Positions 1 to 64,000 of a DNA stretch of 64,000 bases are shown here, piece by piece. The notes beneath the pieces were generated by a model. It saw only the letters and a program-made list of their open reading frames with translations. It did not search any database and had not been told where the DNA came from. How positions within the stretch are numbered: the first letter of the stretch is position 1; each line of letters opens with the position of its first letter. This DNA is from Leucoraja erinacea. Taxonomy: Eukaryota. The DNA is taken from the NCBI RefSeq assembly GCF_028641065.1, contig NC_073381.1:77624001-77688000 (forward strand). Reading direction: 5' to 3'. Position numbers and translations under genes: made by a program.

Positions 1-1514
1 CCGTTCCTTCCTACACATGTTAGAGAACAGGACCAACGTGCTTTGGAAATAGAACAGAAAATGTAGGCAGCTCCTGTGGAGAAAGTAACAAAGTTCATGT
101 TTCATGTTAATGAACTTTCATCAGAAGTATTTTCTCCTTACCTTCTGGCAGCAACCTCTCAGGTGTTACTTTTCTATTAAACCTGGAAACGTGGTCAATG
201 GGGGACAAAAGGTCTATACCGTACAAGATATGGGGGACATGGAGTATTAATAAACCAATAATCCAGGGTTGATATTTACTTTTTGGACTTGGACATCACT
301 GGCATGTTTTCTTTATCCCTAACTATACTTGAGAAGGTGCCCCACTGCCATCTCTTGAAGCATCGCTTCGTTTCAGGTGAAAATGCTCCTGTAGTTGAGC
401 CATTGCTGAGGGAGCGTTAGTGTTTATATATAACGGTAATGAAGGAATGAGAATGTATTTCCACGTTAGGATAGTGTGTGGCAGGAAGAAATCTACTGCC
501 AGCGGTGATGTTTTCGTGCACTTGAAAGAACAATTGCCTATTCATGTTCTCCAGAGATGGTTAATCCACCATTTTAGTTAAATGGTTAATCCACCATTTT
601 GTGCCCTTTTGTGTGAACCAGTATCTGCATTTCTCTTTTCCACACTTGAAATACCAGAGATGCTAATTGAGGAGGTATTGTCAGAGTATCCTCGATGAGT
701 AAATGGTTTGCACTGCAGCCGCTGCATGTTGGTCGTTTGAGAAAATGATTTTTTTGGGTGGCAGATCGAATGGAAATCAAGTAACCTGCTTTTTCCCAGA
801 TTGTGTCGAACATCTGGATTGTCATTGGATTTGCACTAATCCGGGGAAGTGGAGTGTGTTCCATCACAATTGTCTTGGAGATTTGAAACGGCTTTGGGGG
901 TGAATATTGGATCGGTTATTCAAAGACGAGTTCACTGCACTTCATGACAGCTAGGAGAATTTAATTGAATAACTTATATAAATTGGAAAATAAAATTAGG
1001 TATCAGTAATGGTGACCATGCCATAACAAAATAATTGGGTTTCAGGGAAGAAAATAGGCAGCCATTCCCCCCAGTCTGTCCTCTATATGTGATTTCTAAC
1101 TCATGGCATTATAGATGACTCTTAATTCACTTTGTAATGTGGAAGCAAACCTTATCAGAATTCCAAAGAAAAGCTACAATAAGAATGGATGTATTATCCA
1201 GCATTGACAACAAAACACCCAACCCAGTTAACGCTGCAAATTGTTGATTCGATGGGAATATGTGCCAAAACTGGAGGTCTTTTCCCCCATTCATTGTATG
1301 TTTCAACATTGCCCCATTCTCCTAATATACCTCTTCAGAGATGTCATACCCATCAGCAGGTGAGACCCACTCCAGAATTGGCCTCTCCAGGCCTGTCAGC
1401 CAGTCAAAGGGATCAGAGCAACCTCCAAGGGAGAGCAGAGCAAAGGCAATAGTAGTGCAAAGACAAAAATATTGCCCCCGAAGACTATCTAGTTTGGAGC
1501 TTATATGGAGATTT

Positions 1515-1735
1515 TATAACCTGATGGTTGTTGGGAAGAAGCTGCTCCTGAACCTGGAAGTTCCAGTTTTCAGGCTCCTGTACCTTCTTACTGATGGCAG
1601 GAGTGAAATGAGAGTGTGGCCCAGGTAGTGTGGATCTCTGATGCTGCATTTTTGAGAAAGTGACTCCTGTAGATGCCTTTGATTGTGGGGAGGTCAGTTC
1701 CTGTGATGGACTGGGCAGTGTTCGCCACTTTTTAT
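1515..1735 (-). mobile_element. Rex1/Babar-type LINE 3' fragment
   Basis: Reverse strand encodes an LPSVRRYRSLKT..RFRSSFFP-like terminus. Related fragments at 4700-4990(-), 8240-8900(+), 9200-9560(+) and 59300-59430(-). Confidence 0.65.
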
Positions 1736-3849
1736 CTTCTTCGTTCCTTCTTCTTTGGTATTATTGATGAATGTTTAAATACCTATTAAAATCCCTTTCA
1801 CCCTCAACTGATACAAATTATCGGCCACATGGAGTGTATGCGCACTTGGTAAATGACAACGGATTTAAAAGGGTGAAAGCCTGAGTTTGGACCATTTCTC
1901 CAAGAGATTGAGGTCCAGTATTTCGTCCCAATGTTATTCCACCTTTTAGTGTGTAACAGAGAGATCAACCACAACTGTTACTATTGTGGGATCTGTGATA
2001 ACACAATGAATACAAAACAGTAAAATAGTAATAGTGAGCATCAGACTCCCAACCAGCTATTGAAGCTTGAAATTATCCAATAGCCTCTGGTGTCCATTCA
2101 GAATATGAACACATGTGATTGTGAAGAAGGGTCCCGACCCAAAACGCCACCAGAACGTTCTCGAGAAGTGCTGCCTGGCCCGCTGAGTTACTCCAGCACT
2201 ACATGTGATTACCTGTGATTTTTGCCCTGGGCTACTGAAATACACTGCAGAAAATTAGCTTTAAACATAAAATTGCTATTTCAGTAGTTCCTTTCACATC
2301 CCCAGGACATCCCAAAACACTTGACAACAAACTAAAAAATCTGACTAGGTTGCTTCACAGAAGAATGAGAACCTGGATTGTGGAATCAGCATGGGACGAC
2401 GGTATTTAGACCATCACCTCTGCACCAGCTCTCTGAGAGTTCTCCACTTAGCCCTGCACCTCCACTCCTTCACAATATCCCTGGGATGGTCCTTTTGTGT
2501 AATCATCACACTTTGAAAGTGACTATTCTAGTTGCATTATACTTTCAAGCAATATAATCCTTATTACAACAACTTGACATTTTAAAACAAATTTCTTTGA
2601 CACATTCTTAGTTTTAATTTTGTTTATTGTTACATATATCGAGGTACAGGGAAAAGCTTTTTTGTTGCGTGCTAACCAGTCAGCGGAAAGACTACATGAC
2701 TACAATTGAGCCATCCACAGTGTACAGATACATGATAAAGGGAATATATTTAGTGCAAGATAAAGTTAAGCAAAGTCTGATTAAAGATATTCCGAGAGTC
2801 TCCGGTGAAGTGATGGTAGCTCAGGACCGCTCTCCAGATAGTATAATTCAGTTGTCTATCATCTTAAATTTAGGTCCTCGTGTTATAAATCTGCCTACTA
2901 CTAAATACATTTTCCTTATTTTTTTTCCATCAGGATGACTGCTTGCTCTTCAAAAAATGCCATGGGATCTACAAATCCCCAAATGCATGGGTAGATACTT
3001 AGTTTAACATCGCACCTCATTCAGAAGACAGCTGCCTCAAAATCAGATCACATAGCACACAGCATGTTAGAGTGATAGTCAGAAAGAGGTGTGGCCAAAT
3101 CTGGGCTGATACAATTTTTACCCTAACTCATTTTAACCTTCCGACATTTTCAACAACTCCCATCCTCCTTCCCAGATTCTAACAACTTATCACCAGAGCA
3201 ATTTACAGTGGCCCAATTAACCCACCAACCAAAACATTTGTGGGATGTGCGAGGAAACCAGACCACCTGGAAGAAACTCACTTGATCACAGAGAGAACAT
3301 ACAAATTCAATAGACAGCACCAGAGGTCAGGATTGAACCTCGTCACTGGAGCTGTGAGGCAGCAGCTCCATTAGCTGCACCACTGTGTCGCATTGAGTGA
3401 ATTTAATGTCTATAAATATCTGTAAAGGTGGACATAAAATAGGATGTAGACACAGTGAACTGCAGATGCTGGAATCTTACAGAAGCAACATGCTAGAGTC
3501 AACATTTCAGCGGGTCAGATAGCATCTCTGCAGGACATGCATCGGCAATGATACGGATCGAGTTTGAGAAAGGGTGCTGTCCCGAAATGTCACCTACCCA
3601 TGTCCTGCAGATGCTGCCTGACCCGCTGAGTAACTCCAGCACATTGTGTTCTTCATAGAAATTAAGATGATAGAGGAGAAAAGTTCATGCCTCATGGAAA
3701 TTGACTTTGTCGTTCGATTAGCACCTCTTACAAAGGCATTTAATTTATTGGCTTTAGCAAAAAGTCATAATTGCAGTCACAAGTGACTGACCACTATCAA
3801 TAGACAATAGGTGCAGGAGTAGGCCATTCGGCCCTTCGAGCCAAGATTG

Positions 3850-4530
3850 GGGAAGCTTGAGTGATAAAGGACTTTGTAAGTTTGATCAAGTAAAGGACGA
3901 GGGATCATATGACAAGTATAGGCAACTGGAACAAGTGAGTATCTTGAGGAATATAGAGGGTACAGGAGAAACCATAAAGGGATTAGAAGCATATAAAGGT
4001 TCATGAAATATCCATGGCAGGTAAAATTAAGAAATATTCTCTACATATTAGGAATAAGAGGATGGCCAGGTAAAGAATGGGTCTTTAAGGAACCAAAGGA
4101 CTAATCTTTGTATGGTGCCAGGGGATCTGGCATCCTAAGTGAATACTTCTCATCAGTATTCACCAAGGAGAAGTATATGGAAGGTAATAGGTTCATAAAG
4201 GCTATGCGATTATCTGTTGCAGGATTAAGGACGTGCATGATTTGATATCTTGAAACACATAAGGGCCAATACATTACCATTTTCCAATGATAGGGGTATC
4301 ATAAACAGGAGGGCATAGGGAATGTTTTTTACTCGGAGCTGTTGATATCTGGATCATGCTGTCGGAAGAAGTGATAGAATCATGTGGTAGACACAATTAC
4401 TGGTTTATGAGGCATTTAGACAGCCACCTGCACAGGTACAGCAAAGAAGGATACAAACCTAATTCAGGCAAGTGCGATCAGTGGGAAAAAAATGTGCCAT
4501 GAACGTGGTGGGCTGCAGAGACCGTTTCTG
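3850..4530 (+). mobile_element. Highly degenerate CR1 fragments
   Basis: CR1 hallmarks such as gaatacttctcatcagtattcaccaaggag. Confidence 0.6.
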
Positions 4531-5295
4531 GGATGTGCACTTTAGTACTTCTACGACTTCCCCTTTCCTAATTCCCTCCTGCAATGATTGTATTAGATGC
4601 ACCAGAGCAGTACAGGCTCTTTCACAAGTTTTATTCACCTTCTTGGCATTTGCACCAAGATCGAAAGGCCATAGATATTTTTGAGAAGTTGTGTTTCCAA
4701 AATAGTCAAGAGTCAAGTGTTTTATTGTCATATGTCCCGGATGGGGCAATGAAATTCTTACTTGCTGCAGCACAACAGAATATGTGAACATTGTACATGA
4801 CCGGGGGGGTGGGGAGTTCATGTAATAACAAATATAGTGCAAATAATAATATAGTCTTTTGCAGTTCAGAGCTCATAGCTTATTCGTTGTGTTTAATAGC
4901 CTGATGGCTGTGGGGAAGAATCTGTTCCTGAACCTGGACATTAGTTTTCAGGTTCCTGCACCTTCTTCCTGATGGCAGTGGTGAGATGAGTGTATGTGTG
5001 TGTGTGTGATCTAATGAGGCTGTGGTCGTCTCCTTTGCCATACACCATCTACAAAGATATGTAATGATGTTTGATAACTATTTTGTCTATATTGTAAAAT
5101 GATTAATGTGATATCAAATCTTACATTTGTTATCTAGTATCTTTTACAGTGTTGCAGCACAGCCATTGCAGTTAGCAGCCGACAAAGAACTACCTTCCTT
5201 CAATTTATTTTAGATTTATTGCGAAGCATTTCAGAGGGCAGAATTCACATCTATCGACGTGCTCTTGATGCAGGTTCAGTGATTATTAATGCTGA

Positions 5296-5406
<111 letters not shown>

Positions 5407-7555
5407 CTGCCTTGTGCAGCACAGCCAGAGATACAAAGTCAACAACTATTAGCAACCTTTAGGAATATGTGAAGTTTCCCTCTGTGATCTCCAGCACCTC
5501 TGGCTTCCACATTTGTCTTAAGAAATGAAGAGAATTGATTTGTCATGTGAGGCTATTGAGAATTCAAACTGCTGAACAGTGACTGGTACATTGAACCTCT
5601 GTATAAGGAACTATGTTGGTCTTAGGAAAATATTGTTCATTATAGATAAAGTGCAAGTTGTGTGTATTTTACAACTCTTCAAGTGATTATAGAATGCCCA
5701 GGATGCTTGAACAGCTCACACAATGAACTAGTTCTTTTAAGAAACATGAAGCTGCTGTCCAATGCATCCGGCATGAAGTTGTTCAACGGCATTCCTTGCC
5801 ATTGGATTCTCTCCATAATACAGTGTTTCTAGCAAACTTTAGTCTGCTTATCCAGGCTGACAACTGCATTAGGAGTACACTGGGCTACGTTGACAATCAC
5901 ATCTAGACCTGCAGTTTGTGTAACTTAGTTACTGTGAGAGCTAATACTAAGTTAGCAACTGGATTCATAAACGTAATTGCTTTTATGAGGATAGTCACTT
6001 TTTGTAAAGCTTGACAAGAAGAATATACATAAACGATGTGTTGTGCCTTAAAAGAAGACAGTCTTGGTGTGTTACAATGTAACTTTTGTTCCACAAATGT
6101 GTAGATAAATTCTTTGTGATGATTATTTTTTGACATGACCAAATTATTAAAAGAATCAGAAGTAAAAGGTTTCTGCATTGTAAAAGCAGAGAAGCAATGT
6201 TCCAGGCTGTTGGTCTAAACAGGAAATCAAAAATTGGAGAGTTTTTGTGTTTTACTTGGATTTTAGTGTTTAATTGTAAATTACAATCCTTAATAATATC
6301 CAGGAGAAACGTTTTAATTTAAACTGTGAGGTAATCTATTTTAGTCATTAAGAAACAGCTTGACACTTTTTGACATTATGCTAGTTTTACCATTTCTGGG
6401 AAATTTCTTAAAAGAATTTTGGTTTGGGCACTTATTTGATTTCATGCAAGTCTATATTTTCTTTAAATCTGAAAAATATACTTTCCCATCCTCACCGACT
6501 ACATATAAACTTTATCCTAATCCATCCCTCCCTTTCTCCTTCCTCCATGTGACATCTCTGGACAAAAGGGAATAAATGCATTGATAAGGGTTTTGATCAA
6601 GTTTAAAGGCTTACTGCATTTTCACCAATCGATTAATTCTACAAATAGTAAGTCAACCAACTTCCCACGTTGAGATTTTCTTTCTAAACCAATATTGCAA
6701 TTACTAGTGTATTTTAATTACTTGGTTCATAAGGCATACCTATTAATAAAGACAATATTTAAAGCCTTTAAACTAAATTTCTCTTGTACGAAATAAATGT
6801 AGTTGTGCATTAGGTTTTTTTACGGCATTTTGGCAGACAGGATAAAGCATGTTAAGAAAGGGTAATAGTAGGATTGAATTAAAATACTAAAACATAGCAA
6901 TATTTTTTTTTCTAAATATATAAAATTGCTTCTATAATAGCTCAGTTGCACCTTTGTTGAACCTCCCGAGTATTACCTTATCAATTTCTGCATACAATCT
7001 GACTTTGCTGTGTACCAATGATAGTTCTGTGATATATAGGGTTCTGACATTTTGTGTCTATTTATACAGAACCTCTGCACAGTTTAAAAGTACCAACATT
7101 CTGATATCCCTATCACACAAGCATCTCCCTCCTGACTAAATAAAAAACAAATTGTACATAATATAGACTGGATATTCTGCCAATATGCTGTAACTCAAAT
7201 TCCCCTGAGCTCTGTGTGTGATTTAGTATGGGGGATATTCAGAGAATGCACACTACATTGATACATCACTCTGATTTATCTAACTTTATTCCTACAGATA
7301 CCAGCTATGGGGCTATAGAATCATATGTATTGGCCACACAGCAAACGTTTAGTGGCAACACTATTACTGTTTATGTTTTTTTTAATTTATTTTGATTGTG
7401 CTTTCTGAACATTAAAATCAATTCTTGTGGAAATTTAAATGGTCCTGGGTTTTTTTGTAATATATTTAGTGTGAATTATCTTAAATTTACATGTACAGAA
7501 ACAGTCTTGATACTTCTGTGTTTCGAAATGAATAAAGCAAACTAATTTCAATGAT
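5407..7555 (+). other. EYA4: EYA4 3'UTR with candidate polyA signals
   Basis: AT-rich ~2.1 kb stretch after the stop with no recognisable TE. AATAAA at 6571, 6745, 6792, 7139 and 7531-7536; TE debris resumes shortly after the last one. Confidence 0.65.
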
Positions 7556-10500
7556 TAAAACAATCTCAGTTTTTGGGACACATGAATGCTTGTTTCATTT
7601 AGTAACTTTCAGTAGTCTAAATATATAGCGGTAATATACCAGTAACAGTGAAGAGGGTCCCAACCCGAAACATCACCCATCCTTTATCTCCAGGTGCTGC
7701 CTGACCCATTGAGTTACTCCAGAGGACTGTTAAAAGGTGAATCACAGAAAGGATGGATGCCAGGCAAGGGTAAATTGGGGAAGGTTAATGGAGGCAGATT
7801 TGAGGATGGGTTTTAAGAGTAGGGAGTATTGAAGCAAGAATTTCATACTATAGTTGGAGGTGAAAGGGGAACAATCATCAGCCTTTGCGATGAATTAGTT
7901 TGTTTAGGTTTGAATTGAAGAATCTATTCATTATTGAGTTTGGGTGAAATAGGAAGAGGTAAACAATGGCGTAAGCATTCAGCTTTCCTTCCACCACCCT
8001 CAACTGTCCGCACCACAATACCAGGGTGTCATTTCATCCTGAGACGGGGGAACGTTAGAATTAGTGAATGTGATACATTGTTCTTGGGTACCAAGCTTGA
8101 TGTTGCGTAACAGGCAGGGTCTGCAGATTGTGAGATATGTAGTTGAAGTTGGAGAAGGGTGAAGTGTTTAAAGGTGTGCATGGCATAGGTTAGAGTTCAC
8201 TACTGATATTCACTACTAACCTGAGATTCACCTCAAGAAACACATGCACTGCCCCTGATTTACTCTTTGCACCCATGACTGTGTGGCCAAGCATGGCTCC
8301 AATTTATATATTCAACAATGACACCACTGTTGATGCTGAATCGTGGATGGTGATAGGTCAGCATGCAGGAGATAGAATACTTGGGTTGAGCGGTGCTGCA
8401 ACAACCTCTCGTTCAATATCAATAAAACCAAAAAATATTCAGTAAAGGAAAATCAGGAGACCACATGCTTTTTTTTATCGGTAAGAGGTGAAAATAATGG
8501 ATGTAATCACGGAGAAGGATCACCTGTGCCTCTACTTTATTAAAAGTTTTTAGAGATTCAGCATTTCACTGAATATTCCAGCAAACCCTCTCCACATGCA
8601 CTGCTGAAAGTATCCTGACTGGTAGCACCATGGCCTGCTACGGCAATTCCAAGGGGCTGCAGAAGGTGGTGGACTCAAGACTGGTCTATCAGATACAACC
8701 AACCCCACCATCTGAGGCTCAGCCTCAAGGAGGCAACATTTTATCATCATGGATCTCCACCATATGCACAATCTGCTCTTATCGCTCCTGCCATTAGACA
8801 GGAGTTACGTAAGCCATAGATAAGCTAGTACGACATCATCGGGTTCAGGAACAGCTACTTTCCTATAAGCAACCGCCTCTTGAATTGACCTGCACAACCA
8901 ATGGTTACAATGATACTTTAGTGATTATTTGTATACAGTTCAGTACAAGTGTCACTATACAAAAGCACGTAGATCCCTCACCCTACCTCAGCAACGGATC
9001 ACCTCATGCATTACCAGACTTTCTTTTAATTGTTTTACACTAATAGTTTTTTTCCCTTTATAAGTCATACAGCACAGAAACAGGTCCGTCAGCCCAACTC
9101 ACCCATTATGAACAATATGCACCCATCTATGACCTAAATCCCTCTAATCCTTTTCTATCCATTAATTGTTCAAATGAACAATTGCAGTATTGCCAGGAAT
9201 TATTATAAAAAGTGAGCACTGACCAGCCCGTCACAGGCAGACCCCCTCACCATTGAAGAAATTTGTAAGAGGCACTGCACTCCTCCCATCAGGAAGAGTC
9301 CGAAACCTGTAACGTCCACGCTCAGGAACAGCTTCTTCCCAACCACCAGTCTTATCAATTACGACAAATTCCAACTAAACCAAGAACAGCTTTGATTGGA
9401 CTAGGGACTTCAGGTTTTGCACTATATTGTGTTTTTATCTATTTTTTTTGTTTGTTTTTAATATATTATATATCAAGCAGTTTTTACAAATCTGGTGTGC
9501 TGTAATTGTATTACAGGTATTCTCTTTTTGTTACATATGACAATAAAGTACTTAACATGATTTTTCAGGGTTATTGTACCTGCCTTTACTTTTCTTCTGG
9601 TAGCTCATTGCACATTCCCACTATGTGAGACAGTTTCAACTCTCACATTAAACCTATGCCCTCTAGTTCTTGATTCCACTACCTTGGGACTTTTCACCTT
9701 TATCTCTTCACCTCATTTTATACACCCTTTAAAAGATCACCCCTCAGTCCCTAGTGCTCCAGAAAATAGTCCTAGCCTCCTCAACCTCTCCCTATAGCTC
9801 ATAACCCCAAGTCATGCCAATATCCTCGTAAATCTTCCCTGCTCTTTCCAGCTTAATGACATCTTTCCTATAACAAGGTGGCCACAATTACTCTTTGTAA
9901 TTGTTTTGCATTAACGTCTTGTGCCTTTCTGCTTTTCACTACCTTGTATACAGCGCAAACAGGCCCTTCAGCCCAAACTAAGCCCTCAGCCAGAAACAAA
10001 CCCAATACTTCTAGTGCAGGTATACAAAAGTTTTTCACTATATCATATGACTAATACCAATTCTGCAAGTGGTGTTTTGATAAGCTTTGCAAAGGTCAGA
10101 ATGTCTTCAAAAGTGAACAACAATCTCCAAAACATGAAAATACAACTGACATATCTCCCTTTTCTCCCCCGCTGCTTGTAGATAGTTTACATCCAATTGT
10201 TATTAGAATGTGGAAAATAGGTATATACTCAACTTTGAAAATTCAGCTGTGAAGAGAAACAAGTTGTGGGTACAGTGCTGTAAATCACCAGATGGTGGCA
10301 ATAATCTACAAGCAGCATTGCTCACGCAATACCAGTGACCCTGCAATAATGAAGGATTCTTTCAACGTAATTTTTTTAACCAGTGCAGACAGCAAACAGA
10401 AAAGCCAGGAATAGTTTCAACTTCTCCAGTTGAATCTTTTGAAATGAGTATCTTGGATTTGAAATAAGTTTGTTTTTGGTTAAAATCGATTAAATGCTCT

Positions 10501-11063
10501 GTGTGAACTTGAAGTCGACAGATAGTTCATAGAATCTATCCAATGGGCAAGATACAATACCATCTTCCTGTGCTGCATATTTCAATAATCCTGAAACTAT
10601 CTTAAAGGGCCTTGGCAGAAAGCAGCACCCAACCCGAAGGTATTTCCGTGTTAATGACAAAGCAAGCAGTGATTAACACACCTCAACTCTTTGTTGGCTC
10701 TATATATAGCAAGTAAAATATGACATTTTAGCTTAATGAATTGATAATAATTAGCCTGGACACTTTCAACATATTTTCCAGTATTCAACTGGTACAAGCG
10801 ATCAGAAATACGCTAATGTTAACATGCCATTTTTGCCTGAGCATTGCATGGCACTTGTTTTGATTATGGCCGAAATCAGTGTCTATTAAAAAAGACTGGT
10901 ATGTTGCTTTGAAAGATTAGTTGTCATTGAAAATGTAGTCAGCATGTACATTTTCAATACAATCAGTGAAGTATAATGCTCATCCTAGAGACAGCAATAC
11001 ATTTTGTGCATTTGGTCAAAAAGGAGTCAGTTTTAAAGTGTTTTTATTTTTTATTAAAACATA

Positions 11064-11123
11064 TTACTTCGCCCTGAAATAGTTGTCAATGACATCCTTG
11101 GCTTGCGAATCCTTGCCATAATC
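11064..11123 (-). CDS. RPS12: 40S ribosomal protein S12 (eS12), last coding exon DYGKDSQAKDVIDNYFRAK*
   Basis: Acceptor ttttcag|, stop TAA at 11066-11064, AATAAA on the minus strand at 11050-11055 and 11043-11048. Confidence 0.95.
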   Translation of the reverse strand, partial: DYGKDSQAKDVIDNYFRAK

Positions 11124-11796
11124 CTGAAAATAAGAAAAAACATTTAATATGTGCATTGATATGTCTCATGATCCCCAAAACAGAAAAATTAAAGTATTTG
11201 ATAATGAAAGTTTCATGTACTAAAGCAATGAGCAACAACTCTCAAAGCATCAAGCCAGGTTGCTTACTATATGGATTCTTAAGTTAAAATTGCACACAAA
11301 TTTTGTTTTGTAAATAGAGAAACATCTTAAACAGATATCAATCAGCAAGATAGTTGGAGTAATGACAGATATAATTCATTCTTGACAGGGTCCAGCAAGG
11401 GTAGGACAGAGAGTAAATGGTAAGGTCTGACAACATATTAATTGAACAGAGGAGCTTTGGGATACACTTGAATTGTTGAAAGGGACAGCAAAGGAAGATA
11501 GGATGAAGACAGCATTTGGGATACTTGCGTTAATCAGCCATGACATCAAACATAAAGAGCAGGAACATTATATTACAACTTTATAAAACATTGGTTAAGC
11601 CACGCATGGACTTTTGTACATAGATATGTTCATAACACCATAGGAAGGATGCGAATGGGTTGGAGAGAATGCAAAGGAACCACCAGTTGCCTGGGGTGGT
11701 GGTAGTTGCACCAGTATAGGATAGTAAGATTCCCCATGGTGAGGTGTTTAAAACAAGAGAGTATGGGTTTAACATGAGAAGCATGTATTTAGAGAT

Positions 11797-12246
11797 CAAA
11801 ATACCAAAAACTCCCCTCACCTGCCAATTCACATGGACATCTTCAACCCACCCACTGCTCGACTTCCATCTAGACGACCAATTTGGAAGAACCCACCACC
11901 AGCTGATTTCACCATCCAATCAGCTTGGAAAAAGGAATGGGAGTCCAAGGACGTCCCAAATAAACATCTGGTGTCAGACCCCACCCTACCGGTTCCTGGC
12001 ACCAATCTCCCAAGGAAGCAGTGGACGATGCTGAATAGATTCAGGACTGGACATGGCCCCTGCCTGACCAGCCTTCACAAATGGGGCAGCAGTCCAACCC
12101 CACGGTGTGCTTGTGGAGAGCAGCAAACAATGCAACACATCATTGAAGCATGCCCTCAACAAAGACTCAAAGGAGGACTTGTCACCCTTCATACAGCAGA
12201 TCAAGAGGCAACTGCTTGGCTAAAGGACTTTGCATTCCCCAATTAC
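11797..12246 (+). mobile_element. RTE/RTE-X-like LINE 3' fragment inserted in an old CR1
   Basis: Open frame LNRFRTGHGPC..LHKWG..PRCACGEQQTMQHIIEACP (C-terminal zinc knuckle); 10-bp TSD atttagagat at 11787-11796 and 12247-12256. Confidence 0.8.
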
Positions 12247-12890
12247 ATTTAGAGATTGGAGTGAGAATTTTTGGTGTCAGAAATATGGAAAGCATAGATC
12301 GAGATGTTGAGGATGGAGGTACTATCACACAAAGATCGTAGAAGGCTCTTACTCTAGTATCTTTGCTATCACATTTACACTGCCCTCCTTAATGTTTGGG
12401 ACAAAGACCCATCATTTATTTATTTGCCTCTGTACTCCACAATTTGAGATTTATAATAGCAAAATATCACGTGGTTAAAGTGCACATTGTCAGATTTCAA
12501 TAAAGGGTATTTTTATACATTTGGTTTCACCATATAGAAATTACAGCTGTGTTTATACATAGTCCCCCTATTTCATGGCACAACAATGCTTGGGACACAG
12601 CAATGTCGTGTAATTGAAAGTAGTTATTTTTAGTATTTTGGTGCATATCCTTTGCATTTGCTTGAAGTCTGTGATTCGGACATCACCAGTTGCTGGATGT
12701 CTTTTCTGGTGATACTCTGCCAGACCTGTATTACAGCCATCTTTAGCGTATGCTTGTTTTAGGGGCTAGTCCCCTTCAGTTTTCCCTTCAACATTTAAAA
12801 GGCATGCTCAATTGGGTTCAGATCAGGTTGACTAGGCCACTCCAAAATCGACATTTTTTAGCTTCGAAAAACTCTTTTGTTGCATTAGCA

Positions 12891-13303
12891 CAGGGGTCGG
12901 CAACCTTGTTCGGCATAGGGGCCAGGATCCCATGTCTGTGAGTGGATGGCGGGACAAATCTACCGCCTTAGTGACACTTGATGTTGTTTTTTGCATTAGT
13001 TTTCACATATTTTTCAATTCGTTTTCTGCAGTTCCCAAGCCTGCCCTGGGACTGGTTGCAGAGCCCATGTTGCCTTCAAGCCCCAAGTCTGGCTGTAGCG
13101 CCACGGTCAGCTCACCTGCCCAGGGACTGGCTGCAATGCCCAGGTTGGCTCTTCTGCCCCGGGACCGGCTATAGCGCCCAGGTCTCCTGCGTTGCAGTTC
13201 CAAGGTCGCGAAAACAAATTGAAAATAAAAATACGCCTGCGGGCTGGATGATTTCGGGTTACGGGCCAGATGCCACCCGTGGGCCGTAGGTTGCCGACCC
13301 CTG
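12891..13303. mobile_element. hAT (Charlie-like) MITE inserted in the Tc1
   Basis: TIR CAGGGGTCGGCAACCT...AGGTTGCCGACCCCTG; 8-bp TSD cattagca/ctttagca. Confidence 0.9.
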
Positions 13304-13367
13304 CTTTAGCAGTATGTTTGGGATCATTGTCTTGCTGTAGATGGAACGGCCGGCCAATGAGTTATGA

Positions 13368-15502
13368 CTAGAGTTTTGTTTAGGCACTAAAAATCTTTGA
13401 AATAGGCAGGCAAAAAGCATATCACAAAAAATACATTTATTGGCAAAAAAGACATGTATTTCCACCACCAAAGCATGGTTAAAAATGATAATATAAAGGT
13501 ATACTACATTAAATGACCAAAGTTGCCTGGTATCACATAATTACTAGCATTTTTTTCAAATTACCTGATGTTATACTATGCCTTCTGTCAGACAGAATAT
13601 GCTTCGGTTGTGAGAAACCTTTTTCTACCTCAGTCTAGGTCACTGGTGCATACCCATAACAAGCTACAGACTCTATATTCATGTCGATATCTTGTGCATT
13701 ACAACTACCTTTGAGAACTTTAGCTATGTTTTGTATTTCTTCAAGATCTTTGTTAGCTAAAATCACTCTCTCACATTTTCCTTGCATGTCTTCCTATCGC
13801 CAGGAATTTTATGAATATCTTCAGTTATTTTGTTGAAAACCTGAAAGTTATTCACTAATGTTTCGCAACATTTCTCAAATGATAGCTTGTGGGAAGTTTG
13901 CAAAATTAGAAGCAATAAACACAACATCGCGATGGAGGAACGTTTTCTGCATTGTTTCACTGACGATCCTGACTGCAGCAGATTCTTCTTCTTCAAAACA
14001 GTTGACGATTTCTTTTATCTTTTCAAAATTTGCAGCATAGTAGAGTACAGCAGAGAGCCATGTCCCCCACATAGTCAAAACAGGCTGATGAGGTAGCAGA
14101 ATCTCAGGTATCATTTCCTTGAACAACTGCACACATGACGGTGCTTTGAGGAAGATTTTCTTGACATTGGAAACTAGGCGCTCGACATTGGGAAACAAGC
14201 TATAATGTGCTTGGCAATTCTATGACGTCCTTGAGCTAAGCATGTCAAATACGGCATTTTGGGGAATAAAAGTTTAAGAGCCCGTGTGGCTTTTTTCATG
14301 TACGGAGCTGCATCAGTCACAAACAGAAGAACACTCTTGTGTTTTATACCGTCTGGCCAAAGTACAGCAAGTGAAGATGTAAACAACCGAGCAATAGTTT
14401 AGCTGTGTGACTTCTCCAATACTTCCGATGTCAACAAACACACCTTTGATGGTTGACCTGCCTCCATTGTACCGATGACCTCATTGGCAACATATCTCCC
14501 CACAGGTAGACAAAAATGCTGGAGAAACTCAGCAGGTGCAGCAGCATCTATGCAGTCTACCTTCGATTTTCCAGCATCTGCAGTTCCTTGTTAAATATCT
14601 CCCCACAGTATCGGTTGTCTCGTCTATTGAGATCCATATTTTGTTGCATGCAACTTGATCTCTAATTTTCTGCACGACAATGTTGAAGTGGCTGTCAGCA
14701 TAATTTTTCCATAATGTTGACTCGCTTAGTATAAGTTCCTCTGTGTATTTCTCTAAAAAACCTCTGAGAGATTTGTTTTCCAATTTCCACCGTGGAATTC
14801 CAGCATCAATGAATGCCTTGCACAGATCACTCGAAAACTCAGATTTCTGACTGGAGCCAACAATAAATGTAGTGAGGACCCAAGCTTTGGTATTTGGCTT
14901 GGGTAGTTTACACCCCAGCGATATCAACATTGATTTCTAATTTTAGATATCCCTTGTCTTCTCATTCCTCCCCCTCACCCTTCCCAGCTCTCCTTCTAGT
15001 CCTACTACTGTCTTCACTTCTTCCTTTCTTTTTCCTGCCCCCCCCTTTACATCAGTCTGAAGAAGGGTCTCGACCCGAAATGTCGCCTATGCTCTCCATA
15101 GATGCTGTCTCACCCGCTGAGTTTCTCCAGCATTTTTTGTCTACCTTCGATTTTTCCAGCATCTGCAGTTCTTTCTTAAATAGATCTTGGAGAAGACTGA
15201 ACTAGCGGGCAGCGGCATGAACGAATGAATGACCGATGGTGGCACCCCGGATTTTGCCCCTGTGGTGGAAATTGTCTTGTAACTTATACCATGTTAACAC
15301 ATAATAATAATAATTTATTAATATTAACGTTAACATAGAAAACGTCACTTTCACAATACAACTAGAGAAAATAGCACGACCTTTTAGCAAAACGGCAAAA
15401 AAAAGCTGATTTATGCACTCAATTGTGAAAAAGGCATTATCCTGGTGAAATCATCAAAAAAGGGCATGAAAAGGCACATGGCATTTATGGCAAAATCCTG
15501 GC
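13368..15502 (-). mobile_element. Degenerate hAT-superfamily transposon (CGGBP1/DUF659-like transposase) nested in the Tc1
   Basis: ORF pieces IWISIDETTD, LLFVTDAAPYMKKA, TCLAQGRHRIA and PVLTMWGTWL. Flanked by the direct repeat GAGTTATGA (13359-13367, 15503-15511). Confidence 0.8.
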
Positions 15503-17171
15503 GAGTTATGAGGCATTTGTTTGAACTTGAGCAGATAGGATGTGTCTATACACTTCAGAATTCATTATGCTACTACCATCAACAGTTGTATCATCAATGA
15601 AGATAAGTGAGCCAGTACCTTCAGCAGCCATACATGCCCCGGCCATAACACCCCCACCACCGTGTTTCACAGATGAGGTGGTATGCTTTGGATCTTGGGC
15701 AGTTCCTTCTCTCCTCCATACTTTGCTCTTGCCATCACTCTGATATGTCAATCTTCGTCTCATCTGTCCACAAGACCCTTTTCCAGAACTGTGGTTGCTC
15801 TTTTAAGTACTTCTTGGCAAGCTGTAACTTGTTTGTGATCTGTCGGACAGGTGTTTGGGGATTTTTCTTTATTAAAGTGAGAATTCTTCTGTCATCAGCT
15901 GTATAGGTCTTCCTTGGCCTGCCAGTCCCTTTGCGATTAGTAAGCTCACCAGTGCTCTCTTTCTTCTTAATGATTTTCCAAACAGTTAATTTTGGTAGGC
16001 CTAAGGTTTGGCTGATGTCTCTCTAACAGTTTTATTTTTGTTTCTCAGTCTCATAATGGCTTCTTTGACTTTCATTGGCACAACTTCAGTCCTCATGTTG
16101 ATAAACAGCAATAAAAGTTTCCAAAGGTGCTGAGAGCTCTCTTTTATCTGCATTAAGGAGGCAATTAAATACACCTGAGCAATTACAAAGACTTGTGAAG
16201 CCATGTGTCCCAAACAATATGGTGCCCTGAAATATGGGGGGGGGGGCGACGACGCTATGTATAAACACAGCTGTAATTTCTACATGGTGAAACCAAAATG
16301 TATAAAAATGGCCTTTAATAAAATCTGACAATATGCACTTTAACCGCATGTGATTTTTTTTCTATTACAAATCTCAAATTGTGGAGTACAGAGGCAAATT
16401 AATAAATAATGGGTCGTTGTCCCAAACATTATGGAGGGCACTGACAGTATCTAGACGAGCACTTCAAGTGGCAGAGCATACAAAGCTGCAGACCAAATGT
16501 AAGTAACTGGGACTATTATAAGGACATTAACCGTCAAGGAAACGGCAGGCTGAGGGACTTGCTTCTGTTACACAACCAGAACTTAATTCTAGACTTTATT
16601 GTTTTGTGCAAAAGCCACAACGTAGCAGATGTGTTTAGAATTAAATTACCTTAACATTCACAATCTTAAATCCTGTTAATTTGGCCAAGATTTCAACGAG
16701 GCAATGTCGCATCTTGACAATATCAGATTTGACCTAGCAAATTACTGAATTCACTGACATCAAATGCAATTCTAGCCATATCCCAAAAATATGGTCTCTG
16801 GCTATTCAATCAGAGGACCTCACAATAACCTGATACACTAATCCCGTCAGCAGTATTCAGGAACGGAGGACCTTCCTTTCCTTATACCCAGACCAATTGG
16901 TGAAATGTGTAGGGAGAAACTGCAGATGCGGGTTTAAGCTGAAGACAGATACAAAAGGCTGGAGTAACCCAGCGTTTCGAGTCAAGGCACGTATGAAGAA
17001 GGGTCTCGCCCCGAACCGTCACATATTCCTTTTCTCCACAGATGATGCCTGACCCGCTGAGTTACTCCAGCCTTTTAAGTCGGTCTCCAATTGGTCAAAT
17101 GCCATTTTTCACAGATCAGCGCATAAAATATGAGCCAAATAATGATACCAACAGTTTTTAGTAACTTATTA

Positions 17172-17351
<180 letters not shown>

Positions 17352-17470
17352 TTAAGGTGAACTTGCCTTCTAGCTTACCTTAAGCATTAAGGCGAGCGAG
17401 AATCTTAACCGTGCCAATAATATTCAGTATTATACGCCAAATCTAATACTGTATCTCCGACGTTTAGGCA

Positions 17471-17531
17471 ATAATTCAGGCAATTTTCTTCATTCGATTC
17501 AGTAGAGGGAGCCAATTGATCATCATTGATA
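17471..17531 (-). ncRNA. SNORD100: C/D box snoRNA SNORD100 (18S rRNA 2'-O-methylation guide)
   Basis: Minus strand reads ATGATGA-tcaatt-GGCTCCCTCT-a-CTGA(D')-atcga-ATGAAGA(C')-aaattgc-CTGA. The guide is complementary to 18S AGAGGGAGCC. Located in RPS12 intron 4. Confidence 0.9.
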
Positions 17532-18322
17532 AAGTACAACATTCAGGATATATAGTTCACTCAGAAATCGTCAAATATCTGTGCATCTCAATTTTTATTC
17601 TCTAGGAAATGACAGTGGAATAGTCTCAGTTATAGGATTTGCATATGTCCCATCTCCAAGGTCCTTAATTGACTAACAAATATGTGGTGTCATCATCTAC
17701 TTAACTTTCCCCAATCCAGGGACACTGTGGTCACAATGTCCCTAGCCTCCATATGTCTGATAAATTGAACAGATCTGAAGTTAAACACAAGATTATTCAA
17801 ATGAGGGGATCAGCCACTGGATGGCACAACTGGCTCAATCACAAGAAGCGTTTAAGTCTCCAATTGCTATTCCTATACTCAGAATGCTAACCTGCAGCTA
17901 AATGCAAATGGCCAAGATGGGTGTAAGTTTAGTGTATTGGCATAACCTTTAACCAGTGTATAAAGGAAGCTGGGTGGCCTGGTCTACATTTCTGTGCAGT
18001 AAGAGGAATAAATATGGCAGGGATAGAAAAATACACTCACCATTTTGGTTTAGGTTTGGATTATGACAAAATATTATAGAATTCAGCCTTAGAAGTGCAA
18101 GACCGATCTCATTACAACGTAGTTATGGAAAAAGAAAATGCAAACTCAAATGTTTGTTTAAGATAGTTAAGACTAGTTTAGTAGTCTAGTAATTATAATC
18201 ATTCACATGCCTCATCTTTTAAATAATAAAAAGAAAGCAATGGTGCACAAGTTGAATCCAAGATAAAATAGCCAATGACAACATTGGCATGGATCTTTAT
18301 TCAATCCATTATTTGTGCTCAC

Positions 18323-18425
18323 CTTAATCAGGTTGATTTGATGTTCAGCACAGAGTGCCTCCACCAACTTAACATATTGGGCCTCATCACAGTTGCTTGC
18401 CAGAACACACAAGTGGGCTTGCCGT
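18323..18425 (-). CDS. RPS12: RPS12 exon (K)[34 protein letters not shown]
   Basis: 103 nt, cttag| acceptor and |gtgagc donor; overlaps ORF-track hit 18212-18412. Confidence 0.97.
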
Positions 18426-18799
18426 CTAAGGGTTGAGAAGGGAGAAACAAATCGTAAAACTTTTACACCAACATCATCCAGGACACACCTCAGCTCTACC
18501 CTTTATACTTATGTGGATCAATTGAAGAATCAAAGACAAATCAAAGGACAAAGAACATTTATTGTGATATCCACCAATTGGTGCAGTGAAATTTGAGTTA
18601 CCATGCAGCAACCAAATAACATAAACATAACACTTTAGAATTTAACATAAAACACAAAAAACACCCCCCCACAGGGCTCCGCGTTGTTAAAGTCAGCGCT
18701 GCCCGGCGGCTGGAAAATCAAGAGCCGCCAGCGGCTGGAGGCTCCGCTGACCACAGCTCCACGGTGTCAAAGTCAGCAGTCTCAGCACTCCGGAGCTCC

Positions 18800-19092
18800 A
18801 ACAGTGGAACAACTCCGCAGTGGAATCCAGTGCTGCGTTGGTGGTGGACTTTCGGAGGAGAGGAACACCCCTGTCCCTAACAATGGTGTGGATGTGCAGT
18901 TTACCAGGGAGTTCTAAATACCTTGGAGTGTACCTGGACAGTAAACTGGACTGGTCCAGGAACGCTGAGGCCCTGTACAAGAAGGAACAGAGCCGGCGAT
19001 ACTTTTTGAGAAGGCTCTGATCCTTCAACATCTGTGACTGTTGGCAGATCAATTTTCCTCCTGGGATGAATAAAGTTCTATCATATCGTATG
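18800..19092 (+). mobile_element. Rex1/Babar-type LINE fragment
   Basis: KYLGVYLDSKLDWSRNAEALYKKEQSRRYFLRRL, followed by an aataaagttctatc tail. Confidence 0.7.
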
Positions 19093-19380
19093 CTACATAT
19101 TATCTTCATTAGATGGCACTATTGTTCAAATAACAATCGGCAAACTTGTATTTTAAGTTCATACCCTATTTAAGGCCAGATAATTTAACAATTACACCAG
19201 GTGTGAATTTCAACAATTAAGTAAGAACAAGGCTTATTTTGCTTTTTACTAGATTTTTGTAAACCCTAGACAATTTTAAAGTTGCACTACATCACATTCT
19301 CCTCATAGTTCATTTAATTACATGCTATATTTATTGCAGTTGATCAATTATGGTAACTCATGAAATTGACAATAACTCAC

Positions 19381-19497
19381 TTATCCAGCACTTTGGCAGC
19401 TTCCCGGAGACCACAACACAGGCCATCGTGGATGTATGCTGTTTTCAGCACCTCCTGAAGTGCAGTGTTGACATCCATGACCCCTCCTGCGGCTATG
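19381..19497 (-). CDS. RPS12: RPS12 exon (C)[38 protein letters not shown](K)
   Basis: 117 nt, cgtag| acceptor and |gtgagt donor; phases fit the neighbouring exons. Confidence 0.96.
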
Positions 19498-19586
19498 CTA
19501 CGAAGTTGGAGGAAATAATAATGAAATTTGGTTATTTACCATAGCAAAGCTATTATCATTTAAGAACGCAACAGCAGAGCCACAAA

Positions 19587-19660
19587 GTTGTCAGCAAATT
19601 TCTTTCACTCATTGTCAAGAGTGAAGGGGTATCCGACATTAGAAAATTCATCACTTCAAC
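19587..19660 (-). ncRNA. SNORD101: C/D box snoRNA SNORD101 (U101)
   Basis: Minus strand reads GTTG-aa-GTGATGA...TGTCGGATACCCCTTCACTC...TGAGTGAAA...CTGA-CAAC: box C, box D, terminal stem and the recalled SNORD101 core. About 90 nt upstream of an RPS12 acceptor; RPS12 is the known host gene. Confidence 0.9.
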
Positions 19661-20121
19661 AATGCAGCTTATATATCATTGCAAAATGACTGTAGGTTCT
19701 GGAAGATAAACTTTTAGTAAGCAAATATTTTGGAAACTGAGGGTCTCAGTTTGTTCAAGTAAGACAGCACTACCACAATACAGATTATGCAATAAAAAAT
19801 TACCATGTTATCAATTCTTGTATTATACCAGAATTATATATTGTATTGTAACTATATTCAAAATGCAACCAGTCAAAATAACTTGTTAGTAATTGGGATA
19901 CCAAGCATTAAGTACAAAAAAACTGCATGCCATGGGATGGGGCATCCTTCTTTCCACAACCACATGAATACCTCTACAAAACATATCCAGCTGCAGGAAT
20001 TAAACCTAAAGAACCAGCCCCCACTTGAACGCTCTACCAACCCCAAAACATCCCAACACTGGCATCAATGCGGCCACGGTGGCACAGCGGTAGAGCGCTG
20101 CCTTACAGCGCTTGTAGCGCC

Positions 20122-20768
20122 GAAGAACCAGGTTCATCAAGAAGGCTCAGCAGCGGCTGCACTTCCTGAGGGTCCTCAGGAAGCACAACCTGGACTCTAA
20201 CCTGCTGCTGACCTTCTACCGCTCGTCCATCGAGAGCCTGCTGACATACTGCATTACAGCATGGTATGGCAGCTGCACCATGGCAGACAGGGAGAGGCTT
20301 CAGAGGGTAACCAGGACAGCGCAGAGGATCATTGGTTGCCCTCTCCCCTCCCTGATGGACATCTACACCTCCCGCTGCCTTAGCAGGGCAAAGAAGATCA
20401 CCAAAGACAGCTCCCATCCTGCGTTTGGACTGTTCGACCTGCTGCCCTCTGGAAGGCGCTATAGGTGCATCAAATCCAGGACAAACAGACTCAGGAATAG
20501 CTGCTTCCCGAGAATTATATCTACCATAAATTCAAATCACACACATGCACTGACTACACCGCCCAACACGGACTTCCATCTGTATATATGTATATATGTA
20601 TGTAGCGCCGTAGAATTTGTGCACCTATTCCCCCCCCCCATCTCCCTTCTGTTTTGTTTTTCTGTTTCTTGTTTTTTGTGTAAAATTGTATGTATGCACT
20701 GAGTACGAGCAGCTTTCAGTTTCACTGTACATGTATAGTGACAATAAATGGCATATCTATCTATCAAT
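20122..20768 (+). mobile_element. Rex1/Babar-type LINE 3' end inserted in a V-SINE
   Basis: RLQRVTRTAQRIIGCPLP...LLPSGRRYR..RTNRLRNS frame; aataaa plus (tcta)n tail. Confidence 0.8.
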
Positions 20769-20925
20769 CATGACTACGGGTGCCTGTCTGTTCGGAGTTT
20801 GAACGTTCGCCCCGTGACCTGTGTGGGTTTTCTCCGAGATCTTCGGTTTCCTCCCACACTCCAAAGACGTACAGGTTTCTAGGTTAATTGCCTTGGTAAA
20901 TGTAAAATTTGTCCGTAGTGTGTGT

Positions 20926-21183
20926 ATCATCATCATCGTTGAAAACATTAACGCGCACGAAAGTGATCGCAAGTGTGGATGGCCGTTGGCTCGCTAGGAG
21001 TCGTCCGCCCTTTGACGGGTCTTGTTTTTGGTCCAGCTGGGGGTCCATAGCCCTCTCCTCACCTGGCAAACCAGGTGGGGAGACGGTTTAGTCGCCAACT
21101 ATCCTACCATGGAGCAGGTAGCACAGGATTACATGGTACCAGTGGCAGGGGGAGGAACTCCCCCCCCCCCCCGATTTGACCTC
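20926..21183 (-). mobile_element. Short non-autonomous retroelement with (GAT)n tail, RTE-like
   Basis: (ATC)n at 20926; TSD tagtgtgtgt at 20916-20925 and 21184-21193; no coding remnant. Confidence 0.55.
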
Positions 21184-22407
21184 TAGTGTGTGTGTGTGTG
21201 TGTGTGTGTAGGATAGTGTTAATAGTGGGCCAAAGGGCCTGTTTCCACGCTGTATCTCTAAACTAAAACAAATCTAGTGTGAGATCTTTTGTAAAACTGC
21301 TAGAAATCTGAAATGACACATTAGGAAAAAGTACATTTGAAAATGTCAGAAAAAATGATCACCTTTGAGGTCAAAATCAAAGGATCTTTCTAAAGTTGCT
21401 GCCTGATGTTGAGAATTTCCCAAAAATGCAAGTCGGTGGAAGGACATTACCTGGTTGTCTGATCCCTGCTCAAACCATCATCACCCCAATCACGTAGCGT
21501 TCTCATCCTTATCATGACCCCTTGTCACCCCAACATTCGTCCACTTCTTTTTCCATCACCAAAAAAAATCCCCATCCCACCGAACTATCGGATCTGTGGT
21601 AATTCTCACCAATTTGCTAAGTGTCCTGGGCCTGATCCATCTACCAACTTTGCACTCCGGACTCATCTCACATACGTTCAGAAAGGTTGAGCAAAATAAA
21701 TGTAAAACTGTTAACCATCAGTTTGAAAGAACATCCCAACCAACCTTCCATCTGTTACCTTTTTCAGTCGCATGGCTCAACTGGAACTAAATAGATAGAT
21801 ATAGAAACATAGAAAATAGGTGCAGGAGTAGGCCAATCGGCCCTTCAAGCCTGCACCGCCATTCAATATGATCATGGCTGATCATCCAACTCAGTATCTC
21901 GTACCTGCCTTCTCTCCGTAAATAAACCTACTGTTTTGACAATACTCCCCGACCTCGGGATCCCACCCCCTGTGCCCACTTGACCCCAAACCCGCCCGCA
22001 ACACCTCTCCCCCATGCATGCTTCACTGACCGACTGTGCTCGGCTCCACCTGTAGCAAGTACTCTCTTGACACCCTCTCCACCGGTACTCAACACCCCCC
22101 GACACCACCGCTCCCCCATGGTGTCACCTGTCTCTCCCCGCCCCCCCAGGCCGGCCCGGGCAGGGAGTAGAGGGGATGAAGAGCAACAGGACGGTCTCGG
22201 CGCCGGCCCCTCTGCTCCCATTGCGGGCCTCCTTACTCGCCGCTTGACGTGGGTCAGGCCGGGGAATGGAGCACCTGGACCTAGTCTTCCCCCCGGCCTG
22301 TCTTCCGAGAGCGGACCCCGGGACTCCCCGGTCGGTCGGTCCCTCCCTCCTCCTCTCCCCCCCGCCCGCCGGCCGAGCAACCCCCGCCTCTCACTCGGTT
22401 CACCCAC

Positions 22408-22421
22408 CATTCCTCGGCCAT
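22408..22421 (-). CDS. RPS12: RPS12 start-codon exon ATG GCC GAG GAA TG
   Basis: MAEE plus 2 nt, then |gtgggt donor; same 14-nt coding portion as recalled for vertebrate RPS12. Confidence 0.9.
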
Positions 22422-22593
22422 CTTTCGGCGTTTATTTTCCCAGAAAGTTGCGGTTGTTTCGCCGCAATGCGGGCGTCGGCGGAGTGCGCCGGGTGCGGGC
22501 GGTCGGTTGGCGGAGTCGGCGCGGCTTCGGGACGCGGGATGGCGGCGATGGCGCTGCGATTCTCCGCCTTGCCTCACTCACTCCCTCACTCAC

Positions 22594-22659
22594 CCGCGGC
22601 GACAGAGGCGGCAAGATGGCGGAAAAAGGCCGCGCCGCGCCGGCATTGGTCCTTATATA
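22594..22659 (-). promoter_or_regulatory. RPS12: RPS12 core promoter and putative non-coding exon 1: TATA box, TCT/5'TOP initiator, YY1 site
   Basis: TATATAA at 22659-22653; CCTTTTTCC pyrimidine tract starting ~30 nt downstream (22629); YY1 motif GCCATCTTG immediately after; donor gcgg|gtgagt at 22593; lies in a CpG island. Confidence 0.85.
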
Positions 22660-22741
22660 GACGCGGCGCCGCTAGACGCACGCATGACGCAACGACGCTA
22701 ACACGTCCACACCACCCGCCTGACGCGTCAGATCACCTGCC

Positions 22742-22897
22742 TGACGCAAAGTCCTCACCCGCCCGACGCAATGACGCAAAGTCCTCACCCGCCCGACGCA
22801 ACGACGCAAAGTCCAGATCACCCGCCCGACGCAATGACGCAAAGTCCTCACCCGCCCGACGCAATGACGCAAAGTCCAGATCACCCGCCCGATGCAA
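22742..22897. repeat. Minisatellite, 5 units of 30/33 bp (TGACGCAAAGTCC[AGA]TCACCCGCCCGACGCAA)
   Basis: Units start at 22742, 22772, 22802, 22835 and 22865. Confidence 0.95.
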
Positions 22898-23872
22898 AGT
22901 CGAGACCAAAGATTAGGAGCAAAGATCTTACAGCAGAAATCTTTCATCTGAAGCACATTTTTTCTTCTTTTTTTGACAAATTACACACTCTTGACTCATG
23001 ACCACCCAATCTCCACCCCCCCCCCGTCTTCGGTGTATCTGCTCCTTCCATTTTCTGCAGAAACACGTAAGAGGGGAGGAAAAAGGGAGATTGGGTGATC
23101 ACGAGTCAAGAAAGTTTAATTGTCAAAAAAAGAAACACTGTAATTCCTTATTTATTTCTATCACAGGAGCAGCTCCGCGGGTCGGGCAGCATTTCTGGAG
23201 AACATGAATAGGTGACATTTCAGGTCGGGAGCCTTCTTCAGACCCTGTGTTTAAGTCTGAAGAAGGGTTTCGGCCCGAAACGTTGCCTATTTCCTTCGCT
23301 CCATAGATGCTGCTGCACCCGCTGAGTTTCTCCAGCTTTTCTGTGTAACCTTCTTCAGACCCTTATGTATTGTCTGCCAACGCTGGTGCAAGTGGTTTGG
23401 TCGCCGCACTGGGGAGTCCAGACTCGCACTGTGCGTGTGGCGAGTAAGATGTTGCAATCGGGAGCGTGTTTGGTGTATTGTGAATCAGCCCGCTCTGTTC
23501 CCCAAAGATCCGCTATAGTTGTTGTTCCCGGCTTTGAATTAGTGCAATTGTGTAAGAGTTCTTCCGGTGTCTTCATTGCCTCGAGTCCTTTCACTGCGGC
23601 AGGTTTGATATGGTGGTCAAAGGTGCATTAGCAAGGACGAAGGGAGGGTGTGCCGGAGGAATATTATATCGCCCGGTCATAAACCCGGCCTGTGATATAT
23701 ATTGACCGTGCGCCGGGCGAGGTGTCTCTGGCGAAAGTGACAGGACAGGCTCGGACTCCCGGCGGAGAGAGGCTGCAGCGGCCGCGGGCTCAGACTGCCC
23801 GCTCCGGGCCAAGGCTCCAGCAGCTGGAGGGCTGAGATCTGTCCCCGGCACCGGCACCGGCCCGCCGTCACC

Positions 23873-23894
23873 ATGACCACTCCAGAAGTCACAG
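23873..23894 (+). CDS. SLC18B1: SLC18B1 (MFS vesicular polyamine transporter) coding exon 1, MTTPEVT(D)
   Basis: Kozak-like gccgtcaccATG, donor ACAG|gtaatt, phase 1 fits exon 2. The N-terminus itself is poorly conserved. Confidence 0.75.
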
Positions 23895-24379
23895 GTAATT
23901 CAGCCTCCCGTTCTTCGCGGCGTGGACGCGTCCGGCTTCCCTGTTTCTGTGTAGCATTCCTCTCCAGAGATGCTGCCTGGCCCGCTGAGCTGCTCCAGCA
24001 TTTTGTGTCTATTTCCTGTTTCAGTCCCGCTCTCTTATTTTCACCCCAGGATTTGTCTTGCAGCTCCTCGGCGCACAGCAGGACGCCGATCGGTCCATCG
24101 AATCGGTACCGGCTCAGAGCACATTGATCAGGCTTGTAAGGCAGTGCATTGTCTCCTGTTCTCTCTCCCCTGATATCTCCAGCCACCCTCAGTAGTTTAG
24201 TTTATTATAGTTGTAACGTGTACCGAGGTACAGTAAAAAAAATAAATTTTGCATGCTATCCAGTCAGGGAAAAGACTAGATATTATTACAATCAAGTCAT
24301 CCACAGAGTACAGGTACAGAATGAAGGGGAGAAGGTTTTGTGCAAGGACTTGCACTGTCCATTCATTTCTAAAAATTGT

Positions 24380-24425
24380 ATGAACTTAACAGCTAATTTC
24401 TCTCATTTCAGGTAGCCCGGCATTC

Positions 24426-24466
<41 letters not shown>

Positions 24467-24965
24467 CTCCTCCACCCAAGTTACACTAGCTTCTTATTTT
24501 CACCAATGGCTTGTTCCCTTTGTCATTGTTACTTTTTTTGCGTATCTTTCATTCATTGTTCTTTATCTCTCCACATCACCGTCTATATCTCTCGTTTCCT
24601 CATCCCTAACCAGTCTAAAGAAGGGTCTCCACCCAAAATGTCACCCATTCCTTCTCTCCAGAGATGCTGCCTGGCCGGCTGAGTTACTCCAGCTTTTTGT
24701 GTCTATCTTCAGTTCTGCAGTTCCTTCTTACACACAGCTAATTTCTTGCAACCGCAAGGGATGCTACACTTGTCGCTTTACCTCCCCCCTTGACTCCATT
24801 CAAGGACCCAAACAGTCGTTCCAGGTGCGACAGAGGTTCACCTGCATCTCCTCCAACCTCATCTATTGCATCCACTGCTCTAGATGTCAGCTGATCTACA
24901 TCGGTGAGACCAAGTGTAGGCTTGGCGATCATTTTGCCGAACACCTCCGCTCGGTCCGAAACAGC
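24380..24965 (+). mobile_element. Penelope-like element: pLTR plus GIY-YIG endonuclease fragment
   Basis: CNRKGCYTC...FTCISSNLIYCIHCSRCQLIYIGETKCRLGDHFAEHLRSV is the PLE GIY-YIG signature; the adjacent terminal repeat is shared with many short copies in the window. Confidence 0.85.
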
Positions 24966-25242
24966 AGAATGATGCAAATTGTAGTGCAATCTGAAGAAGT
25001 ACAAAATAAATACTCGTGCAACAATGGGATAACTGTCATTTATTTCTTTATTATATTATTAAATATTGTTATATTGAGTTATTTTTTTAATACGTAATGA
25101 TATCCCATTATATTATTGACATTTATTTTAAGGCTCTTCTTATCAATATTATCCACAATAAATTAGACCTACATCTCCTATAATAAACACAGTGCAGCTT
25201 TTGGAAATTGACATTAACCACATATTTGACATATTTGAACAG

Positions 25243-25385
25243 ATTCACGTGATCAAAATGGGAATTCGAGTGAAGAACCAGAGAAATGGACAAAATCTCA
25301 AATTTTCACACTGATATCTGCAGCATCGATGAACTTTAGCTCGATGATTTGTTATTCAATTCTTGGACCTTTCTTTCCAAAAGAG
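25243..25385 (+). CDS. SLC18B1: SLC18B1 exon 2 (...QIFTLISAASMNFSSMICYSILGPFFPKE)
   Basis: cag|...GAG|gtaat; matches the SLC18B1 TM1 motif CYSILGPFFPKE. Confidence 0.93.
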
Positions 25386-25969
25386 GTAATTAACATTTTG
25401 ATGGTAATTTAAAAAACATTTTTTTAAATCCCTCTTCATTATTTTTTTAGTGAATCCTGAACTTTGAGTTAGGTTGTTCAAATGTTGTTGAGTGACTAGG
25501 CTCAATAGGTTTCACAATATTGGGATATTGCACTCATTGTTAATAAGTAAACTGTTGTTGCTGATAAACCCATTCTTATTTCAGGAATTATTCTGGTGCA
25601 TCTTTGTGGCATTCCCTCTCCCACAAGTACATAGAGATGTACAGCACAGAAATAGGCCCTTTGGCTCACCAGGTCCATCTCAACCTCTTTGGCCTGCATA
25701 AGTGGTCCGATGGATATTTGAGTCTGAAGAATGGTCCCAACTTGAAATGTCACCTATCCATGTTCTCCAGAGATGCTGCCTAACTTGCTGAGTTACTCCA
25801 GCACTTTGTCTTTTTTTGATCCTGTGGATCATATTGCCAAAGAGTATCAATGAAGATGGGCAGAGGTGGGATGAGGTTTCACAGTTAAATTACAAATACT
25901 TCTTAGCAACAATGAGTTTATTAATGATCATGTGTTATGGATTTGTTCTCTTTTGTACTCTCTTTGCAG

Positions 25970-26065
25970 GCAGAAAAGAAAGGAGTTAATGCCAGCATTG
26001 TTGGAATGATTTTTGGATGTTTTTCTGTATTCAATTTAATATTTTCACTGATCATGGGAAAATAT
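25970..26065 (+). CDS. SLC18B1: SLC18B1 exon 3 (AEKKGVNASIVGMIFGCFSVFNLIFSLIMGKY)
   Basis: ttgcag|...|gtaagt, 96 nt. Confidence 0.95.
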
Positions 26066-26388
26066 GTAAGTATAATATTAATGTTACATTGAATTAATGC
26101 ATATTGGATCTAGAGTTTTTATTTAACTTTTCTTGTGTTTTGTTTTATAATATTCTTGTTTGAATGTTAGAATGATGATACTCCTTTACCAAAGTTTTTT
26201 CAATTAGTGAATATCTGCTATTATTTATTTTACTACTTGATCTGTCCATCGAAATAGTTATATTTTAAACATTGGTGGAAAAAAAACAAGAAATTACTTG
26301 CCTTATTTCCTCATAACTTTGCTTTATTTCATGCTATCATTAAGGAAGCAGTATAAGTACATTTCGACAAAACAACAATAAGCTAAAG

Positions 26389-26780
26389 TCTGAGGAAGGA
26401 GGCTCGACTGGCAATGTCAACTATTCCTTTTCTCAGAGATGCTGCCTGATCTGTTGAGTTACTCCAGCATTTTGTGACTATCAACAATAAACAAAAGATA
26501 GACACAAAATACTGGAGTAACTCAGCAGGACAGGCAGCATCTCTGGAGAGAAGGAATGGGTGACGTTTCGGGTCGTGACCCTTCTTCAGGTTGAGAGTCA
26601 GGGGAGAGGGAGATGCATAAGGAAGGGTAAGATGTGAAAGCAAGACATCAAAACCGATGGGGATCAAGGAAAATGCAGAATAGATCATTGTTAGCAAGGA
26701 GAAGGTGACGACAAAGCAATCAGCGATCAAATGTAATCGGGGACAGACAGGTTGGTCGGAGAACTGGGAAAAGGGAGGGA
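26389..26780. mobile_element. Inverted pair of Penelope pLTR-derived elements
   Basis: Plus-strand arm 26389-26480 and minus-strand arm 26495-26780 of the same repeat. Confidence 0.75.
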
Positions 26781-27209
26781 AACTGAAGCCTATTGAATCC
26801 CATGAGGGTCATTGACCCAGAAAGTATGAGAAATTGTTATATGAAGAGTTTCACTGAATCTTTTGAAGAGTTTGTATATTAAGGATTTTTTAAAACAGTG
26901 TTTGATACAAATGCTGCATCCCCTGCACCACTAGGGGTCTATACATCAGTATAGGACACATGTAGACACAAAGTGCTGGAGTAGCCAGTCAGGCAGCATC
27001 CCTGGAGAACATGCAGAGGTGATGGTTCGGATTTGCCTTCATTGGCAACGCAAATGTGGCCCATAACATTTTCTCTATCTCAGTGGCTGAGGTATATCTC
27101 TCAGACAATGGCAGACCAACTTGCCCTAGTATCAAAGCACAAACTTGTTGTTGGTTCATCTTGCAAGAAGGTGACCCTGTATACAACATCCATATCATCC
27201 TCTATGACA

Positions 27210-28136
27210 ATAAACAATAGGTGCAGGAGTAGGCCATTCAGCCCTTTGAGCCATCACCACCATTCAATGTGATCATGGCTGATCATCCCCAATCAGTGCC
27301 CCGTACCTGCCTTCTCCCCATATCCCCTGACTCCGCTATGTTTAAGAGCCCTATCTATCTCTCTCTTGAAAGCATCCAGAGAACCTGCCTCCAACGCCCT
27401 CTGAGGCAGAGAATTCCACACTCACCACTCTCTGTGAGAAAAAGTGTTTCCTCGTCTCCGTTCTAAATGGCTTACTCCTTATTCTTAAACTGTGTCCCCT
27501 GGTTCTGGACTACCCCAACATCGGGAACATGTTTCCTGCCTCTAGCGTGTCCAAACCCTTAACAATCTTTTATGTTTCAATGAGATCCCCCTCTCTCCTA
27601 AAGTCCAGAGTGTACAAGCCCAGCCGCTCCATTCTCTCAGCATATGACAGTCCCGCCATCCCGGGAATTAACCTTGTAAACCTACTGCACTCCCTCAATA
27701 GCAAGAACGGCCTTCCTCAAATTAGGGGACCAAAACTGCACACAATACTCCAGGTGTGGTCTCACTGGGGCTCTGAACAACTGCAGAAGGACCTCTTTGC
27801 TCCTATATTTGATTCCTCTTGTTATAAAGGCTAACATGCCATTTGCTTTCATCACTGGCTGCTGTACCTGCATGCTTACTTTCATAGACTGATGTACGAG
27901 GACCCCCAGATCCTGTTGTATTTCCCCCTTTCCCAACTTGACGCCATTTAGATAGTAATCTGCCTTCCTGTTTTTGCTACCAAAGTCGATAACCTCACAT
28001 TTATCCGCATTAAACTTCATCTTCCATGCATCTGTCCACTCCCCCAACTTGTCCAAGTCGCCCTGCATTCTCATAGCATCATCCTCCTCACTGCCACCCA
28101 GCTTTGTGTCATCTGCAAATTTGCTAATGTTACTAT
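27210..28136 (-). mobile_element. CR1 LINE 3' fragment
   Basis: SKFADDTKLGG...RPHLEYCVQFWSP reverse-transcriptase C-terminus. Confidence 0.9.
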
Positions 28137-28925
28137 GAGCATTCAACAGATGCTGTTTGGTGTTCCTATTTCGTCCTCCTTATTCTATTACTCTACCATG
28201 GGTACAGTGCCCCATTGGGGAAATTTGGACCATGATATTTAGCAGCAATTGTCTATTGTCCGTTGTCTATTGCAGAGACTTGCATCTTCAAGCAACAAGC
28301 TCTATCCTGCGCTGATTACATCACTGGGCCATCTCAGCAAACATCCTGGGTCTGGATGACAGTGGCATCCAATTTAATTTAGTTTAGAGATGGAACATGG
28401 AAACAGGCCCTTCGGTCCACGGAGTCCAAGCCGACTATTGATCACCCATACACTATTTCTCACATGCACACCAGGGACAATTTAAAGAAGCCTATAAAGT
28501 TGCATACAGTTGGAGTGGGGGAGCAAACCGGAGCACCTTGAGAAAACACACACAATCACATACAGAAGGCACCCGTAGACAGAAGATAGACACAAAATGC
28601 TGGAGCAACTCAGCTGGACAGGCAGCATCTCTAGAGAGAAGGAATGGGTGATGCGCTGTAGGCAGCAACTCTACCACTGTGCCATCCAAATGGGAGTGCA
28701 GTTCAGGTATACACAATGTATATAATTAAGTCAACAATATATATTTGTGCCATTTGGAAATTATAGTATTTGCATGACATTAGTGCTCCAATATTGGTTC
28801 TAGTGATAGAGGAAAAAGCAGGAGGATTCTGTCAAAGTGGCCACAACAAATTGCTGCAGTGTGTTCCATAGTTGCAGGCTGAATATGATGGTGAAGGTGG
28901 TACTCACTGAGAATGCGCTGAGGTG

Positions 28926-29935
28926 GAGTCATAGTGATACAGTGTGGAAATAGGCCATTCGGCCCAACTTGCCCACAATGGCTAACATGTCCCAGCTACA
29001 CTGGTCCCTCCTGCCGACATTTGGTCCATGTTCCTTCAAACCTGTCCTATCCCATGTACCTGTCTAACTGTTCCTTAAACGTTGGGATAGTCCCTGCCTC
29101 AACTACCACATCTGGCAGCTTGGTCCATACACCCACCACCCTTTGTGTGAAAAAGTTACCCCTCAGATTCCTATTAAAACTTTTCCCCTTCATCATGAAC
29201 CTATGTCCTCTGGTCCTTGATTCCCCTACTCAGGGCAAGACTCTGTGCATCTACCCGATCTATTCCTCTCATGATTTTGTACACCTCTATAAGATCACCC
29301 CTCATCCGCCTACGCTATGATGGAATAGAGATCCAGCCAACTCAACCTTTCCCTGTAGCTCACACCCTCTAGTCCTGGCAACATCCTCGTCAATCTTTTC
29401 TGAACCCTTTCAAGGTTGACAATATTTTTCCTTATCATGGTGCCCAGAACTGAACACGATATTCTAAATGCGGTCTCACAAACGCCTTATACAACTGCAA
29501 CATGATGTCCCAACTTCTATACTCAATACTCTGACTGATGAAGACCTATATGCCAAATGCTTTTTTAACCACCTTATCTACCTGCGACTCGACCTGCAAG
29601 GAACCATGAACCTGCACTCCTAGATCCCTCTGCTCTACAACACTCCCCAGAGGCCTACCATTCGCTGTGTAGGTCCTGCCCTTGTTAGACATCCTAAAAT
29701 GCAACACCTGACACTTCTCTGTATTAAATTCCATCAACCATTCCTCTGCCCACCTGGACAATCGATCAAGATCCTGCTGCAATCTTTTACAACCATCTTC
29801 ACTATCTGCAAAACCACCCACTTTTGTATCATCAGCAAACTAGCCAATCTTGCCCTGCCTGATTTCATCCAAACCATTGATGTAGATGACAAACAGGAAC
29901 GGGCCCAGCACCGAACCCTGAGGCACGCCACTCGT
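28926..29935 (-). mobile_element. CR1 LINE 3' fragment
   Basis: LQQDLDRLSRWAEEWLMEFNTEKC..RDLGVQVH frame. Confidence 0.88.
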
Positions 29936-30678
29936 CAAAGTGATGCTGAGAGAGACTATTGATGAGTGTATATTGTTTGATGTCATTGACCATACTCTTC
30001 ATCATTTTACTGATAGAAGTGAAGTCAACATTTATAATTTGAAATACAGCCAAACTCCATAAAATGGATTGCATAAGAAATTAAAGCTTGATGAATGGCA
30101 CGGCTGCTGATGTATCTATCTTGTTAGAATACTTTTAATAGGTATTGCAGTTATTCATGAAACTTTGAAATGTGCTGTAAGCCACTTCTCTCAGTTATAC
30201 CTTGATCCCTGGCCTCAAAACCATATGTTGGGTGCAGTACTGTACATATTTAACTGCTTTTTCTTGTACCAAGGCATGGAACGCAATGATAACTCTCTTT
30301 CACAGTGTGTACGTTTGGAGACCAGTTGGTAATTGAACAATTCTTTCAGTGAGAAATGGAGCACAAGGTTGTATAACCTGTAACTTTGAGCACCAGTATC
30401 TATACAGTTTACAGTGACAATCAAGCTAGGATACAGGGGTCCAGGTGGAGCAGTAAAGCTGTAACCCGCTGTCTGAAAAGATGCACTTAATAGTCCAGAA
30501 GTTTATGAAACTGTATTAATTTATATCAGTTACATTTTAAAGCAGACTATTAGCCTGTAATTAACCAGCCTGAGAAATATACTCGTAGGGAATGATTTTT
30601 AAAAAATTGGTTAAAAATCAGTGGATGACTATTTTTTAAGTGTGGGCGTTTAACCGATGAGGATGAATATTAAACATA

Positions 30679-30993
30679 TGGGTGGCATAGCGGTACTATG
30701 GTACAGTTGCTGCCTTACAGCGCCAGAGTCCCGGCTTTGATCCTGATTATGGGTGCTGTCTGTATGGAGTTTGTACGTTCTACCCATGACCTGTATGGGT
30801 TTTCTCTGGGTCCTCCGGTTTCCTCCCACACTCCAAAGATGTACAGGTTTGTAGATTAATTGGCTTTGGTAGAAAATTGTAAATTGTCCTGCGTGTGTAT
30901 GTGGGATAGTGTTAGTGTGCGGGGATCGCTGGTCGGCGTGGATTCAGTGAGCCGAAGGGCCTGTTTCCGTGCTGTATCTCTAAACTAAACTAA
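30679..30993 (+). mobile_element. tRNA-derived V-SINE (HE1-like), near full length
   Basis: A/B-box-like head, V-domain-like core (ggtttcctcccacactccaaaga) and CR1-like tail with (ctaaa)n. Further copies at ~3200-3390(-), 35040-35345, 39580-39880, 45140-45350(-), 50613-50885 and 58610-58875(-). Confidence 0.8.
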
Positions 30994-31091
30994 AGCTACT
31001 CTGATTTCCTAATGCTTGTGCGTTAAACATGAATTGATAGGCATTTTAGTTGACCATTTGAGCGACCGGCTAACTTGTTTTATTCCCCCAG

Positions 31092-31165
31092 ATTGTGCAA
31101 ATTGGTGCAAAATTCATGTTTGTGGCTGGCATGCTTGTCTCTGGTTGCTGCACTATTCTTTTTGG
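31092..31165 (+). CDS. SLC18B1: SLC18B1 exon 4 (IVQIGAKFMFVAGMLVSGCCTILFG)
   Basis: ccccag|...|gtgagt, 74 nt; IGAKFMFVAGM motif. Confidence 0.95.
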
Positions 31166-31810
31166 GTGAGTTACGTTCTTTACTATCCATACTGCTCAGG
31201 TTACATCTTTGGGGGTCTGATTGTGTGGAACTATTTGTAAAACAAATTTTAAAACATTTGCATTTTATCAATAAATGACCGGAAGGGAGGGAGATTCAAT
31301 GAAATTATAAACATTGATATGCAGGATTATATAATTTTGAAATTGAAGTGTTGGCTTTGGACCCGATTGGTGTTTTCTTTATAATGGTATATTGAGAACC
31401 AAAATCTTAATTCCCTGGTGCAAATGTGGGTAGTAAATATCATTTTACATGAATTTAAATGCAGTTTTAAGTTAACAAGGATGATCCCAGGGATGATTGA
31501 GTTAACGTATGATGAGCATTTGATGGCACTGGGCCTGTACTCGCTAGAGTTTAGAAAGATGAAGGAGGACCTCATGAAACTTACCAATAGTGAAAGGCCA
31601 GGATAGAGTGGATGTGGAGAGGATCATTCCAATAGTGGGAGAGTCTAGGACCAGAGGGCACAGCCTCGGAATAAAAGGACGACCATAAGAAAGGATGTGA
31701 GGGGGAATTTCTTTCGTCCGAGGGTGGTGAATTTGTGGAATTCATTAGCAGGTCATTGGGTATTTTTAAAATGAAGATTGACTAGTTCATGATTAGTGCG
31801 GGTGTCAGAG

Positions 31811-32851
31811 TAGCAATGTTACAACATTTTGAGATTTAAAATATCAAGTCTGCAACTTATCCCTTCAGATAAAGCATAAAAAGAAGTTTAATTTGACACC
31901 TAATTCACTTTTATGTCTTCAGTATTAAAAGTTATGGCCATTTTCATACTCGGAAATTAGCATCTTGTTCCCTATTGCTTTTCCATTGACTTAACACAAA
32001 AGCTGTGATCAAGGACAGTCAAGAGCCCACAACTTTCTTAAAAATTAAGAGAACTGAAAGAAATGTTCAGTTATTGTAGATTGAAGCATTCTGAAACAAA
32101 TATTAAACAATCTTTCTTGGATGACCTGAAATTAAAGCATATAATTAGTTAGTTACCTAATTGTAGCTAATTACAAAATTCAATTACTAGATCTAAACAA
32201 TCCATTTCCTAAGAAAATATTAACATTTTTAAATAGCCCAAGTGTCCAAATAACATTCACACAAGAATTCACAATATAACATGATTTTTAAATCTCATTG
32301 TCATGAATTTATAGGCCAAATGGAAGGGATTTTATGTTTAATTTCCGTAAATTAATGGGCTTTTAAATCATCTTGCGAGTGGGTTTTCGTGGAAAGCGAT
32401 TGATTGGAACGTTGCGGTTGCAGTGAATTTCAAAGCCCATATCGGCTGGAAAAACACTGCCGGTTCGTATGGGGCCAAAATCACATTTTCTCGAAGGAAA
32501 TTTTGATTAAAGTCATCCTAAGAAGCAAGTTTATATGTAAAATATACGACTTACCCCGTGTTTTGTCCCCTATGTGAGATCCATCCCGTTGTAGGCGTTG
32601 AGGGCGTTAGAAGTCGCTTTTTTATTTTACTCCGGTGATTAAATTGTTCCCCGATTTTTTTTAAACTTCCGAGAACGGAAGTCGGAAGGATTTTTCTGCA
32701 TCAGCTGGCAGGCTGAGAAAATCTATCTCGGACAGGCAGGAGAAAACGGCATATTAATCCCGCCCCCCCCCCCCTCAAAGGCGCCAAAGTCGTGCACACG
32801 GCTAGTGGCAGAACTGCAGCGCTGCTGAAGGTAAGTATTGCAACATTGCTA
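31811..32851. mobile_element. Non-autonomous hAT-type DNA transposon, 1041 bp, inside a CR1 in SLC18B1 intron 4
   Basis: TIR TAGCAATGTTACAA...TTGCAACATTGCTA; perfect 8-bp TSD tgtcagag at 31803-31810 and 32852-32859. Confidence 0.9.
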
Positions 32852-33484
32852 TGTCAGAGGAGAAGGCAGAAGAATGGGGTTGAGAGAGAAACATAGTTCA
32901 GCCATGATTGAATGACAGAGTGGACTCAATGGGCCGAAGGGCCTAATTCGGCTCCTATGACTTATGAACTAATTTATTCCTTAATGTATCTGCATTCCAG
33001 CACATTAAATCACTACCTCACAACGTCAGTAATCTGTGTTCGGTTCTGACATCAGGTGCTGGCCTGCGTGGAGTTTGCATTTCCTTGCTGCACCACGTTG
33101 GTTACCTTCCACATCCCAACAAAGCGTAGGTTGGTAGGTTCATTGGCCATTGTAAATTGTCTCTGGTGTGTAGGTGAGTGGTAGGATCTAGAGAGGGTTG
33201 ATGAGAACATGAGGCGAATAAAAAATGAGATTAATGTATCATTATTGTAAATGGGTAATTGATGGTCAATGAGGACTCATTTGAAAGGCCTGCTTTCATG
33301 ATGTATGAGTGCATGACTCACAGATTTAGCATAGAATCAGCCCCATTCTACCAGCCCCCATCACTCGTGCCCAACTCTGAAACGTTGAATTGAGTCCACA
33401 ACGCCAGCCTGGCTTTGATCAACCCCTTGAGATCTGACCACCACCTCTCCATCGCTATTGCCAGTCACCCTAAAATCAACCTCC

Positions 33485-33833
33485 TATAACCATATAACCA
33501 TATAACAATTACAGCACGGAAACAGGCCATCTCGGCCCTACAAGTCCATGCCGAACAAATGTTTTTTTCCCCTAAGTCCCACCTGCCTGCACTCATACCA
33601 TAACCCTCCATTCCCTTCTCATCCATATGCCTATCTAATTTATTTTTAAATGATACCAATGAACCTGCCTCCACCACTTCCACTGGGAGCTCATTCCACA
33701 CCGCCACCACTCTCTGCGTAAAGAAGTTCCCCCTCATATTACCCCTAAACCTCTGTCCCTTAATTCTGAAGTCATGTCCTCTTGTTTGAATCTTCCCTAT
33801 TCTCAAAGGGAAAAGCTTGTCCACATCAACTCT
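33485..33833 (-). mobile_element. CR1 LINE 3' end, (GGTTATAT)n-tailed subfamily
   Basis: Closely similar to the 3' end of the 36025-37850 element. Confidence 0.88.
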
Positions 33834-34540
33834 GATTAAAGTCTCTACATGATCCTCGATCACAAACTCTCACCTCTCAGGATCGGATGCATTTTCTCTC
33901 CCCTATGTCAGCAATTTCCTTCTAAAAAAGATACAAAGTGCTGTAGTAACTTAGCAGGTCAGACAGGATCCCTGGAAAACATGAATAAATGTCATTCGGG
34001 GTCAGGAAGAAGGGGCCCGACCTGAAATGCCACCTATCCGTGTTCTCCAGGAATGCTGCATGACCCGCTGAGTTACTCGCTTCATGATGTGAACAGTAGA
34101 ATTACAGCTGTAACCAAATGGAATGAGTTGATGTGCATGAAGTAAATCTTTAAAACCATATATAAAGAGAACTAAAGTGAATAGGTTTAAGGTGAAGGGG
34201 AAAAGATTTAATAGGATCTGAGGGGTAATGTTTTTGCACAAAGGCTGCCAGAGGAGTTAGTTGAGGTCTGGACTATCCTAACATCTAAGTAACAGTTAGA
34301 GAGGTACATGGAAAGGATAGGTTTGGAGGGATATGGGCCAAATGCAGGCAGATAGGACGACTGTAGCTGGGACATGTTGGCTGGTGTGGGCAAGTTGGGC
34401 CGAAGGACCTGTTTTCACACTGTCTCACTCTATGACTGAAGGCAGTGTAAATGTTTGCAATGCTTACCTGTCAAATAACATGGTAAAACATTTAGCATTC
34501 CTTTCTTGAAGTTGATACCAGTTTTTATTTCCCTTTTCAG

Positions 34541-34688
34541 CATATTGAATTTAGCCCCAGATGGACCCATATTTATCTCTTTGTGTTTCATCGTAAGATC
34601 AGCAGATGCAATCGGTTTTGCTGCAAGCTCAACTGCATCATTCTCAATTCTTGCTGCAACGTTTCCAAATAACATAGCTACAGTTATG
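34541..34688 (+). CDS. SLC18B1: SLC18B1 exon 5 (ILNLAPDGPIFISLCFIVRSADAIGFAASSTASFSILAATFPNNIATVM)
   Basis: ttttcag|...|gtaata, 148 nt. Confidence 0.95.
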
Positions 34689-35460
34689 GTAATAACAGAT
34701 GTAATGCCAATACTAAAGCGATGATTAACATTATTAAAGAGGGAAACATTGGTCATGAAAATATTATACATTGTACACATATTAATTTATTTTATGAAAC
34801 TTGATTTCAATCAATTCTGTAATTTTTAACTTGTTTGTCTTTTTGGTGCACCTTCTCCTTGTTATACTTTCCCGAACTGTGGTGTGCACATTAAGCTCTG
34901 TGGCTATTCTCAGCCATCAATAGAAGATCCTCTACCTACTTAGACATGTTCGGCCTACGAATATGAGGACTATCTGCTTTATTCTTTACCATTTATCGAG
35001 TAATTTTGGTGGTATATTGGCACACAAAGTAGAACCACACAGTGGCGCAGCGGTAGACTTGATGCCTTACAGCATTTGCAGCGCTGGAGACCCAGGTTCA
35101 ATCCTGACCACGGGTGCTGTCTGTCCAGAGTTTCTTCTTTCTCCCTGTGACCGCGTGGGTTTTCTCTGAGATTTTCGGTTTCCTCCCACACTCCAAAGCC
35201 GTACAGGTTTGCAGGTTAATTGGTTTCATAAATGTAAAAAACTGTCCCTGGTGTATAGGATAGTGTAATATGTGTGGATCGCTGGTTGTCGTGGACCTGT
35301 TGAGCCGAAATGCCTGTTTCCATACCGTATCTCTAAACAAAACTACACACCTGTCCCATAGCTGAAACAATTTTTGTCGATCTGTTGTTTTTAATTATTT
35401 TATATTTACAGAATTTAAAGCCGCAGTAACTTAATCTCCAAACTTTTTCTCCCCCCTCAG

Positions 35461-35617
35461 GGATCTCTGGAGATATTCACTGGACTTGGCCTATCATTGG
35501 GTCCACCTATTGGAGGCTACTTGTATCAACTATTTGGATATCAAATTCCTTTTATTTTGCTGGGATGTATCGTTCTATTAATGATACCTTTGAACATGTG
35601 CATTTTACCAAGATGTG
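35461..35617 (+). CDS. SLC18B1: SLC18B1 exon 6 (GSLEIFTGLGLSLGPPIGGYLYQLFGYQIPFILLGCIVLLMIPLNMCILPRC)
   Basis: ccctcag|...|gtaagc, 157 nt; MFS GPPxGG motif. Confidence 0.95.
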
Positions 35618-36024
35618 GTAAGCCTCAGCATCTTAATTTTTTTTGTTCTTGCTTACTTTTTGAGTCAACAACAACAATCAGTTTTATTTGTCACTTGCAC
35701 ATAAAGTGTAAGTGAAATGAATTTGCCAGCAGCGGTACAATGAAAAAGAACACACACAAACATCCACCACAGCATTCATCACTGTGGTGGAAGGCAAAAA
35801 ATTTGGCCAGTCCTCCTCCATTTTCCTTGGGGCTAGTGCTTAGTTTACAGATAAGGCATGGAAACAAGCCCTTAGGCCCACTGAGTCAATGCCAACCAAT
35901 GATCAACCTTACATTAGTTCTATGTTATCTCAGTTTTGCATCCTCCGCACTAGGGGCAATTTACAGAAGCCAATTAGCCTGAAAGCCAACAAATATTTGG
36001 AATGTGGGAGGAAACCAGAGTACC

Positions 36025-37850
36025 ATATAACCATATAACCATATAACAATTACAGCACGGAAACAGGCCATCTCGACCCTTCTAGTCCGTGCCGAACACA
36101 TATTCTCCCCTAGTCCCATATACCTGCGCTCAGACCATAACCCTCCATTCCCTTCCCATCCATATAACTATCCAATTTATTTTTAAATGATAAAAACAAA
36201 CCTGCCTCCACCACCTTCACTGGAAGCTCATTCCACACAGCTACCACTCTCTGAGTAAAGAAGTTCCCCCTCATGTTACCCCTAAACTTCTGTCCCTTAA
36301 TTCTCAAGTCATGTCCCCTTGTTTGAATCTTCCCTACTCTCAGTGGGAAAAGCTTTTCCACGTCAACTCTGTCTATCCCTCTCATCATTTTAAAAACCTC
36401 TATCAAGTCCCCCCTTAACCTTCTGCGCTCCAAAGAATAAAGCCCTAACTTGTTCAACCTTTCTCTGTAACTTAGTTGCTGAAACCCAGGCAACATTCTA
36501 GTAAATCTCCTCTGTACTCTCTCTATTTTGTTGACATCCTTCCTATAATTAGGCGACCAAAATTGTACACCATACTCCAGAATTGGCCTCACCAATGCCT
36601 TGTACAATTTTAACATTACATCCCAACTTCTATACTCAATGCTCTGATTTATAAAGGCCAGCACACCAAAAGCTTTCTTTACCACCCTATCTACATGAGA
36701 TTCCACTTTCAGGGAACTGTGCACAGTTATTCCCAGATCCCTCTGTTCACCTACATTCTTCAATTCCCTACCATTTACCATGTACGTCCTATTTTGATTT
36801 GTCCTGCCAAGATGTAGCACCTCACACTTATCAGCATTAAACTCCATCTGCCATCTTTCAGCCCACTCTTCCAACTGGCATAAATCTCTCTGTAGACTTT
36901 GAAACTCTACTTCATTACCCGCAACCCCACCTATCTTAGTATCATCTGCATACTTACTAATCCAATTTACCACACCATCATCCAGATCATTGATGTACAT
37001 GACAAACAACAGTGGACCCAACACAGATCCCTGTGGCACCCCACTCGTCACTGGCCTCCAACCTGACAAACAACCATCCACCATTACTCTCTGGCATCTC
37101 CCATTCAGCCACTGTTGAATCCATCTTGCTACTCCACCATTAATACCCAACCATTGAACCTTCTTAACCAACCTTCCATGAGGAACCTTGTCAAAGGCCT
37201 TACTGAAGTCCATATATACACAACATCCACTGCTTTACCCTCATCAATTTCCCGAGTAACATCTTCAAAAAATTCAAGAAGATTAGTTAAACATGACCTT
37301 CCAGGCACAAATCCATGTTGACTGTTCCTAATCAGACCCTGTTTATCCAGATGCTTATATATATTATCTCTAAGTATTCTTTCCATTAATTTGCCCACCA
37401 CTGACGTCAAACTAACAGGTCTATAATTGCTAGGTTTACTCTTAGACCCCTTTTTAAACAATGGAACAACATACGCAGTACGCCAATCCTCCGGCACTAT
37501 TCCCGTTTCTAATGACATTTGAAATATTTCTGCCATAGCCCCTGCTATTTCTACACTAACTTCCCTCAATGTTCTAGGGAATATCCTGTCCGGACCTGGA
37601 GACTTATCCACTTTTATATTTCTCAAAAGTGTCAGTACTTCCTCTTCTTTGATCCTCATAGTTTCCATAGCTACTCTACTTGTTTCCCTTACCTCACATA
37701 ATTCAATATCCTTCTCCTTGGTGAATACCGAAGAAAAGAAAATGTTCAATATCTCCCCCATCTCTTTTGGCTCTGCAGATAGTTGTCCACTCTGACTCTC
37801 TAATGGACCAATTTTATCCCTCGTTATCCTTTTGCTATTAATATAGCGGT
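36025..37850 (-). mobile_element. Young 5'-truncated CR1 LINE with an almost intact RT ORF, inserted in a V-SINE
   Basis: ORFs 37129-37911 and 36110-37213 ([30 protein letters not shown]) joined by one frameshift; TSD agtacc at 36019-36024 and 37851-37856. Confidence 0.95.
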
Positions 37851-38809
37851 AGTACCCGGAGAAAACCCACGTGGTCACAGGGAGAACATGCAAAGTCCAC
37901 ACAGGCAGCACCCATGGTCAGGATCGAACCTGGGTCTCTGGCGCTGTGAAACAACAACTCTACCGTTGCACCGTTATATTTCCCTAGCTGGATGAATTTC
38001 TGGGTGCCACTTAACAGAAGGGTGGATAGCCAGTTGATTAGGAACCAGCTGTTGTACTACTTTATGCGAAGAAAGAGTACATAGTTGCAGAAAAAATGGG
38101 AGGGGAGAAGTTTCAGAAGCCGTATCAATGAACCAAATCGAGGAAAACTAGAACTAATATGTTGGCAAGTATAGGTGGACCCCGAGTTACGAATGGGTTT
38201 CATTCCTGAGAAGTATCCGTCAGCTGATTTCTCTATAAATACAACCACTTTCTATTTAAGAAGGAACTGCAGATGCTGGAAAATCAAAGGTAGACAAAAG
38301 TAGTCTGAAGAAGGGTTTCGGTCCGAAAAGTTGCCTATTTCCTTCGCTCCATAGATGCTGCTGCACCCACTGAGTTTCTCCAGCACTTTTGTCAACCACT
38401 TTCTATAGTAACCAACATACACTTGCATTAGTTATTTTGTTACAATGTATAATCTCCATAACTCAATCCCATAATTAAACTAAGGGGATATATCCAATCA
38501 TTAATTAATATAATGAAACATTTTATTATTCTCGTTATTATCTTGTAAAATGCTTTCAAACTTTATGGGAGAATTTGCGTAAAGTTGTATTTTGATAAGT
38601 CAGGTCATTTGTAATCATGTTACATCCTGTTTAAACAGAGATTTCTGAAGAAGGTTTGTGTTCATAAATTCAAAAGTTATAGGTGCAGAATTAGGCCATT
38701 TGGCCCGTCAAGTCTACGTGTACAAACTCTACTTGTAACAAAGTACAAATGCTGTAATTTTCAAGAATGGATGTGATCTAATAATGTAGCGGGTGTTCTT
38801 GCTTTTCAG

Positions 38810-38946
38810 ATGGCGTTGCCAGTAGTGGCAGTTTCTGGCAGCTGATGTTAATCCCTAAAGTTACTTTAATGTGCCTGATTATCTTTTCCATAAGTTCATG
38901 CATTGCATTCCTGGATCCCACCATATCCTTGTTTCTTATTGAAAAG
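38810..38946 (+). CDS. SLC18B1: SLC18B1 exon 7 (DGVASSGSFWQLMLIPKVTLMCLIIFSISSCIAFLDPTISLFLIEK)
   Basis: ttttcag|...AAG|gtac, 137 nt; FLDPT motif. Confidence 0.93.
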
Positions 38947-39169
38947 GTACTTTTCCTCTGTGATGCATTCCTTCTATTTCCTTTTATGTTGTGAGGTATG
39001 AGGAGTGAACTAATTCAGCTTTTTAAAAAAGCTAAACCCCGATTTGTCTGGATAGTATCAAACCATTCTCATTTTAAATGTGTTAACTTGTTTGTGAATT
39101 AAGTGACAAGGTAAATTTAATGTGAAACTTTTCAAACTTTATCCCTGGTTTCTTTTAAAGGGAAAATAA

Positions 39170-39478
39170 CATAGAAACATAGAAAATAGGTGCAGGAGTA
39201 GGCCATTCGGCCCTTCGAGCCTGCACCACCATTCAATATGATCATGGCTGATCATCCAACTCAGTATCCCGTACCTGCCTTCTCTCCATACCCCCTGATC
39301 CCTTTAGCCACAAGGGCCACATCTAACTCCCTCTAAAATATAGCCAATGAACTGGCCTCAACTACCTTCTGTGGCAGAGAATTCCACAGATTCACACTCT
39401 CTGTGTGAAAAAAGTTTTTCTCATCTCGGTCCTAAAAGACTTCCCCCTTATCCTTAAACTGTGACCCCTTGTTCTGGA
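39170..39478 (-). mobile_element. CR1 LINE 3' end, (CTATGTTT)n-tailed subfamily
   Basis: Similar copies at 21800-21918, 43168-43640, 55890-56562 and 61745-62186. Confidence 0.88.
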
Positions 39479-40738
39479 GTTGCTGTAAACAGTTTGGCAC
39501 AACTGTTGAGGATTTGTGGTTAAATAAAAATTGTTAAAGGATTTTTAAAAAAGGATTAAAAGAAAAAAGAGAAATAAAACTTGTGGCTCAGTGGCGCATC
39601 GGTTGAGTTGTTGACTTGCAACGACAGACACCCGGTTTAATCCTGTCTACGGACGCTGTTTGTATGGATCGTGCATGTTCTCCCAGTTGGGCTTTCTCTG
39701 GGTTCTCTGTTTTTTTCCTACATTCCAAACACGTGTAGGTTTGTAGATTAATTGGATTCTATAAATTGCCCCTAGTGTGTATGATGCAACTAGTGTACGT
39801 TCTGTCATTGGTCGGTGCAGACGTGGTGGGCTGAAGAGCCTATTTCCACGCTGTATCTCTAAACTAAGCGAAACTAAACTAAAAAGGAAGTTGCACATTA
39901 AAACTAGAGTAAAACTATTAAGAAGTGGAACGATCATTAGTTTTTCTCACAATAGTTAGTGGAAAGATTGTGATGTTCAGTGCATATCACACAGGACAAA
40001 TCCAAGATTTTTGCATCAGAAGAATGAAGCAGGATCACCATTGACTTCTATAAACTCTGCACATTCCTGTTTTTCACATCATGGAAAGGTTAAAGAGGGA
40101 ATAGTGAAATTATGAAGGATTCCCAAGAATGATAGCTGTACTAAGATGGTGTGTCGCCATCATGTGGCCGAGCCACTTTGGTTTTGAACCTTCGCTTGTC
40201 GAGCTCAAGATCTCTCGTGAACTGGGTTGAACAATCAACGCCAATCTGGGTGGTCAGGTGACGGGGTGCAGCAGATGACAGAGTTAGACTTCACTTGTCA
40301 GCCATCGCTTTTGTACTAATATTAAACTGTTTAAATATTAAATGAGTGTTTATACAACACACAAATCTCTTCAATGGTCCAATTAAACAGAATGGAGGAA
40401 AATGACAAGTCTGGTAATGACTGTAGTAGCAAACCTTAAACAATATGACAAAATAATCATGGAGAATGTGGTTCTCTCTGTGATGAATCTAAAATTAAAA
40501 ATCAGGTGGTCATTAATAAATATCAAGTTCAAGTTTAAGTGAGTTTATTGTCATGTGTTCCTGATAGGACAATGAAATTATTGCTTTGCTTCAGCACACA
40601 GAACATAGTGGGCATTTAATACAAAACAGATCAATGTGTCCATATACTATAGTATAATATAAACATAAAGTGAGATTGTTAGATTTTTAGATAATATGGA
40701 TATTGGGTGATATGGGATTAGCACAGGAAAGTGGCACT

Positions 40739-40808
40739 GAGATAAAGTATTAGCTGTGATCCTTTGAATAGCAGAGATAAAGTATTAGCCGTGATCCTTT
40801 GAATAGCA
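40739..40808. repeat. 35-bp tandem duplication
   Basis: gagataaagtattagcygtgatcctttgaatagca occurs twice in tandem. Confidence 0.85.
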
Positions 40809-41321
40809 GAGTGAGCAGGAGGGGTAAAGCAGCCTGTATCTGCTTCAGTGTCTGTACTTGTGACTGCGTGGATCATACATCATTTAGAGTCAAAGAAACG
40901 GGTTGTTCGACCCACTGAGTCCAATTTACCAACAGCCATTTACTCTAATCATAGATGAATCCCATGCTGTTCTCCCCACATTCCCATCTCTCCCCTCACT
41001 CCCCTACTGCTTCCCCGAATCAAGCATTCATAGAACATAGGAAAGCACAACACAGGACCCACAATACTCGCGTTGAACAAGATGCAAAGATAATCTGAAC
41101 ATGCAATGCTCTTGTCATTTTTTCTGAATTAAAAGAGGTGCCGGATCATCAGTTGCTGGAATATCGGTGGTGAACCTGTACCAGTTAAAAGCTTTTTAAA
41201 TAAAAAATAGTTTTAACTTGTTTCAATGTGGCTTATTTAACTAGTTGTATTTTAAACAATATGTAAAGCCACGTATGATTTATGCAACGTTGACTGTAAT
41301 TTTTTTTCTTACATTTCCCAG

Positions 41322-41423
41322 TTCAAATTGACGCCTGGATCTGTGGGACTAGTGTTCCTGGGACATGCATTGGCTTATGCGCTATCCTCTCCGTTTCTCG
41401 GATTGCTGTCTGATAAAATACCA
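41322..41423 (+). CDS. SLC18B1: SLC18B1 exon 8 (FKLTPGSVGLVFLGHALAYALSSPFLGLLSDKIP)
   Basis: tcccag|...|gtaagt, 102 nt. Confidence 0.95.
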
Positions 41424-43167
41424 GTAAGTATTGGCTTTGGCTTATTTCATTATAAAGATTTAAATTCACAAATACAGATCTTTTTACCTGTTGTGATAAA
41501 CTTCCCTTTTTTTATTCAACTGATTTTTGTCGGCGTTCAAGAAAATCTAATAATCTTGGTATAGAAATAAAAATGTAAATGTCATAACTTCAGTTCACGA
41601 TTGCAGATGGTGTTTAAAAAAAAAAAAAAAAAAAGCTGCAGTCAGTGACCTGTCATACCTGTCTTAACAGTAAGCTAGGATTTGGAAGTTTGCAAGATTT
41701 GTTCTGGTATTCCTGGATGTTCAGGTTGTGCATTTTGAAATGGTCTGCTTGCTTGGGTCCTGCCACAGGCAAATGTGGTCACAATCAACAAACTATAAAT
41801 GAATGGAAAGTTTCCTCTCGCCTGTCTTCAGCTGTAAACATTATGACTCATCTATGTTTTCCAGTGTAACTGTGAAGATGTGCTGTTTTGCCATCACATT
41901 TCAATTGATAACCTTGGGGTTAGTTTAAAAAAAATAAAAGATAGTACCTTTCATGACTCTGAATGTATTGAAGTGTTTTATAGCTAACATCGTACTTTAC
42001 AATTATAGTCTCTGTTGTACAACCCACACCATTTAGATTATAGAAAATATTATATATTTGGTGCAAGGTCTTCATAAGTGATAGGAGCAGAATTAGTCTG
42101 TTCGGCCCATCAAGGCTACTCCGCCATTTATAAGATTATAAGATCATGTGATAGGAACAGAATTAGGCCATTCCACCCATCAAGTCTACTCTGCCATTCA
42201 ATCATGGCTTTCCTTTCCCTCTCAACTCCATTCTCATGCCTTCTCCCCATAACCTCTGACACCTGTACTTATCAAGAATCTATCTACAGTATCTATGCCT
42301 TAAAAATATCCATCGACTTGGCCTCTTTGATCCTAAAGTAAAGTATATTAGCCGGGTTAGTGAGTGTGCTAATGAATGGGAGGGAATGAAGTTGGCTGCG
42401 GAACCCTTGTGAAGCAGCTAAAAATAATTAAAAAGTCAAACTCCTGGAATTTCTGAAACCTTGAACCTAAAATACAAATAAAGTGAACCATTTCCTGTAA
42501 ATCATCACCTGTAAAGAAATATGTTCATATTTTTATTGAAAGGTATTTTTAAATTATTTTCAGCTGGATGGCACGTCACCAAAGTGTTTTTAATATTGAT
42601 TAATTGTAAAGGATTTATTATTTCTCTGGCATGTCTTTTTCCGACAAAACGGCTTAAACCTGCTTGTGCTTTTTACAGTCTGCATATTAGGCTGATCTCA
42701 GATACCAACCACGTAGCACAAAAACGTAAATAATCTCAAAAAAAGACAGTGCGCTGGAATAACTCAGCAAGTCAGGCAGCATCTCTGCATGGATAGGTGA
42801 TGTTTTGTGTTGGCACTCTTCTTAAGACACATTCTCTTGACCTGTCCACATTCCCCTGAGATGCTGCCTGACCTGCTAAATTTCTCCAACACTTTGTCTT
42901 TTCTTTGTATAAACCAGCGTCTGCAGTTCCTTGTACCTCAAATAATCTCACTTTGATTTACAAACCATCTTCCACCCAGCAGCATTATTGTTGGTAAGGG
43001 CTTTACAATTGTTTCCTAGTGTCTTTGCCCCTCTGGTTAACCTGGAATGATCATTTTTGGTGCCTTAAAGTGTAGTAGTGTAGAAAATTACACCTTTCGT
43101 TGCACAGTTCATTCAAATGGGTATTGTTGATTTGACAATACAAATTAGATTGTAATTTAGTGATTGA

Positions 43168-43640
43168 AACATAGAAACATAGAAAATAGTTGCAGGAGTA
43201 GGCCATTTGGCTCTTCGAGCCTGCACCGCCATTCAATATGATCATGGCTGATCATCCAACTCGGTATCCTGTACCTGCCTTCTCTCCATACCCCCTGATC
43301 CCTTTAGCCACAAGGGCCACATCTAACTCCCTCTTATATATAGCCAATGAACTGGCCTCAACTACCTTCTGTGGCAGAGAATTCCAGAGATTCACCACTC
43401 TCTGTGTGAAAAATGTTTTCCTCATCTCGGTCCTAAAAGATTTCCCCCTTATCCTTAAGCTGTGACCTCTTGTTCTGGACTTCCCCAACATCGGGAACAA
43501 TCTTCCTGCATCTAGCCTGTCCAACCCCTTAAGAATTTTGTAAGTTTCTATAAGATCCCCCCTCAATCTTCTAAATTCTAGTGAGTACAAGCCGAGTCTA
43601 TCCAGTCTTTCTTCATATGAAAGTCCTGACATCCCAGGAA
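43168..43640 (-). mobile_element. CR1 LINE 3' fragment
   Basis: GLSYEERLDRLGLYSLEFRRLRGDLIETYKI frame, open to the end. Confidence 0.92.
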
Positions 43641-44028
43641 TCCTACTTCAATACTTAGACACAAGGAACTACAGATCTTGGTTTACCATAAAATACACCA
43701 AGTGCTGGAGTAACTTAGATGATCCGGCAGTATCTATGGAGAACATGGATAGGCAGCATTTAGATTCTGTAGAAGGGTCCTGACCCGAAACATCACCTGT
43801 GCATGTCCTCCACAGATGCTCCCTGACATTCTGAGTTACTTCCGCACTTTGTGTCTTTTTTACTTTAATACTGTAGCTTTCAATACCATCACCAAAGCAT
43901 ATAAAGAACAGGGGGGGATGTTGATTTCCTGAAAATCTAATGATGCAATCTAGAATGCAATCCCAAACTGGACTTGATAATTCTCATTTTGCTGTCTTTT
44001 TTTCCTTTTCTCTTTTCCTCAATTCCAG

Positions 44029-44120
44029 AGAATTAGGAAATGGTTAATGCTGGTTGGAAGTTGGCTAATTGCAGTGAGTTTCCTGTTGCTGGGGCCAGCA
44101 CCCTTTTTACACATTAAGGG
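44029..44120 (+). CDS. SLC18B1: SLC18B1 exon 9 (RIRKWLMLVGSWLIAVSFLLLGPAPFLHIKG)
   Basis: Long pyrimidine tract, ccag|...|gtaggt, 92 nt. Confidence 0.93.
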
Positions 44121-46404
44121 GTAGGTATCTTAATAGTTTTGTTTTATTCATCACACTGTTGGGAATGTGTTGTTGCGAGTGGTGAAGCAGTGGCTTTTGG
44201 TCTTCATCATCTATTAAGTTGCCCACTGAAGTTTGGCAAGCCTGCCACCTGTATGATTCCAGCATGTCAGGGGCATATGCATCGCATCACGGGAGAGACA
44301 TTACATTTTATACAGCCATGAGAATGCTTGAGAAACATTTAAAGTTCAGGGCTAGGAAGCTTTCTCAGCAAACATCTGACATACGACATAATTAGTCCTA
44401 CAAAATGTTAATTTTCCACCTGTCCGTTGAATGACAATTAGCTCAAGATTATGTCACAACATTGAATGTGAGGTTTGCAACAAACAGGCTTTGCAGAGGC
44501 AAAATATTATTATTAGCAAAATGAGGATTACTGTACATGATTTTTAATGTGGAGACTCATGTGGTATTGCAAATTTTATGTTGCAATAAAGGTGATCACC
44601 AGCAACACACCATTGTCGGGATTAGCAGAAACTGGATCATTGTGCAATGATGTGGAATATAATACCTGAAACAATGGTGGAATGGGGGGGGAGGGTGGTT
44701 AACACCAAATTTCAAAATTAAATCGGACAAAAATTTGAAGGGAGAAAAAAACGAGGAACAGTGAGAAAGAGTAAGGGAGTGGGCTAATTGGATAGCTCCC
44801 AACGTGAAAGAATGATACTCGAATGATAATTTATTGTCAAATGTACCTAGGTACAGTGAAATTCCTTGTTTGAATACAATATACAAGTATGCAAAGAGTC
44901 GCCATGTATAGGGCACCGACAAATATGGCATATGCCAGCTAGTTTCTCGTGTGTATTCAGATTAGCCAAATAAAGACTTCGTCATAGAATCATAGTCATA
45001 GATTCATACAGTGTGGGAACAGGCCCTTCAGGCCAACTTGCCCACACCGGACAACATGTCCCAGCTACATTAGTCCCATCTGCCTGCACTTAGTCCATAT
45101 CCCTCCAAACTTGTCCTATCCATGTACTTGTCCGAGTACACGCCGATCAGTAATTCCCCGCACACTAACTCTACCCAACACACACTTGGAACAATTTTAC
45201 ATTAATACCAAGCCAATTAACCTACAAACCTGTACGTCATTGGAGTGTGGGAGGAAACCTGAGCCGGGGGAAACCCATGCAGATCATGGGGAGAACGTAC
45301 AAACACCGTACAGACAGCACCAATAGTCAGGATCGAACCCGGGTCTCTGCCCCACCATGCCAAATGGAAACATTTGATTCCAGAAAGGAAAAGACTAGGA
45401 AAGGGAGAAATAACAGAGATTGTAAATGATTATTTTGGAACAAGAGACAAAAGAACATCCTAACAATAATGGGTAATCAGGGAAGGGAGGAACCTAGAAT
45501 AACAATCCATCATTGGAGAAAAAGTGCCAACCAAGCTAATGGGATTGAAAGCTAATTACATGCCGTGAAGCTCTTGTCCAAAATTTTGGCTCTTACAGGA
45601 TGTGGCTGCAGAGATATTGGATGCATCGGTTGTGTTGAGCATTCAAAGAACCTTTTAAGGAATGTAGATAAAAAAGTGTGGGAAGGAACTGCAGAAGCTG
45701 GTTTACACCAAAGATAGACTCAAAATGCTTGAGTAACTCAGCGGGTCAAGCAACATCGCTGAAGAAAAGGACTAGGTGAGGTTTTGGTTCGAAACCCTTC
45801 TACAGATTAAGAGTCAATTAATTTATATTTTGTATCGGGGGCCCTTCCGTAGAACTGGGGGAAGAGAAGAGTCAGTCCCTGGAAATATCAACTCCAGATA
45901 TAAGTTTTTTTTTTTTTGGCCTTCCATCACAGCAATGTGATGGATGTTTATGTAAAATGTAAATCATGTTGTGTCTGGGGTCTATTTGTTGTAATGTATG
46001 GCTGCAGAAACAGCATTTCGTTTGGACCTCAAGGGGTCCAAATGACATTTAAATTGACTCTTGACAGATAGCTGAGTAGACAAAATAACGAAATATATTC
46101 AAGGCAGAAATTTGAACTGCAAAGTGTCAAAGAGTATGGGGAGAAAATGGGAGAATGGTGCTGAAGACAAGATTGGGTCAATCTTGATCTAATTGAATGG
46201 CAGAGGAGAGTGTAGCGGCTGATTGTCCCGATGGTTGTGCTCCTGTTTCTTATGGTTTGTTAGCTGAATAGAAGCAAAGAACACAGTATTCTAACAGCAT
46301 TTATAATTCTTTGCCTATGCTTGCAATAATTTGGGTTGGAGTGTGACAACAACTGGTTCAATTAATATCTTTCTAATGATTTATCTTGTTTCTTTTGCCT
46401 ACAG

Positions 46405-46500
46405 GCAGTTATGGTTGTTTATTTCAATGCTGGTAGTAACTGGATTTTCACTTAGTTTGTGTGGCATTCCTGTTTTTCCAGAAGTCATCACATGTGTTTA
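46405..46500 (+). CDS. SLC18B1: SLC18B1 exon 10 (QLWLFISMLVVTGFSLSLCGIPVFPEVITCVY)
   Basis: tacag|...|gtaagt, 96 nt. Confidence 0.93.
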
Positions 46501-47007
46501 GTAAGTACGAACATAATTTTTAATATTTGTCTGCTGAGGAGAGTTTTGTATATTTTTCTTTGTGAAGGCATGAGCTTACATCATGCATATGGAATATGCA
46601 TGAAGGCATCTGGAAGGATCCATATGCCTTCATCCAAATCTTTTTTCCCAATTTCATAATCGTTTAATATAATTATAATGAAATAATAGGCGGAGAATTG
46701 TAATGGTTCCAAACGGACTTTGTTTCAAGTTCTCACTGGACTTTCTTTATAGGAAATTAGAAATAAGATTTTGCTACTTGTTCCAACTATGGCCCTAAAA
46801 TTTCATGTTTTAATCTGACTAAATGGTCTGATTATTGATTCATGGGATTTTGCCACATTCAAAATTCAGCGTATAATTTTCCATAACTGAAAATTGCCTT
46901 ACCTTTAGAAGTTGTGGCTGTTTATTAAATTGTCTTTTACAGTCCTCCAAGCCAATATCCACGCTGTGGTAAATCCTTAGGTTTAAAGTCAGCATTAAAT
47001 GTTTTTA

Positions 47008-47268
47008 CCGAAGATGGACACAAAATGCTGGAGTAACTCAGCGGGACAGGCAGCATCTCTGGAGAGAAGGAGTGGGTGACTTTTCGGGTAGAGACCCTTC
47101 TTCAGTCGGTTTAAACCAGCATCTGCAGTTCATCAGACCGAAGAAGGGTCTCAACCCGAAACATCACCCATTCCTTCTCTCCAGAGATGCTGCCTGCCCC
47201 GCTGAGTTACTTCAGCTTTTTGTGTCTATCTTCGGTTTAAACCAGCATCTGCAGTTCCTTCCTACACA
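47008..47268. mobile_element. Palindromic pair of Penelope pLTR-derived elements
   Basis: 47008-47107 is the reverse complement of 47135-47235, with a few mismatches. Confidence 0.85.
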
Positions 47269-47978
47269 TTAAATGTTTTCAGCTTTGCGCTGATGTGTTG
47301 CAATTTGACTGTCAAGAATCCAGCTGACACAGAAAACAAAGAAAGACACAAAATGCTGGAATAAACTCAGTAGGTCAAGCAGCATCCATGGAGAACATTG
47401 ATTGGTGATGTTTTGGGTCAGAACCCTTCTGGCAACTTGGATAGATGATGTTTCGCTTCTAGATTCTCCCTGGCAACTAATCAGTTGGATTCCCCCAAAG
47501 TTCTATTTGACAGTATTTTCATTCAAACCAAATGTCAAATTGATGCAAAAGATGTTTGTGCATTTGTAAATTGTCTATCAGATATTACTATATAAATGAG
47601 TTAATTTCAATATCAATATATTGTTTATGAGTAACCATAATGTATTAGTATTTTTAATGTCATGTTTGTAAACCCGAAGCTTTTACAAAGCTCGCATGTT
47701 ACAAAAGATAGTTTGACTGTTAAGTCTGATTGAAGAGCAGTATTTTAAGCAATTATTTTTAAACCTGAGGTATGACAACTTTTCATTACAAAAAATGTCT
47801 TCTGGATCCGTGACAATTAAAGTACATGAAGGAATGTCAACCAAACAAGTTGGGAAACTGCACGATGTCTGATCACTCCAGAGTTCTTGCAGTGTATAGG
47901 ACGTATTTAAGAAGCTTTTCTAAAAAATAGAAAGAGATTTCAATTTAATAATTGGTTTTGACTAATTTTTTTGTTCAG

Positions 47979-48053
47979 TGAAAGGGGATTTGAAAAAGGA
48001 CTTGGCACTTTAGGCATAGTGTCTGGAATATTTGGAGCATTTTGGTGTCTTGG
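47979..48053 (+). CDS. SLC18B1: SLC18B1 exon 11 (ERGFEKGLGTLGIVSGIFGAFWCLG)
   Basis: ttcag|...|gtatgt, 75 nt. Confidence 0.93.
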
Positions 48054-48973
48054 GTATGTACCTACCTACTTAGAAATCCTTCTGGTAACGATAGAAATAC
48101 TACTTATCAATAATTCAGTAGTTAACCATTGTGGAACTTTTTAATGCTCTTCTGTCTAAGTAATTTATGCCCAAAATATTCAATTCAAAATGACTTCACT
48201 TTAGCACAGATGTCAGGAGTTATGGGGAGAAGGCAGGAGACGGGTTAGAGAGGGAAATATAGATCAGCCATGATTGAATGGCGGAGTAAACTTGATGGGC
48301 CGAATGGCTTAATTCTGCTCCAAAAACCTATGAACTTTGTGTAGATGTCTGCCACCTGTAAAATGATAGTTTGCACTCCACATTTTCCCAGTGCTTGTTC
48401 TAACAGCGATTCACGTGAACAGAGAACATGTGACAGAAGCACACTTACAAAGCAAGTATTAATGAAAAATATGATCTGAACTTAATGTTTTAATAAAACT
48501 GATGCCAACATATGCAGGCTTATTTAGATAACAGGCACCTTACAAAGAAAGCGCAGTCTAAAGTACACTTTTGCAAGGAGCAATGGTAGCCCCTTGACTT
48601 GCCTGTCAGGTCAAGGAGAGAAACACCATGTGATTAGGACAGCAGCAGATTCTCTTGGCATTTGAAAGCCGACAGAGTTGAAGTTTTGTAAATCAGCAAG
48701 GACTCAATGTGCTGAATTTCCTCCTGCCCTACAGTCTGTGAAGGATGTGAAGAATATGTCCTTGAATGTCATTATCTAAAAGTATATTCTAGGTGTGGCA
48801 AGAAAGCATTAGAGAAGATCTTGATGTTTATTTCCATGGGGTATTTTATCAAATAGAGCAAAGGTGCCATTTCAATTTCCCCAACAACAGATTGATATGC
48901 TGTAACGGATAGGACCATGGTGTGTTTTAGTACACTCGATAATAACCAACTTTTTTTGGTCTTTTTAAACCAG

Positions 48974-49067
48974 GTCATTTGTAGGACCCACACTGGGTGG
49001 ATTTTTATATGACAAGTTGAATTTTGAGTGGGCTGCAACTATACAAGGAGGCATTCCATTTGTTTTT
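48974..49067 (+). CDS. SLC18B1: SLC18B1 exon 12 (SFVGPTLGGFLYDKLNFEWAATIQGGIPFVF)
   Basis: ccag|...|gtaagt, 94 nt; GPTLGGFLY..FEWAA motif. Confidence 0.95.
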
Positions 49068-49189
49068 GTAAGTAAAGATATACTGTAGATTATATGCCGA
49101 AAATGTAGCTATCATTTTATTAAAATATAAAATTTGAGAACAAAGATCCTTTTTAAAAATCATCCACATAATGGTATTTTGTCTCTTAG

Positions 49190-49236
49190 GGTACGTTATT
49201 GGGTGTGTACTATATGGTGGAAATGGCGCACAAGAG
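49190..49236 (+). CDS. SLC18B1: SLC18B1 exon 13 (GTLLGVYYMVEMAHKR)
   Basis: ctcttag|...AG|gtttgt, 47 nt. Confidence 0.85.
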
Positions 49237-51533
49237 GTTTGTATTATATTTAAAAATTCACGCACACAAAAGAATACCGGCACAAGGTTGCAGATTGGAA
49301 GTGCGAAATTCTAACAATGTTAACAATGTGACTGTTCTTTTCCCCTTTACTGGCTGGGGCATTAACAACTGTTTTGATAACATAGGAAAGATGTGCCTGT
49401 GGACAGGCACAAAATGCCAGAGTAGCTCAGTGGGACAGGCAGCATCTCTGGGGAGAAGGAATGGGTGACGTTTCGGGTCGAGCCCCTTCTTCAGACACTG
49501 TAGACCAGTTTCACATGATACTGCTTGATATTTAAATACATATCAGCCATTTCTGCATAGCAGAAATTGGTTTGAAAGTGTAGTCAAATTTTTAGGATCG
49601 AAGATGGATTTTGCAAAAGATGGTTTGTGGAAAGCCGTCAAAAGAGGAAGTTGTGGCCAGTGTAATTTTTTTTTCTTAATAGTCAATGAAGTGTTTTCAT
49701 ATCCAATTCCATGTACATAGTTGAAATTGTGTGACTGTAAGGAGCTGTCTATTGAAATTGAGGCTGACAGTTATTGGGTTGCTGACTCTATAGTACATCC
49801 CGCTGCACAACATCAGTAAAAGAGTGGCAGGAGCCCTGTTCAGATACGCAGACAGGCTTTCTGTGAGAATCCCGCGATTTTATACCTTCTAGGAGCAGAA
49901 CGGGATAGATCAGCTATGCTTGAATGATGGAGTAGGCTTGAATGGCCTCATTCTACTCCAGCCTCAATTTCAATCCCGTTCTCCTGCCTTCTCATCATAA
50001 CCCCTGGTACCAGTACTAGTCAAGAATCTGTCAATCCCCACCATTGACTTGGCCTCCACGGCCGTCTGTGGCAATGTATTCCACAATTTCTTGCCAGTAA
50101 GCCTGGGTGTTCCATCTGCAGATGGGAAACATCCCACAATATGAATTTCCCTGTACAAAGCCAGAGAATTCCACAGATGTAGGTGTAATGTTGTCCCTTG
50201 CAGATGCTTGGATTGATTTCCACACTGTTAAGGTGTTGGCTTTTGGCATGTACATGCAACTCTGATTTAAATCTATTTAGCTCTTGCAGGAACTCGTGCA
50301 GTAATGGCCTGGGGCTCAGTTGATTGCCTTTCATCAACTACAACAATTACGCTGAATGACTGCAGCCAGTTGGAAGTTTGTCCATTTATTTCCCATTGAC
50401 TACCACATTACTCCAGTTCAAAAATTGCACTCCAGTTGTTACTTGAAAGTCAATTATTAAACATGATCATGACCACCAATATAGGCAAGGTGACAGATAA
50501 TTGGAAACACCACCTTCAAATCAGACACCCTCTTTTGGAAATATATAATCCCGAGCATAAAGCATTGGTATCAAGAATCCAAATCCATGCCTCCCAGAAA
50601 GTAGCAACACAAGGGCGGCATGGTGGCACAGCGGTAGAGTTGCTTCCTTGCAGTGCCTGAGACCTGGGTCTATCCTGACTACGGGTGCTGTCTGTATGGA
50701 GTTTGTATGTTCTCCCCGTGGCCGTGTGGGATTGCTCCGGTTTCCTCTCTCATTCCAAAGACATACAGATTTGTAGGCTAATTGGCTTTGGTGAAAATTG
50801 TAAATTGTCCCTAGTGTACGGGATCGCTGGTTGGAGCGGACCTGGTGGGCCGAATAGCCTGTTTCCATGCTACATCTCTAAACAAAAGTAGATAATATGT
50901 AAAGAAGGTGCTTGCCTTCAGCAGTTGGGGCATTGAATATAAAAGTCAAGATGTTTGTTGCCATTTAATACAACTTTGGTTAGGCTGCAGCATTGTGTAC
51001 AGTTCTAGGAACCCCATGATAAGAAGGATTTGGAGAGGGTGGGGAAGAGATTCTACAGGACACTGCCTGGATTAGAGGATATTAGCTGTAAGAAAAGACT
51101 GGACACACTTGGATTGTTTTCTTTGAAGCAGAGGAGGCCAAGTCCACTTTCTGTAACTCATTCTGATTATGTATGTACCTTGTACATAATTGTACACCAC
51201 ACAGCTTTCTACATTATTTCAGTTGATCAGTCTTGTACTGTATTGATTACAATAAAAAATTAATATGTTGGTGTGAGACAGATCCTTCAAATCAACATGA
51301 CCACAGAAAAAGCCCTTTTATTTGCTTCCAGTGTTTGTTGCTCTGTAGATGACGGAGAATAATCAATATTAGGAACAAGGAAGTAGATGGTTTATATTCA
51401 TGTTCAATGGATAAAATATTTACTTATGTGCATTGTGGTCATGTTTTACAGTAAAAGCCATCTCATTCCATATTCGTTAATGAAATGTAACCTAATTTTA
51501 AGGAAATATGATTCAGATTTTTGTTTTATGAAG

Positions 51534-51588
51534 GTCACATTCTGGGAACAGCCTAGAAGAAGAAAGAAAACCACTAATAACCAGCTGA
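51534..51588 (+). CDS. SLC18B1: SLC18B1 last exon (SHSGNSLEEERKPLITS*) with acidic dileucine-type sorting motif
   Basis: Phase-2 acceptor ttttgttttatgaag|; EEERKPLI parallels the recalled human EEERTTLL; total CDS 1338 nt = 445 aa; AATAAA at 52042 and 52069. Confidence 0.85.
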
Positions 51589-52443
51589 ATGTCAAACATA
51601 TAATGGATGGTCCAGTTTCCTGCTGATCAATTTTCAATTACTGGTATATCCATAAACACCTTTAGTGTTTATACACTGTATAAAATATCCCCTGGTAGAC
51701 ACTTGTAACACTAATTATTCTACTATTTGTTCAGAATTGAAGTTTTTTTTTTTACATTACTGCCGCAAAGCATGTGAAAAGTAGATTACTAATGTAGAAA
51801 TATGAACATTACATTCTTCCAATGTAATCTGATGCCTTCACTACAATCAACTTGTCACAAATGCCAGCACTCTGGAATTCCATTCAATTTATCCACTGCC
51901 AGATTTTGAATGCGTGCAATCCTTTAATGCATTGTGACTGAGTTTTATAAAAGATGATTATAGTAGGATCTTTATCTGATCTGCATTGTCAGAAAAAAGC
52001 AACTTAACACTGATTTCTTGGGCACTGACAAAAGGCCAGTAAATAAAAGTTTATAATTGCATTCCTAAAATAAATAATAGTATTGTTGTGGAATAGTTTT
52101 GAGAATCTCGAGTAACAATTAGATTTGATTAGTTATAATCTATTTACTTAAAATGTATTTGGAAATATGGCAATTGCAGATGGTGGAAATGAAGGAGGAT
52201 AATGTGCTGGAGGTTAGTCAGGTGGAAGGTGAAGAGGGGATAGTATAGGACTGGGGAGGGAAGGGGGTGGAGGGAATATTAACGATTTAGACGAGGGAAT
52301 TAAATGTAACATCTCCAAGTTTGTGGATGACGCTAAGCTGGGTGGCAGTGTGAGCTGTGAGGTGGATGCTATGAGGCTGCAGGGTGATTTGGATTGGGTG
52401 GGTGAGTGGGCAGATACATAGCAGATGCAGTATAATGTGGATA

Positions 52444-53152
52444 TCCAGAAGTGGCGGTGCTGCCATGGCAGCAACGGCTCACCTGCAGTCCGTTTGTTTT
52501 TACTTTTTTGTGTTGTTTTTTTCCGTTTTGTCTAGATAAGTTTTTGGTTTTTAGGCTGTGTTTATGTGGGGGGTGGGGGGTTGAAACGCCCAGCCCGAGG
52601 GTGGAATGGCGCTCCCGTCGGAGCGGCCCAGCTCGAGGGTGGTACGGCACTCCCGTCAGAGCGGCCCAGCTCGAGGGTGGTACGGCGCTTCCGTCGGAGC
52701 GGCCCAGCTCGAGGGAGGAACGGCACTCACGTGAGGGCGATCCAGCTCGGGGCTGGAACGGTGCTCCGGTGGCTGGTACGGCGTTCTGGCGGCGGTGACC
52801 TGAGTCCGGGGTTCAGCCGCGGGCCAGTGGCTGCATCCGCTGGACTGGAGGGCGGCAGCTTCGACCACCCCGGGCCGCGGTGTTTGAGCCGGCCCGTTTG
52901 CGGGGTTCGGTGAGCTGCGGGACTGTTTGTACCATCGCCTGGTGGGGAATCGCCTCAACGCATAGGGAGAGGAGGAGGGAAGAGACTGCAGCCCTAAGAT
53001 TTTTGCCTCCACCACAGTGAGGAGGTGCTTGGAGGACTCACTGTGGTGGATGTTAATTTGTGTTTAGTGTTGTTTATTATTGTATGTATGACTGCAGGCA
53101 CGAAGTTTCGTTCAGGCAGGTCTGAATGACAATAAAGGTAATTCTAATTCTA
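52444..53152 (+). mobile_element. Non-coding retroelement with a 38-bp CpG-rich VNTR and a LINE-type tail
   Basis: Interrupts the CR1 at gtggata|aatgtg; 38-bp units start at 52588, 52626, 52664, 52702 and 52740; tail aatgacaataaaggt(aattct)2. Confidence 0.7.
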
Positions 53153-53212
53153 ATAAATGTGAGGTTATCCACTTTGATGGCAAGAACAAGAAGGCAGATT
53201 ATTATCTGAATG

Positions 53213-53830
53213 GATTGGAAAGAACTGCTGATGCTAGTTTAAATCGAAGGTAGACACAAAATGCTGGAGTAACTCAACGGGCCAGGCAGCATCTCTGGAG
53301 AAAAGGAATGGGTGACATTTAGGGTTGAGACCCTTCTTCAGACTGATGTCGGAAAGTGGATGGTACAGAAATGTAGTCGGAGACAGCAAGAAATGTGGTA
53401 GGAGAACTGGGAAGGGGATGGATTGAGAGAGGGAAAGCAAGGGCTACTTGAAGTTAGAAGTCAATGCTCATACCGCTGGGGTGTGAGCTACCCAAGCAAA
53501 ATATGAGGTGCCGTTCCTCCAATTTGCACTGGGCCTCATTCTGACGATGGAGGAGGTAGGCGTTCAGCAAAACGATCGTCGAGCCTACGCTTGGTATCGC
53601 CAATATACAGGAGTCCTCGCCAGGAACAGTGGATACAGTAGATGAGGTTGGTGGATGTGCAAGTGAACCTCTACCTCACCTGAAAAGACTCGAGGTCCTT
53701 GGACTGAGTCGAGGGCGGAGGTATAGAGACAGATGTTGCATCTCCTGCGGTTGCAGGGGAAAGTACCTGGGGAGGGAGTGGTTTGGTGGGAAGGGACGAG
53801 TTGACCAGGGAGTTGCGGAGAGAATGGTCT
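53213..53830 (-). mobile_element. Penelope-like element 3' part (GIY-YIG remnant plus pLTR)
   Basis: Reverse-strand remnant similar to the 24740-24965 GIY-YIG region, followed by the shared terminal repeat. Confidence 0.75.
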
Positions 53831-54659
53831 CAGGTTAGGAGAATGGAAGGTTCAACGAGACCTGGGTGTCCTTGTACATCAGTCACGGAAAGTAAACTTT
53901 CAGGTACAGCAGGCAGTGAAGAAGGCAAATGGCAGGTTGGCCTTCACAGCGAGAGGATTAAGAGTATAGGTGTAAGGAGGTCCTACTGCAGTTGTACAGG
54001 GCCCTGGTGAGACCATACCTGGAGTATTGTGTGCAGTTTTGGTCTCTTAATTTGAGGAAGGACATTCTTGCTATTGAGGCAGTGCAATGCAGGTTCACTA
54101 GGTTAATTCCTGGGATGGCGAGACTGACATATGATGAAAGAATGGGTTGACTGGGCTTGTATTCACTGGAATTTAGGATGAGAGGGGATCTTATAGAAAC
54201 ATATAAAATTCTGAAGGGATTGGACAGGCTAGATGCAGGAAAAATGTTCCTGATGTTCAGGGGAGTCCAGAACCAGGGGTCACAGTTTAAGAATAAGGGG
54301 TAGGCCATTTAGAACTGAGATGAGGAAAAAAGTTTTTACCCAGAGCATTGTGATCTGTGGAATTCTCTGCCACAGAAGGCAGTGGAGGCCAATTCATTGG
54401 ATGTTTTCGAGAGAGAATTAGATTTAGCTCTTGGGGCTAACGGAATCCAGGGATATGGGGAAAAAGCAGGAACGGTGTACTGATTTTGGATGAACAGCCA
54501 TGATCATATTGAATGGCGGTGCTGACTCGAAGGGCCGAATTGCCTACTCCTGCACCTATTTTCCATGTTTCCAACTTTGGGATGGTGGGATGAAAGGAGG
54601 TGAAAAGTCTAGGAAATGCATGAGAAGGGATGGGAAGCCACATTTCGTAAAATAACATT

Positions 54660-55310
54660 TCAGATGGAGGCACGAGACTGCAGGAGCTGGAATCTGGAGC
54701 AACGATCTGCTAGAGGTGTGCAAGACAGCATCTGTGGAAATAATCAACTTTTTAGGTTGAAATCCTGCATCAGAACATTTCGCACTCTGGTTATGCAAGG
54801 CATCGAGCAGATGCTGGGAGAAAGGGATGGCATCCTTACAAGATACAGTGGGAACACATGTGATCAAGGTAGCTCTGGGAGTCAGTTTATGATGAATGCC
54901 AGTGGACAGTTTGACTTGTGAGAGGGAGAAAAATCCAGAAAAGGGCAAGTATCATCAGGAATGGTCCTCGCCACATCCTCCCCACCTGCTCCAGGGCCCA
55001 CTCTCTCTGGTCTGCTCAACCCTCCCCTGCAACCATCAAGAAGATGCAACACTTGTTCCTTCACTCCCTACCTCACCACCATCCAGGCACCTAAGAAGCC
55101 CTTCCAGTTGAGGTAAAGATTCAACTTCATTTTTTGGAGATCAGCATTCTCCTTGTGGCTTCCCCTACATTGGTGAGACCAAGCACAGCCTAGGTGACGG
55201 AGTTGTAGAGTATCTGTCTGCAATTGGCATCCCAAGCTCCCAGTTGCATGCTATGACAATTGCCATTCCCATTTACCCATGAACCTGTCCATCCTCGCCC
55301 TTCACAGCCA
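54660..55310. mobile_element. Old rearranged Penelope-like fragments
   Basis: Minus-strand CKDAIPFSQ remnant and plus-strand degenerate YIGETK (GIY-YIG) remnant. Confidence 0.6.
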
Positions 55311-57800
55311 GGGAGAAAACGGGTGGTTAGCAAGTTTGCAGATGACAGTAAAATTGGTGGAGTTGCAGACAGTAATGAAGACTGTTAAAAGAAATAACAA
55401 GATATAAATCAATTATAGATCAGCTACAGAAATGGCAGATGGAGTTTTATCCAGTACAATTGTGAGGTGTTGCACTATGGAAGGATAAGGGCAATGTGTA
55501 CAGTTAAGGACAAAGTGTTGGAGTAATTCAGCAGACCACAAAATGCTGGAGTAACTCAGCGGGTCTACAATGGGTGGTACAGTTAATAGCAAAACATTTA
55601 ACAGCATTAAGATGGGCCATTTTGGTCAACATAGGCAAGTTGGGCCAAAAGGCCCGTTTCCATGCTGAATGATAGCACTACTGGTAAGATGTTTAATTGC
55701 ACATGTACCTCATCGTATTTGTACACATGGCAATAAACGTGACTGGAGGAGGGAATTCCTGGAGTGAGTCTGTTCGAAAATGCGAACTCCTCGAAAACCA
55801 TCTGTGAGCTGAAGCAACTTGAGCCCAGGGACAAAGACCTCAGGTAACCTCAGTACATCTAATCCTGAAACTAACTTGGATCTGTGTACATAGAAACATA
55901 GAACTTAGGTGCAGGAGTAGAGGCCATTCGGCCCTTCGAGCCTGCACCGCCAATTAATATGATGATGGCTGATCATCCAACTCAGTATCCCGTACCTGCC
56001 TTCTCCCTCTGATCCCCTTGGCCACAAGGGCCACATCTAACTCCCTCTTAAATATAGCCAATGAACTGGCCTCACCTACCCTCTGTGGCAGAGAGTTCCA
56101 GAGATTCAGGCACTCTCTGAAAAAACTCTCCTCATCTCGGTTTTAAAGGATTTCCCCCTTATCCTTAAGCTGTGACCCTTGTCTGGACTTCCCCAACATC
56201 GGGAACAATCTTCCTGCATCTAGCCTGTCCAACCCCTTTATTTGTAAGTTTCTATAAGATAAATCTCAATCTCCTTTTCTCATGCAGTCTATCCCTGCTT
56301 TCTCATAAGACAGTGGCTGACATCCCAGGAATCATCTGGTGTACCTTCTGTGCACTCCCTCTATGGCAATAATGTCCTTCCTCAGATTTGGAGACCAAAA
56401 CTGCACGCAATACTCCAGGTGTGGTCTCACCAAGACCCTATACAACTGCAGTAGAACCTTCCTGCTGCTATACTCAAATCCTCTTGCTATGAAAACCAAC
56501 ATGCCATTCGCTTTCTTTACTGCCTGCTGCACCTGCATGCCTACCTTCAATGACTGGTGTACCAAATTACGCTTGGACAGTAGCGTAGTGTGCTGATTTT
56601 TAGTTTGTCGGCGCTCTCTTGTCTGAAGACAATAATAACTAAGCTGTGAATAAGGAAGCCTTGAAACCTACCACTGGACTCCAAACATCCTTGGGGCAAA
56701 AAAAAAAAAGGTATGTTTTAGCAGATTCTTAATTTGCAGCGTCCCTGTATTTACAATTAATAAGATTATATTAATAATGACAATAACCAATGGGTATTAT
56801 TCTGCCAGTTACTTTTAAGACAGCATCATCAGTTTAATATTCCAGTCTTCAATCTAATGGAATACCAACTGGAAACCACTAGTTAAACTTGTCCTGCCTG
56901 ACCCAGGAAAAAAGATAAAAATAAAAACTTTAATATACAGAATGTATTTAAGTAATGTCCAAACAAGACAATGATTTAAAAAAAAGGACAAGAATACTTG
57001 CAGTGTCATTAAGCATTACAAACATTCTGGACATGATACAACAGGAACAAACTTAAAAAGCTTTGTACGTTCTCACATTGACTTATTTATTTTTGTTAGG
57101 TTTCAATCTTCAGTTTGAAACGTACTAAGACAACTTATGTAAATTTTAAAAACGTTTATTTATAATATTAACAAATGTACAGCATTGTTCAACTATAAAA
57201 ACAGGTACGAATGCAAGCAATTTCAAAAAGTTCCAAACCTGCTTCCAAAGATATTCACATAAAAATATGAAACGCAAGAACAGATTTATGTACACACACA
57301 CACACGGATGTTATACTTTACAAACCACACTAATCTGACAGCACACTGGTGAATGTACTGAGATCGGCAGTCATAGCTCATTAATGTAGCTAAATGTACA
57401 AAAAGGTCAACATTATTAAAGCAATTCACTTCCATCACATCACTGAAGGAGAGGAAACAAATCATGGCATTCTGCTGCATTGAACTTGTTGCAAACTTCT
57501 CAATGGTCAGTCCAGTAGAAACATTTCAATTTGGAAGACTGGGGAAGGCAGGTGGCAATACCTGATGAGATTATAATTGTAATAACGGCTGCTTGCATCA
57601 TGTGTGCATGCCATTTCAAAGTGTGATCTACGAAGACCGATGCTTAAGAAATATGTTTGCTGGAAACAAAAAGGGCAGACCCCCATGGCAATGAAGCTCT
57701 GTGTTCTATGTCTGCATCACAACATCAATCCTGTGCTTAATCTTCACAAAAACTCAAATCATCTCAGAAAAACAAATACAAGTCTCAGATGCATATGTTA

Positions 57801-57863
57801 TCAGTTATTCATGTTTCCTGTCCTTTTGAATAACTTCATCAAACAAAGGAATCTTTCCGATAC
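57801..57863 (-). CDS. CASP8AP2: CASP8AP2 last exon VSERFLCLMKLFKRTGNMNN*
   Basis: gtttcag| acceptor; VSERF..LMKLF motif; AATAAA on the minus strand at 57155-57160. Confidence 0.92.
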   Translation of the reverse strand, partial: VSERFLCLMKLFKRTGNMNN

Positions 57864-58104
57864 CTGAAACAAAAATACCATTGAATTATGTCTTTGGCCA
57901 CATGTTGATTTATTTTCTAATATTTCTTGTAATATTATTCATAATCCTGTAATATTATTCATAATCAGAATATCTTGTTTAAGGGATTTACATTAAACAG
58001 AGCATCAAGGCAACTACTAACAAGGGTGATACTCCTACATCAATACGGCACTAAATTGACTTGGACTCAAATATTCACCCTAACTACCCATAATTAAACT
58101 AGGG

Positions 58105-58434
58105 CAGGGGTCGGCAAACTTGTTATTCATAGGGGACAGGACACATGTCTGTGAGCAGATGGTGGGCCACATCTATGGCCATAATTAAAAAATATTTAAC
58201 GATAGTTTTAAAAATTGCAACAAAAATGTAACAAAAAGACAATTACCGCCAGGACAAACTGCAACTAAAGTGCAACACTGGCTGGAGCGGAATTCCTCAG
58301 CGACCCCGCTGATACTTCGCTTTCCTCCAGCTGTGTCTGTGTGCGCGCGTGTCTCTCTCTCGGATAAGTGTTGTGCGTGTGTTGGGTTACGCCTGCGGGC
58401 CGGGTGATTTCGGGTCGTAGGTTGCCGATCCCTG
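58105..58434. mobile_element. hAT (Charlie-like) MITE in the last CASP8AP2 intron
   Basis: TIR CAGGGGTCGGCAA...TTGCCGATCCCTG; perfect 8-bp TSD aactaggg. Confidence 0.9.
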
Positions 58435-58926
58435 AACTAGGGCAATGTTGGCTGCAGCCAATCATTAATGAACATTATGAAACATTTTATTGTTACTATC
58501 TTGAAAAATGCTTTCCAATTGTATGTGAGAATGTGTGTCAAGCAAGACTTCCATACGTCAGGCCATCTGTAACCTGGGGTGTCTCTGCACCTTCAAATCG
58601 CTGTTTATAGTTGTTTAGTTCAGCGATACAGCACAGAAGCAGCCCTTCAGCCCACACCGACCAACAATCCCCGCACACTAACACTATCCTACACACACTG
58701 GGGACAATTTACAATCTTTACCAAAATCAATTAACCTCCGTCTTTGGAGTGTGGGAGGAAACAGGAGCACGGTCATGAAGAGAACGTGCAAACTCCGTAC
58801 AGACAGCACCCTTAAGCAGAATCAAGGGCCCTGTAAGGCGGCAACTCTACCGACGCGCCACCTTGCCGCCCACGTATGCTTTATTACTGTTAAATTACCC
58901 TTCATCTTTCAGGAACCCGTGTTTAC

Positions 58927-59026
58927 CTGTCGTGGAGATCTTCGCAGTTTTCTTGCTAAGTAATTAAAAGTTTCTTCATTTGCCCCTTTCCGTCGGCAAT
59001 CCAACAGTATTGTTCGATCATCTTCC
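58927..59026 (-). CDS. CASP8AP2: CASP8AP2 penultimate exon, Myb/SANT-like domain (REDDRTILLDCRRKGANEETFNYLARKLRRSPRQ)
   Basis: tttttcag|...CAG|gtaaac, 100 nt, in phase with its neighbours. Confidence 0.92.
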
Positions 59027-60444
59027 CTGAAAAATAAACCGTAAAACAGGATTACACAACATAAATTAAACCAAACTTAACAAGAGACAAAAGAGAAACA
59101 CACCTGTCAAATAAAATTTCCATGGTCCAAATGAAGTTCAAAAGCAGAGTGCTAGAAACACTTCAGTCAGAGAACATTGGTTGGGAGCACGAGTTATTTA
59201 AAAGGATATGTCTTTAGTTAGGATTAGAGAAAAGGAACTGCATCAGCTGGCACCTTGCATACAGCACAAGGCACTGGAATAATTTAGGTTTACTTTGCCT
59301 GCAGGGTAGAAGCTGCTCCTGAACCCGGACGTTACAGTTTTCAAGTTCCTATACCTTCTTCCCGACGGCAGGAGTGAAATGAAAGTGTGGCCAAGGTGTG
59401 GGTCTCTGATGATGCTGGCTGCCTTTTTCAGTCATGACAATGTATTGTGCTGCAAGTTGGTATACACACAGCCTAATAAAAGCTAAATGGCAGAGACCTG
59501 GCAATAATGACTCGGGGCTTCAGGGTAGCAACATTCCATGAAGTGGAAAGATTGTGAAATCCACTGTGTAAAAGGGAGAACTGCAAATTAGAATGGGGAA
59601 ACAAAAATAAAAACACGGACATAAAACTTTACACGGGAGATTGAGAATTAACCGAGAACCATATCATCTTGACAACCTTGGTTTCACTTCAGAATTACAC
59701 CAGGGACAACGAAAAAAGGCAAGCATGTAGAAGACTGACAAATCCTTGGGAAACCATGCAAGTGCCAAACAGAAATTTAGAAGAGGACATATGCTAGAAA
59801 CCACAGATGCTGGAATCTTGTGCAAAAATCAAAGTGCCGGAAGCATTCAGTCGGTCAGGCAGCATCTGCAGAGGGAATGGACAGGTGACGTTTCAGGTCG
59901 GGACCTTAATTCATCCAAAATATTGATGGCCCATTCCCTCCACAGATGTTGACTGACCAGCAGTGTTCTCCAGTACTTTGTTTTATGCTTAAAATCCTCC
60001 GGCAATGCTCAAGATTAATAATAACAAAGCTGGTTTCCCTTTTAATGCCAACTCGTTCTTTGAAAGCCCCAAGTCCAGCCAAGAAATCAGTTCCTACATC
60101 TAGATTGAATTAACTCATGCCAGAGGCAATTCGTTCTGTAAACGCCCCAAGTCACCAGGGACTAACACAGAAATTTTTTCCTACATCTAGATGTGAATTG
60201 TGTTTATAATTTGTTTTGTGTTCCTTGTTCCGCCATTCCACTTTCCATTTCACTGCACATCTCGTATGTGTATGTGACAACGCCGAAAACTTGACTTGAG
60301 ACTTAACGTGCCTTCCTCCCCTTCCCATTCCAGACAATGTCTTGACAACGCCGAAAGCAAGGCTTATCAAAGGTGCCTCGTGTTCCGAGGGCGAGAGTCT
60401 ACCTACTCATTGTAATTTACAAAACATTGAGGGAAATTTTAGAC

Positions 60445-61405
60445 AGTCATAAGTGATAGTAGAAATAGGCCATTCGGCCCATCAAGTCTACTCCGCCATT
60501 CAATCATGGCTGATCTAACCCTCCCTCCTAACCACATTCTCCTGCCTTCTCCCCATAACCTTCGACACCAGTACTAATCAAGAATCTATACATCTCTGCT
60601 GTAAACATATCCACCGACTTGGCCTCCACAGCCAAATGTGGCAAAGAATTCCAGATTCACCACGCTCCGACTAAATAAATTCCTCCTCATCTCTTTCCTA
60701 ATGGAACGTCCTGTTATTCTTAGGCTATGACCTCTGGTCTTAGTCTCTCCCACTAATGGAAACATCCTCTCCATATCCACTCTATCCAAGCCTTTCTCTA
60801 TTTGTTGTTTCAATGAGATTTTCCCCTCATCCTTCTAAACGCCAGCGATCATTCTCGTAAGCCTCCTCTGGACCCTCTCCAGAGCCTGCACATCCTTCTT
60901 CAGATATGGTGCCCAATATTGCTCACAATATTCCAAAGTCTACACTTTTATTCCTACTACCAAAATGCATGACTCCACACTTTGCCACGCTGCATTCCAT
61001 CTGCCACTTCTCTGCCCACTCTCCCAACCTGTCCAAGTCCTTCAGCAGCGTCCCTGCTTTCTCTACACTTCTTGCCCCTCCCTATCTTCGTATCCTCTGC
61101 AAATCTGGCCACAAAACCTTCAATCCGCACATCCAAATCATTAACATACAACGTGAAGAGTAATGGCCCCAGCACCGACCCTGGCGAACTCTGCTGGTCA
61201 CTGACTGCCAACCAGAAAAAGCCCCCTTTATTGCCACTCTTTGCCTTCTGCCACCCAGCCAACCGGTTATCCATGTTAGTATCTGCCCTATCTATGCTGG
61301 TATCTGCCCTTTGATACCATTGGCTCTCATCTTCCTTAGCAGCCTCATATGCGGCACCTTATCCAAGGTTTTCTGAAAATCTAGTTCAGCAACATCCACC
61401 GACTC
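60445..61405 (-). mobile_element. Degenerate CR1 LINE fragments
   Basis: GSVLGPLLFTLYVNDLD..FAEDTKIG and GLDRVDMERMFPLVGE remnants. Confidence 0.85.
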
Positions 61406-61744
61406 CTTTGTCTGTCTGTTTAAGAATGCTGATGCTGGAAAAATCCAGGTAGACAAAAATGCTGGAGAAACTCAGCGGGTGAGGCAGCATCAATGGAGTG
61501 AAGGAATAGATGACGTTTCAGGTCGAGACCCTTCATCATGGTGACGTTTCGGGTCGAGTCCCTTATGAAGAAATTCTCATTGAAGAAATTTAAACATTTC
61601 ATGAAAATGCTTGGTAATGCAAACAGTGTATATAATCAATTTCAACCAATTCCGTACATACAGGCAACTGCAGACGATGGATCTTGCATAGATCATCAGG
61701 TGCTGGAGTAACTCAGCGGGTCAGGCAACATCTCTGGAGGACAT

Positions 61745-62186
61745 GAAACATAGAAAATAGGTGCAGGAGTAGGCCAATCGGCCCTTCGAGCCTGCACCGC
61801 CATTCGATATGATCATGGCTGATCATCAAACTCAGTATCCCATCCCTGCATTCTCTCCATACCCCCTGATCCCTTTAGCCACAAGGGCCACATCTAACTC
61901 CCTTTTAAATATAGCCAATGAACTGGCCTCAACTACCTTCTGTGGCAGAGAATTCCACAGATTCACCACTCTCTGTGTAAAAAATGATTTTCTCATCTCG
62001 GTCCTAAAAGACATCCCTCTTATCCTTAAACTGTGACCCCTAGTTCTGGACTTCCCCAACATCGGGAATAATCTTCTTGCATCTAGCCTGTCCAACCCCT
62101 TAAGAATTTTGTAAGTTTCTATAAGATCCCCCCTCAATCTTCTGAATTCCAGCGTGTACAAGCCGAGTCTATCCAGTCTTTCTTCA
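61745..62186 (-). mobile_element. CR1 LINE 3' fragment inserted in a Penelope-derived element
   Basis: EERLDRLGLYTLEFRRLRGDLIETYKI; flanked by the two halves of a pLTR copy. Confidence 0.9.
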
Positions 62187-62449
62187 ATAATCGATGTTTT
62201 GGGTTGGGACCCTTTTCCAGACTGATTGTAGTATGGGAGAGAAAGCTGGAAAAGAGTGTTGGGGGGTGGGGGGGGGGTTGAAAACAAAGTCTGCAAACTG
62301 ATAAGTGGATACAGGTGAGAGGAATCTACCCGTCTGCCAATCCAAACTCCTTCGCCTGAACTCAATTCCTCCAGAAAAGATCCCGCTGAGTTACACTTTG
62401 TGCTCGAACCGACTTTGTACAACTGATAAGCCACAAATTGAGATCCTAC

Positions 62450-64000
62450 CTTGTCCATGCAATCACAACTTCACCATTCTTCTTGATTACATTCTTAGCA
62501 GAGAGGCTGGTTGCCAACGCCACAGTGGACTGGCAAGCATTGGTTGTCGTTTTCTTCGGTGTAGCATCATTGTCAGCTTTCCTTGCTGATGAAGTGGATT
62601 TTCTTTGCGCCTTGGTTTGGTTATTTTTTTTCTCGCTGGTTTTCAAAGATTCTTTACGCGCTCTTTTCTGCGTGGAATCCACTTTCGCGTTACGTTTTCT
62701 CTTCTTGGTCCTGGAGCTAGGATCAGGTTCCAAGATTGTTGCAGTCAATAATGCGACACCTTTTATATTCCCACTGGGGGTTTCAAGTGATGGCTCATGA
62801 ACTGTACAGTGTTTGGTTAATGGTTGATCTTTCTCCGACTGAGGTGTCTGCATCGCAACCTCCATTCCTGACTCTTCCAGAGTTGTGCCTCCACCTGCTG
62901 GATGCTCCACAACCCGAGAATGTGTAGGTAATGCTTTGGACATCAGGCGATCTTGCTGCTCAATTACATCTTGCACATTGTTGCCGGGTAATATTGTCTG
63001 CTTATCAATGGTCTCCATAACGGATCCTCCACTTGGTTCCAACTTGGATGTCGCATTCGTCTGCTCTGCTGGAACAGAGGGCGAGCTCTGTAGTGGAGAG
63101 TCAGCTTTGGATGCCCCCCTGCACCTTATCTTGACGATGAAATGGTCATTTGATTTTTCCATTACAACAGCCTGCATCGGGGAGTGGCCCTGATACTGAA
63201 AGGAAGACATCTGCTTGTTCCACATCGAGGAACTGCTGGACCTGCTGCTAGAATTGTCCGAATCCAAAGCCAAGTGAATATCTTGCTCCAAGGCATCCTC
63301 CTCGTCAAGGACAGCGTTTTCACTGTAATGGCTGGTCAAAATGGCCTCGCTCACTTCACCAGGCAAGGATAATTCATTCTGTGATGTTAAGAAACTGATT
63401 TCCCCATCTGATTTAAGAGGCGAGGGGACTGTAAGAGAAACTGCCAGATCCTCCATCAGAATAGAGGACACGGTGGAAGGCATTTGTAGAGCTGAACTAG
63501 TTTCTATTAGCTTCTGGCTAATTGAACCTTCAGGTGGGCTGATCATCCGAACGTCTTTGTTGTGGACCACCTTATCAGGGATTTCTAGCATGCAACTTTC
63601 ATCCAAAATATCTATATTGAGTGGCGGTCTCAACCCAACAGTGTGCTTATTTGGTGTGCTGGGAGGCCAAGATATACTATCGCCCTGGGACACTGTGGGA
63701 ACTTTCTCTGATGTGGAAGTAACACCAGACAGATGCGAGTTGCTATCATGGTTCATCTTATCAGGGACAGGCCAAGAATTACATTCCAGCGTTGAAATCC
63801 CTTGCTCCAACAGATCGGACCCCTGCAACAAACACTTGAATATCTCACCCATCTGAGCATCGCTTACCAGGTTAAAAGTTAGAGTAGAGGCCTGTTGTTC
63901 CGTTAGAATGCCAAGTTCAGCTTTCTCATGGGATTCTTTAGTGAAGTTGGAATTTATCAGTGAGTCGCTTGAAGCATTTGAATTCATCTGATTCAAGGAC
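62450..64000 (-). CDS. CASP8AP2: CASP8-associated protein 2 (FLASH), large exon running off the window edge
   Basis: 516-aa open frame with EKSNDHFIVKIR and SLSAKNVIKKNGEVVIAWTR motifs; donor AG|gtagga at 62449. Confidence 0.92.

Follow-up and report, generated by a model that had tools for sequence, protein, structure and literature searches.

The hammerhead-bearing repeats dispersed through the 64-kb stretch of Leucoraja erinacea DNA analysed here (the window) are end-pieces, for the most part decayed, of a Neptune-type Penelope-like element (PLE), and were probably made by internal priming and run-off from uncleaved RNA. Their shared motif, CTGAAGA-A-GGGTC-nn-GACCC-GAAACGTC, is present with no mismatch at 26562-26589(-), with one at 15057-15084(+) and 49467-49494(-), and with three at 23257-23284(+). 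A first-pass annotation had named these four as the cleanest copies, and the sequence is indeed present at each position, although 15057 has ATGT in place of ACGT and 26562 is without helix I (its first pair is C.A). Across the 64 kb, 12 matches to the motif were found at up to three mismatches, compared to 0 in 100 dinucleotide shuffles, and a general minimal hammerhead (min-HHR) pattern gave six exact matches, compared to 0 in 100 shuffles. Profile searching yielded 38 matches (0 in the reversed window), and an extended profile yielded 43 matches, which represent 29 insertion units and of which 42 were aligned. The core is covered in 25 copies, or one per 2.6 kb, in agreement with the high density first estimated (about one per 3 kb), and all 17 positions first listed as degenerate were recovered to within a few bases. 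Instead of forming tandem arrays, the copies are dispersed or inverted; they comprise at least three sequence subfamilies in addition to an older CTGATGC type. At the gathering score, Rfam reported no hammerhead in the whole window; its sole match was SNORD101, which lies in an RPS12 intron at 19587-19660(-) (54.7 bits).

The endonuclease (EN) sequences beside the repeats point to a PLE. Searches with shark and invertebrate PLE proteins (tblastn) matched 24747-24965(+) and 53457-53829(-), which supports both of the GIY-YIG fragments reported in the first pass, while Pfam GIY-YIG alone scored 24747-24965(+) below its cut-off (E 0.025). A CX2-5CxxC linker precedes the YIG motif in both window fragments and in all 18 homologues of at least 700 aa (CX4CxxC, of Neptune/Nematis type, at 24747-24965), and four of the six full-length homologues scanned matched both reverse transcriptase (RT) and GIY-YIG. 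This linker marks Neptune and Nematis (PMC8557442). The source element reads, from its sequence, as a Neptune-type PLE, and Nematis would be compatible with the linker too. The PLE RT content of the window is one short remnant at 54808-54951(-).

Four long copies of the repeat are ordered EN stop, 3' UTR, motif and tail, and EN C-terminal codons lie upstream in four of the five long copies (weakly in one). The best map of the element's 3' end is 53214-53830(-), which contains a broken GIY-YIG with CX4CxxC linker, a stop, approximately 100 nt of pyrimidine-rich UTR, the motif at 53314-53341 (G12 lost), and a tail with sites near 53252 and 53217. At 14891-15180(+), antisense in the last RPS12 intron, EN C-terminal codons and UTR precede the motif (C15.2 changed) and a long tail; at 24402-24733(+), the last EN codons and stop, UTR, a decayed motif and a long tail lie within a 13-bp target duplication (24389 and 24734); and 26488-26830(-) is a 5'-truncated long copy with EN C-terminal codons (weak, by eye), pyrimidine-rich UTR, motif and short tail. 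A UTR end and decayed motif at 62192-62248(-) have lost their tail. The abutment of the repeat on GIY-YIG fragments had first been taken to tie it to Penelope; the link to PLEs stands, whereas the copy near 24615 inserted independently and has a 13-bp target duplication of its own; it is linked to PLEs by the EN stop codons that lie upstream of it.

At related PLE loci, the distance from the EN end to the min-HHR is 102-131 nt: counted from the EN match, it is 130-131 nt at four loci and approximately 100 nt in a 13-copy family over 11 loci. The 15 related loci (L003-L017) come from host-contaminated genome bins; they are animal retroelement DNA in three GTDB bacterial genome bins, and the origin of 13 of the 15 in a single bin points to host contamination. 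Among them, L005-L010 and L013-L017 (e.g., L005:2615 and L013:3438) form a young Neptune-type family with copies 90-99% identical, in which the hammerhead core has U4 changed to C (CCGA) in 11 of 13 copies, the other two being further damaged, and in which CCAAT and TATA stand 63 and 39 nt upstream of the motif, respectively. The window-type min-HHR pattern had no match in viral contigs or in genome contigs, and a PLE protein search of viral contigs found none among 82 candidates. With a loop one base longer, the pattern matched two overlapping metagenome loci (L001/L002), a different min-HHR; at L001:1937-2130 it has a 5-bp helix I and a 5-bp stem II, and is joined head-to-head, approximately 9 nt before the core, to an inverted PLE endonuclease C-terminus.

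The ends of the copies gather mostly at one 5' edge and two 3' sites. A start near (A)GT|CTGA was observed in 21 of the 26 copies holding the 5' core, which places it about 30 nt upstream of the cleavage site. When all 42 aligned matches are considered, 21 start at -12 to +6 of C3, five run into UTR, 13 start elsewhere, and three have their start no more than 3 nt from the cleavage site (+29); 22 end at +72 to +103, 17 at +118 to +131, and three elsewhere. Target duplications of at least 9 nt (9-14) flank eight of 29 units, compared to 14 of 806 mismatched-flank controls, and a wider-range search added two more (overall range 9-15 bp), with only 0-10 extra nt between duplication and core. The traits of canonical EN+ PLE insertions (5' truncation, an inverted 5' copy and a tail at one end) were all observed.

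Individual short units illustrate this pattern. The unit at 49402-49496(-) runs from GT|CTGA and has an intact core, a 3-bp stem II and a 2-bp helix I, that at 2121-2200(+) runs from the first core position within a 10-bp duplication, and that at 23247-23348(+) has an intact core with a GUU site. The last of these is nested in the head of an older copy (23164-23243, -) with a 15-bp duplication at 23232 and 23349, so that the 23164/23257 pair is a nested insertion and not a head-to-head unit; this nested insertion (23164-23363) sits between RPS12 and the MFS transporter gene described below, in their divergent promoter region. A unit of the older CTGATGC type at 54662-54773(-) runs from C3, has an 8-bp duplication, and adjoins PLE RT (54808-54951, -) and inverted EN (55004-55377, +) remnants. 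Together, the nesting at 23164-23363 and the placement of 54662-54773 beside PLE remnants hint at homing into the element's own sequence. Decayed short units were identified at 7649-7722(+), 25719-25813(+), 45676-45812(-; long tail, decayed core), 47333-47430(-; from +5), and 26387-26483(+), the last lying tail-to-tail with the 26562 copy and absent from the first-pass list. At 61416-61568(-), a short unit has a 31-nt tandem repeat of the motif (61512-61570) ahead of it, with both cores broken.

The same ends recur in related organisms. Three contig sets (X18, X17 and X20) and one RNA run (X23) were aligned to 53150-53830 at 80% likeness, and 178,000-197,000 contigs per set match, although neither the contig counts nor the depths amount to copy numbers, and both favour the letters of the reference copy. 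Among the matches listed, loose ends with unrelated flanks (agreement 0.31-0.33) lie at 53343-53344 in X18, X17 and X23, with none there in X20; the 5' edge is seen as contig loose ends in two of the three related genomes, in one of them through a diverged copy. Also among the matches listed, all four runs have loose ends at 53251-53254, and X23 has them at 53217 too. The loose end listed first, at 53346, belongs to another UTR subfamily, and those at 53302 and 53320 belong to diverged subfamilies.

Short copies outnumber long ones by 21 to 5, a count in which a copy with unknown UTR would look short because the scoring profile was built from eight window copies. It is possible, if unlikely, that the ~90-130-nt unit is a SINE-like, self-propagating, non-autonomous element that uses PLE protein in trans and owes its edge to a few masters with internal promoters. 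Beyond the excess of short copies, such an origin would suit the ACCTATCCATG subfamily, which is without a long copy in the window yet abundant in related genomes (loose ends at 53302, among the matches listed), and there are precedents in the internal promoter of Drosophila virilis Penelope (PMC2377424) and in known non-autonomous PLE derivatives (PMC8557442). However, the edge is common to at least three subfamilies as well as the older CTGATGC type, the ACCCATTCC type occurs in both long and short copies, and no discrete element RNA was seen in the portion of X23 that was read. A tree of the copies, which holds 24 of the 42 rows (18 were too short), has no starred branch and cannot show intermixing of short and long copies.

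X23 is a single polyA run from another organism, of which approximately 6% was read. Within that portion, 21,383 of 7.3 million reads match, 97% of these run on into unlike sequence, and depth over the motif is equal in both mate directions, in a library whose strandedness is not established. Given these two features, the reads are best regarded as passengers. In the same portion of this one run, no place was found where many molecules begin or end, and no transcription start was observed.

Nine head-to-head units were identified in the window, five of them inside one target duplication; eight of the nine pair a long-tail arm with a short-tail arm, and eight have an arm at the fixed 5' edge. 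The duplicated units are 47006-47266 (two full heads separated by an extra tail piece; 13 bp), 42739-42939 (a long-tail arm from exactly cleavage site +1; 11 bp), 38256-38392 (an inverted tail-only arm and a full short unit; 14 bp), 16902-17086 (in the last RPS12 intron; 9 bp) and 14506-14594 (tail arms only, without motif; 14 bp). Decayed units lie at 3457-3661 (a search for a duplication found none), 33922-34078 (both tails short), 43661-43858 and 59790-59993 (in a CASP8AP2 intron). All four opposite-strand joints among the matches listed from related genomes have one arm at 53344-53346. The structure of 38256-38392 and 14506-14594 was observed again at L003:2128-2174, where a PLE insertion has, at its 5' end, an inverted arm consisting of tail only. 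The geometry is like that of L1 twin-priming inversions, which are head-to-head inside one target duplication; the window arms differ in that they often overlap in sequence, which needs two templates or template re-use. Each inverted pair carries one sense motif on each strand, and the inverted units are predicted to fold as long hairpins (62-80% paired). A-to-I editing of these hairpins was considered and rejected: A>G and T>C are raised in the RNA, but C>T and G>A are raised too.

In the account that we favour, the element's own protein would nick DNA at the target, and reverse transcription would prime at one of two internal 'tail' sites and run off the 5' end of uncleaved RNA, an end that would lie 2-3 nt upstream of the ribozyme core. 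Both strands would be nicked and extended, which would yield the inverted arms. A copy holding both sides of the cleavage site must have come from RNA that was uncut there, or re-ligated, and the shared start just before the motif suggests copying from RNA that had not cut itself. We infer the internal priming at two sites and the nicking and extension of both strands from work on an Anolis PLE (PMC11167929); the two 3' classes, one-sided tails and inverted arms fit that model by analogy. In that system, the Poseidon (PAc) protein nicks and extends both strands in vitro, reverse transcription starts at two internal sites bounding the tail, and the RNA that it mainly uses is uncleaved (Frangieh et al. 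2024; PMC11167929).

The simplest reading of the shared 5' edge is that it is the 5' end of the RNA. That it also marks the transcription start is inferred and is the weakest step of the account. In its favour, YCAGT stands before the core in four of the five long copies, whose UTRs are otherwise different; however, the preceding tract is 70-92% pyrimidine, and YCAG|T in such a setting would serve just as well as a splice acceptor, the arrangement known from D. virilis (PMC4209133). Also in its favour is a single observation from one related family, in which 12 of 13 copies have TATA at -39/-37 and CCAAT at -63/-64; against it, no TATAWA was found upstream in the five long window copies, L003 or L004. 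The start site of D. virilis Penelope, a further point in favour, lies in the pseudo-LTR, with an internal promoter (PMC2377424).

The edge could alternatively be a stop of reverse transcription on a longer RNA, at a re-formed hairpin or at the adjacent splice-acceptor-like site, which we regard as improbable. The acceptor-like sequence and the D. virilis PLE intron that ends at helix I (PMC4209133) agree with such a stop, as does the best predicted fold of all six window copies folded, in which the core/stem-II region pairs with bases 3' of the cleavage site. That fold, however, is no stabler than shuffles (z -0.46 to 0.60), so that a specially stable 'off' hairpin was rejected, and spliced templates should bring a common upstream exon, whereas the flanks are unrelated and only those 0-10 extra nt precede the core.

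Run-off from uncleaved RNA may be extended to the whole genome, as a tentative conjecture: skates may carry approximately 10^5-10^6 'strong-stop'-like Penelope cDNAs, from an RNA that starts at helix I; the protein would prime within the first 130 nt of this RNA and integrate the short product, often twice, inverted, at one staggered cut. If so, the genome would be a large in vivo record of PLE transposition from uncleaved RNA, and the pseudo-LTR hammerhead would sit at the 5' edge of the transcript.

As judged from its sequence, the motif is a Penelope-like pseudo-LTR minimal type-I hammerhead with palindromic ACGU, as first proposed, an assignment with which both the upstream EN and the min-HHR pattern matches agree. 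A fully intact core with ACGT is present in three of the 25 copies. ACGT (palindromic 15.1-16.1, giving no helix III in the monomer) is the majority state and is intact in six of 25, and the pair G10.1-C11.1 is G-C in 18 and G-U in four of the 25. An extra A lies between 9 and 10.1 in 26 of 26 rows; it had been likened to the extra A of the CChMVd hammerhead, and is in fact standard in metazoan PLE min-HHRs (PMC4209133). Helix I is very short, as the first reading held (2-3 bp), with 2 bp (G-C, U-A) in five of the six copies checked and 0 bp at 26562. Stem II had been drawn with a 2-nt loop (TC, AC or CC); because a 2-nt hairpin loop is sterically impossible, the stem is instead 4 bp with a tetraloop. 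The copy at 26562-26589(-) retains an intact core, a 4-bp stem II and ACGU, has helix I broken at the first pair, and lies antisense to the pre-mRNA of an MFS transporter (SLC18B1-like). In the copies folded, the predicted probability of the first helix I pair is at most 0.016, and that of stem II is at most 0.25 in all six. The source element's ribozyme is predicted to cleave only as a dimer or with the element's protein.

Between PLE families, the core is fixed and six of seven pairs change on both sides (7 rows, 5 families); none of 500 shuffles attains the covariation score, and slid controls stay at or below 0.12, compared to 0.65. This result leans towards structure because the seven rows were hand-picked and partly selected for stems, the non-window rows having been found by pattern or by a stem-requiring scan. 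Stem covariation was found between PLE families only, and not among the window copies. Pairing had been thought to be kept by G-U substitutions, but the G-U changes are one-sided, and two-sided changes of stem-II pairs occur in none of the 25 copies.

Decay of the window copies is neutral. Among 23 that are near-complete, sites of the core outside CpG are off the majority in 20 of 228 cases, compared to 131 of 1026 non-diagnostic tail sites (p=0.11), and CpG sites are off in 29 of 92 cases in the core and stem III (31.5%), compared to 13 of 46 (28%) in the tail (p=0.84; 23 copies). When the five subfamily-diagnostic tail columns are left in, the figures are 8.8% for non-CpG core sites and 16.4% for the whole tail (p=0.003), and none of the seven subfamily-diagnostic columns lies in the core. 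Conservation of the core relative to the whole tail, together with the lack of a diagnostic core column, fits constraint on source elements and not on copies. At the level of copies, then, the core shows no conservation in excess of the remaining repeat sequence, and stem II does not covary, the outcome that the first-pass annotation had itself named as evidence against its ribozyme family. In the three related genomes, depth-weighted retention, which is biased by the reference copy, is 67-70% for G12, 65-70% for the loop CpG G and 83-87% for a non-CpG tail base.

The repeats had first been described as retrozyme-like, that is, as a family whose RNAs self-cleave as dimers, circularise and re-integrate. 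In retrozymes, every repeat of a tandem array carries a hammerhead, and the units are processed to monomers and circles (PMC7229834; bioRxiv 10.64898/2026.07.22.740005). A few observations fit, namely the intact cores (three of 25), the same-direction neighbours in related genomes (7-29 contigs per row among the matches listed, with spacer length not known), and the tandem retrozymes reported from one chondrichthyan genome (bioRxiv 10.64898/2026.07.22.740005). In the window, however, the copies are dispersed or inverted insertions with target duplications and a start upstream of the cleavage site; unit ends do not fall at that site; nowhere were two or more consecutive head-to-tail units found that each have a complete hammerhead, the nearest being the 31-nt doubling with both cores broken; and only the minimal motif was found, not a canonical hammerhead with helix III and loop-loop contacts. 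The inverted pairs carry their single sense motif per strand, and X23 shows no pile-up of RNA ends (one polyA run, which cannot show circles). The retrozyme reading is largely refuted for the window copies, and as an account of the repeats it appears very improbable.

Copies were first said to lie in the pre-mRNAs of all four genes. Introns of three genes do contain copies; Pfam scans and the Atlas identified no fourth gene at 1-11 kb, and the RPS12 motifs are antisense only. The exon at 62.4-64 kb has skate CASP8AP2 as its best protein match (89%), with exons on the minus strand down to 57804. RPS12, also on the minus strand, has Pfam matches at 17172-18502, and its last exon presumably lies near 11081, as placed by known RPS12 peptide motifs; a short GC-rich tandem repeat at 22700-22900(+) lies just upstream of its likely start. 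An MFS transporter gene on the plus strand has matches from 25928 to 49085, and we take it to be SLC18B1, with its start at 23873. Other mobile remains are presumed to be a helix-turn-helix fragment, likely of Tc1/mariner type, at 15738-16420(-), a likely DNA-transposase remnant at 13875-14936(-), long LINE RT ORFs at 36110-37917(-), and ALKBH8_N-matching LINE ends at 18751-20699(+).

None of the 11 copies sense to a mapped host gene is intact, compared to one of six antisense copies within mapped gene limits, numbers too small to call a bias of intact copies to the antisense strand. The effect on host pre-mRNAs implied by the first reading thus finds no intact sense-strand copy in the identified genes to act through. 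Co-option of some intronic copies by the host as cleaving or regulatory ribozymes has a parallel in the intronic hammerheads known in amniotes (PMC6155905) and would draw on the copies in introns of three genes; with no intact sense copy, with the intact 26562 copy antisense and without helix I, and with 49467 on the strand opposite to the MFS gene, it is extremely doubtful. We predict that the genomic copies ride in host transcripts as inert passengers. In one of them, 47138-47269(+), the frame from the core is open through the whole tail, and four predicted public-assembly proteins contain the peptide, apparently as an exonised repeat. An ORF starting inside the motif finds no support, since the peptide matches only short predicted proteins of the exonised-repeat kind and no PLE N-terminus.

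As a ribozyme finding, these repeats are ordinary: PLE minimal hammerheads have been published, and the window copies are mostly dead. The role of the PLE hammerhead and the origin of the tail and of inverted copies are standing questions, and the value of the window repeats is mechanistic. The only in vitro PLE system suggests uncleaved RNA as the template (PMC11167929), and many short, target-duplicated insertions with one 5' edge and two 3' ends make the uncleaved-template model testable by counting. They also carry a warning that hammerhead counts in skates and rays will be dominated by decayed passengers. A literature search, with subscription papers and Repbase/Dfam largely outside its scope, returned no skate or shark description and no head-to-head or twin-primed PLE units, which does not show that the unit is undescribed; in the portion of PMC6155905 consulted, sharks are mentioned for the name only.

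The closest known relatives of the motif are the min-HHRs of PLE pseudo-LTRs, with an extra base after A9, G10.1-C11.1 and a palindromic 15.2-16.2, which occur mostly as single copies with some opposite-strand pairs, and which do not cleave as monomers and cleave at a low level as dimers (Cervera and De la Pena 2014; PMC4209133). The window copies resemble them in CUGANGA, the extra base, a stem II with G10.1-C11.1, GAAA, the palindromic CG and UH, as well as in a site 3' of the EN ORF and in being mostly single and dispersed. They differ in helix I, which has no more than 2 bp in the window (G-C and U-A), compared to two G-C pairs in the published 2-bp examples. The published alignment (Fig. 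S3) lists teleosts, lamprey, coelacanth, frog, turtle and snake, with no cartilaginous fish in that list, and the window density (25 in 64 kb) would extrapolate far above the 9,000 reported for Xenopus (PMC4209133). A fixed 5' edge, present in the window copies, is not among the features described for min-HHRs in the sections of that paper considered here.

Animal non-LTR retrozymes, which are derived from PLE pseudo-LTRs (bioRxiv 10.64898/2026.07.22.740005), are like the window repeats in being non-coding and PLE-related, with a type-I hammerhead and long target duplications; they differ in being arranged head to tail, as tandems of 150-450 nt, in having canonical hammerheads and in giving rise to abundant circular RNA, whereas the window units are dispersed or inverted, minimal and decayed. 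Neptune PLEs share with the window a GIY-YIG with Cys linker, 5' truncation, an inverted 5' copy and a 30-40-bp tail at one end only, but are variably truncated, whereas the window holds mostly ~90-130-nt copies with one common 5' edge (PMC8557442). The hammerhead of the related loci L004-L017 is nearly identical to that of Acropora Neptune (PMC4209133, Fig. S3). The Anolis PAc hammerhead cleaves only with protein, and no RNA-seq reads are reported to end at its cleavage site (PMC11167929). PAc belongs to another clade and has its start codon at stem II, whereas the frame of window copy 47138 is open, without an ATG and without a full-length PLE protein match; the two are alike in a hammerhead followed by two 3' end sites that bound the tail.
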